Source: an uncultured virus (IMG/VR IMGVR_UViG_3300013121_000030) (lineage: Duplodnaviria > Heunggongvirae > Uroviricota > Caudoviricetes). From it: a DNA stretch of 64,000 nt. The notes beneath the pieces are model-generated. The model saw only the letters and a program-made list of their open reading frames with translations. It was not told the DNA's origin and made no database searches. Position 1 is the stretch's first letter. Each line of letters begins with the position of its first letter. Where the stretch lies: positions 160,001 to 224,000 of the IMG/VR virus record IMGVR_UViG_3300013121_000030. The stretch is one strand, 5' to 3'. Shown piece by piece: positions 1 through 64,000 of the stretch. The translations under genes were made by a program, and so were the position numbers.

Positions 1-263
1 GTTTCGGTCTGTCTCGAAGATTGTCTTATGGAAAAGGGGTGCGGGTAGGTCCCTTGGAGGGATTCCGCACCTTCTCTGTGAAGGTGTCCGATCGCCATTA
101 CATCCACGTCAACAACTGCTTCATTGTTTCTGAAGAGGCAACCCGACCCTTGTTGGAATTCCCCACCTTTCTTCCCGATGGAAGGTGGATGGAGATTGGG
201 TCCAAACCTCGGGAAGAAGCTCGTTAGGGCGTTCATAGAATCCTCTTCCAAGAGGATTCTTGG

Positions 264-665
264 ATGCCGAGAAAACAAGCAGGAAGTCAGGCGGGGTGGG
301 CGTTGATCTGTGGGCAGGTCAACGCCGCACGAGTGGAAGCCCATCGAGTTCATCAGCTCCTCAACAAAGTTCTGGCGATCGTCGAGGATTCAGAGCATAA
401 GGACCACATTTACCAGGTGGCTGGGGATTTGATCAACGTAATCCCGCATCGGCTGGAGAACCTTGAGACAAACCTGGATGCTGCTGGATACGCTCTCTCA
501 AAGATGGGGGAGGATCATCTCCGGGATCGACTCCCCGTGTCATTCCGAGCGTTGGTGGATGAGACGGTTGAGGGCGCCAAGGCATTTGGAGCCCCCATGC
601 ACCACGAGGGCCTCGTCAAGAGGCTTGCGGCGAGCTACCTGGCTCGTCGAGGAGTGTGGAAGTGA
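264..665 (+). CDS. Hypothetical protein
   Basis: 133-aa ORF, overlaps next ORF; preceded by perfect inverted repeat 237-260 that covers AGAGGA. Confidence 0.7.
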   Translation: MPRKQAGSQAGWALICGQVNAARVEAHRVHQLLNKVLAIVEDSEHKDHIYQVAGDLINVIPHRLENLETNLDAAGYALSKMGEDHLRDRLPVSFRALVDETVEGAKAFGAPMHHEGLVKRLAASYLARRGVWK

Positions 666-1792
666 AGAAGGGATATCGGTCTCCCGCGCAGGAGTTGTCT
701 GGATACAAGACATACACAAACGAGCAATCTCAGCGGGGTCTATCTCCTACGGATTACGAATACACGTCAACCCCTGAGCAGGACTCTGCGTGGGATCCAT
801 CGCGCAAGAAGCAGATGCGAGAGTCCCCATCGGCACTGCCACTTCCAGACCATCAGAAAAAAGACCGCATCCGAAAAGTTGGGCCCACCACCTACAATAA
901 AGTGGACCGGAAACCCGACGTTCACCGCGACAACTCAAAATCTCTGCCAGACAACCTCCATTACGACCCGAAACTCAACGAAGAGAATTGGCGGACAATC
1001 CCAGAGTACGGCGACAACTACGGACACCCCACAAAATACGATTACAACTACCCCACTCGCCGATTTGACCCCACCCACTTTGCCGCAGAAGTCCAGCGTT
1101 TTGCTGAGATGGCAAAGGAAGCGGTGCCCAAGCTTCCATCCCCTGGAAGCCGCCAGAAGAAGCTGCGCGGACAAGAGAAAGCCGAGAAAGCCAAGGACTA
1201 CAAAGCCCATCGGCCAATCGTTTTGCGCGAACGGCGCAAACATTATCGGGAGAAGATCAAGACGGACCCAAATCGAGATCGTTACCAGAGACTTTATCGG
1301 AAGTACCCGGAACGATTCAAGAGGACGAAGACTTCTCCATTCGGTTCGGCCGCAGAGAGGACCAAGGCATGGCGGGAGGAGCAGAAGCAGGAGGCAAAGC
1401 GTCGTGGGTTGTCACAAGCTGAATTGGCGGAGAGAAGGGTGACGGCGGAAGATTGGGGGATATGGTACAAACACACGGAGCCGCCAGAGAACCCAGACGC
1501 CCGTTCCCAACGGGTCCCTAACCTCACTCAGCGCCCTGAGAAGGGCCTCCATGGGGACCCTCCTGCTGCAAGTCCGCAAGGACCAGTCCACAGGAAAATT
1601 AAGCCTGTTCCTTCAGCGGGAACGGGGAAGGTTATTCCGCAATGGACAGATCTGGTCAACCATGGTCAGCCTGTTCCTGAAGACGTACCAAACAACTATC
1701 TTCGGAACCAGAATGGGGTTAAGACTGCGCTTGTGTGGCGAGTGGCTCGAAATTTTGTGGCGAAGGTACTCTCCAACAGCGAGGAGATCTGA
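656..1792 (+). CDS. Basic, low-complexity hypothetical protein
   Basis: 378-aa K/R-rich ORF coupled to neighbours. Confidence 0.7.
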   Translation: MEVKKGYRSPAQELSGYKTYTNEQSQRGLSPTDYEYTSTPEQDSAWDPSRKKQMRESPSALPLPDHQKKDRIRKVGPTTYNKVDRKPDVHRDNSKSLPDNLHYDPKLNEENWRTIPEYGDNYGHPTKYDYNYPTRRFDPTHFAAEVQRFAEMAKEAVPKLPSPGSRQKKLRGQEKAEKAKDYKAHRPIVLRERRKHYREKIKTDPNRDRYQRLYRKYPERFKRTKTSPFGSAAERTKAWREEQKQEAKRRGLSQAELAERRVTAEDWGIWYKHTEPPENPDARSQRVPNLTQRPEKGLHGDPPAASPQGPVHRKIKPVPSAGTGKVIPQWTDLVNHGQPVPEDVPNNYLRNQNGVKTALVWRVARNFVAKVLSNSEEI

Positions 1793-2187
1793 TGCCACTG
1801 TATACGTATCGCTGCCCTGCCTGTGCATTGGTTTTCGATGAGTCCGCTCCGCTTGCGGAGTACGACCGCCCAAGACCGTGTGAAAAGTGTGGTCAACTGG
1901 CCCCACGAGATATCGCTGCGTCCATGCCGAGTGTGATCTTCAAGGGTGATGGGTGGACAACTAAAAACCTTCGCATCAAGGGTCAGATGCAGAGGAAGAA
2001 TGAGAGGTTGGACAAGAAGATGATGGAAATGAGGGGGGACGGCAAGTATGAAGGAGTAGTCCCCAATGTTGCTGGGGAGCGGACGGACTCATGGTCAGAT
2101 GCCCAGAAATTGGCAAAAGATCGAGGTCTCGATGCTGGCTCTTATGACTCTATTGTCGACAAGGAGAGAAAGGGCCTCACATCATGA
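1792..2187 (+). CDS. FmdB-family zinc-ribbon protein
   Basis: MPLYTYRCPAC...CEKCG...VIFKGDGW signature; GAGGAG upstream; TGATG overlap. Confidence 0.85.
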   Translation: MPLYTYRCPACALVFDESAPLAEYDRPRPCEKCGQLAPRDIAASMPSVIFKGDGWTTKNLRIKGQMQRKNERLDKKMMEMRGDGKYEGVVPNVAGERTDSWSDAQKLAKDRGLDAGSYDSIVDKERKGLTS

Positions 2188-2942
2188 TGATCTCCAACCT
2201 CAAAATCCCTCCGCCCAATCTTTTGGAGCGGCAGCCAAACTATATCCATCTCCAGTACAGGAACGACCCCACCATCACGGCTTACAAGGTCCGTGTGGCA
2301 TCGTCCTTGGATGACGCCTATGGGACCGCCAATGGGGTTGTGGGAGCAGGGACGGAAGTCCTTTTTGTGGTGGAGAGGGGAGATTTCTTTGGGTCACAGA
2401 CGATCCTGAGGAAGGGCCTCCAACAGACTGGATCTTCGGGGAATGCTCGCGGTCAAACGAGGGCTCTGTATGACCCAGAGGATTTTTTCAATCCCCCTGT
2501 GACCGTGACTGTCCCCCCGGACGATCAGATTGCCTATATTCGGACTCAGATCCGAAAAGTGTCAACAGCCTTTCCGGTGGGAGCGGACAACACCAACCAG
2601 AGTGTCATCAAGATTATCCCGCCTCCTTTCTTTATGACAACCTTTTGGCCGGTCATGTCCCTGTATGGGACAGCCCCCCAGGTGGCTCTGGCAGCAGGTT
2701 CTCTCCCAACGGAACAAACAATGCGAATTATGGTGCCGTCGTTTGTGCGGACGGTGACCTTGACGAACTTGGATGCGGGTGTTGGGCTTCTTTACTCGCC
2801 ACAAGTGGACCTGCCTTTGCTGCCGTTGGCGGCAGGTAACTCAGTCTCCTCCAACATGGGGAGTGTAATCTGCATCTGCTCTGCGGGAGGTAATCCAAAA
2901 TTTTCCATGGTGATGGAATTCCAGCCCCTCGGGGATCAATAG
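2184..2942 (+). CDS. Hypothetical protein, probably virion structural
   Basis: 252-aa ORF, beta-rich composition, in the structural block. Confidence 0.6.
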   Translation: MMISNLKIPPPNLLERQPNYIHLQYRNDPTITAYKVRVASSLDDAYGTANGVVGAGTEVLFVVERGDFFGSQTILRKGLQQTGSSGNARGQTRALYDPEDFFNPPVTVTVPPDDQIAYIRTQIRKVSTAFPVGADNTNQSVIKIIPPPFFMTTFWPVMSLYGTAPQVALAAGSLPTEQTMRIMVPSFVRTVTLTNLDAGVGLLYSPQVDLPLLPLAAGNSVSSNMGSVICICSAGGNPKFSMVMEFQPLGDQ

Positions 2943-2994
2943 GCTCCGTTAGGGTGGCTATCTTTCCGATCGATGGGTAGAAACGGAGAAAACA

Positions 2995-3669
2995 ATGCCG
3001 TACATCGTGATGCGCCGGACTGATATCCCCAATGGGGTCCTCCAGGTTGTGGACTTGAAGCCCAACACCTCGCAGAGGAATATTCCTTATGAGCCTGGGA
3101 TGGGGCAAACTGGCTACATCCGCAATATCCCGACCAGTGACACAGTTGCTACGACTGGCGCGGGTCCCATCGTGACCAATGCCCAATATTGTGGTCTGGC
3201 TGCGTATCTGATTGATCATGTGGAGGATTCTTCCACCACGGCAATCACTGCGGCGGTGGCGAATACGGCTGCTGCAACGATTATTGCCAGGCCGCAAGCA
3301 GGTTTGACCGTCACTCTGGCGAACATCAACGCGGCGTTGGTGGCAGCTGGAGCGACAGTTGGTACGGGGCTCACAGCGGGAAATTCGACTGGTTCGCTGG
3401 CAGATGTTCTCTCAATCCTCCAGGGGAAAGGTTATTGCCTTCCTGGCGGAGCACAGGTTGAGGATGCGGGCAACCTGTTTGATCCCACTGTAAGCGGATA
3501 CTTCTCCGATTCTGAAGTAATCCGGACCTACTACGACACGGGATATTTCAAGATCTCCTTCGGAGAAGGAAATCTCTCAAGCTTACTCTCCTCCACCTTC
3601 ACCTATGAGGGTTCGGCGGGTGCGGCCATCACAGTTTACAACAACGACGGCACGCTGTACGTAGGATAA
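2995..3669 (+). CDS. Putative virion structural protein (paralog 1)
   Basis: A/G/T-rich; N- and C-termini align with next ORF; GGAG RBS. Confidence 0.7.
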   Translation: MPYIVMRRTDIPNGVLQVVDLKPNTSQRNIPYEPGMGQTGYIRNIPTSDTVATTGAGPIVTNAQYCGLAAYLIDHVEDSSTTAITAAVANTAAATIIARPQAGLTVTLANINAALVAAGATVGTGLTAGNSTGSLADVLSILQGKGYCLPGGAQVEDAGNLFDPTVSGYFSDSEVIRTYYDTGYFKISFGEGNLSSLLSSTFTYEGSAGAAITVYNNDGTLYVG

Positions 3670-3678
3670 GAGGAAACC

Positions 3679-4734
3679 ATGCCGCACATTGTGATGAAGA
3701 GGTCCGATATCCCTCGGGCGACATTGCAGGTTTTGGACTTGCAGCCCAACGTCAGCCAAAGGAATCCCACCATTGACCCTCCAGGTCAAAACAAGTATGT
3801 CAATGCTCCCTACAACGATGTTGTTGTGACGACGGGTGTGGGGCCTGTGTACATGTACACAGAGGCTCGCGGACTTGCGGCCTGGTTCATCACCAACATC
3901 GATGATGGCACAGGTGTGCAAGCCACTGGGAGCTTCTCCATTGCGGCGGGCAATGCGGCTCCTGGAGATACTGTGATTGTGAATACGGTTGCGGTTGGAG
4001 GCCCCAACGTCACCTTTACATTTGTGGCAGGCGCTCCTGTGCTGTCCACCGATGTGACTGTGGGTGGGACTGAAGACATTTCGGCGACCAATCTGGCCAA
4101 CGCAATCAACAATGCTCTCAATGGCCTGGACGTCTATGTCACTGCTGCTGCCCCTGGTGGCGGTCCTCCTTCTCCAGTGAACCTCACGGCGGTTCAGCCT
4201 GGGACTGCGGCCAACTCCATTGCGATTTCGGCTGTGGGAGCTAACCTGAGTGCCTCAGGGGCTACACTGGCCGGCGGTGTGAATGCCAATGCTCTTACCG
4301 CAGCCAACGCCAACGCCATTGCCAGCGGGATCTTGACTTCCCTCGTACGGTTTGGGAATCTCGCAACTCCAGCTGTGGCCTGTAACCTTGCGGGCGTCAA
4401 TGGCATCGTTGCTGGGGTTGTGGCAACCGCGGCAATCACTTCAACTCAATTGATCGAGATTTTGGATATCCTGTCTGGTCGCTACTATGTGGCCCCAGAA
4501 GGAGTCCAAGTTGACTCCGGATCTGGGTTCGAGGTGAGCCCTGCAGTTGGAACTGCAACCGGCCCTCGATTTGTGGATCCCAGCACCAGGCACACCTACG
4601 ATACTGGATCCCTCAAAATCTCGTTTGGGGAAGGACACCTCTCGGTGTTTTCGGCATCCAGCTTCATCTACAATGACGCAGCAGGAGCTGCCGTTGTTGT
4701 TTATGCGGATGACGGCTCATTGTACACTCTCTAA
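3679..4734 (+). CDS. Putative virion structural protein (paralog 2, with inserted domain)
   Basis: MPHIVMKRSDIP.. and ..KISFGEG..VYADDGSLY align with paralog 1; ~110-aa insertion. Confidence 0.7.
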   Translation: MPHIVMKRSDIPRATLQVLDLQPNVSQRNPTIDPPGQNKYVNAPYNDVVVTTGVGPVYMYTEARGLAAWFITNIDDGTGVQATGSFSIAAGNAAPGDTVIVNTVAVGGPNVTFTFVAGAPVLSTDVTVGGTEDISATNLANAINNALNGLDVYVTAAAPGGGPPSPVNLTAVQPGTAANSIAISAVGANLSASGATLAGGVNANALTAANANAIASGILTSLVRFGNLATPAVACNLAGVNGIVAGVVATAAITSTQLIEILDILSGRYYVAPEGVQVDSGSGFEVSPAVGTATGPRFVDPSTRHTYDTGSLKISFGEGHLSVFSASSFIYNDAAGAAVVVYADDGSLYTL

Positions 4735-4749
4735 CATTGAGTACCTGGC

Positions 4750-4786
4750 AAAAAAGGGATGCCACCTCAGGTGGCATCCCTTTTTT
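4750..4786. terminator. Bidirectional intrinsic terminator
   Basis: AAAAAAGGGATGCCACC-TCA-GGTGGCATCCCTTTTTT. Confidence 0.85.
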
Positions 4787-4802
4787 CTTGTAGCGTGTAG
4801 GT

Positions 4803-7187
4803 ATGGCACTCCCACCCAAGCCATTTGCTCCACCTTCTCCGTCCTCTCGTCAGATCCAGTTGGATCGGGGTCGACGTCGGGAGATTCAGAACATGGGTCC
4901 TTCAACAGGACCCATGTCTCATGGCCTTGGAGTGGGTCGAGTGGTGCGGGTGGACTATTCCACCCATGAGATTGTCCTCCAAATCATTTCAGGGGAGAAC
5001 GACCTCTATCAAAGGACTGCGACGACAAACTTGTATCCTGTGGCGGGCGCGAGAACCTTCATGGGTGGTCTCCCTGAGCCAGGGGATCTGTGTGTGGTGG
5101 GGTGGCTGGCAACATCCAACAAAACCCCTATGATCTTGGGGTGGATTCCGATCGGCATTTCTGCTGGGATGGAATGGCTACCTGTTCAGGACTTCTTGCC
5201 CACAGAAGTGGACATGAACCCCAAGATTCGATCCCAGTACGAGGGGATTTACAGTAGGCGGCGGTTCAAGATGAGGCCCATGAAGCCAGGGGATCTGTAC
5301 TTGTCCTCCAGCAAAGGAGCTGACATCTACCTGGACGAGGGGGTCTCGATTTCAAATAGGAGGTTGTCTGAGATTCGCCTCCGAGATCAAGACCAGGCGT
5401 TGGTTTTGAGATCTCTTGTGCATTTCCAAGCACTGGGGGGTGCAAGGGTCTATGCTGGCCCAGTCCAGCGAGATGCGCGTCTTCTCCCCTTTCGGGTGAT
5501 TCAGGATGGAGTGGAGTGGGACGCTCCAATTCAGGTGGAAGGGTCTACCCCTCTACCCCCCTTTGCCTTGGGATCTGAGGCAAAAGGGAAATTTCGTCCG
5601 CACCCTGTATTCCAGAAGTCGGATATTTCAAAACCATTCTTCGACTCGGGGTTTGAGGTGGACTCCAATGTGGACCCGTACGCTCTCTTGGCACGTGGTC
5701 TCTGGATCGGTCCTGACGGCTACATGCAGGATCCCTCAGCCAGGACAGATGTGGAGTATGGAGGAAAGCCTATCTATAGGGTTTCACAGTCCTCCGATGG
5801 GACTCCTCCAAATGGGGCAGGGCCCAATGTGGACACCCTGACCGAATATCGGATCGAGTTGATGCACACATCCGATGGGACGCTGCCCGTCACAGAACAA
5901 ACTGAAGGTTTTGACTCAGATCGTCTCCCCAGCACAGCCACACAGGGACAAGCGACCGATGTTCCGCGTCCAATTGTGGAGTGGGCCTTGGGATCTGTGG
6001 TGGGGAACCAGCCCTTCTCTGTGCAGGAGAAGGGTCTCTATGGAATCCCGCTTCTCCCAAAAATCTTTGATGGACCCGTGCTGGACCCCAGGTTGGAGTC
6101 AGGACTTGGAGAGGACATCCATCGTCATGCCGCAACCCTCCTGAGAATTACTCCACCCCTTCGAGACCCAGGCACCAATCCCTCGGCCTTCCTTTGCATG
6201 ACGAAACAGGGATCAGCGAGGGTTTTTCTCTCGGGGCCCCAGACAGAAGACTCCCTGGAGATTGCAGCTCGTGGCGGGGTGCGCATGGAGGCTGGAGGGA
6301 GGATCCGGCTCAAAGGGACCTCTCTGGAGTTGGATTTTGCAGAAGGAGATGACTCCAATCGCGCCTTCTCCGTTGTCACTCAAACGGGATCTGTACGCCT
6401 CTCGGCGGGCGGCCCAACCACCCAAGGGAGTGCCTCTGCGAGGGGGACAAACTCAAAGGTGCGGGAGGAGCAGCTTCCAGCATTGACTTTGGAAGCGCCC
6501 ACCTCGAACGTGTGGGTGACGGCTGGAAAGGCAGTCAAGATTGCCTCAGGGACGACAATTCAGGTTGGAGATGCTCAAGAGGTGAGCGTCTCCGCGAAGA
6601 GGTCCTTGCGGCTTTTCTCCGACAAAATGATCCAACAGTGCAATACGCTGGATCGGACTGTTCAGGGCCAGGAAAGGACCCTCTACATTGGGCCCAAGAA
6701 TTTTGTACCCTCCAATGGGCCCACACGAGAAGTTACCTTTGGGGGAACACCTGCAACGGGACAAACAGGTGGGGTCGTGGATCGCTACAAAGTCCAGTTC
6801 GGGGACAGGGAAGAAACCTTTGTGGCTGGGAATCACACCACAAAAGTGGTGGTTGGAGATTTGACTTACCAAACCGGGTTGGGAAAGTGGAGGGCTGAGG
6901 CGGGGACCAATACGCTGGAGGTCTCTTCGACGGGTGGGATCGATGGGAATGTTTTGGTGGGATCCGTCAAGATGGTTGCTGTGAGCACCATTTCCCTCCA
7001 GGGGTTGGCTGGAGCCACCATGAAGTCAGGTGCGCTGACTCGGGTGTCGGGCTCCACTGTTGTGCTGGGAGCTGTGGGAAAGACAGGGGCCATTGTGAGC
7101 GGAGCAGATCTGGATCCCCTCACAAACTTGCCACTGTCTTTCTTCAACATGGGTTCCCCAGGCCATCTCCTGGGGCCATCCATCTAA
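4803..7187 (+). CDS. Baseplate central spike (gp5/VgrG-like) protein
   Basis: N-terminal OB-fold-like GRVVRVD...GGLPEPGDLCVVGW; Gly/Ser/Thr beta-helix-like C-terminus. Confidence 0.6.
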   Translation: MALPPKPFAPPSPSSRQIQLDRGRRREIQNMGPSTGPMSHGLGVGRVVRVDYSTHEIVLQIISGENDLYQRTATTNLYPVAGARTFMGGLPEPGDLCVVGWLATSNKTPMILGWIPIGISAGMEWLPVQDFLPTEVDMNPKIRSQYEGIYSRRRFKMRPMKPGDLYLSSSKGADIYLDEGVSISNRRLSEIRLRDQDQALVLRSLVHFQALGGARVYAGPVQRDARLLPFRVIQDGVEWDAPIQVEGSTPLPPFALGSEAKGKFRPHPVFQKSDISKPFFDSGFEVDSNVDPYALLARGLWIGPDGYMQDPSARTDVEYGGKPIYRVSQSSDGTPPNGAGPNVDTLTEYRIELMHTSDGTLPVTEQTEGFDSDRLPSTATQGQATDVPRPIVEWALGSVVGNQPFSVQEKGLYGIPLLPKIFDGPVLDPRLESGLGEDIHRHAATLLRITPPLRDPGTNPSAFLCMTKQGSARVFLSGPQTEDSLEIAARGGVRMEAGGRIRLKGTSLELDFAEGDDSNRAFSVVTQTGSVRLSAGGPTTQGSASARGTNSKVREEQLPALTLEAPTSNVWVTAGKAVKIASGTTIQVGDAQEVSVSAKRSLRLFSDKMIQQCNTLDRTVQGQERTLYIGPKNFVPSNGPTREVTFGGTPATGQTGGVVDRYKVQFGDREETFVAGNHTTKVVVGDLTYQTGLGKWRAEAGTNTLEVSSTGGIDGNVLVGSVKMVAVSTISLQGLAGATMKSGALTRVSGSTVVLGAVGKTGAIVSGADLDPLTNLPLSFFNMGSPGHLLGPSI

Positions 7188-7873
7188 TCCTTGCAGGGAG
7201 AGAGGTCTTGGACGCAATGGTACTGCGTCTTCAGGAGATCTAGCACTGCGGTGCAAGATGTGGAGTTTTTCCCTCCAGGGAGACCCAGTTCGTCGCACGT
7301 GGGCTGGATGAGAGCCACGTCGCACTTTTCAGTGCCGTTGATGACACCATCTCCACAGTAGATGCACATGGAGAGGTCCAACTCACACTTGTCTGTGCAG
7401 GGGACGAAGTTGTTTGGGCTGAACAGGTAGTAGGACCACTGGATGAGACCATATTCAGGAATGGGGTCCAGGATCATGGTGTCGCACTTGTTGTTATTGA
7501 AGCAATAGGCATTTCCGTCACACTGCTCCAGGTCACATGGGCCATCGATGATGTCGACTTCCCCATCTCCACAAGTGTCCTGAACCCCCGTGGTTGCATC
7601 TGTAGTTGAAGAGGTCGTCCCTGTTGACGTAGATGTTGCCGTGGTGGCATCTGTGGAGGACCCCATTCCCCCAGAGGAGGAATCCCCCCCTGTGGAGATG
7701 GTCCCTGTCGTTTCGGATCCACTCGTCGTGGGGTCTGTTCCAGTGGAACTGGAGGTGCCGCGTGTGCCCCCACCTGTGATGGAGGTGACACCTGTGAGAT
7801 TGGTGGTCTGGACGACATCATCCATCAGACATCCAGAGAGGAGAATGGTGAGAAGCAAAGAGGTTTTGTTCAT
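7184..7873 (-). CDS. Cys-rich lipoprotein with myxobacterial CGDG repeats
   Basis: Lipobox LSGC, S/T/G linker, TCGDGEVD..EQCDG and YCGDGVINGTEKCD. Confidence 0.75.
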   Translation of the reverse strand: MNKTSLLLTILLSGCLMDDVVQTTNLTGVTSITGGGTRGTSSSTGTDPTTSGSETTGTISTGGDSSSGGMGSSTDATTATSTSTGTTSSTTDATTGVQDTCGDGEVDIIDGPCDLEQCDGNAYCFNNNKCDTMILDPIPEYGLIQWSYYLFSPNNFVPCTDKCELDLSMCIYCGDGVINGTEKCDVALIQPTCDELGLPGGKNSTSCTAVLDLLKTQYHCVQDLSPCKD

Positions 7874-7950
7874 GGTAGGTTCCTGGAGAAGACTCTTGGA
7901 GAGTCTGAAAATCGTGCCCCCGTATTACCCGAAAGGACTTGGGTTTTGGA

Positions 7951-8268
7951 ATGTTGAAGTGGCCAGCAAGGATAAGTGTTCAGGAAGCGGCCAGGATCTT
8001 GGGAATAACGGATGGTGGGGTCCGGGGGGCAATCGGGCGGGGGAAGATTCCCTCGAAGTTGGAGGGTGGAAGGAGGACCATTCAGTTTGAGGATTTGGCC
8101 TTCTTCGGGATCTATGGGACTTCGCATCCTCTCGAAAATCGGTCGCCAGGTTGGGAGCAGGCAGTGGTGAGAGTCTTTCAGACTCTTTATGGGGAGATCG
8201 AGATCTCCAAGAGGGGAGATCCTGAGGCGGATACCGAGGAGACAATTCGGATCCCAGGACCCAAGTGA
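7951..8268 (+). CDS. Excisionase-like HTH DNA-binding protein
   Basis: ISVQEAARILGITDGGVRGAIGRGKIP. Confidence 0.65.
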   Translation: MLKWPARISVQEAARILGITDGGVRGAIGRGKIPSKLEGGRRTIQFEDLAFFGIYGTSHPLENRSPGWEQAVVRVFQTLYGEIEISKRGDPEADTEETIRIPGPK

Positions 8269-9098
8269 ACCTCAACAGAGGTGGGCCCTTCGATTCGCAG
8301 AACCCCGTGCCCCCCTGGGGAGGAGCTGGTGATTTTTACGGTTCCCTCAAAACGAGAGATGTTGATTCCATGTGAGGAATCAATGGGCGAAGGGTTGGTA
8401 GGTACGGACGTGGGAAGGGAAGGCAGGGCAGGTGGGGCGGGGGGAGCAGGGAGAGCGGGCAGGGCAGGTGGGGCAGGTGGGAGGGAAGGTTTCTGGGAGA
8501 TGGAGTCCAAGATGGAGTTCATCTTCCGTGCGATGGAAGAGCCAACCTGGTCTCCACGAGCTACTTTGTAGCAAGTGGAGGAAGAGATCTTATCGCTGTA
8601 GAGTGATAGGAAAGTCCCCATGGACCACTCGCGCTCCTTGAGAAGAGCCAGGAATCGGACGGTCAGCTCTGGGGTCTCTGCTGGTGAAACAGGTTCCACA
8701 GGTGACAAGGACTCCGTGGAGCCCGAATCCGTGGATGACAACATGGATGGGATGGTCTTGAGGAGCTGAACATAGTCCAGGTCATCTGGTGAGAACATGG
8801 GTGATGGTGGATCTGTGGTGGGGGTCTTGGGGGCCCGAGTCACCTCAAGTGCGGAGGACAGTGTGTCTAGGTTGATCCGTGGAAGGATTCGGGGGATATC
8901 CTCGATATGGATGGCGATCTCTCCCTCACCAGAGGGAGCTAGATCGCCACGTGGCCCCACTCGTCGGACGAGATCGGCATTGTCGAGGGCCCATTCCTCA
9001 ATGTCTGTGATCTTCTGGACGCCATAGCCGAGAAGCTCTCGCGCAAAGACGAAGCCCTGGTCATGGAGAAGGCGGGTGGCGGAGGGGGAGATGGCCAT
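8187..9098 (-). CDS. Hypothetical protein with Pro-rich linker and possible HTH
   Basis: Long ORF; start at ATG 9098 inferred. Confidence 0.55.
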   Translation of the reverse strand: MAISPSATRLLHDQGFVFARELLGYGVQKITDIEEWALDNADLVRRVGPRGDLAPSGEGEIAIHIEDIPRILPRINLDTLSSALEVTRAPKTPTTDPPSPMFSPDDLDYVQLLKTIPSMLSSTDSGSTESLSPVEPVSPAETPELTVRFLALLKEREWSMGTFLSLYSDKISSSTCYKVARGDQVGSSIARKMNSILDSISQKPSLPPAPPALPALPAPPAPPALPSLPTSVPTNPSPIDSSHGINISRFEGTVKITSSSPGGHGVLRIEGPTSVEVHLGPGIRIVSSVSASGSPLLEISISP

Positions 9099-9120
9099 GT
9101 GCGATGGTATACCCTGGCGC

Positions 9121-9149
9121 TTGTAAGGTGAGATGACACGTGCTACTCT
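9121..9149 (+). promoter_or_regulatory. Phage promoter-like motif; leaderless ATG at 9156
   Basis: TTGTAAG-N11-CGTGC-TACTCT-N6-ATG. Confidence 0.7.
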
Positions 9150-9155
9150 CGCGGC

Positions 9156-9623
9156 ATGGAACACACCACGTGTGGAGAGAAAGATTGCGGTACAGTCTCC
9201 TGCTACGTCAGGATGCGGCGCCAGGGGGTCAACTGTCCTCGCTGCAAGCAAGCTAAGGCTCTCTATGAGAGAGCCCGAAGAGTTCTTCCCCCAGAGCTTG
9301 TGGGGGCAGGAGATCCCGAAAGGGTAGCAGAAGACATTATCATTCAGACACTCCTACTCAGTTCAGAGGGGAGGCCGCTCAAAGAAGTAGCGGAAATCGC
9401 GGGGGTCCCAGTTTCGAGGTTGTATCGAATGGGACCTTCGCCAATTCCTCCTGTGTCCGCCTCCCCCAAGTGCGGGGAGCTGCGAAAGTATCGGGGTGGG
9501 TGTCGGTGTGATGCGTGTAAGGAGGCGAATCGTCTCCATTCATATAAGTATCGACCCAAAAAGGTGGGGAAGAGAATGTCTTCCATCCTCCCACACCAAG
9601 ACGTGGGCGTGGCGGTAATGTAG
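9156..9623 (+). CDS. Zn-finger/HTH regulatory protein
   Basis: Two Cys clusters (CPRC; GCRCDAC) flanking LKEVAEIAGVPVSRLY. Confidence 0.7.
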   Translation: MEHTTCGEKDCGTVSCYVRMRRQGVNCPRCKQAKALYERARRVLPPELVGAGDPERVAEDIIIQTLLLSSEGRPLKEVAEIAGVPVSRLYRMGPSPIPPVSASPKCGELRKYRGGCRCDACKEANRLHSYKYRPKKVGKRMSSILPHQDVGVAVM

Positions 9624-9625
9624 GG

Positions 9626-10279
9626 ATGATGCGCGATGATACAGACCGGATAGGAGAGATTCTGGAGCACCTGAGGAAGTTGTCTGAGGCAGTGCAGACA
9701 CTGATCCGTCTCCAACTTGGGGAGGGTGGCTCCAAAGAGAAGTCTCAAGAAAATTCCAAGGTAATTAGCCCAATCGTGCCTGAGGATGTGGAGGTCATCG
9801 GGAAGGACTTGAGCATATCTCCCTTACACTGTGAGGTAATGTGGGAGATTAAAACCTCCCTCACATCTCTGAGAGTTGGGGAAGGAACTTCTTTTGTTAC
9901 CGAAAGTCGAGGTCTCGTTGAGGCTTCAAAGATTCTCGTAGGGCAGAGAATAGCCCTCGTTCATGGGGTGGGGGAGTTTTCTTTCTGGGAATATGTGGAA
10001 GTCCTTGAAGTTTTGAAGAAAGAGGGTGGGGACGCCAAACGAATTGACAGTGTATCTCCAGTCTTTGCGCAGTTGGGGCCAGAAAAATGGGTCCTTCCGG
10101 TAGGTCCGGTTGAGGATCGGTGTCTGCCTCCAGAAAAGGTTGGAGATGCGGATCCGGACGAATTTGACGAAGTTCTTCGTCAAGTTGAGAGTGCAGGTTT
10201 CAAAATCAAGGCAGTGTCGAACTTCGTCCTCGATGGGAGTTCGACTCGGGAATATGTGATAGAGGGTCTCCCTAAATAG
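9626..10279 (+). CDS. Hypothetical protein
   Basis: 217-aa ORF following 9156..9623. Confidence 0.6.
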   Translation: MMRDDTDRIGEILEHLRKLSEAVQTLIRLQLGEGGSKEKSQENSKVISPIVPEDVEVIGKDLSISPLHCEVMWEIKTSLTSLRVGEGTSFVTESRGLVEASKILVGQRIALVHGVGEFSFWEYVEVLEVLKKEGGDAKRIDSVSPVFAQLGPEKWVLPVGPVEDRCLPPEKVGDADPDEFDEVLRQVESAGFKIKAVSNFVLDGSSTREYVIEGLPK

Positions 10280-10312
10280 ATAGGGAGAGGCCCCTGAAAG
10301 CCTCTCCCTATC
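10279..10312. terminator. Hairpin between convergent genes
   Basis: GATAGGGAGAGGC/GCCTCTCCCTATC 13-bp stem. Confidence 0.65.
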
Positions 10313-10328
10313 TCCTCGCTGCGGATCG

Positions 10329-10871
10329 TTATCGACGGGCAGCAGTCTTCTTTTTCTCCGAAACTACAATCGGAACATCCACAATGGGCTGCTTCAGTTC
10401 CGAGGGGGAAGATGCCTCGACAGTTGGCCCCAACTCAGTCCTGGACCTGTCCAGAAGTTCGGTGAGATTGTCCGTGGGGATGCTCGTCCACACCTCCTTG
10501 AGGTCCGAGAGAGCTTCGAGTGCGATGGGGATGATCGTGGCAAGGAGCTGGTTGCCCTCTGCTGTCATCACTGCCTTCTCTCCCCGAGCAGCAACAGTTT
10601 GGATTTTGCTGGCCGTTCCCTCGCCGAACTTGCTGTCCAGCAGGTTGGCGAAAACGCCCGCAAGGGCGTGGACTACCGCGGGGGAAGCCAGGTTGAGGAG
10701 TGTTTGAGCAACTGGGTGCTCCACAAACTCCTCTGGGACACCTGCCTTCTTGAGGGCCATGGAGAAGGTGGCCGTTGTAGCATGAGCAGCCTGGACCAGG
10801 GCGATGTCCTGTGCTGCCCCTGAGAGGGCCGATGCGGCCATGGAAAGGGTCGATTGAGTTTCAGAAGTCAT
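10329..10871 (-). CDS. Hypothetical protein
   Basis: 180-aa ORF in coupled minus-strand operon. Confidence 0.65.
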   Translation of the reverse strand: MTSETQSTLSMAASALSGAAQDIALVQAAHATTATFSMALKKAGVPEEFVEHPVAQTLLNLASPAVVHALAGVFANLLDSKFGEGTASKIQTVAARGEKAVMTAEGNQLLATIIPIALEALSDLKEVWTSIPTDNLTELLDRSRTELGPTVEASSPSELKQPIVDVPIVVSEKKKTAARR

Positions 10872-11134
10872 CGTGCGCCTAATACCCAGATATGGGACTC
10901 ATGGTTTTCATCCCATGAGAGATTCCAGAATGCAGGATCCGCAAGCTCTTCTGGAGTCTCCACAAAGGACGAAGGAAACACCAAACGACAGGGAAGATTC
11001 CCACAGGTGCGTGAAATCTCCACACAGGGGCCCAAGGGAAGAACCCATCGATCTGAGCCCGCGAACAGAAGTCCTGAGGTAGGAGAGGTGAGCTTCTTCG
11101 CTGGGGCCACATCCCCTCTCACCACAATTGTCAA

Positions 11135-13405
11135 TCATACTGGGTTTCGGGAGGGGTTGTGTGCGTGGTCCTTGATGTGCGCGACAAATGATGAGGGGGA
11201 AGGTCTCGGCTTTGTGAGAGCCTTGTGTGTAGAGATCTCCAGAGCTTCAGCCTCCTTCAAGAAGACCTCGGCGTGGTCCTGAACGTGGGGCCAGAGGGAC
11301 TGAATGAAGTCCGTGCCCATTTGGGCGAGGACTGATTGAAGGGCCTCTCGACTCCATTGTTGGAGGCGGACGTTTTGGAGTCGGACACCCACGGCGTGAG
11401 CCGCGATGGGCGTGAGGACCATGAGGATGGATTGGGTCGCTGGGGACTCGGGGAGACCCATCCGTTTGAGGAGGTGGGCCGCTAGATGTGAAACGAGGGC
11501 AGCAGTTGCGCGTCCCCCGATGCCTATGAAAGCTTCTACAGTCTTCTCTTGCAACATCTTCGCGGTTTTTTGGGCCTCTTCTGTCTTCCCAGGTGGGGAA
11601 ATGGTGTTATCTTCATGGCTAGGAGCGTCGTTGGAGACCTCCGCAACGTCTACGTTCTTATATATGTGGGCGTAGAACACCTTGGCATCGCCGCTGACTT
11701 GGGCATCGCCGTAGACTTGGGCATCGCCGTAGACTTGGGCATCGCCGTAGACTTGGGCAGTGCCATAAATTAGGGCTTTGCCATAAACTAAGGCTTTGCC
11801 TGACACCTTGGCATCGCCGCAAATTATGGCGTTGTCAAATATCTCGGTTTCTTCACTCACCATAGCTGAGTCGTAGACTTTGGCCTCGCCATAGACCTCG
11901 GCACGGCCAAAGACCTTGGCATTGTCGTAGACTTTGGCATTGCCGTAGACCTGGGCGTTGTCATAGACTTCGGCGTCGCCATAGACCTGGGCGTTGTCAT
12001 AGACTTCGGCGTCGCCATAGACTTCGGCGTCGCCATAGACTTCGGCGTTGCCGCCAACCTTGGCGTAGACCTTGGCGTTGCCGCCGACCTTGGCATTGTC
12101 GCAGACATTGGCGTTGTTGAGGACAATGGCATTGCCGCAAACAATAGCATTGTCGCAGACATTGGCGTTGTCGCAGACATTGGCGTTGTCGCAGACATTG
12201 GCATTGTCGTAGACTTTGGCATTGCCATAGACCTGGGCGTCGCCATAGACCTGGGCGTCGCCGCAGACAATGGCGTTGCCGTAGACAATGGCGTTGCCGT
12301 AGACTGCGGCGTCGCCATAGATCTCAGTGTTGCCATGGACCTGGGCCAAGTTCGTGACCTCGGCCTTGTCATGGACCTTGGCGTTGCCGTGGACCTTGGC
12401 ATTGCCGTAGACACGGGCTCCCCCAAAAACTACTGCCAGAGGTCCAACATAGGCTGTTTGGTCCACATGGGCTGTGGACTCCACCCAACCCCCGCCATTC
12501 GTATGGCGATGCCATTTTTTGGCGAGAATGGCGTCCACCTGAAGAAAGGTTTGATTGGACCAGAGAGCATCATAGACCGTTTTAGTCCAACAGTGGTTTG
12601 TGACCCACGCAACTTGGACTCCATCACGAGTGAGGACCCCCCATTGGGGGTGAATATGGGCATTAGGGAACTCCTCCCTGAGTTCTTCCCGTGCCTCCTC
12701 CCCCCAAGCCTCGGGGAGGTGGATTAGGATGAGGGTTGGTGACTGAAATATCGAGTGGGTTCGCAGATTGTCCAAGTCGTCGAGGAGCTTTTGAGACCAG
12801 ATGCTCTTTTTTGGTGGAGGCTGAGTTGGTGAGGCCCTCGTCCATTCTTCCCCGTGGTGGAAAGAAATCTTGACCTCCTCGGCATCCGTGAAGAAGGACA
12901 ACGACTCCACGGGCCCCTCTACGATCGTCCTGGACACCGAATCCCAGAAGGTAGAGTTGTTTTTTGCAGCAGAGATTTGCTGCGACACCTCACTTGATTT
13001 GATTGGCATGGAAGTGATCGTGCTGCGTTCCACATCTTTTATGTGGGTTTGGAGCAAGATCTCATCCAAGATCTTCTCAAATTTGATTGGTGTGTTGGTC
13101 TCAACTCTTACTTGGAACGATTGTGGATTCCGGGAAAAGATGTTGATCACAACCCAGACGGCAATCAAATCCCGAATCCTGTAGGATACCGACTCCATTC
13201 GAGTCGGAATCCTAATATCCAGGGAGCGTCGGAAGGATAGGTCGGAAAGGAGAGAAGTGACCTGTTGGAGTATCCTGTTGAAGGATACAGATGCCGTGAC
13301 CCAGGTGGGGAGGTCCCACACAGTAGGGGTGGTCTTGTAAAAATCGTAAATGGAGGGCATCGGGGTGGATACCCAGAACCCCACAACCTGGTCAGAAATC
13401 TTCAA
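11135..13405 (-). CDS. Hexapeptide-repeat (left-handed beta-helix) domain protein
   Basis: Tandem (G/D)(N/D)AxVY hexapeptides preceded by NGGGWV motif. Confidence 0.8.
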   Translation of the reverse strand: MKISDQVVGFWVSTPMPSIYDFYKTTPTVWDLPTWVTASVSFNRILQQVTSLLSDLSFRRSLDIRIPTRMESVSYRIRDLIAVWVVINIFSRNPQSFQVRVETNTPIKFEKILDEILLQTHIKDVERSTITSMPIKSSEVSQQISAAKNNSTFWDSVSRTIVEGPVESLSFFTDAEEVKISFHHGEEWTRASPTQPPPKKSIWSQKLLDDLDNLRTHSIFQSPTLILIHLPEAWGEEAREELREEFPNAHIHPQWGVLTRDGVQVAWVTNHCWTKTVYDALWSNQTFLQVDAILAKKWHRHTNGGGWVESTAHVDQTAYVGPLAVVFGGARVYGNAKVHGNAKVHDKAEVTNLAQVHGNTEIYGDAAVYGNAIVYGNAIVCGDAQVYGDAQVYGNAKVYDNANVCDNANVCDNANVCDNAIVCGNAIVLNNANVCDNAKVGGNAKVYAKVGGNAEVYGDAEVYGDAEVYDNAQVYGDAEVYDNAQVYGNAKVYDNAKVFGRAEVYGEAKVYDSAMVSEETEIFDNAIICGDAKVSGKALVYGKALIYGTAQVYGDAQVYGDAQVYGDAQVSGDAKVFYAHIYKNVDVAEVSNDAPSHEDNTISPPGKTEEAQKTAKMLQEKTVEAFIGIGGRATAALVSHLAAHLLKRMGLPESPATQSILMVLTPIAAHAVGVRLQNVRLQQWSREALQSVLAQMGTDFIQSLWPHVQDHAEVFLKEAEALEISTHKALTKPRPSPSSFVAHIKDHAHNPSRNPV
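11680..12415. repeat. Imperfect 18-bp coding tandem repeat
   Basis: Units such as GGCATCGCCGTAGACTTG and GGCGTTGTCGCAGACATT. Confidence 0.85.
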
Positions 13406-13799
13406 CCAGTTGGAGGATCAGGTCGGAAGCCATGTCTGAATCCAGCGGGGGGATTTTGTCGGATTTTGAACGGAACGCGGTCAGGCGAGCAAGAGGAGTG
13501 TATTTCACAGCGATGTGTGGTTTTGAGGAGATCTGTTCAGGACCAAACATCAAGCTCAGCTCAAGTTCGTCTGAAGAGACGACGAAGCTAAATCCCTTTT
13601 TCTGTACTTGCCAAGATTCGTCGGGGAACAATGCTCTCAGCTTGGCAATCAGATCCCGAACCACGGAGGACAAGTAGCTCTCCATCAGATCTGATAATTG
13701 GTTGTGAAAAGATCGAGATGAGGCGGTCCTAAGGTTCGGACGCAATGGGACTCGGGGATGTGCCATGCACTTCTCCCGTAGAGTCACAGAATATTGGGG

Positions 13800-14675
13800 T
13801 CACTGGGGGCGCCAATCTGGGCGACAGCGAGTCCAAGTAGCCTCTCCCACAGGGAGGTTTTTGATGGCGCTCAGATTTGTGCTGAGGTAGAGCACCACAT
13901 CCGCAAGATCACGGACACATGCTCCAACCATCGGTTGGAATCCCGTGGGGGAGTTGAGGATCACCACGTCCCAACACTGGGGAGCGGTTTCCAGGTGCCT
14001 CCGAAGGAGCTTCATGCAGGGAAGGCCGTGTCCTTCGGTGTACAGAGACTCAAGGGAAAGCCTCCCCAGAAGCTCGGGGATCTTCTTCATGTCTGCCAAT
14101 TGCGTCGCAGGCAGAAGGTCTGGAGGTGGGGGGATATCATAACGAGGACGCCCCGCTGCATTCATATCGGCAGGGATGGGGCAGAATGGGGACTTCGGGG
14201 CAAAGGGATTGCGGGCCACAGCAACGCTATCCGGTCCCTTTTCTGTAAGATCCACCAGAAGGTCCAGGATTCCAGGCTGGGTCCACGGGACCTTGTAGTG
14301 GAAGGCCCACCTGTGGGAGAGCTTCGGTGTGTCAATGTCCATATCAATGATCAGGGTCTTGATCCCGAACCGGGCCAGGTTGTGGCCCAAAGTCCCACAA
14401 GCCCCTGTACGATCGTCTCCGCCAAAGAAGTCGCGGTCCACCCCACCAAAGAAGTCGTAAACTGTTGCGATAGTCATCTCCTTCTGCATGGAGAGGGTGC
14501 CCTTTCCTGTCCGCTTGAACTTCCCCTTGAGGGAGGTGATCTCCCGTGCCTTGAGGCAAGCATCCAGGGTCTCCTGGGCGGATCTGCGGTCCGCCGGGAA
14601 GAACTGATCAAAGAGTTCTTCTCGTGTAAGCCCCGGGGCGAGGCGTAGGACTTGGTGTCGGCGTAGTGATGGCAT
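13800..14675 (-). CDS. Degenerate ParA/MinD-like (KGGVGR-type) ATPase
   Basis: GHNLARFGIKTLIIDMD, PGILD, WDVVILNSPTG; Walker A replaced by FGGVDRDFFGGDDRT. Confidence 0.6.
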   Translation of the reverse strand: MPSLRRHQVLRLAPGLTREELFDQFFPADRRSAQETLDACLKAREITSLKGKFKRTGKGTLSMQKEMTIATVYDFFGGVDRDFFGGDDRTGACGTLGHNLARFGIKTLIIDMDIDTPKLSHRWAFHYKVPWTQPGILDLLVDLTEKGPDSVAVARNPFAPKSPFCPIPADMNAAGRPRYDIPPPPDLLPATQLADMKKIPELLGRLSLESLYTEGHGLPCMKLLRRHLETAPQCWDVVILNSPTGFQPMVGACVRDLADVVLYLSTNLSAIKNLPVGEATWTRCRPDWRPQ

Positions 14676-15293
14676 TATATGACCTTGAACCCTAGCCCGA
14701 GAAGATCCCCCGGACGAATGGGATTGGCTCCACATTGGAGGTTGAACACTTCTCGAAGCTGTGGGGGATCTCCTATGAGTTCTGCTCCCCCGTTACGGGA
14801 ATCCGACACTAGGAGCCGCCACACCTCCGCATGTGGGTCCCTTTGAAGGGAGAGGCAGAGGTATCCTCCAGGAAAGGGATGGTGCAGACCTTCAATGTGC
14901 CTCTCTGAGGGGATCATTTCCTCCTCGACGGTGGAGAGGAAAATGATAATGGCGGTCTTTCGCGGGCTCTTGCCCGCCCCAGAGAGGCGGGGTTTCCTCA
15001 AGTCGCCCCAGGCCCGCTGCACTTGGGGCAGCGGTCGTTGCTCCACTGGATTTGGAGGAATCCAAGGTTGAAAAGACAATGGGGGCCGTCGTACCAGAAG
15101 TGGTCCTGACCGAAACCTTCCCACTGCCTGGACCACCACAACGCCCAGCATGTGGTGTGGGAAGTCCACCAGGAGACCTTTTCTGGGTCCCGACTCTGAA
15201 AGAAGATTCCCGCAGAGGAGCCATCAACTTTCAGGACGTACCTCCCGAGGCGCTTGTTGTGAGGTTGGAATTTGGGTTTGGTTGCGAACAGGA

Positions 15294-15488
15294 TCATGTG
15301 CCCTTTTTGAGGTGCTGTGAGACCATCATGAAAATAAGGATGTCTCCCCACGACACGAGAAAGAAAAAGGCCCCCTTCAAGACCAGAGAAAATACTGATT
15401 TCTCATGGGGAAAGAGGAAGATGGCGATCAGGATCATCTGAGCAAGACAGACTGCCGCCGTGAGCCCCAAAATGAGATATCTCTTCAT
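15294..15488 (-). CDS. Small membrane protein
   Basis: Two hydrophobic segments; coupled to upstream gene. Confidence 0.55.
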   Translation of the reverse strand: MKRYLILGLTAAVCLAQMILIAIFLFPHEKSVFSLVLKGAFFFLVSWGDILIFMMVSQHLKKGT

Positions 15489-15810
15489 CCAACACCTCCG
15501 TAGGTCGTGCGCTCCAGACGCCTCTTAAGGAACTCACCGATCTCAACAGTCAGTGCTTTCTTCTCGTGAGAGGGTGGGCCAAAGACGTCCCCGAAATTGG
15601 TATCCGCAAGGTACTTCAGGGTGCGTTCCATTCGTGAGGCGGCCTCCTCGAACGAGGTGCCGGCCACAGGAGGCAGAACCTCGGCCCACACACCCATGGA
15701 TGGGAACCGGGAACTCATGACGATGGGGGACCCGAGAACAGCCACCCCCCCCCCCCTGGAAGGACCGTGATGGGTGACATTGCGAAGGCTTGGTGTCGAA
15801 GCTGAGTCAT
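15485..15810 (-). pseudogene. Hypothetical gene frameshifted at a G12 tract
   Basis: Leaderless ATG 15810 (MTQLRH..VLPGGGG); C-terminal frame (VAVLGSP..) restored by G10 or G13. Confidence 0.55.
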
Positions 15811-15816
15811 GGGTCG

Positions 15817-15845
15817 TGAGTAGCACGTGACGTGCTGTGTTACAC
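15817..15845 (-). promoter_or_regulatory. Phage promoter-like motif; leaderless ATG at 15810
   Basis: GTGTAAC-N11-CGTGC-TACTCA-N6-ATG. Confidence 0.75.
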
Positions 15846-15863
15846 GGGGGTTGAGGTTCTGGG

Positions 15864-15936
15864 CGCTCCCGGCAGGACTCGAACCTGCATACGAGGGATT
15901 AGAAATCCCTTGCCTTATCCAGTCGGCCACGAGAGC
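15864..15936 (-). tRNA. tRNA-Arg(UCU)
   Basis: Cloverleaf; AGGGA-TT-TCT-AA-TCCCT; GGTTCGAGTCC T-arm. Confidence 0.9.
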
Positions 15937-16127
15937 GTGGTTTCTTCAGCGGATCTCTCCCGAGATGATATCAGGGGCCCTTTCGATCCCAGGCTCCCGG
16001 GGAGCAGGGATCGTTGGAAGGTGTGGATGGAGATACTCCGCCGTTGCCAGCCGATTTTCCATCACGGCAATGACCCACTGTCTCGTGGTGTCGTCCGTGG
16101 GGTTGGTGTCGTCGGACATGATGTCCA

Positions 16128-16156
16128 TGTGTAGCACGTCCGTCGCGGACTTACAC
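16128..16156 (-). promoter_or_regulatory. Phage promoter-like motif
   Basis: GTGTAAG-N11-CGTGC-TACACA-N8-ATG. Confidence 0.7.
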
Positions 16157-16406
16157 TCGGAACTTGGAAGAATCCCAGAAGAGGCGGAGGCTGAAACGGA
16201 GTTTTCTCACCTCGGAAGCTGCGCGAGTGGCGACAACCCGACTGGGATAGGGGCCATAGGATGTCCCCATGGACCAAGTGGGGTCTGTAGACCTCTCATG
16301 TTCGAGCGATTTTGAGGGGTCCACACTAACTCCAATTTTTGTGCGGCGGCCTGCACAGAGGACATAGACCCACCACTGGAGGGGTTGATGTGGGTACGAA
16401 GTACGT

Positions 16407-17099
16407 ATGGCAGTCACGCACATCACTTTTACCGGAGTGGATGGAACCGTTTCAGGGTCTGACCTTTTTCAGTGGGCCAAACGGTTGCCTTGCTCACCAT
16501 TTCAGGTGGAGCTGGGGTTTCTCTTCTCCTTGACCCGAGAGGGGTCAAGTCGATATCCGCAGATTGACCGCATTCCGTTCTTCTTGGAGATTGGCATTGA
16601 CATTGGAGTTCGTACTGCGGTGCATGTGTGTGGGGAGGCTGCACGGTTGTTGGCTTTCGAGGGAATCCTCCACCCAAGACTCTCTCCTCTCGTAGACTTG
16701 TGTGATCGAGTCCAAATTAACGTGGACTGGGAAGGGAGGGATCTGGAGAAGGGATTGGAGGTGATGAAGGGGCACCCCACAATAGGGTGGATTCTCCAGA
16801 GCCGTGATGCGGAGAAATTTCCAACTCCGCCAATTCCCAATTTGTTCTACCTCTTTGATGCTTCTGGGGGTAGGGGCAAGGAACCCGTGGCATGGCCTCC
16901 ATGCCCAAACGATCAGTGGGTCGGGTACGCAGGGGGGTTGGGCCCTGGGCGGGTTGGGCCTCTCTTGAAGGAATTGGAGCAGAAGTCTCCTGAGGGGAAG
17001 TTTTGGGTGGATATGGAGAGTTCCCTTTTTGAGGATGGTAAGTTTGAGTTAAGTCGATGCACGGAGGTGCTCCATGAGGCCAACAAATTGATTTTTTGA
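16407..17099 (+). CDS. TrpF/PRAI-like TIM-barrel protein
   Basis: LFDASGGRG, VGYAGGLGP, FWVDMESS motifs. Confidence 0.65.
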   Translation: MAVTHITFTGVDGTVSGSDLFQWAKRLPCSPFQVELGFLFSLTREGSSRYPQIDRIPFFLEIGIDIGVRTAVHVCGEAARLLAFEGILHPRLSPLVDLCDRVQINVDWEGRDLEKGLEVMKGHPTIGWILQSRDAEKFPTPPIPNLFYLFDASGGRGKEPVAWPPCPNDQWVGYAGGLGPGRVGPLLKELEQKSPEGKFWVDMESSLFEDGKFELSRCTEVLHEANKLIF

Positions 17100-17885
17100 T
17101 TGATACTTTGTGGGAGGGGAAAGGAGAACCCACCTTTGGTACCTTCCCCACACGATCTCAAGCAACAAATTGCTCGCAAAAAGGCAGCTCAAGCTGTCCT
17201 TGAGTCTCGCCGACGCAAGGCTGCCGCTCACCGAAAAACTCAAAAATCCCTCGGGAAAGTCGCACTGCAAGACAAGCTTGCGGATGCGGTGGAGTACAAT
17301 CGAGGTCGCGGTCGGCCAAAGGTCAGTGATCCCCTAACTTTTTGGATCCCGTGGTTCAACGAGAAAGTACGTCCGGTCTACCAGAAGTTGTGGAAGTACA
17401 TCCTCAAGTACCGCGAAGTAGCCAGCCCCTTGGGGATCGTTCGCGGGTGGTCAGGTCAACGCGGAAACCCTGCACTCATGGTGAAGACGTGGGTTTCCCC
17501 AGAGGACCTGACTCAGGTTCCAGATATACTTGTGAACTTGGACATGGACGTGGTGGGATTGATTGAGACATACGCCACCAATCCTCGCGCAGTGTGGGTC
17601 AATCCTTTGGTGGATCCGTCTGGAGCAGCCAAGATTGCTGCTCACGTGAAGGCCATCATGGTTTTGGCGGACCAATTCTCCAATGTGGTGGTTTCTGGAA
17701 TTGAGCCACAGCAGTTTTGGAAGAACTGGAAGAGCGCCAAAAGTCTGGCCCGTATGTTCTACAACCAGTCAATGGCTTTTGCACAATACGACACTGCGGG
17801 AGAAGTAGACAAGTTGGCTCAAAAGCTCCTCTCCCAACGGGGGGATTTGCGGTATCGGCCCCAAAGGGTCGTTCCCTCAATCTAA
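17100..17885 (+). CDS. Hypothetical protein
   Basis: 261-aa ORF; AAGGAG near 5' end, exact start uncertain. Confidence 0.6.
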   Translation: MILCGRGKENPPLVPSPHDLKQQIARKKAAQAVLESRRRKAAAHRKTQKSLGKVALQDKLADAVEYNRGRGRPKVSDPLTFWIPWFNEKVRPVYQKLWKYILKYREVASPLGIVRGWSGQRGNPALMVKTWVSPEDLTQVPDILVNLDMDVVGLIETYATNPRAVWVNPLVDPSGAAKIAAHVKAIMVLADQFSNVVVSGIEPQQFWKNWKSAKSLARMFYNQSMAFAQYDTAGEVDKLAQKLLSQRGDLRYRPQRVVPSI

Positions 17886-17894
17886 GAGGACACG

Positions 17895-19106
17895 GTGGTT
17901 CTAGTACCACCCACTCGATATGGAGGTCTGGGGGCCGGTCCTGGTTGGGTCCGGCGATACGAAGCCCAGACCTCCATTCCTTTGTCTGGGTCCAAGTCGA
18001 TCCTCATCGATCCCGTTCTTGGATCCCCCTTCGTTTTTCGTATCGTCCCTCCTGAAGTGCTTGTGGAAGCAATCTCGGGTGGAGCTGCAGCACGTGCAGG
18101 AAATATCTTCGATCGCCTCCTGGCAGATCAGCGACAAGCTGTCCTGGATGGGATTCCAGCAGGCACCGCATTGACAGACCAGGAGCAGACCCTCCTGGGA
18201 ACGAGAGTCCCAAACTCTCCCCAGGGAGTGGTGATTGCGTCTGCGCTGCGTGCAACGAATAATTTCGAGAGGACCAAACAACGCCAAAACAAGGCGAGGC
18301 AGCTTGTCCCCCGGCGTGGGGATGACAGTGATGTCCCCTTGACGGATCCGTTGGTGGGTGGAGATGGGAAGAGATTCTCCCCTCAGCGAGACCGATCCTC
18401 CACAGCCAATCAGCTCGCGGTCGCGGACACCAAGCAATCCCGGGGCATCATGGGACAGCTCATTGCGTTGGCGTCGACCCCACCCCTGACGTTGCTCATC
18501 AATCCTCAAAGTCTCACTGTCACCTACACGAAGAAGCAGTCCTATCAGGATCGGACGAGGACGAACTACCTCTTCCAGAGTTGGGGTGAGGATCAGCCCA
18601 AACTCTCTGTGCAGGGGAGGATAGGAGCCTTTGTCGCAGGTTCCGTGGCGGCCTCTGTGGATGCCTCAGGGCAGAGAGTCCTGAGCACAGAGGCAGCTTC
18701 GGGGGTCCAATTTGCCACGAAGAGGGATTCAGGGGCGTTCCAGAACCTCATGAACCTGATGACGGTGTACCGCAACAATGCCTACATCTATGACCTTGTG
18801 GGGAGGTCCGAGGCCCACTGGTGGATTGGGAGCATTCAGATCGAATACGACCAATACATCTACCAGGGTCAATTTGATTCGTTCACGTACTCTTACAGCG
18901 ACGATCGGCAGGGCGGCGGTCTGGAATTTGGGTTCGAGTTCACCGTGTCTGCCATGTACGACACATGCCAGGATGTGAGTGTCGTTCCAGTGGGGAGCAA
19001 CCAGCAAGCCTCTCCCCTCCCAGTGGGGGAAGCTCCTGCGGTCTACTCTGGAGAAGCCGAAGGCGGGGAAGGAGGACTTCTCCTCAACCCCGCCTTCCGT
19101 CGATGA
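17895..19106 (+). CDS. Putative tail/baseplate (tube-initiator-like) protein
   Basis: LLINPQSL...RTR...QSWGEDQPKLSVQG...GQFDSFTYSY...FGFEFTV pattern. Confidence 0.5.
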   Translation: MVLVPPTRYGGLGAGPGWVRRYEAQTSIPLSGSKSILIDPVLGSPFVFRIVPPEVLVEAISGGAAARAGNIFDRLLADQRQAVLDGIPAGTALTDQEQTLLGTRVPNSPQGVVIASALRATNNFERTKQRQNKARQLVPRRGDDSDVPLTDPLVGGDGKRFSPQRDRSSTANQLAVADTKQSRGIMGQLIALASTPPLTLLINPQSLTVTYTKKQSYQDRTRTNYLFQSWGEDQPKLSVQGRIGAFVAGSVAASVDASGQRVLSTEAASGVQFATKRDSGAFQNLMNLMTVYRNNAYIYDLVGRSEAHWWIGSIQIEYDQYIYQGQFDSFTYSYSDDRQGGGLEFGFEFTVSAMYDTCQDVSVVPVGSNQQASPLPVGEAPAVYSGEAEGGEGGLLLNPAFRR

Positions 19107-19107
19107 C

Positions 19108-19485
19108 TCAGAGTCCGAGCGCCGCAATCTCCTCCGGGGTGAGCTTGGAGAGCGCCCTCGCCCGGCACTCCATCTTCTTGTGGGCCTTGAAATCTTCTCC
19201 GTAACGAAAGTCGGGGAGGCAGGAGCTCGGGTTGACAGCGATGGCGCGGTCCCCAAAGGTGAGGACGAGAAAAGTCTGCTCCTCAACAACTCCAGGGCGA
19301 CCCATGACTCCAAGGCCAGTCGCCGCGATATCCGCAACAGCCCTGGTTACGCTGGTGTATCGAGGGATGAGGCTTCCTCGTCCCTCAGTCTTGTCGCTGT
19401 CCTCAAACACCACAAACCTGGTTGCGAGTGTCACCGTAGGGTCGTGGTCGGAAGTGATGAGTTCTTTAAGAGTCAGAATGTCCAT
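19108..19485 (-). CDS. Hypothetical protein
   Basis: GAGGA RBS, promoter motif upstream; phage-like C-terminus RALSKLTPEEIAALGL. Confidence 0.7.
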   Translation of the reverse strand: MDILTLKELITSDHDPTVTLATRFVVFEDSDKTEGRGSLIPRYTSVTRAVADIAATGLGVMGRPGVVEEQTFLVLTFGDRAIAVNPSSCLPDFRYGEDFKAHKKMECRARALSKLTPEEIAALGL

Positions 19486-19504
19486 GGTCGGTTTCCTCGC
19501 CTGA

Positions 19505-19533
19505 AGTGTAGCACGCCAACTCCCGGGTTACAC
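19505..19533 (-). promoter_or_regulatory. Phage promoter-like motif
   Basis: GTGTAAC-N11-CGTGC-TACACT. Confidence 0.8.
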
Positions 19534-19540
19534 GGCGGTC

Positions 19541-20413
19541 GTGAAGAAAATCTCCCCACGGGGACGGATACACTCCTGGGGTACACAAGGCGTGTACCAC
19601 AAGGCTACGATATCCAGGGGGATTCCGGGAACTCTCGGGAAGGTGCGGGAGGAACTGGAGGAGGCAGAAGATGCGGTGGAGCAGGGTTCACACATTCTTC
19701 TCGCGGTGGAGTTGTCGGACATCTTCTTGGCGTTGCGCCAAGTCGCGCGTGGCTACGGATGGACTCAAGAAGATCTGTCTTCAATGGCGGACATCACGGA
19801 ACGAGTCTTCGAGTCGGGGCATCGTGGTGGTTTACCGCTTTCGGCGCACCACCAGCTCCCGAATCCAGGGCGATGTCGAGAGATCGTGGCGCTTTTGAGC
19901 GCCATGGATTTTGGGGCGAAGAGGTGGAAGACCTTCGGCACGGGATACGCGGTGGCGAGGTTTGGCGAGCATCACAAGCTCCACATCTGGCACCCTGAGT
20001 TCGCAGATTCGCACACAGACTTTGGGGGGATTCACAGCCATGCCTACCACTTGGAGAGCACTGTGCTCCATGGGGCCATGAGGACTCGAATTTGGGGGAA
20101 GGATCCTTCGGGCCCTCCAGAACATTGGAAGTTGTGCTGTGGAAGTGGGGAAGAGTTCGTGGGTGCCGTGGTGAGGGCAGAGTTCGAGGTGGGGGAGGGG
20201 TATACCTATGCTCAGACGCAGGGATCATTTCATGATGTGGTGGGGCCGATTCAGGCAGTGACCTGGGTGTGCAAGAACAGCAAGGATGGTGAGGCATGGT
20301 TCATCCACAAGGGTCGGCCAAATCCGTATCTCAATCCGCGGGACCTCACACGCCAACAGGAAGCTGTGGCGAGGGAAATGTGGGGGAAGGCCCTCGTTCG
20401 TTGGTCGACTTGA
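19541..20413 (+). CDS. MazG-like NTP-pyrophosphatase fused to cupin-like domain
   Basis: KVREELEEAEDA..VELSD; C-terminal IHSHAYHLES...FHDV. Confidence 0.55.
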   Translation: MKKISPRGRIHSWGTQGVYHKATISRGIPGTLGKVREELEEAEDAVEQGSHILLAVELSDIFLALRQVARGYGWTQEDLSSMADITERVFESGHRGGLPLSAHHQLPNPGRCREIVALLSAMDFGAKRWKTFGTGYAVARFGEHHKLHIWHPEFADSHTDFGGIHSHAYHLESTVLHGAMRTRIWGKDPSGPPEHWKLCCGSGEEFVGAVVRAEFEVGEGYTYAQTQGSFHDVVGPIQAVTWVCKNSKDGEAWFIHKGRPNPYLNPRDLTRQQEAVAREMWGKALVRWST

Positions 20414-20943
20414 CAATCGACTGGACCCTTGCAGGAGAGGCGATTCGGTTCTACCAGTCCAAAGGTTACGTCCACGTTTGGACCCCATGGATTGTTTCTC
20501 GCCGCTACATCGACGCTACACTCCCCGTGGGAGTAGATCCTTTTCGCTGCGGATATGGATGGCTCGTAGGGTCCGCAGAGCAAGGATTCCTTGCAATGGC
20601 TCCCCATCTGAAGAAAGGGCAGCGCTATGTGTCCGCGGGTCCGTGCTTCCGACCAGAACATGACCCGTATCAGCTCAAGTGGCCATACTTCTTCAAAGTG
20701 GAGCTTTTTTCATTTTGCAACGTAGCCCAGCAATTTGTTGACGACGCTAGGGAGTTCATGGAGAGTCGCCTCCCCATCCAAGTCGAAAAAACCTCCGCCG
20801 GAACGGACTTGATGTGTGGCGGCATCGAATTGGGATCGTATGGGAGCCGTCAATCGCCCGAGTTGGGCGATTGGAGTTATGGGACAGGACTCGCACTCCC
20901 TAGGTTTTCGATCGCCCAAAGAGTCTACGGACGACTCTCTTGA
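20410..20943 (+). CDS. Class II aminoacyl-tRNA-synthetase-like catalytic domain only
   Basis: GSAEQGF, motif-2-like PCFRPE..FFKVEL, ELGSYG, motif-3-like GTGLALPR; TTG start overlaps upstream stop. Confidence 0.65.
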   Translation: MTIDWTLAGEAIRFYQSKGYVHVWTPWIVSRRYIDATLPVGVDPFRCGYGWLVGSAEQGFLAMAPHLKKGQRYVSAGPCFRPEHDPYQLKWPYFFKVELFSFCNVAQQFVDDAREFMESRLPIQVEKTSAGTDLMCGGIELGSYGSRQSPELGDWSYGTGLALPRFSIAQRVYGRLS

Positions 20944-21241
20944 CCCTCTCCCAGGGAGTTTCCCAGGGGAACTCCTGGGCCAATTTCAGTTGAGCATTGT
21001 GGAGTTCTTGGCATTGGAGTCGCTGATAATCCCGCATGGCCATGCGTTGCTGGTGGTCCCGCTCCGACCTTGCATATCCGACCAGAAAGTGCAGAACCCC
21101 AGGGATTATTTCGTAGTCCTCCCATGAGGATCCGGGAGGAACGATGGTATTGAAGTAGGGCTCAAAAGAAGAGAAGTCCGGGAGGTTCCGGACTTCTTGG
21201 ACAGTTTGCGGTTCCCTCATAAGAGGGATACCCAGGGTCAC
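20900..21241 (-). CDS. Hypothetical protein
   Basis: 113-aa ORF coupled to 21238..22017. Confidence 0.55.
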   Translation of the reverse strand: MTLGIPLMREPQTVQEVRNLPDFSSFEPYFNTIVPPGSSWEDYEIIPGVLHFLVGYARSERDHQQRMAMRDYQRLQCQELHNAQLKLAQEFPWETPWERVKRVVRRLFGRSKT

Positions 21242-22017
21242 TCGATGGGGGCCTGGTCCTTCAGCTTGTTCAGGACGGGACCCATCCTGGACACGATTGT
21301 CTGGAGCTGGTCTGTGGCCTCTTTCAACTGGTCCGACAAGGTTCCGCTGAGGAGTGTCATGAGAGCGTCATCCTCGTAGGCTTCCGAAGCACGCTCAAAG
21401 GATTGGGACTCGACGGCTCGGAGGAACGTCTCCATGGCCTTTCCAGCCCCCTGGACTTCAGAGGTGATGTCGGAGATCCTGGATGTAAGATTCTTCCAAG
21501 CTTCGCGGAGGGGCTTTCGGAGCGTCTTGGCTCGTGCAGCGGCACCTGCCTGGGCGGCGCGGAAACTCATGTACTGCTGGGTGATCCGTTGGAGGTCGGG
21601 GAGGAAGACAGGATTCGTCTGGAGAAGCCCCCAGAGAACCTCAATGTCCGAGGAAGCCTTCTGGAAGTCATCTTTCCCTGTGAGGACAACGTTTTGGTAG
21701 GGGTGGGCAGCTGAGGTGAGATCCGAATAGAGCTGTGCTTCGCCAAAGGTCAGCTCATCGCGCATGGCTTCCGCAGCCGCAATCAGCTCCTCCTTTTTGG
21801 ACTGAATGGTATCCAAGAAGTCTGCGAGTTCTTCCTCATCCTCCACCTCCTGGAAGAGATATTCGAGGTTCGTGAAGTACGGACCGACGAGATCCACCAA
21901 CTTCCAGAAACGAGCGTCGGCAAGATCCGCTGCAACCTTCAGCTCTTGGCGGAGGAGCCGAGCAAAGGTAGGGTCTGAAGAAGCGAGGCGATAAGCTTGG
22001 TGTGCGATCCGGTTCAT
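21238..22017 (-). CDS. Helical hypothetical protein
   Basis: 259-aa ORF. Confidence 0.7.
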   Translation of the reverse strand: MNRIAHQAYRLASSDPTFARLLRQELKVAADLADARFWKLVDLVGPYFTNLEYLFQEVEDEEELADFLDTIQSKKEELIAAAEAMRDELTFGEAQLYSDLTSAAHPYQNVVLTGKDDFQKASSDIEVLWGLLQTNPVFLPDLQRITQQYMSFRAAQAGAAARAKTLRKPLREAWKNLTSRISDITSEVQGAGKAMETFLRAVESQSFERASEAYEDDALMTLLSGTLSDQLKEATDQLQTIVSRMGPVLNKLKDQAPIE

Positions 22018-22024
22018 CTCGAAC

Positions 22025-22357
22025 TTACGACGAGATAAACGGAAAAGCGACTGCCACAGATGTTGGGTGCAGCTCCTCGAAAATCCTTCGGAGAATATTT
22101 ACAAAACGGTCTTCCTCGTCCTCTCGGACTTTCTGGTGTACGAATTGTGTCCCTTCTCCGAGGACCTTCCTGTAAGCGTCTCGAATTCTATTCTGCTCAC
22201 GGGCACGAAGTTCAGGCGCAAAGGCGCAGGCTCGGGCCTGGAGGAGGAGAAGAAATTGAAGCTCGATGGCCTCGAAGGAAGATCCCCACATTTTTGGGGT
22301 TGAGAAGATGGAGAAGATGGATTCATCCGCCCAATCCCGAATCGTTTTCTCATCCAT
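22025..22357 (-). CDS. Hypothetical protein
   Basis: MDEKTIRDW start overlaps upstream stop. Confidence 0.6.
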   Translation of the reverse strand: MDEKTIRDWADESIFSIFSTPKMWGSSFEAIELQFLLLLQARACAFAPELRAREQNRIRDAYRKVLGEGTQFVHQKVREDEEDRFVNILRRIFEELHPTSVAVAFPFISS

Positions 22358-23156
22358 GTTTCTGGGTCCACCGCGTGAAGAGGTCGGCGATCTCAAAGAT
22401 TCGGCGGACGGACTTGTCCGCCGTGGGAAGATCCGTGATGTCCGCCTTGCATTCCAGGTCAATTGCAGGAACCTTTAGGGTGTCCTCCACCCAGAGGGGC
22501 AGGGGCCCCAGGAGGCGGGGCTGTGCCAGCGAGTAGTGGCCGTCTTCCTTACGGATGTAGTAGCCGTGCAGCACAACGTGGAGCCACTCCTGGTACACGA
22601 ACCCCACATCGAAGGGGGTCGACAGACCATCCTCCTCGAAAATGGAGGCTGCCAGATCCCCAGAGTGGGCACAATGGGTGCCCGCCAGAATCCCCTCCGC
22701 GTGCATCGAGATGACCCCCGCGATCTCCTCCTGGAAGGCAATCTCCAAGATGTCAGCCTGGATTCGGCGGCAGAGGTCCACCATCTCGGGATGCCGGAGG
22801 GCACCTCGCCAGAGGCGAAGATTCTCAGGCTGAGCCTTCGCTTCCATGGCGGAAGAGAGGAAGGCGTGGTTCATGTTCCCTTCGGCATCAATGCCTCCAG
22901 GGTCTGGGTTGATGTGGCGAACCACCCAGAAGGGAGGATGGTTGGCCGGAACCACTGGCCCATCCTGGCCTTCGGGCCAAGGACCTGACTGCGGCCCCGA
23001 CTTGAAGGACGGACCAAAGCACAACCCCCTCACCAGTTCGTGGACGGCCGTCTCCGCAGCCCACTCCGCCACGTGGATCCCCGAGACGAGGATGATGGCC
23101 GAAGCCTTCTGGAGGTTGCCGCGGCCCGGATAACGAGTCCACCGAAGGTTCGGCAT
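22350..23156 (-). CDS. Hypothetical protein (leaderless)
   Basis: ATG 6 nt below promoter motif -10 box. Confidence 0.7.
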   Translation of the reverse strand: MPNLRWTRYPGRGNLQKASAIILVSGIHVAEWAAETAVHELVRGLCFGPSFKSGPQSGPWPEGQDGPVVPANHPPFWVVRHINPDPGGIDAEGNMNHAFLSSAMEAKAQPENLRLWRGALRHPEMVDLCRRIQADILEIAFQEEIAGVISMHAEGILAGTHCAHSGDLAASIFEEDGLSTPFDVGFVYQEWLHVVLHGYYIRKEDGHYSLAQPRLLGPLPLWVEDTLKVPAIDLECKADITDLPTADKSVRRIFEIADLFTRWTQKHG

Positions 23157-23162
23157 GGATGA

Positions 23163-23232
23163 AATGTAGCACGACAACGCTCATCTTACACATGAGAAAG
23201 TTGGTGTAACATCTGCCTACATGTGCTACACT
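23163..23232. promoter_or_regulatory. Divergent pair of phage promoter-like motifs
   Basis: Minus copy 23163-23191 (ATG 23156) and plus copy 23204-23232 (ATG 23239), each N6 from ATG. Confidence 0.8.
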
Positions 23233-23520
23233 GTCTCCATGCTCTTCAGCATTGTGAATCTTCTGGTCCAGGTCTCCTTGGTGGGCCTTCTTGTCCTGGC
23301 GTTTCTCCAGCCCTCGCTCCTCATGGCGGGGTTGCTTGGGGCCGCGATCGTGTGTGATCGCGTCTTTCGCGCCGGGTTCAGGTGTCCCCAGGGGCCACGA
23401 TGCCGCTGAAGACAGCGGGCATGGCAAAGGGGATCAGAACGACCACCCAGGACCACTCCACGAAGCCCAGCAGCTTGGCGACAATGACCGCAATTCCAAT
23501 CACAGCCCACATGGCAAGCC

Positions 23521-24126
23521 TCACACGCGGACCTGGGGTCCAGTGTTGGTCTGGTTGACGGACTCGTACCACTCTTCCCACCCAGGGAGTAGAGAGTAGA
23601 GGACATCCACTTCGGGGAGCGAGAACCCCGAAGCACGACAGGTATCAATAATCTGGCGGGCCCGCATTAGACAGACGGAGGCTCGCCGAAGAATCGAATC
23701 GACACGGAGTTGGAGGAAGGTGGACTGGACATTTCGGAAGGAGACGTCACACTTCTTCCGAAGTTCGGGGTCTTGGAGTGCCTTCTCCAGCTCTTCCTGG
23801 CAGGCGGCTCGCTCGGATCGGAGATGATCCACCAGAGCCTTCACAGTGAGGTTTCGACTCTCCTCGAAGGAGAGTTCAGGGCCATCATCTCGGATGGTGT
23901 CCTCCTCCAGATTTGCTCCACCCACCTCAAACTTTCGCCCCTCCGCAAGGAAGGGCTTCCCCAGACCTGGGGCGCGAGTCACACCCACGATCGGGCCCTC
24001 AACGCGCCATGCGCGCTGTCCCATGGACACGACCTGAAGGGGTCCGCAGAGGTAGGACCCCCACGAGGGGGAGCTGAGGACCGCAAAACGGCCCTGAACC
24101 CGTGCGATTGCATCAGTCTTCCTCAT
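23521..24126 (-). CDS. Hypothetical protein (leaderless)
   Basis: MRKTDA start 6 nt below motif. Confidence 0.65.
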   Translation of the reverse strand: MRKTDAIARVQGRFAVLSSPSWGSYLCGPLQVVSMGQRAWRVEGPIVGVTRAPGLGKPFLAEGRKFEVGGANLEEDTIRDDGPELSFEESRNLTVKALVDHLRSERAACQEELEKALQDPELRKKCDVSFRNVQSTFLQLRVDSILRRASVCLMRARQIIDTCRASGFSLPEVDVLYSLLPGWEEWYESVNQTNTGPQVRV

Positions 24127-24132
24127 AACCCA

Positions 24133-24213
24133 GGTGTAGCACGTCACTCCCTGGATTACACAACGAAAATATTCTACGATGGGGGTGTAACTTAGGCTCT
24201 GCCGTGCTACACA
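24133..24213. promoter_or_regulatory. Divergent pair of phage promoter-like motifs
   Basis: Minus copy 24133-24161 (ATG 24126) and plus copy 24185-24213 (ATG 24220). Confidence 0.8.
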
Positions 24214-24219
24214 TGAGAC

Positions 24220-25044
24220 ATGCGTCCTGACATGCACAAGGTTCTGACGGAGCGTCCGCGTGAGCATCGTCGTAAGGGGGAAGGGTCTTTCTTCCATGAG
24301 ATTCGGCCCGCTCGTCGTGGGCCTCAGGTTCGGGACATGGAGGAGGCAGAGGACCTGCCCTCCTCTCCCTCGGGTGAGGGGATGAGGCGTGCAGCCTCAG
24401 AGGTGCTGAGCTACGACCGGAAGACCTTCTCGGACCTCCTGGGCCCTCTTCGTCGGTTCCTCGCCTCTCAGGCGGGGCGTCCCTGGGACAAGGTCCAGAG
24501 CGAGATCTCGAAGCACCTCCCGCGCCGTGGCAACACGGTCCAGGCTCACATCTGGCAGCACATCGACCACCTCGTTGAGACTCGGTGTGTTCGAGAGGGT
24601 CACCTGATCCTCGACTCCAAGGGGGAGGTCATCGTGGACCTCCATGAAGGTTCGTTCAGGCGGTGGTTCGCTGCCTTCTACGTCGCCCAAGATGGGATCC
24701 TGAGGAAGGTGCCCATGTCGAAGAAGGCGAAGCCTGCGCAGGAGGACGACCCCAAGGCCCTCAAGTTCCACTGGCTCACGCGCCCCAAGGATGGGCGTGC
24801 CAAGGCGGCTGTTCGGTGGGAGGGGATCTGGTATCAGGTGGACCTGGCGGATAAGCCCAAGGTTCCGAGTCTGGATTGCATCTTCTCGGACATCTTCTTC
24901 CCCTTCCGCTTCCATGCGTCCGAACTCAATCGGTCCACGTCCTGGGAGCAGGCTCGTACTCCCTGGGGTGCGGTGGGGATGTACGCCGTGTCCAAGACCC
25001 AGATGTCCAAGAAGGGTATTCGAGACCTTCCCAAGGCTGCATGA
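24220..25044 (+). CDS. Hypothetical protein (leaderless)
   Basis: MRPDMHKVLTERPR..DLLGPLRRFLASQAGRPWDKV; 274 aa. Confidence 0.75.
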   Translation: MRPDMHKVLTERPREHRRKGEGSFFHEIRPARRGPQVRDMEEAEDLPSSPSGEGMRRAASEVLSYDRKTFSDLLGPLRRFLASQAGRPWDKVQSEISKHLPRRGNTVQAHIWQHIDHLVETRCVREGHLILDSKGEVIVDLHEGSFRRWFAAFYVAQDGILRKVPMSKKAKPAQEDDPKALKFHWLTRPKDGRAKAAVRWEGIWYQVDLADKPKVPSLDCIFSDIFFPFRFHASELNRSTSWEQARTPWGAVGMYAVSKTQMSKKGIRDLPKAA

Positions 25045-26072
25045 ACAACACAAACAACACATTCGCAATCAACCTCTTTGGTCTCCTCTCTCCAGAGGAG
25101 ACCACGGTGTTCTCTCCAATCTCCGTCCGAACGGCTCTCCACATGGTCTACATGGGGTCAGCCAACGCCACCGCTGTGGATCTTCGCAAGGCATTGGTCC
25201 TCTTTCCAGGAGAGCGTCCGTGGGTTCCTTCGAGGTTCCGACACCTGCGGTTGGACGTCGCCAACTGTGTGTGGGTCAAGGACCCCGATCCTACTCTCTC
25301 GACCTATCGAGAGACGCTGCTCCGGGAATTTGGAGCTGATGTGGGGGTTCTTCCAAAGGAAGCTTCCTCAGCCGCCGCTGTGGTCAACGACTGGGTTGCG
25401 GAGAAGACAGGGGGGAAGATCCCTCAGATTGCGGATGCCTCCTCCTTCCAGGGGGTGGGCATCGTCCTCACCAATGCAATCTACTTCCGCGGGGAGTGGG
25501 AGAATCCGTTTCCTCGCCATTACACCGCACCCCGTGTCTTCCACGGTTCTGCCAAGGATTCGACGGTGCCCTTCATGGATGGCACCATGAAGGTGGGGAT
25601 TCATCAGGATTCCACGATGACAGTCGTGAGTATTCCATTCAGGGACTATGAAGCCTTCCTGACCATCATCATGCCGTCCAATGTGGGGGACATCCCCAAG
25701 GCGTTAGGGTGGCTAGACACCCCTCTTCGGGTTCAGGAAGTTGCTGTGGTTCTTCCCAAGATTCGGCTCGATGGGTCAGCGGAGCTGACTGGCCCTCTCA
25801 CCGAAATGGGCGCGGGGATCCTCTTCCAGCCAGCGGCCAATCTCTCAGGGATGACGGGGGATCTCTCGTGTCGTGTCTCCTCTGTGCTCCACCGGGCTGT
25901 TCTGGAGTTGGATGAGGATGGGGCGACCGCCGCTGCTGCAACTGCGGTTCTCATTACGCGGGGGATTCCCATCATGGATCCACCCAAGGTGGTGGTGGAT
26001 CGGCCCTTTGTGTTCGCCCTGGTGGACGAGGTGGGGACGATTCTTTTCGCTGGCAGGGTGACAGATCTCTGA
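25041..26072 (+). CDS. Serpin (serine protease inhibitor)
   Basis: FSPISV, VNDWVAEKTGGKI, LTNAIYFRGEW, hinge EDGATAAAAT, DRPFVF; no signal peptide. Confidence 0.93.
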   Translation: MNNTNNTFAINLFGLLSPEETTVFSPISVRTALHMVYMGSANATAVDLRKALVLFPGERPWVPSRFRHLRLDVANCVWVKDPDPTLSTYRETLLREFGADVGVLPKEASSAAAVVNDWVAEKTGGKIPQIADASSFQGVGIVLTNAIYFRGEWENPFPRHYTAPRVFHGSAKDSTVPFMDGTMKVGIHQDSTMTVVSIPFRDYEAFLTIIMPSNVGDIPKALGWLDTPLRVQEVAVVLPKIRLDGSAELTGPLTEMGAGILFQPAANLSGMTGDLSCRVSSVLHRAVLELDEDGATAAAATAVLITRGIPIMDPPKVVVDRPFVFALVDEVGTILFAGRVTDL

Positions 26073-26632
26073 TGAGCCCTGTTCCCTCGTGGGTGGTGAT
26101 TTTGGGGCGAAAAGTAGCTCATTGGTGCCGCTCCATGGATTCAGGTTAAACGGAATGCCTCCACGGGGCGTTGAGGTTCTCAACGTGGAAAGGTGGCAAA
26201 TTTGGAGACGGAGAAGACAATGCTGACTGACGTTCAGATCGACACGACTCTCAAGACTACCTTCGCCAACGATGAGGTCGCCAAGCGCTATCTCGACGCG
26301 GCTCAGCGTCGGACTCTCCTAATGATGTCCACCGTCCCCCCACGGATCCTTCTGGGGGTCTGCGATCATTTCAGGATGTAGCCCCGATAAGTGACACACA
26401 TGGAACAATACGACTTCGAGTCCTTCTTCGAGGAAGAAAACCGGATGAATCGGGAGATGTCCTATCGCCTGTCCAACTCTCAACTCCGAATGTGGAAGCG
26501 AGGCGATGAGGAACAATTCACGATCATCGCGGATCTTTCGGAGTGGGCTCGCTCCAGAGGAGCAAAAGTCCTTGAGATTCGGTGTCCACAGTCCAATTCC
26601 GTCCTGGATACCGTCCCTCTTTGGAGCTGAGA

Positions 26633-27679
26633 ATGTCGACCTACTTGAAGATCGCGGCCATGTTGATGGGGGGAGCTGCCGGGGATGCTGTGGGTTCCCC
26701 GTGTGAGGGAGACTCGCAGGATGATTGTCTCCGATACATCACCACTCACTTTGAGAAGTGGTCCTTTTTTGGAGTGCATCGGGGACCATGGCCCTTTGGC
26801 CAAATAACGGACGACACCCAATTGACTCTTGGTCTTGTCCGTTCATTGCTTCGATGTGGTGGATGGTCCCCTGAAGACTTTGCCCATGAACTGGTGGATC
26901 TCTTCTCCAGAGATCGCGTGATTGGATTTGGGTCAGGAACCCGAGAGGCTGTGTTGAGGCTTGAGGAAGGGACTCCGTGGTCTTCTGCTGGCAACATGGG
27001 GGACGGGAATGGTGGAGCGATGCGAGCTGCTCCCATTGGAGTGGTGGCTCCGGACCTGGCAACATGTTGTCGGTGGGCTCTTGAGCAGGCCCACATAACT
27101 CATGCCTCGCCAACAGCCCGCACTGCCTCTGCAGTTGTGGCTCTGGCTGTGGCCCTCGCACTGGAGGACACAGGCGAGTTTCGCAAGCACCCGGTACGTC
27201 TTCTCTTGAGGATTCAAGAGATTTTGGATGTTGAAGTCCCGCGGAATGCACAAGGAGCTTGGCCTGGGAAATTGGAGGAGATGGCGAACCTTCTTGCCCC
27301 CATCGAAGGTCCCTTTGGAGGTGAGGTTGGGGTGGATGCGTTTCGGGCCACAGGTGAGTGGCTTTTGTCCCTCCAATCCCCCTCAGATTGGGAGGGGATC
27401 TCGCCCTTCGCTATGACCTCAGTGCTGTGGTCTTTGGCTTGCGTTGTAACGGCTACGATTTGGGATGGGGCAGTTCCATTGGCGATGTCAATGGGTGGAG
27501 ATGTGGACTCCACAGCGGCGATCGCGGGATCGGTCGTTGGAGCCCTAACTGGGGAAACCCCTCCCAAGGAGATCGAGAATCTGCTTGTAGACTATGGGGA
27601 CCCAATCCCTTGGGCGAAAATCGCCCAAGATCTCTTCAATCTGAGGACGAGGCTTCGAGCCTCAAAGGAGTTGTCGTGA
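26633..27679 (+). CDS. ADP-ribosylglycohydrolase (DraG/ARH family)
   Basis: GDAVG, GQITDDTQ, GNGGAMRAAP, ITH, GGDVDSTAAIAG. Confidence 0.93.
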   Translation: MSTYLKIAAMLMGGAAGDAVGSPCEGDSQDDCLRYITTHFEKWSFFGVHRGPWPFGQITDDTQLTLGLVRSLLRCGGWSPEDFAHELVDLFSRDRVIGFGSGTREAVLRLEEGTPWSSAGNMGDGNGGAMRAAPIGVVAPDLATCCRWALEQAHITHASPTARTASAVVALAVALALEDTGEFRKHPVRLLLRIQEILDVEVPRNAQGAWPGKLEEMANLLAPIEGPFGGEVGVDAFRATGEWLLSLQSPSDWEGISPFAMTSVLWSLACVVTATIWDGAVPLAMSMGGDVDSTAAIAGSVVGALTGETPPKEIENLLVDYGDPIPWAKIAQDLFNLRTRLRASKELS

Positions 27680-27729
27680 GAACCATTTTCATCCTCCTCG
27701 CCCTTGCCGGTCGTTTCGTTGCATTGGCC

Positions 27730-28587
27730 TCAGTCTTGGCTGGTCTCTTGGTCCTCATTGGAGCCGAGATTGGCCTCTCTGGGTGGCAATGCATTTTGAC
27801 CTGGGCCACAGGCATCGTGATCGCCGTCACTGCCGAACTCATCTGCTCTGTAGAGTGAGAGTTCGTGGAGAATGTCTCGAATCCAGGCGGTGTACAGCGA
27901 CTTGATTTCGTTGCTCTGCTGGGCGAGACGGAGCCAAGCGTCAAAATCCAGAGGGATCCGGAAAGACGGATTGTTGTCTTCGAGGGCAATCTTGTCGAAG
28001 ATCTTGAAAAGGTTGGAGGCGATCGTTCCCTCGCGGTCAATCTGTTTCGCTGCCTTGGCAGCGAGGGTTTTCTGCTGCTGGCTTAGAGCCGCCTTCCATG
28101 GCCTAATCTTCGGCTGGAACTTCTGGCGAATCTCCCCCATCCTCTTGGCGACGGGAGACTCTCCAGCCATCTTGACTCGGCCTGTCCTCTTGTACTCGTC
28201 CAGTCGGCTCATCCATGTGCTTTTGGGGAGCATGGGAGGCCGAGAGATGGTCACCTCGGCTTTCATGGATCCGAGGGAAAGTCTGATCTCTCGTAACGAA
28301 TTGTTACGGAGGCCCATTGCAAAGATCAAGTCGTTGGTCTCACGAAGGCATTCCTGTGAGAGGCGATCCATCGCATCCTCGGCCTCCATCTGGACAGCGG
28401 CACAGATGGTAGCCAGCATATCGATCTGATCTTTCACCTTGGATAAGGGTGAAAGATCAGAGTCGAATACTTCAATGATTTTTTTGAGAATGGCGTCTGA
28501 GGGGCTTGATGATCCCCCCTCGTTAATGTCGAGGCTCAGGACGGCTTGGTTCTCATCGAAATCGAGAGAAATGTGGGGCGATCTCAT
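27730..28587 (-). CDS. Hypothetical protein
   Basis: 285-aa ORF. Confidence 0.55.
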   Translation of the reverse strand: MRSPHISLDFDENQAVLSLDINEGGSSSPSDAILKKIIEVFDSDLSPLSKVKDQIDMLATICAAVQMEAEDAMDRLSQECLRETNDLIFAMGLRNNSLREIRLSLGSMKAEVTISRPPMLPKSTWMSRLDEYKRTGRVKMAGESPVAKRMGEIRQKFQPKIRPWKAALSQQQKTLAAKAAKQIDREGTIASNLFKIFDKIALEDNNPSFRIPLDFDAWLRLAQQSNEIKSLYTAWIRDILHELSLYRADEFGSDGDHDACGPGQNALPPREANLGSNEDQETSQD

Positions 28588-28898
28588 ATTTGGATGCGCC
28601 CTATGAGAATTCTATTGGGTCAGAGTCCCAGGAGGTTCTTCCACCAGTTGGGGTCGGAAACCCCTCCACAGTTTGTGCAGTCGGGAGGCGGAGGCGGCGG
28701 GGAGCACGTTGTGGTTTCCTCGCAAACCAAGGGAGTCAGCCGGCACCGCTTGATGTACAGGTTTTTGACCGTGCTCTATACGAAGACACCGGAATATTCG
28801 TATGGAGGATTCCAACCCTGAGGGTCAGCGTGGGCAGTGTGGGAAGAGAGAAGGGCTCCCAGTGTTACTGGTCGTTAACTTTGGGTATGTAAGACAAC

Positions 28899-30017
28899 AT
28901 GACCCTCAAAGAGCGGCTGATTGTGTTGGTTGGATGTTCTCCTCGCACCTCACAACAAGAGTCAAGGCTTAAAACCTTGACACCTGACCACACCGACATG
29001 GTGTTGGGCTTTTTGGACGGAAATAAGTCGCAAGCACAACTTGCCAAAGAATTGAAGGTTGTGCCTTCCACAATCGGGCACAGGCTGGAGAATGTCCTCA
29101 AAATTCTGGAAGAGACTTCCCTGGAAGTGCCCGCCCCATACCCCCCTTATGAGGGGAAGAAGCCCTGGACACCTCCACCTTGGTGGTTCGGAGAAGAAAA
29201 ACCCGCAACAGGGGCGGGGAGTAAGCTGGTTGAGATATCTCCAACAATCGCCAGCGATATGTTGCGGTACAACCGCAAAAACCGCCCAATGAAGAAATCA
29301 CATTGGGAAAGACTTGCGCAGGCCATGTTGGATGGTGCGTTTGTTACAACTCCAGATGCGATCGCCTTCGATGTTTCTTCTAACCTGGTGAATGGTCAAC
29401 ATCGACTCCAAGCCCTCATTGCCGCCAATTCGTCCCTGAAATTTATTGTTAGCTGGGGTCATAACATGGATGCCTTCTGTTTTACCGATCGAGGGGCGAA
29501 AAGAACTGCGGGGGACGTTGCCAGCCTGGATGGCTTCAGGGATGGGAAAAAATGTAGGGCGATTGCCGCCCAGGCTATGGTTGTTTTGGATGCCTGGAAT
29601 GGTGGAAGTGCGGATTTTTCGAGATCTCGTTTGCTTGGGGACCATGATGTCCGCAATTGGATGTTGGCGCACCGAGAGGATCTGGAACATAGCTATGAGG
29701 CGACTCGTCATTTTTTCCCTTCAGCAATCTTCGGGGCTGTACACTTCGCCGTTGGCCTTGCTAACCAGCCAAGGCTAGAGGACGCTTTTCGCAGAGCCAA
29801 GGAAGGAACCGCACGTGACAAGGATGATCCCGCATACCATATGCGGCAGCTCAACGAGATTAAGGACCGAGGAAATGAGTGGGTCTTCAAACTGTTGAAG
29901 CTTGTTTCGCGGGAGCTTGAAGATTCCAAGGTCAAAGCTCTGAGGAAACAAAAAAAAGAGAAGCTTCCTGGACCCCCAGCCGGGTGGAGAAAAGACGCGG
30001 CTCCGGGGAAGTTGTAG
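28899..30017 (+). CDS. HTH + ParB/Srx-like domain protein
   Basis: SQAQLAKELKVVPSTI HTH; NRKNRP..IAFD..LVNGQHRLQA. Confidence 0.75.
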   Translation: MTLKERLIVLVGCSPRTSQQESRLKTLTPDHTDMVLGFLDGNKSQAQLAKELKVVPSTIGHRLENVLKILEETSLEVPAPYPPYEGKKPWTPPPWWFGEEKPATGAGSKLVEISPTIASDMLRYNRKNRPMKKSHWERLAQAMLDGAFVTTPDAIAFDVSSNLVNGQHRLQALIAANSSLKFIVSWGHNMDAFCFTDRGAKRTAGDVASLDGFRDGKKCRAIAAQAMVVLDAWNGGSADFSRSRLLGDHDVRNWMLAHREDLEHSYEATRHFFPSAIFGAVHFAVGLANQPRLEDAFRRAKEGTARDKDDPAYHMRQLNEIKDRGNEWVFKLLKLVSRELEDSKVKALRKQKKEKLPGPPAGWRKDAAPGKL

Positions 30018-30028
30018 ATCCGGCCTCC

Positions 30029-30877
30029 TCACCCAAGGAAGGACCTGGGGGACAGAATCCCTCGGCCAACGCTGGGACCGAAGGAGCTGCGGACGCCGAA
30101 GCCGAAGCGGGGCTGTTGGAGACCGCGGATGAACTTCACGGTTCGGGCCTTGTATTCGGCGGCCTTGTCGACCTGGCCCTCAGCGTTCTGCTTCAGGGAC
30201 TCGTACTGAGAGGACTTGTTGATGTCGAGGGAGATTCCCCCGATGGAGTACGAGAACTCATCTGCGACCCAGTTGGTGGCGAGAGCGAACAGGGCATGGA
30301 CGGCAGCCCCCCAAAGGATCCATGTGGACCAACCAGGCATTTGGGCACAGAGCTGGTCCAGGGTCTGGATGTTCATGGTGGAGGGAGGCATGGACATGAA
30401 CCAGTTGAGGCTCATCTCCAAATAGGTCTCCAGCTCGTAGTCCTCCCAAATGTAGCCGAAAACTCGGTTGTAGCGGCCTACGACTCCTTCTTGCTCTGGG
30501 GGACGGAACTTATAATTGCGGTCGGGGGAGTTGGAGACGAGAAGACCAGATCTCACAAGGAGGTATCGGGAGGGGTGGTCAACAGTTAGATCATATACAA
30601 AATGGTCCTTGGTGGATGTTCGGACCTCGACGGATCCCACCCCCCATGCCTCGTTTACTTGCTTAGCCTCAATTTTGAGGTCAAGGTCTACAAATATTTT
30701 GTGGTCGGGGGTCATTCGTGAAGACCCCACTGGGGTGGTGACCTCCACCATATCGTCGTCATTCGGAAACCGACGAACGGCGCCTATGCGGCGCCAGCAC
30801 AGGTTTCCCTCTTCATCAATGGTTTTGACGGCCAGAGATCCCTCGTGGTAGGCTTGGCGGATTTTATCGGCAATCAT
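30029..30877 (-). CDS. Split-intein C-fragment (116 aa) + C-extein of a putative virion (neck/head-completion-like) protein
   Basis: Block B MTPDHK, block F VYDLTV, block G LLVSN followed by Ser+1 (SPDRNY). Confidence 0.85.
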   Translation of the reverse strand: MIADKIRQAYHEGSLAVKTIDEEGNLCWRRIGAVRRFPNDDDMVEVTTPVGSSRMTPDHKIFVDLDLKIEAKQVNEAWGVGSVEVRTSTKDHFVYDLTVDHPSRYLLVRSGLLVSNSPDRNYKFRPPEQEGVVGRYNRVFGYIWEDYELETYLEMSLNWFMSMPPSTMNIQTLDQLCAQMPGWSTWILWGAAVHALFALATNWVADEFSYSIGGISLDINKSSQYESLKQNAEGQVDKAAEYKARTVKFIRGLQQPRFGFGVRSSFGPSVGRGILSPRSFLG

Positions 30878-31767
30878 GTTCCCCACAACTCCTTCTCTGT
30901 CCAAATCTCAAAACCCCATCCCCGACTCTCGCTCAGTCTCTTTGAGAGGTCGAGTCTTCTCCACACCTTGTGGTCGGGGGAGAGTGTGAAAATCCAAGAA
31001 GCCTTGATTTCAACCAAGGTGATGTCGCCTCTTGTAAGATACAAGAGGAAATCCGGTTTGATGTGGTGGTTCTCAAAAAGGAAGGGGGGCTCATAATCAA
31101 ATTGTGCAACAGTTGGCATTCCCTCAATGATTTCTGCTGCACGAACTTCATAACTGGAACGAACCCAAAACCTAGGCGCTCGACATTTTTTGGGAGTAAT
31201 GTAGGATCCTTTTCCCCTGGACCATTTCACAGGGTCTTCTCCCATCCTCCTTGATTGCTCAACCGACCGTCTCAGTCTTTCTTGGGGAGACCTGTGGAAC
31301 TCCAGGAGATGGGCGCGATACGACTCGTCTTCCCATTTGGATTTTTGTTGGTCGCTGCGAATCCTTCGTTTCTCCTGAGTCCAGCCTTCTCGGAGGGCTT
31401 TGCGCTCTTCTGGTGTGCGGTGCCGTCCCCGGAGATGGTCAAAATCTCCAGCTCTCCACTGCCTCTCAAGTTGACCGGGGCGTTTCTTGCCTCTCCAACT
31501 CTCACCCTGAGTTCGAGCACTGGAGGCACGGTTCTGCTTACTGGAAGGATTCCACATTGCTGTGGTGAGATTTTGGATTGTCCCGTGGGACAGACCAGTG
31601 ATTGTCACCATTTCTCTCCATGTGGTTCCGGCAAGATGAAGCTCAGAGACAATTTTTTGTTTCTTCTCCTTGAATGGGGAAGCTCCTCGTCCTCGTTTAT
31701 GGAATTGCTCAAGAGTCAACCCGTTTTTTTCAAGGAGAGATTGAAGGATGGGATGAGGATTATTCAT
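30874..31767 (-). CDS. Free-standing homing-type endonuclease (basic repeats + PD-(D/E)XK, TnsA-like)
   Basis: VRSSYE..DYEP..IKPDFL..LVEIK; overlaps both intein-fragment genes. Confidence 0.75.
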   Translation of the reverse strand: MNNPHPILQSLLEKNGLTLEQFHKRGRGASPFKEKKQKIVSELHLAGTTWREMVTITGLSHGTIQNLTTAMWNPSSKQNRASSARTQGESWRGKKRPGQLERQWRAGDFDHLRGRHRTPEERKALREGWTQEKRRIRSDQQKSKWEDESYRAHLLEFHRSPQERLRRSVEQSRRMGEDPVKWSRGKGSYITPKKCRAPRFWVRSSYEVRAAEIIEGMPTVAQFDYEPPFLFENHHIKPDFLLYLTRGDITLVEIKASWIFTLSPDHKVWRRLDLSKRLSESRGWGFEIWTEKELWGT

Positions 31768-32290
31768 GTAGCCACCGTGGGGGGCCTTCTTCCTTCAGTA
31801 TCTCCCACAAATCTTTCATTGAAATCTCCAGTTGCGTCCCATCTACGTCAATTTCGATCATCTCATCGCCGGCTACACAGTTGTCCCGAAGCATGATGCG
31901 CAGCTTGTCGATCAGGCCAGCCACACATGTGGAGTAGACTTTTTGGCCTGTGGTACAGGATGAAGGATCGTCCACTCCGAATTCCTGAACTACAGTCTGG
32001 TCTTCTCCACTCACAGTCCGCTTGAAGGTCCACCGAATCCTGTAGGTCCCAGCAGCGGCCCCCATGGGCACGAGGAAGGCGGCGTAGTATTCCCCAACAG
32101 AGGGATGCACAGGGGTCCTCTGGGCTGGGCCTATGAGGATCTCGACTCCAGGCTCACCCTTGGACTTGTCTACGAAGTAGATCGCGTAGTAGATCGATGC
32201 GGCGTCTGTAGGGACACCATATTCGTTGACGAGGAAGATCGACAGATCGTTCCGCTTGGTCTCATAGCCAGGTTTGAAGCAAACAGCCAT
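31760..32290 (-). CDS. N-extein (137 aa) + split-intein N-fragment (39 aa)
   Basis: LRDN|CVAGDEMIEI block A at Cys138 (31879), then ISMKDLWE. Confidence 0.85.
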   Translation of the reverse strand: MAVCFKPGYETKRNDLSIFLVNEYGVPTDAASIYYAIYFVDKSKGEPGVEILIGPAQRTPVHPSVGEYYAAFLVPMGAAAGTYRIRWTFKRTVSGEDQTVVQEFGVDDPSSCTTGQKVYSTCVAGLIDKLRIMLRDNCVAGDEMIEIDVDGTQLEISMKDLWEILKEEGPPRWLHE

Positions 32291-32330
32291 ACCATTTTCC
32301 CTACCGGATAGAAGGGGTAATGTTCTGCGA

Positions 32331-32410
32331 GCCTGTGTGGCGGAATCGGTAGACGCCGGGGACTTAAAATCCCCTCCGAAAGGGTGTGGGTTCGAGTCCC
32401 ACCATGGGCA
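32331..32410 (+). tRNA. tRNA-Leu(UAA)
   Basis: GGGGA-CT-TAA-AA-TCCCC, variable arm, T-arm. Confidence 0.9.
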
Positions 32411-32442
32411 AGAAAATATTTGGATTATGCGAAGTCATAGAT

Positions 32443-33069
32443 ATGCCAACATTCTTGCAGAAGGTCCAAAAATTCTTCAACTCCCATGTGCGAGTTGCAG
32501 CGGGAAGCCAAGTCTTCGATGATGGAGATCCCCGAGCCCCCAAGACTCCGTGGGGTCCAGCGCAAGAGATTGTTCAGGTGGTTCCTGGTGTAGTTTGGGT
32601 GTACACCGCAGGACATGGGGGACTGAGGGTTTCTCCGGCAGTGGCGCGAAAGAAACTAACTCCAGCAGCAATCAAGTTGGCGGACAAATGGGGAGGGTCC
32701 CTGTGGTACGAGGAAGACGAAGCCTATGCCATTCCTTTGTATGAAAATTATCAATGGGGGGTCATCCTAAATCAATTGACGGGCGGCCAACGAGTTTCCC
32801 AAGAGCAGTTAGGGGATATGGTTAGGTCAAGGTTCCCTAACTATTTCAAAATGGTGGGAGAGGGCTATCAACTCCCCGCAGTGCCCAAAGTTGGTGGACA
32901 TCTCCGTGTCCTGAAGGACATTCCGTATGGAAGTGGAAGAATTGTCCCCGCCGGAGAAATTGTGGAGATCGTGGAGGTCAAGAGGTCCCGTTTGGTGTTC
33001 CGTTATGCCCAAAAACGGTGGTCCCTCTCATTCGAGTGGATGGATCGGGGCTATGCTGAAGTGGTCTAG
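32443..33069 (+). CDS. Hypothetical protein (DUF7007-like)
   Basis: TPWG..PGVVWVYTAGHGG..WYEED motif. Confidence 0.55.
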   Translation: MPTFLQKVQKFFNSHVRVAAGSQVFDDGDPRAPKTPWGPAQEIVQVVPGVVWVYTAGHGGLRVSPAVARKKLTPAAIKLADKWGGSLWYEEDEAYAIPLYENYQWGVILNQLTGGQRVSQEQLGDMVRSRFPNYFKMVGEGYQLPAVPKVGGHLRVLKDIPYGSGRIVPAGEIVEIVEVKRSRLVFRYAQKRWSLSFEWMDRGYAEVV

Positions 33070-33214
33070 GATCTTCCACACGGCAAATGATTCGGTGGTC
33101 CTTCGCCTGAGGGTCTCCATTGCATCTCAAAAAAATACCAAGACCCGCCCAAGTCCACAGTCCGAAACCACCATGAGGGCATTTAACCTCTTCTTCGATC
33201 ATCTGTGAGAAGAT

Positions 33215-34060
33215 ATGGAAAGCCGTATGAGTTTTCTGCGCTGGTTTTCGTGGAACGGCTCCAAGCGGTGGATCCTCGATTCGCTGTCTCAGGAGTTGAG
33301 GACATACGGGGCTGGGAAGTACCTCGAACCGTTTGTCGGGGGTGGCAGCGTTTCGTTTCTCATGCGGAAACTGCATCCTTCGGTGAAACAGATAGTGTCG
33401 GATGCCAACCCGTGGCTCATCTCGTGCTACGAACGTCAGGTTGCCGAGGAACTAGACTTCCGGCTTCCTGACAACCTGCATGATTACGAGTATTGGAGAT
33501 CATTTACGGACAATCGTATTGGCGAATTGGACTTGCACGACAGGGTAATTCGGTTTGCCGTGTGTCTCACAACGGCGTGGGGAAATAGGTGGAAAACGGA
33601 GGAGGATGGTCGCTTCACGAAAAGTTCAACCCCGATCGACTGGAAGCGAGCAGATCACGACTATGTGAGGACCAAGATCGAGAACTTCCTCAAGGTTCGG
33701 TGGCTCAAGACTGGGTTCGACCAAGTCTTGTCGGGAGACTGGAGGAAGGCTGTAACCTATGCAGAACCGGGGGATCTTGTGTACCTCGACCCGCCTTACC
33801 CAGAGACGTTGGGTTACGGGAACCAGATTTGGACCTTGAACGACATGCTTGACGTGATAGACTGGATTGCGGACGCAGTTCAGCGAGGTGTCAACGTCGT
33901 GGCGAGCAACGTGTCCGACTTGGAACGGCTCTACAAACGAGCTGGGCTACGAACTTTCACGGTGCCGAGTCCAACTCGGTCGAACACCCGCAGGGCTCGT
34001 GTGGAGATTATCGGAACAAGCCTCCCAGAGGTTAGACCTTTCTTTGGAATTGAGTCGTGA
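33215..34060 (+). CDS. Dam-like (D12 class) DNA adenine methyltransferase
   Basis: WNGSK, YLEPFVGGGSV, SDAN, VYLDPPY. Confidence 0.88.
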   Translation: MESRMSFLRWFSWNGSKRWILDSLSQELRTYGAGKYLEPFVGGGSVSFLMRKLHPSVKQIVSDANPWLISCYERQVAEELDFRLPDNLHDYEYWRSFTDNRIGELDLHDRVIRFAVCLTTAWGNRWKTEEDGRFTKSSTPIDWKRADHDYVRTKIENFLKVRWLKTGFDQVLSGDWRKAVTYAEPGDLVYLDPPYPETLGYGNQIWTLNDMLDVIDWIADAVQRGVNVVASNVSDLERLYKRAGLRTFTVPSPTRSNTRRARVEIIGTSLPEVRPFFGIES

Positions 34061-34109
34061 AGAAGTCGCGCCTCATCTTCCTCCCACCCGGTTACTAACC
34101 CGGGCAAGG

Positions 34110-34814
34110 TCAATCTAATTGTGCTGCGAGAAGGCTCTGAATGAAGCCCGGGTCTACTGAGAAACTGGGATGCGGGAACGGACCGCTACGAAGCATTCCT
34201 TGACCTCGCTGTTGGGGGATGGGGAGATTTCCCCACTCGATCCCCTTTGAGGTCAGCATCTTGCACACATCCTCGGTGCTCTTGCCCATCAACATCTTGT
34301 GCGGGAAGTGGGCCTGCCCCAGCGACAGGATAGAATTGCGGATGGCGTCCCTCTCCCTCCAGAGGAAGTAGTTGTTCACTTCCTCTGGAGGCAAGACGAA
34401 CACCCGCGCGTCGAAGTGCGCCGGACGATCCACTTGGAATCGCTGGAGCATGGTGAGTGAGAAGCTCACCGAGGCAATCGCCGCGGCAACAGACACGATC
34501 TTCTGGACACGTCCGCCAAACCATGGTTCTGTTTCCAGTGTCATGTCAGTTCGGATGAGAACCGAGATCTCGTCGCTCTGGAAATAGCCGAAGACGGCTC
34601 CTGAGATTTCGTGGAGCAAGTCGGCAGTGGCCTTCTCCATCGCTTCATGGATTCTGGGATCAAAAGGCTTATCGAAAGCCTTGGTGTAGGTGTGGAAGGC
34701 CCTCCCATCCACCCTCAGGAGGATGGGGAGCCTTCGGGTGAGGAGGATATCCGGGACCCCCTCGTAACCCTTCATTCGTTCTCCAAGTCCAATCATGAAC
34801 TTGGATACCCTCAC
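34110..34814 (-). CDS. Thg1-like tRNA-His guanylyltransferase / 3'-5' polymerase
   Basis: RMKGYE, RVDGRAFH, YFQSDEIS, FGGRVQK, FDAR, YFLWR..DAIRN. Confidence 0.92.
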   Translation of the reverse strand: MRVSKFMIGLGERMKGYEGVPDILLTRRLPILLRVDGRAFHTYTKAFDKPFDPRIHEAMEKATADLLHEISGAVFGYFQSDEISVLIRTDMTLETEPWFGGRVQKIVSVAAAIASVSFSLTMLQRFQVDRPAHFDARVFVLPPEEVNNYFLWRERDAIRNSILSLGQAHFPHKMLMGKSTEDVCKMLTSKGIEWGNLPIPQQRGQGMLRSGPFPHPSFSVDPGFIQSLLAAQLD

Positions 34815-35011
34815 CAGATGTCGAGGTCCAGGGACTCACCCGGACCGAGTTCCTCGATGTCGAAGAAGACGTCGTCGTAGTTGCAGGCGAGGTCATCTGC
34901 CCCCTGGAAGGAGGAGGCGGGGCCTTCGATGAAGCTTCCATTGTCGCCGTGGATGATGGCAACGAAGACGGTGGAGGTGGTGGTGTTCTTGAACGAGCGA
35001 GCCATGTTTCA

Positions 35012-35040
35012 AGTGTAGCACGCCGGCTCCCATGTTACAC
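35012..35040 (-). promoter_or_regulatory. Phage promoter-like motif; leaderless ATG at 35005
   Basis: GTGTAAC-N11-CGTGC-TACACT-N6-ATG. Confidence 0.8.
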
Positions 35041-35472
35041 GGGCATGGAGATAGTATCTGCGGTCCAGTCCACAAACCCCCACTTGTAGAGGTCTGCGAC
35101 GACACTCTCTGGCCACTTCCGCGCATCGCAGGGACCCTTCTCCACCGCGGAGAGGATCTCTTGATGCTGGGGGGAGAGATCCTCCACTGACTTCGTGGGT
35201 GCGTAGTCAGGGATGTGGCGCTCATCCATCAGCTCCTTGAAGGTTCCCAGGCGGACACGGGGGGATTCTCCCTCAAAGAGGAAGCCAAGAAGCGTCTGGC
35301 CAGGACGGCCCACCGCATGGAAGGCCCACCCTGCAGGGCAGAGGTTGGAGGCATCCCACTTCCAGCACGTGGTGGCCTTGGGGAAGTAGGGAGCGGTGAA
35401 ATCGCTCATCTCCACGAGTTGGAGACGAAGTTCCAGGGGGAAGTTCTCGAATGATGTGATATGGAGAGGCAT
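35035..35472 (-). CDS. Hypothetical protein (leaderless)
   Basis: ATG 7 nt below motif 35480-35508. Confidence 0.6.
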   Translation of the reverse strand: MPLHITSFENFPLELRLQLVEMSDFTAPYFPKATTCWKWDASNLCPAGWAFHAVGRPGQTLLGFLFEGESPRVRLGTFKELMDERHIPDYAPTKSVEDLSPQHQEILSAVEKGPCDARKWPESVVADLYKWGFVDWTADTISMPV

Positions 35473-35479
35473 CCTCACC

Positions 35480-35508
35480 AGGATAGCACGCAGTTCCCAA
35501 AGTTACAC
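35480..35508 (-). promoter_or_regulatory. Phage promoter-like motif
   Basis: GTGTAAC-N11-CGTGC-TATCCT. Confidence 0.75.
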
Positions 35509-35539
35509 TGACATTCTCGTTGATCAAGCGTCCCATTTT

Positions 35540-37024
35540 ATGCTCCCCGACCTTCTCCCCACTATCACTGCTTTCTCCGACATCCGCCGTGCCGCAACGT
35601 CGGATGAACACAAATCCTCGTGGGGGCAATATTTTACGTCACCTCAGATTGCCGTCTACATGGCTTCGATGGTCCACGTCGCGCCAGGTCAGCACCTCTC
35701 GGTGCTCGACCCAGGTGCGGGCACCGGAATCCTCGGCGCTGCGGTCACATTGGTGGCGTTGGCGGCTGGGGCGAGTTCGGTGCGGCTGGTTGCGGTGGAG
35801 TCTGAGCCTGGGGCGCATGCGCTGTTGCAGTGCTCATTGGAGTTTATGAAGCTTCAGCTTGGGGAGGTTTTTTCGTCCCAGGTTCGAGGCGATGACTTCC
35901 TCGATCTTCACGAACCGCGCATCGGTATCTCGCCCTTGCCCATCTTTGATACAGTGATTGCCAACCCGCCGTACTTCAAGTTGTCGCCGACTGAGGTGCG
36001 CGGAGGTGATGCGCCGAACGCCTATGCAAGATTCATGGAGGTCGCAGCCCACGTCTTGCGCCCCAACGGCCAGCTCCTGTTCATCGTGCCGCGCAGCTTC
36101 GCTTCGGGCTATTACTTCAGGCGCTTTCGCAGTCGCTTTCACGCAGAAATGGTGCTGGAGTCGGTCCACCTGTTCGACTCGCGGGGTGATGCCTTCAGCG
36201 GGGACGAGGTGTTGCAGGAGAACATCATCGTCGCCTACCGCAAGGGTGGGGTGCCGCGCGAGACCATCAAGATCAGCAGCTCGGTTGGTGTGTTGGACTT
36301 GGACCAGCGGCGCTGCTTCGAGGCCCCGCGTGAGCTGGTGTTTCATCCAAGTGATCCGGCTGGCGTGCTCTTCTTGCCTGCTGACCCTCAAGACGTGGCG
36401 ACTATGCGCTCGGTCCAGGCGTGGCCCGAGCGCCTGTCCACCCTTGGCCTGGACATCTCAACCGGGCCAGTTGTACCCTTCCGCACCAATGCCATGCGGC
36501 GCGAAGCTGATGCGGAGACAGTCCCCCTGCTCTGGATGCAGCACATTCGCGCTGGTGAAGTGCGCTGGCCGCTCGGGGCAAGCTTCCGCAAGGCTGAGCA
36601 CATCTGCTTGGACGCGGGAGACAAACTGTTGGTGCCGAACCGCACTTATGTCCTCATGCGGCGCTTCTCAGCGAAGGAAGAGAAGAAGCGGTTGACTGTT
36701 GCTGTGCTTGAGCAGGGAAAACTGCCTGGCGTGCGGCTTGGACTGGAGAACCACCTGAACTTCATCCATCAACCTGGTGGCGAGCTGGAGCCACGCTTGG
36801 CATGGGGGCTCGGCGTCCTGCTTGGGAGCACACTCATTGACGACTACTTCCGCATCCAGAGTGGCAACACCCAAGTCAGCGCCACCGAGATCCGCGCGCT
36901 GCCCCTGCCAAGGCGGGCGCTTTTGGAACAGCTTGGCGACGCTGCGCGCGCTATTGGCGTTGATGTGTTTGGGTCCCAAAACAGTATCGACGCCCTTGTC
37001 TCAGACACCCTTTTGGGGTTCTAA
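35540..37024 (+). CDS. Orphan m6A DNA methyltransferase, BsuBI/PstI-like (gamma class)
   Basis: GQYFT, VLDPGAGTG, NPPY, ISTGPVVPFR, ENHLN, GNTQVSAT; no adjacent REase. Confidence 0.88.
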   Translation: MLPDLLPTITAFSDIRRAATSDEHKSSWGQYFTSPQIAVYMASMVHVAPGQHLSVLDPGAGTGILGAAVTLVALAAGASSVRLVAVESEPGAHALLQCSLEFMKLQLGEVFSSQVRGDDFLDLHEPRIGISPLPIFDTVIANPPYFKLSPTEVRGGDAPNAYARFMEVAAHVLRPNGQLLFIVPRSFASGYYFRRFRSRFHAEMVLESVHLFDSRGDAFSGDEVLQENIIVAYRKGGVPRETIKISSSVGVLDLDQRRCFEAPRELVFHPSDPAGVLFLPADPQDVATMRSVQAWPERLSTLGLDISTGPVVPFRTNAMRREADAETVPLLWMQHIRAGEVRWPLGASFRKAEHICLDAGDKLLVPNRTYVLMRRFSAKEEKKRLTVAVLEQGKLPGVRLGLENHLNFIHQPGGELEPRLAWGLGVLLGSTLIDDYFRIQSGNTQVSATEIRALPLPRRALLEQLGDAARAIGVDVFGSQNSIDALVSDTLLGF

Positions 37025-37300
37025 TGGGGCACCAACTCAGCAAGAATTTCAGAGCCTGGGTTTGGGAGCAGGGCAACCAAGGTTTCACACAGTTGTGAGC
37101 GACTCGCGCTCTCTCCAAGGAGCTGACCAGCGTGACCAACAGTCTCCACAAGAGTTCGGAGGGTGGGGCTGGCTTTCGATCCAGGGCGGTCCAGCTCGAA
37201 TGTTGTGACCATGGCCAACGATTTTGCGCTTCTGGGATGGGCAAGGGCATTCCGGAGAAGGATTCTCGCCAGGCTCAGGTCTTGAGCGGAAAGGGGAGGC

Positions 37301-37786
37301 ATGGTGTGTATACTCTGTATGAGAGAAGATTGCGTTATTCGGAGGGTTCGGGAGACATGGGGCCACCTTGGGAACATGGCTCCGTACCCCCTTCTTTTGG
37401 AAGATGTGGAGTGGAGGACCTCAGAGCATGCGTTTCAGGCGCTTCGATGCCCTCGTGGGCCTGTATGGGACCTAATCAATGCAGAGAAGTCCCCAATGGC
37501 TGCAAAGATGGTAGCCAAGGCGCATGCCGATCTCCGCGTGGTGATTCCAATGTCACCAGAAGATCTTGTGCTCATGGAGCGCGTTCTGCGAGCCAAGCTG
37601 GCTCAGCATGTGAATATCCGAGAACTCCTGAGAGAGACAGGGGACCGACATATTGTGGAGGATTGCACGTCCCGTCCACATGGAACGGGATTGTTCTGGG
37701 GAGCGAGGCGGACGGATCAGGGGTGGGAAGGGAAGAATTGGCTAGGGGTAAAATGGATGGAGATCCGTAATGGCAACAATCCGTGA
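37301..37786 (+). CDS. NADAR (YbiA-like) family protein
   Basis: WRTSEHAFQA, AKLAQH, LLRETGDRHIVE, FWG, GKNWLG. Confidence 0.88.
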   Translation: MVCILCMREDCVIRRVRETWGHLGNMAPYPLLLEDVEWRTSEHAFQALRCPRGPVWDLINAEKSPMAAKMVAKAHADLRVVIPMSPEDLVLMERVLRAKLAQHVNIRELLRETGDRHIVEDCTSRPHGTGLFWGARRTDQGWEGKNWLGVKWMEIRNGNNP

Positions 37787-38061
37787 TCTGTTTCCCTCCC
37801 TCGTTTTTTTGATTCAGCTGATCACCTACTTTTCCTGGTAGTGTGACCTCATGAGCAAATCCGACATTGAAGATCTCCGAAATCACCTCAAAAAGCTGAT
37901 TCTATCCACGCGAGATGAGAAAAAGATTGCCGTTCTGGTGGCCTCCCTCAACGAACTGTCATGGATGGAAGTTCGAGAGAAGCGCAAGAGCCGTCTACCT
38001 TTAGTCCGCAAGTTGGTGGAGACCAAGAAGGCATCCCCAAAGAAGGCAAAGGCCCTCCCCG

Positions 38062-38712
38062 TCAAATCAAAATCGTGATCCCTGACAACCGCCTGTAGGC
38101 GTGTTGATGAAGATCCGATACAATGGTGTCAATCGAATGGCCTTGCTCAAAGGCCATTTGGTAGACACCCGACTTTTCCTCCCGTACCTCAAATGGGTAC
38201 GGGTCTATGTCGCTCCTGTAGCTTCGGTTTTTCTGATTGTCCTCGCGGGTGCCGCAGATGTAACACGTTCGGACACTGGGGTGGAAGGTTTTGTCCCAGT
38301 TGTCCTCTTCATATCCGTGTGAATAGTATCCAACTCCATGGGGGCAATGAGCCCGCAGAATTTTCAGGTGGTTGTCGCATGCCTCCTGTCGACGGCGGAT
38401 CGCTGCGATGGTGTCAGTCTCTTCATTTGTGGGGACGCAAACTTCCAAAAGAACGTCATATGGCACACGGAGGGGACCCTCCAGGGCAGCTCGAAGAGTC
38501 TCGAATGTCTGAATGCGAAACGCCCACCACCTCAAAAGTTTGACCTGGTGATCTAGGTCTGCGACTTTGGAGCGAAGGCATCCAATGGTTTGCTTGGTCT
38601 CTGAGGAGAGCGCAAGCAACATGTCCACATGCTGGAGGAGGAGAGTGGGGTCAACATTTGCCATAGGGCCTGATCTCAAACTCGAATCCTCCCCTGAGCA
38701 CATCGTCTCCAA
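38062..38712 (-). CDS. Hypothetical protein with Cys/His cluster
   Basis: HCPH..RTCYICG; start uncertain. Confidence 0.5.
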   Translation of the reverse strand: METMCSGEDSSLRSGPMANVDPTLLLQHVDMLLALSSETKQTIGCLRSKVADLDHQVKLLRWWAFRIQTFETLRAALEGPLRVPYDVLLEVCVPTNEETDTIAAIRRRQEACDNHLKILRAHCPHGVGYYSHGYEEDNWDKTFHPSVRTCYICGTREDNQKNRSYRSDIDPYPFEVREEKSGVYQMAFEQGHSIDTIVSDLHQHAYRRLSGITILI

Positions 38713-39290
38713 ATTTCAGCTTGTTCAGATGAGGCAGAGAGGATCACATGGGCCTCATAGAGGAATTTGAGCGCCAGAGGATTGGAGGATCCTCGAACCA
38801 TGCTCACGACTCTATTCACCAAATCCGTAGAAAACTCCACCCAGGGGCAGGAGATTGAGAGGGATGGGCTAAGGAATGGCGGTGTTTGGGTGTATTCCAC
38901 CCTCCGAGGAGCAAGAGGAGCCGTGGGAGAACCTGTCACAAGGAGGTTGGGGAAAGAGAAGGGAAAGCTCTCATCTGGGATCTCTAAGGGAGAAGATGAG
39001 AACCAGTGGCGAAGGATGTGCTGGGCGACTGGGAAAAGTGGAATCTGGAGACTGCGAGAGATTTTTTGATTAATAGACCATCGTGAAATGGTGGTCGTTT
39101 TTAGAGTGAGTGTCACCTCGCACCAAGTCTCCTCCCAAACGCCAATCAGATCTTTTCGCTGGGCGAAAAGATCCTCGGGCTTTTCTTCTGGGCCCCACCA
39201 CTCAGACCACAAAGGGTTGGCTGGGTCTTTGAACTCTGAGGGGGTGGGGCACTGGGCACTCGCCAAGAAGATCATTTCCCTTATTGACAT
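38676..39290 (-). CDS. Hypothetical protein
   Basis: 204-aa ORF in coupled operon. Confidence 0.5.
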   Translation of the reverse strand: MSIREMIFLASAQCPTPSEFKDPANPLWSEWWGPEEKPEDLFAQRKDLIGVWEETWCEVTLTLKTTTISRWSINQKISRSLQIPLFPVAQHILRHWFSSSPLEIPDESFPFSFPNLLVTGSPTAPLAPRRVEYTQTPPFLSPSLSISCPWVEFSTDLVNRVVSMVRGSSNPLALKFLYEAHVILSASSEQAEIWRRCAQGRIRV

Positions 39291-40225
39291 CCCCCAAGGA
39301 CATACCCTTCTGACTTGTACTCGGCCTCAAAGAGAGCCACACACTGGGAATCTTCTTCACAGGTGGCGTCCTGGCATGCTCCCGCGACGCAGCTCTTGTT
39401 GTAGGGGAAATCCTTGCAGGTGAATCCAGGGGGAGGATTGGTGCAGCAGTCCTCATCCTTTTCACACGGCTCCCTCGTGTACCTGCATGTCGCATGGCAC
39501 CCGTCACTCACGCATCCAAATGTGTACCATCCGCGATTTTTGAGGGTGATCTCGTAGTGAGCATCACACTCCATGTCTGAGGCACAGTCCACCGGCTCAC
39601 AGGACCCCTCAACACATGACTTGTGGTAGGGGAAATCCATGCAGGTATATCCCTTGGGAAGAGTGTTGGGGTCGCAACAGTCTGCATCCTCCACGCACTC
39701 CGGAGGAATATCGAGGATGCAGATGTTCTGCACTGGAGAGTCACACCTCTCTTGATGGGGGAGGCACCCCTTCCCAGTGAGTTCTGGGTGTGCATCGTGC
39801 ATGAACCCAAAGAAGGGGCGGCACTCGTCGACACTGGAACATGTGATGTCTTGCTTACACACCCCCTGTTCACATGTATAGATGTACGGCACAGTTTCAT
39901 TGCAAGTGAAGATCGCAGGGAGATTGTCGGGGCAACAATCCTTGGCGGACTCGCAGGGCCTGTCAAAATGACAGGTCTTGGGTTCAGGGAGACACACACA
40001 CCCATGCCCTTCTCCGCCTGTTGAGGATTCCGCCCCCAAGGTTTCAGTGGCTGTGGATGTGGGGGACCCAGAGGATTCCACGGGGCCGCCAGTGGAAGCG
40101 CCGCCAGAAGTGGTTCCTCCTGACGTGGAGGCTCCAACAGCGGTGTCAGTACCTGTGCTCTCCCCCGAAGAGGGCTCACAGGCAAAAGAGAAGGAAACAA
40201 GGATTGTGAAGATTCGTGTGTTCAT
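39281..40225 (-). CDS. Cys-rich repeat lipoprotein
   Basis: Lipobox SFAC, S/T/G linker, three CxxxxDCC..TC..PY...C..G.C repeats. Confidence 0.75.
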   Translation of the reverse strand: MNTRIFTILVSFSFACEPSSGESTGTDTAVGASTSGGTTSGGASTGGPVESSGSPTSTATETLGAESSTGGEGHGCVCLPEPKTCHFDRPCESAKDCCPDNLPAIFTCNETVPYIYTCEQGVCKQDITCSSVDECRPFFGFMHDAHPELTGKGCLPHQERCDSPVQNICILDIPPECVEDADCCDPNTLPKGYTCMDFPYHKSCVEGSCEPVDCASDMECDAHYEITLKNRGWYTFGCVSDGCHATCRYTREPCEKDEDCCTNPPPGFTCKDFPYNKSCVAGACQDATCEEDSQCVALFEAEYKSEGYVLGGCQ

Positions 40226-40587
40226 GGGAAGACTGGGCTCAATGCCTCCTCAACGGGAGGGAAGAGGGCATCCTTGAGGATTTCTCGGCATTGTTGGTTG
40301 GAGTCAATGATCGGGCCAAAGATGCAGCGAAGCTTCTCCGCGATGTAAAGCATGTGATGTGGTTGGACAGGCAGGGCTTCCCCCGTGTGCTCAGTGAGCA
40401 AGGGAAACGGAATTCTCTTCTCAGCTGCGTCTTGGCACACTTTGATGTACTCGTTCATGAGTCCGCAAAACTCAATGAAGGGATGGTTTCCTGTGGAAAC
40501 CGCCCCCACATAGAAAGCGTCCGAAACTCTCCTCATCTTCGTGCAGATCTCATGGAGTTCCCCTGTGGTGTAGGTTTCATCCTGCAT
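40222..40587 (-). CDS. Hypothetical protein
   Basis: 121-aa ORF, ATGA-coupled. Confidence 0.65.
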   Translation of the reverse strand: MQDETYTTGELHEICTKMRRVSDAFYVGAVSTGNHPFIEFCGLMNEYIKVCQDAAEKRIPFPLLTEHTGEALPVQPHHMLYIAEKLRCIFGPIIDSNQQCREILKDALFPPVEEALSPVFP

Positions 40588-40614
40588 GCTTGGAATACCC
40601 CGATGCGTGGGTGA

Positions 40615-41298
40615 TCACCACGTGATGGGCTCTCCAACGATGACTTCCTTCGGAAGGGACACCCGAGCACCGTTGAGGTGGTCGTAGAGACGATCCACAA
40701 TCTCCGTATCGAAGCCTCCATAGGGAAGTCCCGATGGAGACGGCTTTCGTTGGGTCCATTCAAGGAAGAAGTAATCCCCTGAATCCCCTGAGGGAAGCTA
40801 AAACATTTGACGAAGCTCGGCCCCATTGGGATCCAGAAAAACCATGACCTCAGTCATCCTGGTCATCCCACTATCCACAAGTTTCTTCCTCAGAGTGTTC
40901 ATGGATGCTTCAGGCCGGACTGAGAACGCAATGTGTTGGAGAGCCCAAGGCTTCCGAATGGAACTCAAGGCTCGATCCAAAACCAAGTTCGGGGCTCCAG
41001 GGAGTGGGACCGAAAGCCCCACCATGTCGCGCCAAACATGCCCTGCGGCATGCCCTCGAATAAGCGAGATGTGATCGGCCTTGTTCCGTGGGGTTGTCCA
41101 CTTTCCATGGAAACGAAACCCTTGCTGGAACCAATGATCCAAGAAAGCATAGTGGTCATCCCATGAAGATATGAACGTGAAGTGGTCAGTGTCTGGCTCA
41201 ATCTCTTCATGGGTCTCCATTCGCTTTCCAATCTCAAAGAGTTCCTCATTGAGATGACGATTCAGCCCAAATCTCTCAAATGTTTCGGTGATTGACAT
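40615..41298 (-). pseudogene. HPPD/VOC-like metalloenzyme gene with in-frame UAG (pseudogene or readthrough)
   Basis: DHFTF, QHIAF, LRQMF-TAG(40798-40800)-LPS..FFLEWTQR..GGF..DRLY; frame open 60 more codons to TGA 40615. Confidence 0.65.
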
Positions 41299-41445
41299 TT
41301 TTGTAGTCTCGAAGGCGTCTTTTACACGTCTGAGTAACGGTGTAAACCTCTTGTGGGCGTGAGCAACGTCTCCAGTGGTCCCTCTGGGAGGCACGCGGGG
41401 TCATGACTCAGAAAGTCTCGACCTCGCGTGCATTCTGGGGTATAG

Positions 41446-41485
41446 AGCCTCGCAGCCCAGGCTGCGAGGCTGTCTGAAAACTGAA
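41446..41485 (+). promoter_or_regulatory. CRISPR leader hairpin + boxA-like element
   Basis: AGCCTCGCAGCC/GGCTGCGAGGCT stem then GTCTGAAAACTGAA, also seen in tRNA-operon leaders. Confidence 0.55.
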
Positions 41486-41583
41486 GGGATGGGGCACATA
41501 GGTCCGCAGGACCTAGTGCAACAGGTCTCGCGTGCCTGAGGCCCCGAAAACCTCAATGATCTCGTTCCCCTGGAAGGGGGTAT

Positions 41584-42483
41584 CCTCGACTATCTGTGAT
41601 CCCGTAAGGGTTTAGGCACGGGAGATCTTTTGAGGGATCCAGCTCCTGGCGGTCAAAGCCTCGACTATCTGTGATCCCGTAAGGGTTTAGGCACTTACCG
41701 CCGCGCCGATCTAGCCGAGTGGTTCGCCACCTCGACTATCTGTGATCCCGTAAGGGTTTAGGCACACATGCACAGCGTTCGTTTGTGATCTTCAAATCGT
41801 CCTCGACTATCTGTGATCCCGTAAGGGTTTAGGCACTCCGCCCTCCGGGGCGGGGAGAGGGCATCCCCAAGGACCCTCGACTATCTGTGATCCCGTAAGG
41901 GTTTAGGCACACCTTGTAGCCGCTCGGTGCGGCGCGCACCGTGATCCTCGACTATCTGTGATCCCGTAAGGGTTTAGGCACGACGAGCTCTTCCAGTAGA
42001 CCGCTCAGGGCGAGGCGCCTCGACTATCTGTGATCCCGTAAGGGTTTAGGCACACGGCCTGGGCCGTGGCCGTGCGGGCTGCCTTGGCTAGCCTCGACTA
42101 TCTGTGATCCCGTAAGGGTTTAGGCACGGGGTCATCTTGGTTCTCTTTCGGGTTTCGGGTTTCGGCCCCCTCGACTATCTGTGATCCCGTAAGGGTTTAG
42201 GCACGCTAGGCACGCCAGCGCGGCGGAATACGACACCGCCCTCGACTATCTGTGATCCCGTAAGGGTTTAGGCACGCGACGTGGAGCCTCGGCGGCGGCC
42301 GCCCGTTCGGCCTCGACTATCTGTGATCCCGTAAGGGTTTAGGCACCCGGCGGTGATCTCCTCTAGTAGCCATGACCCCGAACACCCCACGACTATCTGT
42401 GATCCCGTAAGGGTTTAGGCACTGGACGCGGGGGCCGGAGGGTGGGCCCCCGCCTATCTGTGATCCCAAAGGGGATGGGAAGG
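41584..42483 (+). CRISPR. CRISPR array: 12 repeats + 1 degenerate, 12 spacers
   Basis: 36-bp repeat CCTCGACTATCTGTGATCCCGTAAGGGTTTAGGCAC at 41584, 41659, 41730, 41801, 41875, 41946, 42018, 42092, 42169, 42240, 42311, 42387 (1 mismatch), 42448 (degenerate); spacers 35-41 bp (last 25). Confidence 0.98.
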
Positions 42484-42486
42484 CGG

Positions 42487-43164
42487 TTATTTTTTGGCGG
42501 GAATTGGAACCCAGATTTCGCTCGGACCCGTCATGTCCCACCAAATTTGGTAAGTGGAGCCTTTCTTGACAATGGCTTGGTAATTGTAGGCAAACGAATT
42601 GGAGCCTCCATAATCCATGACCACACCCCCTTCCGCAGACTTCCAAGCACCTGCAACTCTTTGCACAAATGTCTTTCCGCCATTTGTGACCTTCCAACGG
42701 CGGAAGGCGTTGAGATCAGCAATCATGGACTGACGGTCTTGGGGTGTTCCGAGGCGGCCGGCGGCTTTTGTCCACCGGCTGTAGGGACCATTCTGATAGT
42801 CGATCTCAAAGACGGCCGCAGAAACCTGACGGAACTCCGTGAAGTAATGGCCCTTGTAAGCATTCGGGGTTAACAACACGTTCCAAAACGGCCCGAGATT
42901 ATCATTGATGACGGGCTTGAAGATGTTGCCGTCTGGCAGGAAGGACACGGAGTGTGCGGATCCTTCCGAAAACGGTCGAACCACTGCCGTTTTCAGAGTC
43001 ACACCCTTTTGAAGCATTTCACAGCTCCACTTGGTCCCAATCTCTGCCAACTTGGCAAAGGCCATGAGCGCCTGTGGCTCGGCTTCAGCGATTCGGGACA
43101 ACCGATCGAGTTGTGAAAAACTTGCAGCAAGTGAAGCGAACCGATGAGGATTGTTGGGTGACAT
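42487..43164 (-). CDS. Hypothetical protein
   Basis: 225-aa ORF converging on array trailer. Confidence 0.65.
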   Translation of the reverse strand: MSPNNPHRFASLAASFSQLDRLSRIAEAEPQALMAFAKLAEIGTKWSCEMLQKGVTLKTAVVRPFSEGSAHSVSFLPDGNIFKPVINDNLGPFWNVLLTPNAYKGHYFTEFRQVSAAVFEIDYQNGPYSRWTKAAGRLGTPQDRQSMIADLNAFRRWKVTNGGKTFVQRVAGAWKSAEGGVVMDYGGSNSFAYNYQAIVKKGSTYQIWWDMTGPSEIWVPIPAKK

Positions 43165-43211
43165 ACCCTCAGAAGAAAAATAAACTTCAAACCTGACAAG
43201 TCTTTGTGGGA

Positions 43212-43775
43212 CTATGCGGACCCGGGTTTCCGGTTCATGGCTGCGATGGCCATGAGCTTATCCATATGTCGAATTTTGGCCTCACTGGCCTTCATGTGTG
43301 CCAGGAGGGATTGTAACTCCTCAGATGGCAAATGAAGATTTCCCTGGCGAGTGGTGAGGCCGAAGGCACCAGGCTTGATCATCTTGACTAGCTTTGTGTC
43401 GATCTCGTCAATAGCCACATCAAGTGCCATCTGAATGGTGACTCCAGTGGAGACCACGATGGGGTGACCTTCGACGATGGTGGGATAGACCTTGGGACCG
43501 AAGAGGTGGATTCCTGTCTTCGTCAGGAGGGTCATCTCCAGGGAGTGGACAGGCATAGGGAAGTCAGGTGCAGTGAAAGCCAAGGTGAATTGGAAGCTGA
43601 CCCGCTTGTCTCCGAAGAGCATCACTGGGTCATCCACCCAACCCCAGTCCTTGATCTCAATCCGAAACCCATGATCATCTCGAAGCCTCTCCAAAACCTC
43701 CATCTCATCGGGGGTCATGGGGATGTAGAGGCCGTTGGGGTTCTTTCCCCCAAAGGGGTTGGTTTCGTTGCTCAT
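43212..43775 (-). CDS. Hypothetical protein
   Basis: MSNETNPFGGKNPNGLYIPM; ATGA-coupled. Confidence 0.65.
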   Translation of the reverse strand: MSNETNPFGGKNPNGLYIPMTPDEMEVLERLRDDHGFRIEIKDWGWVDDPVMLFGDKRVSFQFTLAFTAPDFPMPVHSLEMTLLTKTGIHLFGPKVYPTIVEGHPIVVSTGVTIQMALDVAIDEIDTKLVKMIKPGAFGLTTRQGNLHLPSEELQSLLAHMKASEAKIRHMDKLMAIAAMNRKPGSA

Positions 43776-44146
43776 GGCTTGAGGATACCGCTGCGATGCC
43801 ACGCCAACAGTTTTCGACGAAACTGCGCGGTTTTTTCAGCCTCTCCTTCAGATCCAGGAAGACGGAGACCTCTCAAGTTGAGAGCAAGGTCTCCAAGGCT
43901 TGCCGTGACCATCGTTCCTTTCTTGGAGAGGCGGAACTTATTCATGGGGTTGGTGGGCTTCGGATAGCCCACAGGCTGCAGGGACCAGTGTTGGTATCCG
44001 TACTTGTCCCGAGAAGCTCGGCCCACAACAAAATCGTGGAACCTCTTGTCCAGAAGAGGTCCTCCCATGGTAGAGGAGACTGCCATCTGGATGATGTCCT
44101 TGGGCTTGAGGGAATCGAAAATCCTGACGTACTCGGCTTCGTTCAT
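43772..44146 (-). CDS. Hypothetical protein
   Basis: ATGA-coupled in minus-strand operon with further small ORFs 44143-45148. Confidence 0.6.
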   Translation of the reverse strand: MNEAEYVRIFDSLKPKDIIQMAVSSTMGGPLLDKRFHDFVVGRASRDKYGYQHWSLQPVGYPKPTNPMNKFRLSKKGTMVTASLGDLALNLRGLRLPGSEGEAEKTAQFRRKLLAWHRSGILKP

Positions 44147-45435
44147 GGGATTACCTCTCGAAGGATGGCTACTGTCTCCTGGACGATGAGGAGGATCCAT
44201 TGTCGGATCAGGTTTTTCTTGGAGGCTTCGATCTGTTGCATGGCTGCCAAGAACTCGCTGGCTACCCACAGATCTTCTGAGATCGAAGCGAGAGGAACAT
44301 GTCTTCCCGACAGAATGTCCTCTAAAAGACCCGTGATACGATGTAATCCGGGCTCGCCTTCCGAGCGCAAGGCGTCCGTTAGGACTGCCAAAATTGCCCG
44401 TTGGGCTGGGTTGTCTAGGTTTCTGGCTTCTTCCTCAAGTGAGTGGAGAGCCTTTTTTAGTGTGTCATTCATTCTCCCTCCCAAATCTTGGTGAGTGCCT
44501 GAATGAGATGTTTCTGGAGTTGCTTGAAATCCGCCCTCATCCTTTGAGATTTAAGCGTCTGCCATTCCCTCCACGCCTTCTGGATGGCGCCGTTAGCATC
44601 TCTTTTTGCATAACTTCCGCCATCATTGGTGGCGATGGTCATGATGGTGTCCCACATTTCCTCTTGTGGAGGATTCATCCAGTGGATCGGGGCATCGTAC
44701 AATAGCTCAGAGACTTTTCGCTGGGCCACTCGTTTGGCAATTTGATCTAGCGATTCCATTTTCACACCTCCACAGACCAAGTTGGGCACAATTCCGAAGG
44801 ATCCCCAACCTCTGGGAGGTCCTGGGGACGGACCTCCTGAAGTCCGGCGTTGTGGCGCATCATCCCAATGTGATAGGACAGCCGAGACCTCAGAAGAAGG
44901 ACCGTTTTTGCGGACTCCTCACACAGGGGTGTCGTCCACCGAGTGTTCCGACATTCACAGGATCCCGTCTGAAGGTGTTTCTCCAACAGGTCCGTCGTCT
45001 TCATGATGGACATCTGGAGGAACTCCAGCTCCATCGAGTAGACGCGAGCATCTCGTAAAATAACCTTCGGAGATGCGCATCCTACCAGAATCAAAAATGG
45101 GATGAGGGTTCGGGGGCCCATCGTACTGTTGGGCCTCCAATAACCCAATCACCAGAGGTCATAGACCTCCCACGCCAACCCCACCGTCAATCCTATATAA
45201 CCCACACATGCGGCGATGTAAGCAACCAAATCCAGTCGAAAGTGGAGGCGCTTGGAGGTGCTGCACTTCACACAAGCTTGACACGAACACCCCATTGGAG
45301 ACTCCTCCCTTGAACTACTCGTTCTTGAGGAAACCTCGTTGGAAGGTGCGCAGCCAGTCAAGGCTCCCATTTTCCAGTTTCCAGAAACGAGAAAAACCGC
45401 ACCCACTCCCACAACGCCTGCTGGTACCATGGGGA

Positions 45436-45999
45436 ATGGCGCTTCAGCCTTCAGCTCTTGAGGCGGCAATAATCGCGTCGTTCTCTTTTACAGGGTCACA
45501 AACTATGCCCTGGATTGCCAGGGCAGTAGGACAAGCGTTCGCAACATGGGCTCCCACAGTTGTTTTTCAAGGGGCGACGACAGGCTTCGCTGGGTCGGGG
45601 TTGGTGACAGGCAAGGTGTTTCTCCAGGGATCTGGACTTGTTCCAGCGGCGATGGCTGGTGTGGGCCTTTCGAGTGTAGGAGTGGAGATTGGTCGGGCGA
45701 TAGAAGCAGGGATTGTTGAAACGGTCCAGGCATCAGCCCAATATGCTGGGGCCTCTGCTGGGGTTGGGACTGGATCGGATGTTTCATCTGTGCGGTTGGT
45801 GTCCCAGGCGGGGCTTTTGGTCCTTTTGACTTCGGCCCTCAGAGGAGCACAAATTGAAGGATTATCCTCCTCCCAACTCGCCGCTGGGATCTCGGCAGGA
45901 GTGGCAGCACTAACCCGTACCTGTACAGGGGTGGGCGTGGTGGCTGGCGCCAACGCAGGAGTCCCAGGGGCGGGGACATCGCTCAGCACGATGTTTTGA
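45436..45999 (+). CDS. Gly/Ala-rich putative virion protein
   Basis: MALQPSAL..GVGTGSD..GVGVVAG composition. Confidence 0.55.
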   Translation: MALQPSALEAAIIASFSFTGSQTMPWIARAVGQAFATWAPTVVFQGATTGFAGSGLVTGKVFLQGSGLVPAAMAGVGLSSVGVEIGRAIEAGIVETVQASAQYAGASAGVGTGSDVSSVRLVSQAGLLVLLTSALRGAQIEGLSSSQLAAGISAGVAALTRTCTGVGVVAGANAGVPGAGTSLSTMF

Positions 46000-46025
46000 A
46001 GTTTTTTCTATCCCCTGTGCAGGGT

Positions 46026-46310
46026 ATGCACAGCACAACGTTTCAGAAGAAAGCTATGGACTTCATGGCAACATCGTGGACGCAAAGTAAAAGCGGATGG
46101 GATCTGGGAGGGAAGTCCATCCGGATTTTTGTGACCAACCAACACCGCGAAGATCCTGGGACTTGGGTGTACTCCTGTCCCGAGTTGGACATTCGGGCTC
46201 GTCCCTTGATCAGCCGAGGGCAGGCCCCTGCGGATGCTGAAGAGGCCAAGACGTGGGCTAAATCGTTCGTGGCCGCAAAACTCAAGGCTATGCTTGCTGA
46301 AGTAGTTTAA
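46026..46310 (+). CDS. Hypothetical protein
   Basis: ATG at 46026 within ORF 45996..46310. Confidence 0.55.
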   Translation: MHSTTFQKKAMDFMATSWTQSKSGWDLGGKSIRIFVTNQHREDPGTWVYSCPELDIRARPLISRGQAPADAEEAKTWAKSFVAAKLKAMLAEVV

Positions 46311-46787
46311 AACCACTCCACAGTCTGAGAGGAGAGAAAGTGGATTCGGAGAGCCCCTTGAATCCCGTGCCGCAGAGCTAGGCTCTTGCAGCAGGAGCCT
46401 ATCCGGTGCTCAAGAACGTGAGGTAGAACTTGAAAGGCTCCCGCGATCTCCAGGACGATGTTGGGGGGAAGGGGGACTCCTCCCGTGAAGTCTCCCACCT
46501 CAAGGTCTCTCTCCCAGAGAGACCCAAAGGCAACGAGATGCTGCCACACGGGCACAGGACGAGGGATAACGACCGTTTGCGCAGGGGAACGACTCTCTCT
46601 GAGGAAGGCGGGAGGCACCCGTTTGAGCATCTTCAAGAGGAGATTATGCATGTCCCCATGGTAGCCGGCAGACCTAGTTACATGGAGGGTTCTCGGCATG
46701 TGAAACGGAGCCTGGAGAATACCCGCGGTCCTGGGCCTACCTACACCTACATGTAATACAAAAGTTTCGGTGGGGTGTTGATCCTCC

Positions 46788-46816
46788 GTGTAACTTTGGG
46801 GTACACGTGCTAACCT
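46788..46816 (+). promoter_or_regulatory. Phage promoter-like motif heading the RNA island
   Basis: GTGTAAC-N11-CGTGC-TAACCT. Confidence 0.75.
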
Positions 46817-46941
46817 TCAATCATCGGGAAGCGGAGAAGCTTCTCGAATCCCTTCGGGGTTTGGCACAAATCTGGGGACGAGGGTTCGATTCCCTCACCT
46901 CCTGCTCCTTTCCAACCGAATAGCCGAAGAAGAGCATTCTT

Positions 46942-47013
46942 GCAGGTGTAGTTCAGTGGTAGAACGCCAGCCTTCCACGCTGGATGCCGAGGGTTCGAGT
47001 CCCTCTACCTGCT
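46942..47013 (+). tRNA. tRNA-Gly(UCC)
   Basis: CCAGC-CT-TCC-AC-GCTGG cloverleaf. Confidence 0.9.
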
Positions 47014-47015
47014 CT

Positions 47016-47089
47016 GATCCTGGATGCTACATGGGGATACATCTGACCGTTAACCAGAACCACGACCCTCATGCGTTTTTGCCAGGGTC
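47016..47089 (+). ncRNA. Y-RNA/YrlA-like unit 1 (short)
   Basis: GATCCTGG-ATGC..CATGGGG-ATACAT..CCTCATG..TTTTG-CCAGGGTC. Confidence 0.6.
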
Positions 47090-47350
47090 TTCTTTTTGGG
47101 GGAAAAAGTGATCCCCCGACACCCAAGAGACTGACCTAGTTCTTCCCCTTGACTCTGGGGGAGTCTGCGAGGTTGAGGGTGGTGGGCCATGAGTCTTCCG
47201 CCCACTCACTTTGACGCTTGGGGGAATAGACCCCGGAGTACAGCACTGTTGCTCGCAGATCTCTCTCTTTTGAGAGAGGAGTTGTAGGCCAACAACTTCA
47301 GCCCCGCTGGGGATCTGGAAACAGGCGGACACGCTGGATAGACAGCGGGT

Positions 47351-47421
47351 GGGGAAGTCCTCGCTGGTGCGAGGCCAGGGTCTTGAAACGCTGGGTGTAG
47401 GTTCGATTCCTATCTTCCTCA
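47351..47421 (+). tRNA. Atypical tRNA-like gene (6-bp D stem; anticodon uncertain)
   Basis: GGGGAAG/CTTCCTC acceptor, CCTCGC-TGGT-GCGAGG D-arm, GTAGGTTCGATTCCTAT T-arm. Confidence 0.5.
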
Positions 47422-47423
47422 AA

Positions 47424-47642
47424 GCCTCTGTGTGCCCAACGGATAGGGCGCCCCAAAAACGTAGGGGGGGTACCTGTAAAAAGGCCGTTATCGACTCTGG
47501 GGGGTAGAAACGATCCTTCGGAGGTAGACCACATAGGTTGCGGATGCACCGGGCCCGACTAAAGAGTTATCGGGTAGGGAAGCGAGTTTCCTAAATAGGG
47601 TCTTTTGCGCGACGGATGCGGGTTCGACTCCCGCCTGAGGCA
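47424..47642 (+). ncRNA. tRNA-like RNA with ~160-nt insert in place of anticodon arm
   Basis: GCCTCTG/CTGAGGC acceptor (one mismatch), GCCC/GGGC D-arm, GCGGGTTCGACTCCCGC T-arm. Confidence 0.45.
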
Positions 47643-47652
47643 TTGTTCGAGA

Positions 47653-47726
47653 GCGTGCCTAGCTCAACTGGATAGAGCATCGGTCTTCGGAACCGAGGGT
47701 TGGGGGTTCGATTCCCTCGGCGCGCG
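47653..47726 (+). tRNA. tRNA-Arg(UCG)
   Basis: TCGGT-CT-TCG-GA-ACCGA. Confidence 0.9.
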
Positions 47727-47730
47727 CTTC

Positions 47731-47814
47731 GCTCACCTGGTGGAATTGGCAGACACACTGGATTCAGGTTCCAGTACCGTAACAGGTGTGGGGGTTCGAC
47801 TCCCCCGGTGAGAA
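47731..47814 (+). tRNA. tRNA-Leu(CAG)
   Basis: CTGGA-TT-CAG-GT-TCCAG; G1-A72 mismatch. Confidence 0.85.
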
Positions 47815-47860
47815 ACTGTCCTACATGTGGGACATACTTCAGAGGTCGGTGAAAAAAGTT

Positions 47861-47934
47861 GTGTAACTCGGGTCGCCCCGTGCTACACTTGGGGTGTCGC
47901 GGTTGAGACCACGACGCCTCTCTGAAAACTGAAG
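47861..47934 (+). promoter_or_regulatory. Phage promoter-like motif + hairpin + boxA-like
   Basis: GTGTAAC-N11-CGTGC-TACACT, hairpin 47891-47920, TCTGAAAACTGAAG. Confidence 0.75.
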
Positions 47935-47956
47935 AGTTCTGAAGAAGAGCATTCAT

Positions 47957-48027
47957 GCAGGTGTGGTCCAGCGGTAGGACGCTGCCTTGCCAAGGCGGAA
48001 GCGAGAGTTCGACTCTCTCCACTTGCT
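47957..48027 (+). tRNA. tRNA-Gly(GCC)
   Basis: CTGCC-TT-GCC-AA-GGCGG. Confidence 0.9.
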
Positions 48028-48029
48028 TA

Positions 48030-48345
48030 CGGATCTTTTCGAGTCGTGTGAACCCTGGTCAATCAGGCTGCACCTAAAAGAATGGGGTGCGGGTGAGGAA
48101 GACCCACAAGGCTCGAAAGAAACATGCGCCCCCTGGCTGATCATGGGGGACGCGGGCGGATGGCCCCTGTCCAGGGTCTGGAGCCGACAGACACGATCTC
48201 ATGTGCCGTTGAACGGGGGGGGGGTGATCACCCTCGCTAGGCGGGATCGGGTCGACGGCGAAACTGGGCTTTCCAGTCCCAGCAAGCGGCGGACACACTG
48301 CGTCGCATCTGTGATGTCCCCCCACAGGCCAACCAGGGGGACGCT
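48030..48345 (+). ncRNA. Unassigned structured RNA, copy A
   Basis: Shares TGTGAACCCT, GGAGCYGAYAG and GACGGCGAAA-stem-CAAGCGGCGGAMACACTGCGTCGCA with copy B. Confidence 0.5.
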
Positions 48346-48418
48346 GCCCGAATAGCTCAACAGGAAGAGCGCCGCTTTCGTACTGCGGAGGCTATCGGTT
48401 CGATTCCGGTTTCGGGCT
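48346..48418 (+). tRNA. tRNA-Thr(CGU)
   Basis: CCGCT-TT-CGT-AC-TGCGG. Confidence 0.85.
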
Positions 48419-48605
48419 TTCCGATCGATGGGAGTTTCGATCGGGGTGTTATCCTCCGGTCCGCGGAGCCTCGCCAAGTCATCTCCACGGTCTGTCCGGA
48501 GGATTTCTCTGGGGGAACTTGGCTCATCCCACAAACCCTCCACACTGCCCCAGTGTGCTTGACAGATGGACTGGCCAGTCCTGAAGACAAGAGAATGGGG
48601 TTTTT

Positions 48606-48678
48606 GCCCGAATAGCTCAGATGGGAGAGCGCTACCTTGGTACGGTGGAGGTCGCCGGTTCGATTCCGGTTTCGGGCT
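48606..48678 (+). tRNA. tRNA-Thr(GGU)
   Basis: CTACC-TT-GGT-AC-GGTGG. Confidence 0.9.
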
Positions 48679-48683
48679 CGATT

Positions 48684-49060
48684 GCGTTTGTAGCTCATCG
48701 TCACAAGCGCAACTGTGAACCCTTGATAAGTTCACAGAGGGTGCTCCCCATCCATCCTAGGTCGTGCGTGGGGAGATGTCCGTGGAGCTGATAGCTACTT
48801 TCGCAGTCTGGAGTGAGGTGATTCCTCCCCAGGGGTTTCTAGTGGCCCCAATGAACTGCGTTACCGTGGGCGTGGAACCCCATGGGACAGAGAGCGACGG
48901 CGAAATGGGGGTGAGGTGACCCCACAAGCGGCGGAAACACTGCGTCGCAAAAACAGGACAGTTGATCGGGTCCTGAGGCCCCTCCCGAAAGGGAGGAGGT
49001 AGCCAGATTCGAGTCCCAAACCTCGGCCGCAGGTTCCTAGAACCTTGGCGAAGTGGGGGT
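48684..49060 (+). ncRNA. Unassigned structured RNA, copy B
   Basis: Same ordered blocks as copy A; many hairpins; no ORF in the track. Confidence 0.5.
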
Positions 49061-49131
49061 AACCTTGAAGCTCAATGGTGGAGCAACCGTTAAATCACCG
49101 GGGGTCGTCAGTTCGATTCTGACCAAGGGTA
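49061..49131 (+). tRNA. Degenerate/undetermined tRNA
   Basis: D- and T-arms intact, anticodon arm irregular (ACCGTTAAATCACCGG). Confidence 0.5.
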
Positions 49132-49195
49132 CTGAGGGAGCCATCCCTTTCTGGCATGGGGCGCTGATGTCTTCGTGTCAGAGAAAATGGCAACT

Positions 49196-49267
49196 GCCCG
49201 GGTAGCTCAGCGGTAGAGCGATGCCCTTACAAGGCGAGGGTCGGGGGTTCGATCCCCTCCCTGGGCA
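49196..49267 (+). tRNA. tRNA-Val(UAC)
   Basis: GCC-CT-TAC-AA-GGC. Confidence 0.88.
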
Positions 49268-49309
49268 CAATGAGGTTCCAGGATAAAACCTCTTGAAACG
49301 CCTGGGAAT

Positions 49310-49382
49310 GGGGCCTTAGCTCAATTGGGAGAGCGCCTGCTTTGCACGCAGGAGGTCATCGGTTCGATCCCGATAGGCTCCA
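49310..49382 (+). tRNA. tRNA-Ala(UGC)
   Basis: CCTGC-TT-TGC-AC-GCAGG; G3:U70. Confidence 0.92.
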
Positions 49383-49505
49383 CTGAAGTGCTGTCGTCTA
49401 AGTTGCTGGGCCCCCGCGACGCCCAGTGGCCCCCGTGATACCAATCATCGGGAGAAAGATCCCGTTAGGGAAATGCCAGAGAAACCCTGGCCATGCACTT
49501 CTCAA

Positions 49506-49587
49506 GCTCGCCTGGTGGAATTGGCAGACACGCCAGACTAAGGATCTGGTGCCTTCGGGTGTGGGGGTTCGAGTCCCCCGGTGAGCA
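49506..49587 (+). tRNA. tRNA-Leu(AAG)
   Basis: CCAGA-CT-AAG-GA-TCTGG. Confidence 0.85.
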
Positions 49588-49633
49588 AGTATCCTACATG
49601 TAGGACACATCTTCGGAGTCGAAGAAAAAAGTT

Positions 49634-49707
49634 GTGTAACTCGGGTCCTCTCGTGCTACACATGGGGAGCCGCGGTCGAGATCGCGGCGCCTCCCTGAAA
49701 ACCGAAG
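49634..49707 (+). promoter_or_regulatory. Phage promoter-like motif + hairpin + boxA-like
   Basis: GTGTAAC-N11-CGTGC-TACACA, hairpin, CCTGAAAACCGAAG. Confidence 0.75.
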
Positions 49708-49729
49708 AGTTCTGAAGAAGAGCATTCAT

Positions 49730-49816
49730 CCGTGGGTGGTTGACTGTCGGTAAGTCACAGCGGTCTGTAAAACCGCCCGCCTTCGGGCGTCGGGGGTTCA
49801 ACTCCCTCCCCACGGA
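49730..49816 (+). tRNA. tRNA-Tyr(GUA) with C1:G72
   Basis: CCGTGGG/CCCACGG-A acceptor; GCGGT-CT-GTA-AA-ACCGC; long variable arm. Confidence 0.85.
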
Positions 49817-49893
49817 CCGAAAAGTGCGTTGTCTCGGCTACGAAACCGAGGCTGTGGGCTCCGCCAGACAAGCCCGAAATGAAACCTGGCCCT

Positions 49894-49981
49894 GGAAGGG
49901 ACGCGAATGTTGGGTTTTCGCACTCGATTGGAAATCGAGCGTTCTCAAAAGGGACCGAGGGTTCAATTCCCTCCTCTTCCG
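49894..49981 (+). tRNA. tRNA-Ser(GGA)
   Basis: CTCGA-TT-GGA-AA-TCGAG; long variable arm. Confidence 0.82.
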
Positions 49982-50138
49982 CAAGGTCTTCCCATTCGTA
50001 TCATTGGAACCCCTCCTTGAAGCAGGGAGAGAGCTTCTGGTTAGCCTCATTTGACCAAGGTGGTTCGAGTCCACCACTTTCATGACTCTCGTATGAGGAC
50101 GAGAGTGGGGAAAGATGGGTACGTTGGGAAGCCTCTAT

Positions 50139-50212
50139 CGCGGGATAGAGCAGTCTGGTAGCTCGTCAGGCTCATAACCTGAAGGCCGCTGGTTCAAATC
50201 CAGCTCCCGCAA
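50139..50212 (+). tRNA. tRNA-fMet(CAU)
   Basis: C1:A72 mismatch, GAGCAGTCTGGTAGCTC D-arm, CT-CAT-AA. Confidence 0.88.
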
Positions 50213-50223
50213 TTCGTCGATCA

Positions 50224-50295
50224 GGGATATTGGTCCAGTGGTCAGGACGCTGCGCTGTCTACGCAGAAGCGAGGGTTCGATTCCCTCATGTCCCG
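50224..50295 (+). tRNA. tRNA-Asp(GUC)
   Basis: CTGCG-CT-GTC-TA-CGCAG. Confidence 0.88.
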
Positions 50296-50442
50296 CAGCT
50301 TCAGTTCAGGTCTACCCTGTGTGACCGGGGTGAGAGGTCATGGTGGGTCTGCATATTCATCGTTCCGTTCGATTCGGATAGCGGCCGGGCGGCTGCGAAA
50401 CAAACGCCGATGCAGAGGCGGTGAGATCTGAGCTGAGCGTTT

Positions 50443-50515
50443 GCAGGAGTAACTCAGTTGGCAGAGTGTCAGCTTCCCAAGCTGAATGTCGCGGGTTCGA
50501 GCCCCGTTTCCTGCT
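50443..50515 (+). tRNA. tRNA-Gly(CCC)
   Basis: TCAGC-TT-CCC-AA-GCTGA. Confidence 0.9.
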
Positions 50516-50524
50516 AGATCTTCT

Positions 50525-50598
50525 CGGAGTACGGGCTCAAGGTGGGCCGCCTGTTTTGGGAACAGGATATCAGGAGGGTTCGATCCCCTCTACTCCGA
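50525..50598 (+). tRNA. tRNA-Pro(UGG), atypical D-arm
   Basis: CCTGT-TT-TGG-GA-ACAGG; C8; GGCTC-AAGGT-GGGCC. Confidence 0.8.
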
Positions 50599-50600
50599 CT

Positions 50601-50666
50601 GTTCGGATGCCCCTGGGGGATTACATTCTTTTGGTGAACTGCACATCTCCCAAATATTTGCCGAAC
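50601..50666 (+). ncRNA. Y-RNA/YrlA-like unit 2 (short)
   Basis: GTTCGG-ATGC..TGGGGGAT-TACAT..ATCTCCCA..TTTG-CCGAAC. Confidence 0.6.
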
Positions 50667-50670
50667 AAAC

Positions 50671-50742
50671 GTCCGTATAGCTCAATGGATAGAGCAACGG
50701 TCTACGGAACCGAAGATCCAGGTTCGAGTCCTGGTATGGACA
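50671..50742 (+). tRNA. tRNA-Arg(ACG)
   Basis: CGGT-CT-ACG-GA-ACCG. Confidence 0.9.
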
Positions 50743-50744
50743 CT

Positions 50745-50826
50745 GCCTCGAATGCTGTAGAGGACTACATTGAAAACGTCCGACTAACCCTCGGATAGAA
50801 GTGTCTTCTCAATCTTTCGTCGAGGT
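50745..50826 (+). ncRNA. Y-RNA/YrlA-like unit 3 (short)
   Basis: GCCTCGA-ATGC..AGAGGAC-TACAT..GTCTTCT..TTCG-TCGAGGT. Confidence 0.6.
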
Positions 50827-50830
50827 GTTA

Positions 50831-50904
50831 GCGCGTGTAGCTCAGTTGGTTAGAGTGCTGTCCTGATAAGACGGAGGTCGCAGGTTCAATTCCTGCCATG
50901 CGCA
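50831..50904 (+). tRNA. tRNA-Ile(GAU)
   Basis: CTGTC-CT-GAT-AA-GACGG. Confidence 0.9.
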
Positions 50905-50908
50905 CTGT

Positions 50909-51034
50909 CCTGGATGCTCGATGGGGTTTCATTTCGTCTGAACCACGAGAGGACTGGGTTCGAGTCCCAGCGGTCGGGAAACTGGCTGTGGTGTAAAGGT
51001 AGCACAAAAACAAGTCTCATCACACTTTGCCAGG
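50909..51034 (+). ncRNA. Y-RNA/YrlA-like unit 4 with permuted tRNA domain
   Basis: T-arm CTGGGTTCGAGTCCCAG, acceptor closed by GAAA, then D-arm, inside CCTGG/CCAGG stem. Confidence 0.75.
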
Positions 51035-51039
51035 CATCT

Positions 51040-51111
51040 TGGTGTGTCGTCCAAAGGCTAGGACGTCGGTTTCTGACACCGCGAATGGGGGTTCGAGTCC
51101 CTCCACACCAA
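51040..51111 (+). tRNA. tRNA-Gln(CUG)
   Basis: U1:A72; CGGT-TT-CTG-AC-ACCG. Confidence 0.88.
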
Positions 51112-51133
51112 AGGATTCTCAGGGTTTAGACAC

Positions 51134-51206
51134 GGGCTGGTAGCTCAACTGGCAGAGCGGCGGACTCTTAATCCGTAGGTTGAGGGTTCGACTCCCTCTC
51201 AGCTCA
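51134..51206 (+). tRNA. tRNA-Lys(CUU)
   Basis: GCGGA-CT-CTT-AA-TCCGT. Confidence 0.9.
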
Positions 51207-51211
51207 CACAT

Positions 51212-51282
51212 GGTCTCATGGTCGATTGGTCAGGCGGCAGTCTGCAAAACTGCATAAGGGGGTTCGATTCCCCCTGAGACCT
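51212..51282 (+). tRNA. tRNA-Cys(GCA)
   Basis: GCAGT-CT-GCA-AA-ACTGC; U73. Confidence 0.88.
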
Positions 51283-51284
51283 CA

Positions 51285-51357
51285 GGGCGCATCGTCTAAC
51301 TGGCGAGGATAGGAGGACCTCACCCTCCAGATGCGGGTTCGATCCCCGCTGCGCTCA
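51285..51357 (+). tRNA. tRNA-Glu(CUC), C33 variant
   Basis: GGAGG-AC-CTC-AC-CCTCC. Confidence 0.75.
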
Positions 51358-51360
51358 CAG

Positions 51361-51496
51361 CTCGGATGCTGTAAGGGAATACATCAAACCGCGGGTCGCA
51401 GGTTCAAGCCCTGCCCCCCACAATCGACGTGGGGGTAGCTCAGTTGGGAGAGCAGCGGTCTTGCCGTCAGGCATATTCTCTTCGATTTTCGCCGAG
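51361..51496 (+). ncRNA. Y-RNA/YrlA-like unit 5 with permuted tRNA domain
   Basis: ACCGC, T-arm GCAGGTTCAAGCCCTGC, CCCCCAC-loop-GTGGGGG, TAGCTCAGTTGGGAGAGC, GCGGT; inside CTCGG/CCGAG. Confidence 0.8.
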
Positions 51497-51502
51497 TCAC
51501 TA

Positions 51503-51576
51503 CGGGATGCGGGCTCAAGGTGGGCCGCCTGTCTGGGGGACAGGACATCAGGTGGGTTCGATCCCCATCATCCCGA
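51503..51576 (+). tRNA. tRNA-Pro(GGG), atypical D-arm
   Basis: CCTGT-CT-GGG-GG-ACAGG. Confidence 0.8.
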
Positions 51577-51578
51577 CC

Positions 51579-51705
51579 GCCGAATGCTTTGAGGGAGTAC
51601 ATCCATTGGGCGGACGAGGACCAGGTTCGACTCCTGGCCTCCCCAAATGTGGGGAGGTAGTGTAACGGATAGCACGCGAAAAATCCTCTCTCTACTTTTG
51701 TCGGC
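51579..51705 (+). ncRNA. Y-RNA/YrlA-like unit 6 with permuted tRNA domain
   Basis: CCAGGTTCGACTCCTGG, CCTCCCCA-AATG-TGGGGAGG, TAGTGTAACGGATAGCAC; inside GCCGA/TCGGC. Confidence 0.8.
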
Positions 51706-51711
51706 ACCTAT

Positions 51712-51788
51712 CGGAGTACGGACTCAAGGCGGGTCGCCTGTTTCGGGAACAGGATATCAGGAGGGTTCGATCCCCTCTACTCCGACCA
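51712..51788 (+). tRNA. tRNA-Pro(CGG), atypical D-arm, encoded CCA
   Basis: CCTGT-TT-CGG-GA-ACAGG. Confidence 0.8.
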
Positions 51789-51799
51789 GTAATCTCCAT

Positions 51800-51883
51800 G
51801 GAGGGATGGCCGAGAGGTAAGGCAGCGCTTTGCTACAGCGTCGTCTGGTACAGCCAGCGGGGGTTCGATTCCCTCTCCCTCCG
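51800..51883 (+). tRNA. tRNA-Ser(GCU)
   Basis: GCGCT-TT-GCT-AC-AGCGT. Confidence 0.88.
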
Positions 51884-51889
51884 CACCTT

Positions 51890-51974
51890 GGAAGGGCAAG
51901 CCAATGGGCGATGGCGCCGAACTCGAACTTCGGTGAGCGTAACTGCCTTGTGGGTTCGACTCCCACTCCTTCCG
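51890..51974 (+). tRNA. tRNA-Ser(CGA)
   Basis: CCGAA-CT-CGA-AC-TTCGG. Confidence 0.85.
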
Positions 51975-52380
51975 CAAGGAATGCTTAGACGCCTGTGGAT
52001 TGGGGTCAGCGTCGTCCACAGGGGGCCGACTTTGAGTCTGAAAATCTCAACGAGGGATTTTCGGGCTTGCACGTTCGGTGGTGTCTCTCCGGGGGCAAGC
52101 CATAACGGCCCTGAGGTGCAGGTTCTCTTAGTGGAACAACACACTTCGAGGAGAGACCACTGGTGCCAACGAACCCACATTATTAGTGGGAGCGAGCTTT
52201 CTGCTAGGCTCTCCAGAGTGCTGTAGGGTGAACCGACTGCCTCAATAGGTTGGTGACGATGGTGGAGAGACACCTGAGATCAGGTCTCGTGGAATCCGTT
52301 ATTTTTATAACGGTGCTTGTAAGTGGCTCGCAAGTGAGGTCTCTTAAAAGGGATCACTCCAAGAACCTGAACTTTTTTCT

Positions 52381-52507
52381 GCGGATGCTCGAAGGGGTTT
52401 CATCACTGCCAATGACGAGTTCCAGGTTCGATTCCTGGCTCCCGCAAACGTCTGCGGGAGTAGTTTAAGGGTAAAACGCGATACGATCCTCTTCACTTTT
52501 TTGCCGC
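52381..52507 (+). ncRNA. Y-RNA/YrlA-like unit 7 with permuted tRNA domain
   Basis: CCAGGTTCGATTCCTGG, CTCCCGCA-loop-TGCGGGAG, TAGTTTAAGGGTAAAAC; inside GCGG/CCGC. Confidence 0.8.
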
Positions 52508-52514
52508 GGATTCT

Positions 52515-52586
52515 CGTGGGGTAGCACAATGGTAGGGCAGGGGCCTCATAAGCTCAAGGTTGCGGGTTCGATTCCCGCCCTCACGA
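52515..52586 (+). tRNA. tRNA-Met or Ile2 (CAU)
   Basis: GGGC-CT-CAT-AA-GCTC. Confidence 0.78.
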
Positions 52587-52593
52587 CTCATCT

Positions 52594-52667
52594 CGGAATG
52601 TAGCGCAGTCTGGTAGCGCGCCTGTTTTGGGTACAGGAGGCCGAGGGTTCGAGTCCCTCCATTCCGA
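52594..52667 (+). tRNA. tRNA-Pro(UGG), canonical
   Basis: CCTGT-TT-TGG-GT-ACAGG. Confidence 0.9.
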
Positions 52668-52668
52668 C

Positions 52669-52908
52669 TTATTTCCTCCAGAATCGAGTCACGCGAATCT
52701 TGGCGGCTTTGTGGAGAGCATCAGCGTTTTGGTCCAGAAGTTTTCGGATCGCTTCCAGCTCCCGATAATTTTTGGCATTACGATGCCAACACAGGTATTC
52801 AAGGTGTTCGGCTTTCAGCCATCCCACCTGAGAATCCTCGTGCGAAGCAAGGATTGCTCGCTGTTCAAGAGCAAGGTTCTCTCTCTCGTGCAATGTCTTC
52901 ACATCCAT
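52669..52908 (-). CDS. Small hypothetical protein inserted antisense in the tRNA array
   Basis: 79-aa ORF filling an inter-tRNA gap; AAGGTG upstream. Confidence 0.5.
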   Translation of the reverse strand: MDVKTLHERENLALEQRAILASHEDSQVGWLKAEHLEYLCWHRNAKNYRELEAIRKLLDQNADALHKAAKIRVTRFWRK

Positions 52909-52929
52909 GGCACCTTCTTACCCTTCCGA

Positions 52930-53004
52930 TCGGGGTTCGTCTAGTCTGGTCTAGGACGGCAGATTTTGATTCTGCTTACCGGGGTTCAAATCCCTGACCC
53001 CGAA
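52930..53004 (+). tRNA. tRNA-Gln(UUG)
   Basis: GCAGA-TT-TTG-AT-TCTGC. Confidence 0.88.
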
Positions 53005-53010
53005 TCTCTT

Positions 53011-53082
53011 GCCCCAGTAGCTCAATGGCAGAGCGCCCGGCTGTTAACCGGATGGTTGTAGGTTCGAGTCCTACCTGGGGCG
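53011..53082 (+). tRNA. tRNA-Asn(GUU)
   Basis: CCGG-CT-GTT-AA-CCGG. Confidence 0.9.
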
Positions 53083-53114
53083 TTTGGTGCTCTTCTTCGA
53101 TCTGTGATTCCGCT

Positions 53115-53187
53115 GGCCCCATCGTCTAGCGGCCTAGGATGCCGGTCTTTCACGCCGGTCACGCGGGTTCGAGTCCCGCTGGGGTCA
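53115..53187 (+). tRNA. tRNA-Glu(UUC)
   Basis: CCGGT-CT-TTC-AC-GCCGG. Confidence 0.9.
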
Positions 53188-53198
53188 AAACTCGTCAG

Positions 53199-53250
53199 GG
53201 CCCGCGTCCTTCCTCCCTCCGAAACGAAAGGACGCGGGCCATTCCTTTTT
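53199..53250 (+). terminator. Putative terminator of the RNA island
   Basis: GGCCCGCGTCCTT/AAGGACGCGGGCC stem followed by T-rich tract. Confidence 0.6.
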
Positions 53251-53263
53251 AAGGCACACTACA

Positions 53264-53292
53264 GTGTAGTTGGCAGGACCACGTGCTACACT
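53264..53292 (+). promoter_or_regulatory. Phage promoter-like motif
   Basis: GTGTAGT-N11-CGTGC-TACACT. Confidence 0.7.
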
Positions 53293-53302
53293 GGGGTCAC
53301 AC

Positions 53303-53875
53303 ATGACTCCCAGTGATATCGTTCGTATGCGCCGTGGGCGCGTGTACTCCGCCGCCAATCGAGACCTCATCCTGAGCAATCTTCCGCAGATTGCCAGAGC
53401 GGTGATCGATGGTCCTCCCCCCACGTGGGGGGATTTCCTGGACTGGGCGGACGAACCCTCCCTGGAGGTCTTTCGGCCCTTGGAAGGCCAGCCGCTCCGC
53501 CTGAAATCCGCCTTCATCGCTGCCGAGAGACTTGTGGATGCCTTTGATCACAAGTCCCTTGTGGATCACGAGGGGGTGCGCGTTTGGAGGTGGAAAAGTC
53601 CTGTCAATTGGGTGAATGCTCTTCACATTGCCCTCCAGGCCCTTCGAGATGCTGTTCTTCTCTATCAAGGGCGTGCGAAGTGGGTGTCATACCGTGACAC
53701 GGCCATCAAAGTCCCCTCCCCCTGGGAGGCGAGTTTGTGGCCGTCGTTGGGATGGGGGGATCTTGGGCTGGGTTCGGATGTGGAGGCGGTCCTTTTGCGG
53801 GGAGAGATCCCCGAGAGGGTTTGGGATTGGGATGATCCCAATGGATGGCATGGCTTCAACGACAAAACCGCATGA
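53303..53875 (+). CDS. Hypothetical protein
   Basis: ATG 10 nt below motif. Confidence 0.6.
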   Translation: MTPSDIVRMRRGRVYSAANRDLILSNLPQIARAVIDGPPPTWGDFLDWADEPSLEVFRPLEGQPLRLKSAFIAAERLVDAFDHKSLVDHEGVRVWRWKSPVNWVNALHIALQALRDAVLLYQGRAKWVSYRDTAIKVPSPWEASLWPSLGWGDLGLGSDVEAVLLRGEIPERVWDWDDPNGWHGFNDKTA

Positions 53876-54085
53876 TCCGGAAGAACAATGAACTTTCGGG
53901 AAGCTAAGCGTCGCGTCCTCCATGGTGCTGCCACCATTCTTGACGACGGTGGGTTCAACACCTGGCTGTCCCAGGATTTGGATGGGAGTGCCCTGTCCGA
54001 GGAGGACGAAGAGAGAATGCAGAGGGCGTTCCGGGAGCTGGTTGACGAACTTCGGGAGCGAGCTGGACGCCTCAACTACAAAAAA

Positions 54086-54114
54086 GTGTAACTTATCTCC
54101 TGGCGTGCTATCTA
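54086..54114 (+). promoter_or_regulatory. Phage promoter-like motif
   Basis: GTGTAAC-N11-CGTGC-TATCTA. Confidence 0.7.
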
Positions 54115-54125
54115 TGGAGAGAACG

Positions 54126-54596
54126 ATGCTAACTGACCCGAACTACGAGGTGGCTCCCACAGGGTGCTTCCGCTGCAAGGATTGCGGCAGAACGGGCGCT
54201 CGCCCAGGCTCCGCACTCAAGCATGCGCGTTCATGTGACCTCTTCCCCAACCAGCTCGCTGGCCCCAAGGTTCAGGATGAGGCAGAGGAGAAGGGGGTCG
54301 CAGCCGTGCATGCGGGTGGTGTCTGCACCTGGACCAAGGAGGATGGTCGGTGGGTGGTCACGGGACCTGAGCAGCTCCTCAGGGCTGCCCAGGTCATGGT
54401 GCAGGCCAAGGGCAAGCCCGCAGAGCAGATCGAGGTCACGAACCTGCGCCAAGTGGACGGGCGGTGGATTGCGGACAAGCGGCGCTCTCCTTCAGCAATT
54501 CAGGACCAAGTCTCCCCCGTCAGCGACGATGCCGTGTTCGAGGCGTTCCGGCGGGGGGAGATTAGCATGTCGGACGCGATGAACCGCGACTTCTGA
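54126..54596 (+). CDS. Zn-finger-containing hypothetical protein
   Basis: FRCKDCG..HARSC. Confidence 0.6.
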   Translation: MLTDPNYEVAPTGCFRCKDCGRTGARPGSALKHARSCDLFPNQLAGPKVQDEAEEKGVAAVHAGGVCTWTKEDGRWVVTGPEQLLRAAQVMVQAKGKPAEQIEVTNLRQVDGRWIADKRRSPSAIQDQVSPVSDDAVFEAFRRGEISMSDAMNRDF

Positions 54597-54597
54597 G

Positions 54598-55434
54598 GTG
54601 TTCTTCCCCATGGAAACTAAGACTGCAGCAATCAGCTTCCAGGACGACTCCACGGTCCTCTATGTGATGGGGGAGGCGACTTTTTCCCTTCGGAGGGATG
54701 GTCGTCTTTGTGTCACGTTGCCCCCCAACAGCGGCTACCTTGTCGCTCGGGGAGGCCTGAACACCAAGTTTCTCCTTCACAAGGAGGATGGGGAGGTTCT
54801 TCGGGGCGATTGGGATGGGATCTATACGCTTGAGGTGACAGCAGTGGTGGCGGTGAGGGGTTTGGCGAAGCTTGGTGTTTCGGTGGCGCTCCTCCAGGAG
54901 GGCAAGGTTCCTCAGATGTGGGTTTTCGATGGAGAACTTCGTCGCGTTGCCACGGACATTGGGGACGCGGTGGCAGAGGCTCGCAGCCTCCTCGCTGAGG
55001 CTGGGAACGAAGAAACTGAGGAGGAGGGGGTTCGCATCTCGGATTTTGTAACTCTTCCACGTGATGTGGTCCGACGCTACAATTGTGGGATTGGCCCCAT
55101 CACTCTGGTGAAAGAGTATCCTCCGTCGACTGAGGAGCCTCCCAAGGCTCCTTGGGGGTACCACTATGAGTGGGAGACGTTTGGGGTGGGGCGCCGCGTC
55201 ACTCAACGGGATCTTGCTGTGGTGGAGATTTTGCGTCGTGCGGATCGTGACCTCTATGGGAGGGTTGCTCCTCTTCTGGAGATGATCGCGGGGGTAAGCC
55301 GGCACGAGACGGGTGGGGCTGTGTGGCAGGAGCTTCGGCTTCGTGCAGATGTGGTCTCGGAGCGGGAGGCGTACTTCCAGAAGAGGGAATCTCTCCGCGG
55401 GGAGGTCGAAAAGCCCAATCCTAATCGGGATTGA
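54598..55434 (+). CDS. Hypothetical protein
   Basis: 278-aa ORF. Confidence 0.6.
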   Translation: MFFPMETKTAAISFQDDSTVLYVMGEATFSLRRDGRLCVTLPPNSGYLVARGGLNTKFLLHKEDGEVLRGDWDGIYTLEVTAVVAVRGLAKLGVSVALLQEGKVPQMWVFDGELRRVATDIGDAVAEARSLLAEAGNEETEEEGVRISDFVTLPRDVVRRYNCGIGPITLVKEYPPSTEEPPKAPWGYHYEWETFGVGRRVTQRDLAVVEILRRADRDLYGRVAPLLEMIAGVSRHETGGAVWQELRLRADVVSEREAYFQKRESLRGEVEKPNPNRD

Positions 55435-56093
55435 CCGAGAACTCGTCACACCTGTACTGAGTGCGACGAGTGGGGTCCCAGAGACCTGGGAGATGGGCCT
55501 TGAAGGTCTCGTATCCGAAGGTCGTGGACACGAGGGACGAGAATCCAACAACTTCGTCCCACTCGTTCATCCAGTCTCGAAGATCGCAAAGGCCGCAACA
55601 GGAGTGGAGGCTTTCCCACATACTCCGAGCCTTTTGTTTGGTTATGAATTTCATCCGACGAGCTTCTGTGATCTCGCGGGATAGGGACTTGATGGACTCG
55701 GCTTCCAAGATTTGGACGGGGTAGCCGAGGCACAGCTTCTCGGCAATGTAGCTGGGGTCGTGACGCACGACTCGATCAACCCAGGCGAAAAAGTCTGAGG
55801 TCTCGTCGGAGCGCCAGGATGACCATCCATGGTGGCCGCAGACATCATCCACAGAGAAGAACATTTCGCCATATGTGCCTTCCTGGCGGAGGACAGCAGC
55901 AACCTGGAAGCCCTGGGAAACCCACGAGAGATATCGAATTCGCATGGGTTGGATACCCGGAGTTTCTTCTATTCCCTCCATTGAGGGATGGTCTGGGTTG
56001 TAGTGGTGTTCTTGTCAGTGGTTGTTGGGTGGGTCGAATATTTTGTTGAAAGGGCTGGACAATCCGCCAGAAACAGATTATCCAAAAAGAAGA

Positions 56094-56945
56094 ATGGTTG
56101 AAATCGTTTCCGCGGTGAGGGAACCTCAGTTCCTTCCATTTCAAGATCTGAACCACATTTTTGTGGTGCCTCGCCCTCAAGAGACCCAAGTAGCCCTGGA
56201 GGTGGAGGTAGTCTTCCAAGGATTCCTCAAAGCTCTTGTTGAGGTGGAGGTGGAGGCAGTTTTTCAAGGTCTCCTCAAAACCATCTCCATCAATGAGGTC
56301 GAGAAGGTTTACCAGGACTTTCTCGTCGGGGTGGAGGTGGAGGGGGTTTTTCGCCAGATTGAGAGAGGTCAGGAACGCTTGGGGATCGACCTCAAGACCA
56401 GGGGGCATGAGGTTCGGAAACTCATGTTTGCGGGGTTCTCAACCCTGATCCACAGCCAGGGATATGATCCTGAGGAAGTGCTCCAAGAAGTCTACATGGG
56501 GATTGAGGTCAGGAATCGCGGAAAGTGTCCTTGGGATCCGCGAATTTCTTCGTTTGGTCATTATGTTCATATGGTCATTGGGTGCATCCTGCGAAACTAT
56601 CACCGAAAAGAGAGCGTGAGACGATCTCATCTGGTAATGGAATCCTCTCTCGAAAATCAGAACGAAGATTTTTTGGGCGTGGACTCATTGGCTTCGACGA
56701 GTGGGTCGGAGATCCTTCCTGAGGAGTCCTTGATGTGTGCGACGCAGAATCTTGCAGAGTACATGTCCTCCTTCCAAGAGGAGTTGTTGGTCCCCAGTCT
56801 CCAAATCATGCCTCATCTCCTCTCTGGGAGGACGAGAGAGGAGATGGTGGGTCTTACTGGCTTTAGCAAGTCGTTGGTGGGTCGTTGTGTGACTTGGATT
56901 CGGGATCGAGCTGCGGAGTGGGGTGGTCGAGTATCCAAGGCATGA
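56094..56945 (+). CDS. ECF-type sigma-factor-like protein with N-terminal repeats
   Basis: Region-2-like DPEEVLQEVY..WDPRISSFGHYV..RNYHRK; region-4-like GRTREEMVGLTGFSKSLV. Confidence 0.65.
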   Translation: MVEIVSAVREPQFLPFQDLNHIFVVPRPQETQVALEVEVVFQGFLKALVEVEVEAVFQGLLKTISINEVEKVYQDFLVGVEVEGVFRQIERGQERLGIDLKTRGHEVRKLMFAGFSTLIHSQGYDPEEVLQEVYMGIEVRNRGKCPWDPRISSFGHYVHMVIGCILRNYHRKESVRRSHLVMESSLENQNEDFLGVDSLASTSGSEILPEESLMCATQNLAEYMSSFQEELLVPSLQIMPHLLSGRTREEMVGLTGFSKSLVGRCVTWIRDRAAEWGGRVSKA

Positions 56946-57568
56946 AAGAGGGCCTCTTCCGTGTTCAAGCATCCATAACCTTTTACGTTTGGGCCTCCTG
57001 TGAAACGGAGGCTGAAGAGATCGCAGAAGATGAGCTGGTAACGGGAGGGGTTTGGGAAGGTGAGGATGTCCAGATTGGGGCAGAATCGGTCTCAGCGTGG
57101 GAAAACGACCCAGAGATGATTCCAATTTCCCGGACTTGTCCGGGGATTACACTTGGGAAGTTGAGGGAAGGAGATTCGGAGAGCCTTCTGGCGAATCTTT
57201 TTCCCCTGTCTGTCACACAACAACCCCCAGTGCGCCACAGAACCCCAGCTGGGGAACTTGCAGTCTCGTATGGAGAAGGTTTGGTGGTGATCTACCACCT
57301 CCAACGAGCCTCCGAAGAGAATCCAGTGTGGTCGGGTCAGGCGGAGTTGGTGGGTCTTCCAACGACAACTTCCGAAGACTTTGACTTTGGTCTTTTGGAT
57401 GAAATCATCCAGGTGCTTCTGAGGCACTTTCCAAAGTCCTCTCCTCAAGAGACGAGCCAGAGGACCTTGGCCATGGAAGGGGGAGCTGTGTTGGAGGTGC
57501 GTGGAGGTAGATTCTGGACAATCTATCTGGCTTCGGAGAAGCCAGGGTATGAGGAGCATGATCGTTGA
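56942..57568 (+). CDS. Hypothetical protein
   Basis: ATGA-coupled to the sigma-like gene; overlaps cas6. Confidence 0.6.
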   Translation: MKEGLFRVQASITFYVWASCETEAEEIAEDELVTGGVWEGEDVQIGAESVSAWENDPEMIPISRTCPGITLGKLREGDSESLLANLFPLSVTQQPPVRHRTPAGELAVSYGEGLVVIYHLQRASEENPVWSGQAELVGLPTTTSEDFDFGLLDEIIQVLLRHFPKSSPQETSQRTLAMEGGAVLEVRGGRFWTIYLASEKPGYEEHDR

Positions 57569-58199
57569 AGTCTCCATCCCACTCATTCCTCTCGACACAG
57601 CCCCTCTTCCAGTCCAACATGGCTACGCTCTCTTCGGAGCCCTCAGCACCCAGTTTGGTGGAGCGATCCATGAGACACCATGCCAGATCGCTCCCATCCG
57701 GGGGAACTTTGTCCCCGGGGAGAACGCCCATCTAGTCATCCCGTCGCCACATCCAAATGCTCCGTTCAATCCTCGTATCCTCATCAGGACCGATGAGATG
57801 AGCGCCGGGGCATTTCGTTTCACACGGCCCAAGCTCCTTCAGGTGGCGGGCAAGTTCTTCGCCTTGCAGCCCCCGAGGATCCAGGGGATTATGCCGTGGG
57901 CCCATCTCTGGGCTCGATGCGTTACCTTTTCGGGGGCTCGGGAGCGGGCCCACTTTGAAGCCTGCCTTCAGAAGGATTTGGGGTGGCTGGATCCGACGAA
58001 GATTCGGATTGGCCGGAGGAGGGTCGTGTCCGTCAAGGACCTCGATTATGTGGGGTACGAGGTCAAGCTCTCGCAGCTCTCCCCCGAGGAGTCCTGTGCA
58101 ATCCAGGCTTCGGGAGTAGGCGGCAAGAAGCATATGGGAGCTGGTGTGTTCCTGGGCACCGCTCCTGCGTTCTTCGGGGCACAGGACTACGTCCCCTGA
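57558..58199 (+). CDS. cas6: Cas6 endoribonuclease, Myxan type
   Basis: LPVQHGYALFGALS; G-rich loop GVGGKKHMGAGVF. Confidence 0.92.
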   Translation: MIVEVSIPLIPLDTAPLPVQHGYALFGALSTQFGGAIHETPCQIAPIRGNFVPGENAHLVIPSPHPNAPFNPRILIRTDEMSAGAFRFTRPKLLQVAGKFFALQPPRIQGIMPWAHLWARCVTFSGARERAHFEACLQKDLGWLDPTKIRIGRRRVVSVKDLDYVGYEVKLSQLSPEESCAIQASGVGGKKHMGAGVFLGTAPAFFGAQDYVP

Positions 58200-58226
58200 T
58201 ACCCCAGACTTTCCACGGAGGGAAAG

Positions 58227-60425
58227 ATGCTGCACGCAAAGAGTGTCAAGGACAACATATCTCTGATTCGGCATTCCTTGGAGACGGAGGAGGCCGCATC
58301 TGCCCTCTTTAAGGGGAGATTTTTCCAGAACTGGTGCAACTTCTTTCAGCTCAAGGACCCTGAGCGCTATCTCCTCCACGTGCGGGTCGCGGCGGTCTTC
58401 CATGACCTTGGGAAGGCGAACTCTGGATTTCAAAACGCAGTAAAAACCAACTCCATCCGATACCAGCCCTACCGGCATGAACACCTCTCAGCGATGATTT
58501 TGCATCTTCCTGAGATGCGGAAATGGCTGGGAACAGCGCCCGGGCTGGATGTAGATGTGGTGTTGGCGGCAGTGTTGGGTCATCACCTCAAGGTGACGGA
58601 TGACCCCAGCGATGGCAAATACAGGTGGATGATCTTGCGGATGGGACAAACACAGCCGCCGAAGATCTATTTGGGGAACGCGGAGGTCCAGGGAATCTTT
58701 CGTCGTGTCCAGGAAATTGCTGGGGTTGGGGACCCCCCTTCTCTTTCCTTGTCAGAGTGGGGATGGAAGGAAGGTCAAATGTGGGAGGCTTCGGCGTTCC
58801 AGGCCGCCTTCGCGTTTGCCAGACGGAAGCGTGGTTTCACAGACAAAACCTTCACAGCAGCCGTAAAGGCAGGAGTCATCCTTGCAGACACGGTGGCTTC
58901 GGCGCAAACTGCCTCTGGGAAGATCTCGGAGTGGATTGAGGAGGTGATCCATCGAGATCCAGCGGATCCGTCTGTGATCCACACAGAGATCTTGGCGCAC
59001 CGTCCTTCTTCAGACCCAGGGAAGACCTCCTTTCAGGATGAAGTGGCCAGGCTTGGGGATCGGGCCATGGTGTTGGCAGGAACGGGCTCCGGGAAGACCC
59101 AGGCCGCCTATCGATGGGCGTCTGAGGTTCTCGGACGTCACCCACGCAAGCATGTGGTGTTCTTGTATCCGACTCGGGCGACCGCTGCTGAGGGGTTCCG
59201 AGGATATCTCCATGCCCCGTGGGCAGAGTCAGCTCTCCTCAGTTCGTCGGCCCGCTACGATCTCTTGGGGATGGCGGATGGTGAGCCCCATGAGGAAGAT
59301 GAGCAACAAGATCGGTTGCGGGGGTTGGGGTTGTGGGGCAAGAGCTTTTTCAGCTCGACAGTGGACCAGTTCCTTGGGTTTCTGACAAACACCCGAACGG
59401 GGATTGTCCTGCTCCCTGTATTGGTGGATGCGGCACTCATCTTCGACGAAGTCCACGCCTATGATGATCTCCTCTTCGGTCATCTCCTAGCATTTTTGGA
59501 ACATTTCAGGGTGCCTGTGCTGTGTCTCTCGGCCTCTCTCCCCGAGGCCCGAAGGAAGGCACTGGAAAGACTCGGGGTGGAGGTTTTCCAAGACACCCCA
59601 GACATTCAGCATCGGCAGCGGAAGCGGCACCTTGTCTCCCCAGTCAACCAAAACGATGCTTTTGTTGCGGCCTCGAAGGCACACGGTCGTGGGGAGAAGG
59701 TGCTGTGGGTGGTCAACACAGTTGCCCGGTGCCAGGAAATTGCTCGGGAGGTGGGGATCGAGCCATGGTTTTTGCCATACCACGCCAGATTCCGACTCAT
59801 GGACCGAGTGGCGCGGCATCGTGCGGTCATGGATCTCTTTGAGAAGGATGGTCCCTGCGTGGCAGTGACCACACAGGTTTGCGAGATGAGCTTGGACCTG
59901 GACGCTGACCTCTTGATCACAGAGGTCGCACCCATTCCCTCTCTGATTCAGCGGTTTGGTCGCTCTGCTCGGTTGGGGAGCCAACGGACGTCCGAAATCC
60001 TGTGGTATGACCCCCAAAAGGATGGGAGGAGTCTCCGTCTTCCTTACGAGGAGAAGGAGATGAAAAGGGGCGAGGATTTTTTGAAGAGACTTTCGGGGTC
60101 TTCATGGGTTTCTCAGGAAGACCTGGCGGCACTCATGAGCGCTCTGGAGCCGGGACGTGGGGTCATCGTGGACGATCCGAAGTTCATCAAGGATGGATAC
60201 TTCGTGTCCAAGGGCGACCTCCGAGACATTCGGAATCAAGCCGAGGTGGTTCTGGATTCCGATGTGGAAGAGGTCCTTCGGCTTCGGGGAGAGGGAAAGC
60301 CTATCGACGGGTATGTCCTCGCAATTCCCAAGGGATCTGCACTCCAAGTGGATCCTCGCCTGCCACGCTATCTGAAGGTGGCCCCCGCTTCAAACTACAC
60401 CACGGAGTTCGGATATGACGCATGA
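58227..60425 (+). CDS. cas3: Cas3 HD nuclease-helicase
   Basis: HDLGKAN, RHEHLS, GHH, GTGSGKT, DEVH, TQVCEMSLDLD, QRFGR. Confidence 0.96.
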   Translation: MLHAKSVKDNISLIRHSLETEEAASALFKGRFFQNWCNFFQLKDPERYLLHVRVAAVFHDLGKANSGFQNAVKTNSIRYQPYRHEHLSAMILHLPEMRKWLGTAPGLDVDVVLAAVLGHHLKVTDDPSDGKYRWMILRMGQTQPPKIYLGNAEVQGIFRRVQEIAGVGDPPSLSLSEWGWKEGQMWEASAFQAAFAFARRKRGFTDKTFTAAVKAGVILADTVASAQTASGKISEWIEEVIHRDPADPSVIHTEILAHRPSSDPGKTSFQDEVARLGDRAMVLAGTGSGKTQAAYRWASEVLGRHPRKHVVFLYPTRATAAEGFRGYLHAPWAESALLSSSARYDLLGMADGEPHEEDEQQDRLRGLGLWGKSFFSSTVDQFLGFLTNTRTGIVLLPVLVDAALIFDEVHAYDDLLFGHLLAFLEHFRVPVLCLSASLPEARRKALERLGVEVFQDTPDIQHRQRKRHLVSPVNQNDAFVAASKAHGRGEKVLWVVNTVARCQEIAREVGIEPWFLPYHARFRLMDRVARHRAVMDLFEKDGPCVAVTTQVCEMSLDLDADLLITEVAPIPSLIQRFGRSARLGSQRTSEILWYDPQKDGRSLRLPYEEKEMKRGEDFLKRLSGSSWVSQEDLAALMSALEPGRGVIVDDPKFIKDGYFVSKGDLRDIRNQAEVVLDSDVEEVLRLRGEGKPIDGYVLAIPKGSALQVDPRLPRYLKVAPASNYTTEFGYDA

Positions 60426-60981
60426 CGCACCCATCCAATGTATTTCGGAGCGAGAGGCTATCCGAAAGCGTTCCGCGTTGTACGTCGGGACAGGAGAGAA
60501 GGCTCTTCTCAAGCTTCTTGGGGCGAGCCTCTACTTTTGGTCGGAGGGATATCCCACCACCACTTCAAGAGTGGTGGTGTCGTACGGATCTGATGGGAGA
60601 TTTGGTGTTGATGAGGATGGGGAGGGGATTTCTCCAGAGGAACATCCCCTCTTGAAGTGCTCTATCCTGGAGTCACTGCTCACAAAAATGGGTGGCGGTT
60701 CGTGGAACAACCTTCCGATTGTGAACGCCTTGAGTTCTGTCTGCTCGCTCCAGTCCCATTGGCACGGTGAAGTGTGGGAAATCTCCAGCCGTCAGGGGGT
60801 CCTTGAATCCCCGCCTCAGTATGTCGGGAAGACGGACCGGACAGGAACGGTTCTCGGGTTCATCCCGGACCCTGAGATCTTCGGCGACATTCGAGTAAGT
60901 GGTCTGGCCCTACGGCAATATTTGGACGAAATCCGGGCTGGGCTTCAGCCTGGGGATTCCATCCTCCTCAAGAATTCGTGA
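60415..60981 (+). CDS. Degenerate GyrB/ParE N-terminal (GHKL-like) domain protein
   Basis: AIRKRSALYVG, DGEGISPEEHP, VNALSS, TGTVLGFIPDPEIFG; lacks E..DN and HAGGKF. Confidence 0.75.
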   Translation: MTHDAPIQCISEREAIRKRSALYVGTGEKALLKLLGASLYFWSEGYPTTTSRVVVSYGSDGRFGVDEDGEGISPEEHPLLKCSILESLLTKMGGGSWNNLPIVNALSSVCSLQSHWHGEVWEISSRQGVLESPPQYVGKTDRTGTVLGFIPDPEIFGDIRVSGLALRQYLDEIRAGLQPGDSILLKNS

Positions 60982-60987
60982 CGTGAC

Positions 60988-62523
60988 ATGGCAATGAAAG
61001 TCATCTTTCCAGATCCTATCCAGCTCCAGTACGACCTGAATGACCTCCCGGATCCCATTGAGAGGGCAGGGTTGGTGTCGGTGGTGGTCTTGAGTGCGTG
61101 GATGAAGGACCCACGGATCAACTGTGATTTTGTGGCCCCTTCGGGGGTGTGGGAAGTGGTGGTGGACGGTTCCAAGGTCATGCTGACTTTGAACTTCGAG
61201 GGGTTGCAGACGTTTTTCCGGTTTGCGTGGCCGGCAAAACCCATCGACTATGGCAAGTGGGTGGCCAAAAATATCCAGAGTCTCATTGATCACAAAAAGA
61301 GGCCGCGCACCCAAGAAGAAGCTGAGGCGGAAACCCGGGAGGAATGGGAAAAGGCTGTTCAGGACGGAACCCAAGACACGCTGGATCCACACGTTGCGTA
61401 TACCTTCCTAGCCAGGGTGGGGGACCCTTCGTGGGAAGAGCCCACATTGGGGGGTTTCAACCTGCTCCTCGGGTCGTTTACGGGGAGGAAGGCACTCCTG
61501 GAGTTTGGGAACAAGGCCACACTATTGTGGGAAAGTCTCTGCACCGAAGAGAATGTGGAGTTGGTGGGGTACTTGGCACCTGGCCAAGAGAAGATTTGTG
61601 GCAATGGGGAGACCCCAAGCTTTGCTGCGGACAAGGCTCTGATCCGTTACTTTGCGCCCATACTCGCTATCTTTCAAAAACCTGGGTGGATGGTCATTCC
61701 TCTTTGGAATGCTATCCCGGACCCTGATGAAGTTGCGCGAGCCTTCCAGAGTCGTTCCTCTCATCCCGAGAAGAGTTGGCCCAAGACGATTGAGGAAGCT
61801 TCCAGTGCAGTCCTCTCAATGTTTAGGAACAATTTGGCACTGGACTGCTTTGAGAGCGTTGTGGGCTTGAAGGTGAAGAAAGGAGATGTGATGCTCATTC
61901 GAGCATACAAAATCCTTTCGAGGCAAGGACTCCTGGATTTGTTGGGGCCCGCTGGCGCTCTTTATCAGAGCCAAACTTTCCGCGAAATGTACATCAAAAA
62001 CTCCAGGGCGGGTAAGCCATGGTGGACAGACCTGGACTTGTACCTTCCGCCTCCTTCGGGGAAGAAGACGAAGGATGTGAACTGGGAATTCGTTCACTTT
62101 GTCAAGGATATGGAAGCAATGCTCAATAGCGAAAACCACAGCAATTCTGGTGAGGATGCTGCCGAAGACCACAACAAGCCATTTTCTCTTCAAAGAAGCT
62201 TGAAGAGTATTCTGTGGGCTTCTCAACAGCAGATCGTAGCTTCTGTTGAAGAGCCCAAAAAGAAGGATCGGGCACTCAAGTGGGCTACAGAGATCCTCTA
62301 CACCTTCCAGGGCATTCGGACCCACGAAATGTTTGTGGAGCAGTTCTTGCTCAGATTCATGCGGGGAGGAGGGGTGCATTTCAAGTGGGCCGAGGAGTTT
62401 GGGGATTGCCTCACGGATCCCCGAAAATTCCCAGAGCTGAAGGCACGGTTCCTCATCCAGGTGTCCTCCACAATCAACAGTCTCAACTGGTCACCAAAAA
62501 CCACCGCGAACACACAAGGATAA
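60988..62523 (+). CDS. cas8: Cas8 large subunit (Cmx8-like)
   Basis: IQLQYDLNDLPDPIERAGL N-terminus; position between cas3 and cas7. Confidence 0.75.
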   Translation: MAMKVIFPDPIQLQYDLNDLPDPIERAGLVSVVVLSAWMKDPRINCDFVAPSGVWEVVVDGSKVMLTLNFEGLQTFFRFAWPAKPIDYGKWVAKNIQSLIDHKKRPRTQEEAEAETREEWEKAVQDGTQDTLDPHVAYTFLARVGDPSWEEPTLGGFNLLLGSFTGRKALLEFGNKATLLWESLCTEENVELVGYLAPGQEKICGNGETPSFAADKALIRYFAPILAIFQKPGWMVIPLWNAIPDPDEVARAFQSRSSHPEKSWPKTIEEASSAVLSMFRNNLALDCFESVVGLKVKKGDVMLIRAYKILSRQGLLDLLGPAGALYQSQTFREMYIKNSRAGKPWWTDLDLYLPPPSGKKTKDVNWEFVHFVKDMEAMLNSENHSNSGEDAAEDHNKPFSLQRSLKSILWASQQQIVASVEEPKKKDRALKWATEILYTFQGIRTHEMFVEQFLLRFMRGGGVHFKWAEEFGDCLTDPRKFPELKARFLIQVSSTINSLNWSPKTTANTQG

Positions 62524-62530
62524 CTCATCC

Positions 62531-63445
62531 ATGGCTAAGCCCAAGTCCAAGTCCACAGTCATGCCCACGGAACACTTCCATCCGAAGGGTTCCAAGAGTG
62601 TCTTCTTCTCGATCCTCACCCACGAGGGCCCTTCGTCGAACTACCGTGGTGAGGGAGACGGCTCCTCCACGACACATCTCCAGAGGATCCACTGGAGAGG
62701 CAGCGACCACACTGTCGTCTCCGCAGAGGCAATCCGGAATGCGCTGAGGGATACTCTTCGGTATCTTGGGCTCCCCTACAATCGTTCTCGTGTGGAGAAC
62801 TCGGACAAGCCCACAGTTCACTTCAAGGAGAGGTGCAACGAGAACCTGTACGCCGATGATTTCATCTTTGGCTACATGCTCACGAAGCCGGACCACCACA
62901 AGCGAGACTCGATCATCCGTGCCAACAAGGCGATCGCCATTGCTCCCTTCAAGTTTGAGAGCACATTTCACCAGTCGCCACACACGGATTTGGAGGGCAC
63001 CGCGGAATGTGCCCTTCTTCGGCATGAAGTAGTGTCGACGAGCTACCAGTTCCCGCTCGCTTTCCGGGCGTCGGACTTCATGCGGGCTGGGGAGACCGCA
63101 GTGGAGTGGGGGAAGGCACTTCTTCAGGCTGTTGGCCAACTGAACGATGTGGCGGGCAATCGTGCTCGAAGCTACTTCGAATTCAGCCCCAAGTCCATGG
63201 TGGTCCGCTGTACCACGCGGCTGGCCGCAGGATTTGACTACTACGGCTTCCGTCCTGATGGGACCCATGCCGTGGTCGATGCCATTCTCCGTGGAGAAGT
63301 GGATGGCAAGGGATTCTTCATGGCCGGAGAGATTGTCTCTCTTCTGGACAAGGAGACCAAGGAAGCTCTTGCGAAAAAGGACGTGAAGCTCATCCATTCT
63401 GTGGAGAAGGCTCTGGACGATCTCGCAGGGGAACTCTTCCCATGA
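62531..63445 (+). CDS. cas7: Cas7/DevR backbone
   Basis: LTHEGPSSNYRGE, VSAEAIRNALR, DDFIFGYM, VAGNRARSYFEFSP. Confidence 0.93.
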   Translation: MAKPKSKSTVMPTEHFHPKGSKSVFFSILTHEGPSSNYRGEGDGSSTTHLQRIHWRGSDHTVVSAEAIRNALRDTLRYLGLPYNRSRVENSDKPTVHFKERCNENLYADDFIFGYMLTKPDHHKRDSIIRANKAIAIAPFKFESTFHQSPHTDLEGTAECALLRHEVVSTSYQFPLAFRASDFMRAGETAVEWGKALLQAVGQLNDVAGNRARSYFEFSPKSMVVRCTTRLAAGFDYYGFRPDGTHAVVDAILRGEVDGKGFFMAGEIVSLLDKETKEALAKKDVKLIHSVEKALDDLAGELFP

Positions 63446-64000
63446 ACCCGGTCTGGATTCGCGTGAAGGCCCCGTTTGGGGCCTTCCGCCCTCTCTTCTC
63501 AGGTGGAATGGGCAGCATTCGGCCCACCACACCTGTCATCTCTCCTTCATCTGCATGGGGTCTCCTGCACAACATTGCAGGCCAGAATCAAAGAGGAGAC
63601 CTTTCCAGGGTCCAAACTCCGCTCATCCCCAAGTGGGATATGCTGATTGCGGTGGGAATGGTGGGGTCGCCATCGGTGGAATCGTTGTTCCAGCAAATCC
63701 ATGTGGTCAAAGGATCCGCCACTGCGGAGGAGAGGGAACAATTTCCCCACGGCCAGAAGTTCAGCATCACCCCAGTCCATCGAGAGTTCCTGGTGGACGT
63801 GGAGCTGATCCTGGGTGTGATGGCAGAGGATGAGTTCGTGGATCTCCTTCGAGGAGGTATCCGGGGGGAGCATGACGACCGCTACGGTCTTCCGTTCCTT
63901 GGGGACAACAATTACTTCCTGGAGGTCCTTGAGGAGATTCCTGAGCCTCCGTCCTCAACTACATGGTACGTGCCCTCCCCAGGCAATGAGTGGGTCCACG
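63442..64000 (+). CDS. cas5: Cas5/DevS (partial, runs off window)
   Basis: MNPVWIRVKAPFGAFR..PSSAWGLLHNIAG..RYGLPFLGDNNY; ATGA overlap with cas7. Confidence 0.9.
   Translation, partial: MNPVWIRVKAPFGAFRPLFSGGMGSIRPTTPVISPSSAWGLLHNIAGQNQRGDLSRVQTPLIPKWDMLIAVGMVGSPSVESLFQQIHVVKGSATAEEREQFPHGQKFSITPVHREFLVDVELILGVMAEDEFVDLLRGGIRGEHDDRYGLPFLGDNNYFLEVLEEIPEPPSSTTWYVPSPGNEWVH

Follow-up and report, generated by a model that had tools for sequence, protein, structure and literature searches.

Seven probable YrlA/YrlB-class Y RNAs interspersed in the tRNA array of a wastewater phage that encodes its own Ro60

Introduction

Phage tRNA arrays, such as those in the T4/PrrC, T5/PARIS and related systems, replace or evade tRNAs cut by host defences. 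A different departure from ordinary tRNA genes is found in Cyanidioschyzon merolae, whose circularly permuted tRNA genes encode the 3′ half before the 5′ half and mature via a circular intermediate into ordinary tRNAs. Among RNA-protein systems, Ro60 binds YrlA and YrlB in Salmonella and Mycobacterium smegmatis (Chen et al. 2014, PMC4201824). In Thermus phage phiLo, the phage Ro60 binds two phage Y-like RNAs as well as host PNPase, and the authors of that study propose that host PNPase is hijacked (PMC12135203). In archaeal tRNA gene clusters, a TROVE gene is linked in 20 of 29 cases (Morgado and Vicente 2019, PMC6333295).

Here we analyzed a window of 64,000 nt (positions 160,001 to 224,000 of IMG/VR record IMGVR_UViG_3300013121_000030) from the 234-kb genome of a wastewater phage, in which seven small Y-RNA genes (U1 to U7) are interspersed among tRNA genes.

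Results

Structural analysis located all seven units of the original prediction at the places it gave, on the plus strand (47016-52510), and each folds independently (MFE) into the scaffold described there. Common to all is a handle made of a unit-specific closing stem, an AUGC/UUUYG internal loop, a G-rich inner stem and UACAU. The features of the locus are as follows:

46788..46812, + strand: phage promoter motif GTGTAA-N13-GTGCTA (putative function), preceding tRNA-Gly(tcc) and U1
46942..53188, + strand: tRNA array hosting the units, about 31 tRNA genes, CCA not encoded
47016..47089, + strand: U1, short YrlB-like Y RNA, handle joined to a single imperfect hairpin (loop CCGUUAA)
49634..49658, + strand: phage promoter motif GTGTAA-N13-GTGCTA (putative function), preceding the transcription unit expected to hold U2-U7
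50600..50667, + strand: U2, shortest Y RNA, handle and 18-nt insert without a clear hairpin
50744..50827, + strand: U3, short Y RNA, handle plus 5-bp hairpin with 7-nt loop CUAACCC
50909..51034, + strand: U4, handle plus complete permuted tRNA (model R1, 93.9 bits)
51360..51497, + strand: U5, canonical YrlA architecture (Rfam YrlA 37.4 bits, MFE fold)
51579..51705, + strand: U6, handle plus complete permuted tRNA, loop AUUGGGC (UGG, G37; R1 126.9 bits)
52378..52510, + strand: U7, handle plus complete permuted tRNA, loop CUGCCAA (GCC, A37; R1 127.7 bits)
53198..53250, + strand: GC-rich hairpin with a T-run behind it, likely the array's terminator, from direct reading of the sequence

The likely terminator was missed by a consensus terminator scan because its loop is long. 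Spacing to the tRNA genes is tight: U1 begins 1 nt past tRNA-Gly(tcc), U2 lies 0 nt from the upstream tRNA-Pro and 3 nt from the downstream tRNA-Arg, and the gaps of U3 to its flanking tRNA-Arg and tRNA-Ile are 0 and 3 nt. Overall, a tRNA gene stands 0-3 nt upstream in six of seven units and 3-6 nt downstream in six of seven. The units are bracketed by the RNase P and 3′-end processing sites of the array tRNAs, and given these gaps, tRNA processing should free them.

To evaluate covariation, we used a model-guided alignment of the seven units with two units from Myxococcus phage Mx1. Paired cells reached 92.8% in this nine-unit alignment versus 70.4 ± 2.5% in shuffles (0/500), and 16 of 22 pairs had changed on both sides, compared with 8.2 ± 1.8 in shuffles (0/500). 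Shifting the partner by 1-3 columns left only 41-59% paired. Covariation was present in all four modelled helices, and swapping 3′ strands among the closing stems never equalled the observed pairing (0/20,000 with 9 units; 0/50,000 with 15 units), indicating that these stems are unit-specific. This pattern bears out the earlier claim that stem sequences differ between units while pairing is kept.

Model searches placed the units in the YrlA family. With U4-U7 and Mx1 unit M1 as its only training set, a model (R1) recovered the held-out U1 (28.9 bits, E 5e-7), U3 (27.9 bits) and U2 (19.0 bits, E 3e-4), all three through the handle alone, and its scan of the 234-kb genome returned no true unit beyond the seven. 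The handle corresponds to the module through which bacterial YrlA binds Ro60 and aligns with the conserved YrlA nucleotides of Rfam RF02553 (consensus CGAAUGC ... UUGUCG). The Rfam YrlA search that had been proposed as a check gave matches of 37.4 bits for U5 (the best in the genome), 33.6 for U7, 29.1 for U6 (in a match that aligns its handle with the consensus) and 24.8 for U2, while none of the seven units reached the gathering score of 69 bits. For comparison, the YrlA site published for mycobacteriophage Bxz1, immediately ahead of its Ro60 gene, scores 32.5 bits, similar to U5, U6 and U7, and the same Rfam model also matches true tandem tRNAs (52541-52646, 51063-51182 and G000 102975-103056). 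Sub-gathering Rfam scores speak against a Y-RNA reading, as does the GNCGAA motif, whose first A is a G in five of seven units.

Beyond this genome, R1 matched RNAs adjoining Ro60 genes in two unrelated metagenome-assembled contigs (E 5e-15 to 8e-8), one of which exceeds the Rfam YrlA cut-off at 69.7 bits. Myxococcus phage Mx1, whose Ro60 is the closest among phages (34.7% identity), carries two units with the same handle in its tRNA array, at a distance of about 11 kb on the upstream side of the Ro60 gene. The fit to the YrlA consensus and the recurrence of the handle beside Ro60 genes uphold the proposed YrlA-type identity. As YrlA/YrlB-type Y RNAs, the units are therefore probable Ro60 ligands, as had been suggested; the partner, however, need not be the host protein, since the phage encodes a full-length Ro60 of its own.

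This gene lies about 175 kb from the units on the opposite strand, so that the reported lack of Ro60 holds for the window but fails for the genome. Its product carries TROVE and vWA_Ro60, has D. radiodurans Rsr as its best solved relative (E 4.5e-22) and shares about 40% identity with bacterial Ro60 over about 90% of the length. Published YrlA genes were collected at ≤4 kb and on the same strand, and the distance and orientation seen here count against a Y-RNA reading. The suggested genome search for TROVE and RtcB thus found the former, whereas RtcB is absent from the phage genome. An RlaP RNA-repair nucleotidyltransferase is encoded two or three genes downstream of Ro60, and the genome also holds an Rnl2-type RNA ligase. 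The array promoter motif, with 13 copies in the window (0.01 expected), recurs 45 nt upstream of the Ro60 start codon and before RlaP; as it has 41 copies genome-wide, its sharing by Ro60 and the array is weak evidence of specific co-regulation.

Analysis of the distal modules revealed the predicted circularly permuted tRNAs in U4-U7, which run from the T arm through a 7-bp loop-closed acceptor stem and U8-N9 to the D arm. U4 reads, in full, as an anticodon arm (loop CUGAACC) and a 4-nt variable loop, then the T arm, the sealed 7-bp acceptor, U8-G9 and finally the D arm. In U4, U6 and U7 the tRNA is complete, with its opening placed between the D and anticodon arms; when re-opened at the sealed acceptor, these units are called by ARAGORN as tRNA-Phe(gaa), tRNA-Pro(tgg) and tRNA-Gly(gcc), respectively. 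An ARAGORN tRNA-Gly(gcc) at 52380-52447 was rejected as a misreading of U7. The tRNA-like domain of U5, where a G15:C48 pair is possible, has a 5-bp equivalent of the anticodon stem, opens at the would-be anticodon loop and continues into the handle.

Hairpins with 7-nt loops and the predicted central triplets occur in five units (U1, U3, U4, U6 and U7), and U occupies position 33 in four of these. Three reservations apply: pairing in the U1 stem is imperfect; the stems of U6 and U7 include an A-C mismatch, and their first three pairs draw on the CAU of the conserved UACAU; and position 37 in U3 and U4 is C rather than a purine. [quoted passage not shown] The phage genome encodes no CCA-adding enzyme of its own.

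An RNA-library contig matching the phage exactly spans 51345-51508 (U5), and U7 is covered by RNA-library contigs from two studies; these phage-identical contigs give only a weak hint of expression, with contaminating DNA a possible source. In a related strain, the sealed acceptor of U6 carries two compensatory double changes (51640/51655 and 51642/51653). Between U6 and its closest paralogue, U7, few parts have diverged as much as the hairpin loop (3/7), and the stem is kept through a compensatory change. A variant-strain RNA contig (depth 3.9) places three of its five differences within the U6 loop, yielding AUCGUAC, which in this single contig is identical at six of seven positions to the tRNA-Thr(cgt) loop encoded by the phage itself.

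Discussion

Collectively, the units are probably YrlA/YrlB-class Y RNAs that serve the phage's own Ro60. Their sequence family, structure, co-occurrence with Ro60 in the genome and spacing to tRNAs are direct observations.

For transcription, processing, Ro60 binding and downstream function, we infer the following course. The units would be transcribed from phage-specific promoters within a polycistronic tRNA operon, and the cuts that mature neighbouring tRNAs would also release the Y RNAs, with 3′-end maturation of the upstream tRNA setting the 5′ end and RNase P at the downstream tRNA setting the 3′ end. The released ends would then pair into the unit-specific closing stem. Ro60 would be bound through a module formed by the internal loop and inner stem with their conserved motifs (AUGC, GGG, UACAU, UUUYG), and the putative partner of this module is the phage-encoded Ro60, which has the same promoter motif and is clustered with RlaP. 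The distal modules, which vary from none through a single hairpin and a canonical YrlA tRNA-like domain (U5) to a whole permuted tRNA (U4, U6 and U7), may link Ro60 to different partners that bind tRNA or degrade RNA, for example host PNPase or tRNA repair and modification enzymes; alternatively, they may gate the Ro60 cavity during infection.

Could the units instead act independently of Ro60, as decoys whose hairpins and permuted tRNAs absorb host anticodon nucleases or other tRNA-targeting defences, with the handle as a stable clamp? We consider this unlikely as a full explanation, although a decoy role could coexist with Ro60 binding. The five hairpins and their four U33 residues are in keeping with it, and tRNAs usually have A37 with GUU and GCC and G37 with UGG, so that position 37 of U1, U6 and U7 fits the cognate family; U3 and U4, with C37, do not fit, and U2 and U5 lack such a hairpin. 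The loop divergence and stem preservation between U6 and U7 also accord with decoys, but that stem overlaps UACAU by three pairs and contains the mismatch. The concentrated loop changes approaching tRNA-Thr(cgt) are a further point in favour, though they come from one shallow contig. RlaP and the Rnl2 ligase fit a conflict over tRNA cleavage (PMC7824862), yet the handle is a conserved YrlA module found by Ro60 genes and would be superfluous for a plain clamp.

That the units fill inter-tRNA spacers with very short gaps, and that their closing stems resemble processing stalks, would also suit cis-acting punctuation of the operon (RNase III/E entry sites or insulators) without a trans-acting product. 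Such a role is very improbable: most spacers of the same array lack a unit, punctuation needs neither conserved single-stranded motifs nor tRNA-like cargo, members of the same RNA family adjoin Ro60 genes at sites that lie outside a tRNA array or past its end (L015 6684-7018), and YrlA and YrlB are known from published work as stable RNAs bound to Ro60 (PMC4201824). Unselected by-products of tRNA duplication or rearrangement, such as tandem-tRNA fusions or pseudogenes, could mimic YrlA through the T arm of one tRNA and the D arm of the next, and the Rfam model does match tandem tRNAs here. This origin is extremely unlikely given the compensatory changes among paralogues and between strains, the conservation of a non-tRNA handle across phages and contigs, and a likeness of the un-permuted bodies to their cognate phage tRNAs that does not exceed the background set by all other tRNAs (identity 0.59-0.63, versus 0.60 ± 0.06).

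Read as Y RNAs of the phage Ro60, the units can be set beside several known systems. They share with the T4/PrrC and T5/PARIS setting a large phage tRNA array and phage RNA-repair genes, but unlike the decoding tRNAs of T4 and T5, they cannot decode as encoded. As in the permuted tRNA genes of C. merolae, the tRNA 3′ half precedes the 5′ half; in the phage units, however, a short loop links the two acceptor ends, and a Ro60-type handle takes up the open ends. The linkage of TROVE/Ro60 to large tRNA arrays in Mx1 and the two metagenome-assembled contigs recalls the archaeal clusters, for which the protein gene alone is reported, with no Y RNAs (PMC6333295); the Ro60 gene of this phage lies outside its array. 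Phage phiLo likewise combines a phage Ro60 with phage Y-like RNAs (Yrl1 and Yrl2) bearing a CGAA-type motif in a stem-bulge-stem, but its two RNAs lie directly upstream of the Ro60 gene, and the available text mentions no tRNA array around them and no permuted tRNA that is complete (PMC12135203).

The closest likeness is to bacterial and mycobacteriophage YrlA/YrlB (PMC4201824; RF02553), in which a Ro60 gene likewise resides in the same genome. As there, pairing of the 5′ and 3′ ends forms a stem, and the internal loop holds a CGAAUGC-type motif, after which come the G-rich inner stem and, as a YUAY-type motif, UAC. The succession of T arm, sealed acceptor-like stem-loop and D arm is reproduced exactly in U5 and also in Mx1 M1, all of U4-U7 have the 7-bp acceptor stem of M. 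smegmatis YrlA (PMC4201824), and the short U1-U3, without a tRNA domain, resemble YrlB. Unlike YrlA, the units occur in seven copies interleaved with tRNA genes, far from Ro60 and on the other strand, five carry CGGAUGC instead of CGAAUGC, and their scores fall under the Rfam cut-off. U4, U6 and U7 further replace the anticodon-stem-like closing helix with an intact anticodon-like arm (5-bp stem, 7-nt loop), which means that the tRNA was opened at the 26/27 junction rather than in the anticodon loop. The system is an unusual form of an RNA-protein system already known from phages and bacteria, of which phage YrlA has been published.

Seven units share one covarying scaffold

The tRNA array of the phage contains seven units, designated U1-U7:

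47016-47089, plus strand, unit U1
50600-50667, plus strand, unit U2
50744-50827, plus strand, unit U3
50909-51034, plus strand, unit U4
51360-51497, plus strand, unit U5
51579-51705, plus strand, unit U6
52378-52510, plus strand, unit U7

As originally predicted, all seven are present on one scaffold, into which each folds alone: an end-to-end closing stem, an internal loop whose 5′ strand contains AUGC and whose 3′ strand contains UUUYG, a G-rich inner stem, the motif UACAU (UUCAU in U4 and U7) and a variable insert. We refer to everything but the insert as the handle, a proposed Ro60-binding module. A covariance model (R1) built from U4-U7 and one unit (M1) of Myxococcus phage Mx1, with U1, U2 and U3 held out, recovered U1 (E = 5e-7), U3 (E = 9.5e-7) and U2 (E = 3e-4) by the handle alone. 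The R1 scan of the phage genome revealed no true unit beyond U1-U7, the leftover matches being T arms or tandem tRNAs.

That the stems differ in sequence between units while remaining paired was likewise borne out. Because MAFFT alone misplaced the short units at their 3′ ends, we adopted a model-guided alignment of nine units, in which paired cells reached 92.8%, versus 70.4 ± 2.5 in shuffles (0/500), and two-sided changes affected 16 of 22 pairs, versus 8.2 ± 1.8 (0/500). With partner columns slid, pairing was only 41-59%. The closing stem is private to each unit, and exchange of 3′ strands between units never equals the observed pairing.

A loose pattern scan of the genome returned 11 additional candidates against ~7 by chance. 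The best, at 42433-42522 of the whole record (G000:C1), has a 10-bp stem; it lacks UACAU and falls within a 338-aa ORF, and was therefore rejected. Also discarded as false positives were G000:C1:102975-103056 on the minus strand, a tandem tRNA-Met/tRNA-Ser junction matched by both R1 and Rfam, and the Rfam YrlA matches at 52541-52646 and 51063-51182 of the window, which are tandem tRNAs.

The handle aligns to YrlA, and only U4-U7 carry its tRNA-like domain

Chen et al. (2014) listed four defining features of YrlA: the motif GNCGAAN0-1G, a YUAY, the T arm, and a D arm together with an acceptor-like stem-loop (PMC4201824). Their survey recorded it in 254 bacteria and 22 phages, never more than 4 kb from Ro60; location on the same strand as Ro60 and within about 4 kb was itself their collection criterion (PMC4201824). 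The motif is found near the 5′ end, in a helix with the 3′ end, in U6 (exactly, as GCCGAAUG) and in U3 (CUCGAAUG), and takes the form CGGAUG or UGGAUG in U1, U2, U4, U5 and U7, where the first A has become G and its pairing partner U has become C. Motif position 0 is GC in five units and AU in four. The Rfam alignment puts the unit motif on the YrlA consensus (RF02553; CgaAUGC ... gGg ... CUAc ... cUuGucG), which U6 matches position by position. Judged by sequence, the handle corresponds to the Ro60-binding end of bacterial YrlA.

The Rfam YrlA search proposed with the original prediction gave a divided outcome: the handle aligns to the consensus, but every score among U1-U7 (37.4, 33.6, 29.1, 24.8 and 15.1 bits) is below the gathering threshold of 69 bits. 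For calibration, a published YrlA site, the one immediately 5′ of Ro60 in mycobacteriophage Bxz1, scores only 32.5 bits, and a Ro60-adjacent relative found by R1 scores 69.7 bits, above the cut-off.

The tRNA-like domain of YrlA (T arm, acceptor-like stem-loop, D arm and tertiary-pair nucleotides) occurs in U4-U7 only; these have a T loop of the form UUCRANY, a D-loop GG, U8 and A14. A Levitt pair could form in U5 (G15:C48) and U7 (A15:U48), not in U4 or U6. U1-U3 are without this domain and resemble YrlB. We use "YrlB-like" solely for presence of the handle and absence of the tRNA domain: the one match to the YrlB family (RF02565) is U2, at 21.6 bits (E = 1.3; cut-off 97), and YrlB homologues are reported only within Salmonella serovars (PMC4201824). 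None of the units is a canonical-order cloverleaf with an open acceptor; U7 scores 20 bits with the tRNA model (RF00005; cut-off 29), and in U4, U6 and U7 every tRNA element is there, but permuted and with a sealed acceptor. The ARAGORN call of tRNA-Gly(gcc) at 52380-52447 is false, taking a U7 closing-stem strand as the acceptor, and automatic annotation of this kind would inflate the tRNA count.

Two architectures of the permuted tRNA

The circular permutation predicted for U4-U7 (T arm, sealed acceptor, D arm) was confirmed and takes two forms. U5 and Mx1 M1 are canonical YrlA: the junction is closed by a 4-5-bp equivalent of the anticodon stem, with the handle in place of the anticodon loop. 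In U4, U6 and U7 the handle leads into a 5-bp stem capped by a 7-nt loop and, past a variable loop of 4 nt, into the T arm; the sealed acceptor of 7 bp, U8-N9 and finally the D arm come next, with no helix to close the junction. With the acceptor loop cut open in silico, ARAGORN calls U4 tRNA-Phe(gaa), U6 tRNA-Pro(tgg) and U7 tRNA-Gly(gcc); these three are therefore entire tRNAs, with the opening at the 26/27 junction. This form was not seen in Bxz1, Mx1 or two metagenomic contigs with Ro60. The 7-nt-loop hairpins originally predicted are present, and those of U4, U6 and U7 are anticodon-like arms, with the caveats that the first three stem pairs of U6 and U7 use the CAU of the conserved UACAU, including an A-C mismatch, and that position 37 is C in the loops of U3 and U4.

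An origin of U4, U6 and U7 as recent copies of the phage tRNA-Phe, -Pro and -Gly was rejected, their identity (0.59-0.63) being that of background (0.60 ± 0.06). U6 and U7 are mutual closest relatives (0.77); the closing stem and anticodon-like loop are where they diverge most.

The phage encodes its own Ro60 in a cluster with RlaP

The absence of Ro60 noted in the original prediction holds for the window; a TROVE search of the whole record revealed one full-length gene (G000:C1:30086-31693, minus strand), which belongs to the following cluster:

G000:C1:27651-31780 (5652-9781 of the Ro60 region L012), minus strand, outside the window: Ro60, a weakly phosphatase-like ORF, an unnamed ORF and RlaP, the promoter motif standing before Ro60 and before RlaP

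The protein has both Ro60 domains (Pfam vWA_Ro60, 42.5 bits; TROVE, 33 bits), and its best solved relative is Rsr of D. radiodurans (PDB 2nvo, E = 4.5e-22). There are 3059 homologues at E ≤ 1e-10, the best with ~40% identity over ~90% of the length; the ~40%-identical proteins are named from Acidobacteria, Myxococcota and Betaproteobacteria. The units lie far from this gene, at record positions 207016-212510 on the plus strand, and neither the Rfam YrlA nor the R1 scan of the genome placed a unit near it.

The array promoter motif recurs ahead of the Ro60 start codon, at a distance of 45 nt, and 36 nt ahead of the RlaP gene (PF10127, 68.7 bits), which lies two or three genes downstream of Ro60; a cluster ORF weakly resembles a dual-specificity phosphatase (24.6 bits, below cut-off). 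RlaP extends damaged RNA 3′ ends by one or two nucleotides, and a role in tRNA repair has been proposed (bioRxiv 10.64898/2025.12.29.696909; PMC7824862). An Rnl2-type RNA ligase is encoded at 92.4 kb of the record. The proposed genome search for TROVE and RtcB, run on the phage genome, found Ro60 but not RtcB. No CCA-adding enzyme was found in the phage genome, and an Rnl1 search of it gave no match, its control search being likewise silent.

Placement between tRNA genes suggests a route of biogenesis

The array comprises ~31 plus-strand tRNA genes at 46.9-53.2 kb of the window, none encoding CCA, in a record of 234,244 bp and 55% G+C whose bases 160001-224000 make up the window. Its predicted promoter motif, GTGTAA-N13-GTGCTA, has 13 copies in the window versus 0.01 expected (41 genome-wide) and precedes array transcription units at 46788, 47861 and 49634. 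The same short leader, GAAGAAGAGCATTC, follows each array promoter right ahead of the first tRNA (46900-46941, 47915-47956 and 49690-49729), which suggests that promoter and leader are duplicated modules.

Six units begin 0-3 nt past a tRNA, and six stop 3-6 nt short of one. Given these gaps, tRNA processing would release the units, through 3′-end maturation of the upstream tRNA and RNase P cleavage at the downstream tRNA, leaving ends that would pair as the closing stem. Stems private to each unit would avoid mispairing inside a precursor with six units.

Other features were noted in and around the array. The segments 47350-47421 and 49061-49131 are tRNA-like by Rfam models (40.1 bits with tRNA-Sec, under its cut-off, and 35.1 bits with tRNA) and have no ARAGORN call. 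A 400-nt stretch (51976-52377) contains neither tRNA nor unit. A 79-codon ORF with a plausible ribosome-binding site and no Pfam match (52669-52908, minus strand) sits between two plus-strand tRNA genes. None of nine ORFs flanking the array has a Pfam match; ~4.3 kb downstream of the array, a 232-aa ORF (57501-58199, plus strand) matches Cas6 (PF09559, 91.3 bits, E = 1e-25).

The handle accompanies Ro60 in other genomes

The closest phage Ro60 is that of Mx1 (WNM70118.1; 34.7% identity), which has two same-handle units (record 45171-45292 and 45521-45624) inside a tRNA array ~11 kb upstream of its Ro60 gene. The short Mx1 unit (record 45521-45624; 9522-9625 of L006) overlaps hypothetical protein WNM70101.1 (45524-45646), annotated as a 40-codon protein and probably a mis-annotation.

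Two contigs with close Ro60 homologues, labelled Polyangiales and Pyrinomonadaceae, have tRNA arrays and, at 65-2200 nt from Ro60, three or four units apiece (R1 E = 5e-15 to 8e-8); one of these units, at 69.7 bits, passes the Rfam YrlA cut-off. Two units of the Polyangiales contig begin 3 nt past a tRNA, like the phage units. By Ro60 there are ~10 tRNA genes in the Polyangiales bin (L014 2500-4940) and ~35 in the Pyrinomonadaceae bin (L015 79-7020), with HNH, AbiEii and HEPN_AbiV genes nearby; both contigs may be mobile islands or phage-derived. A phage-like contig (L016 3660-5814; L017 8001-10155) encodes, in order, RNA ligase, RNase T, deformylase, methyltransferase and a Ro60 39% identical to that of the phage. 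A 547-nt gene-free gap follows, where R1 is weak (14.8 bits) and which may hold Y RNAs with another handle.

Archaeal tRNA gene clusters with a TROVE gene have been reported (PMC6333295); no description of Y RNAs interleaved in tRNA arrays was found in the literature searched. The array had no relative by megablast among 50,697 phage records, and neither Ro60, a flanking protein nor an exact 24-mer of U7 had a match in IMG/VR.

Strain variation and RNA-library contigs

Wastewater, aquatic and digester metagenomes contain identical or near-identical phage DNA; the strain and RNA comparison is based on assembled contigs only. A related aquatic strain shows double compensation in the sealed acceptor of U6 (U-A to C-G at 51640/51655, C-G to G-C at 51642/51653), its U6 handle being unchanged but for one loop base. 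In the same strain, 83 nt of the 400-nt stretch (52165-52249) are swapped for 77 other letters.

Exact-match contigs from a wastewater metatranscriptome, which may be DNA carry-over, cover U5 (51345-51508) and U7 (52348-52536). The 400-nt spacer, and U4 and U6 in run X12, are without contig cover, and nothing was read from these gaps. Contigs start at 52348, 30 nt before U7, in RNA of two studies; because upstream strain variation could break contigs there, we draw no 5′ end of U7 from this position.

Y RNAs of the phage Ro60 or anticodon-nuclease decoys

We consider it likely that U1-U7 are Y RNAs of the phage's own Ro60, made via the tRNA operon. The original prediction also raised the idea that the units are decoys for anticodon nucleases, a possible but unsupported role. 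Among published YrlA RNAs, the one whose acceptor stem has 7 bp is that of M. smegmatis; RNase P cuts it in the loop, and CCA is added in vivo (PMC4201824). Since the acceptor stem is 7 bp in all of U4-U7, opening and CCA addition would be plausible for them by analogy, and the label non-aminoacylatable given in the original prediction is insecure. A single low-depth RNA-library contig places three of its five differences within the U6 7-nt loop, yielding AUCGUAC, near the loop of the phage tRNA-Thr(cgt), which is suggestive but weak. A further reading would have U4, U6 and U7 (perhaps U5) opened by RNase P and CCA-tailed into two-piece, anticodon-bearing tRNA bodies on the phage Ro60 ring. 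There they would act with RlaP and the Rnl2 ligase as sentinels, decoys or repair platforms against host anticodon nucleases, their loops diversified between paralogues and strains to match target tRNAs; we regard this scenario as improbable.

The units offer a natural series that bears on the role of the tRNA-like domain: built on a shared handle, they run from no cargo through a single hairpin and the canonical YrlA domain to a whole tRNA with an anticodon arm, in a phage that also supplies its own Ro60 and repair enzymes. Placement between tRNA genes suggests a simple route of biogenesis, and because of it such RNAs are overlooked or mis-annotated, as with U7 (called tRNA-Gly) and one Mx1 unit (called a protein). 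Mx1, with its two units and Ro60, can be grown on a genetic model host; binding, processing and phenotype are therefore directly testable.

Y RNAs associated with bacterial or phage Ro60 are already known (PMC4201824, PMC12135203). New here are the sevenfold use of the canonical YrlA handle, their distribution over a tRNA operon distant from Ro60, each unit in its own spacer, a subclass with an entire permuted tRNA and its anticodon arm, and the clustering of the Ro60 gene with RlaP.
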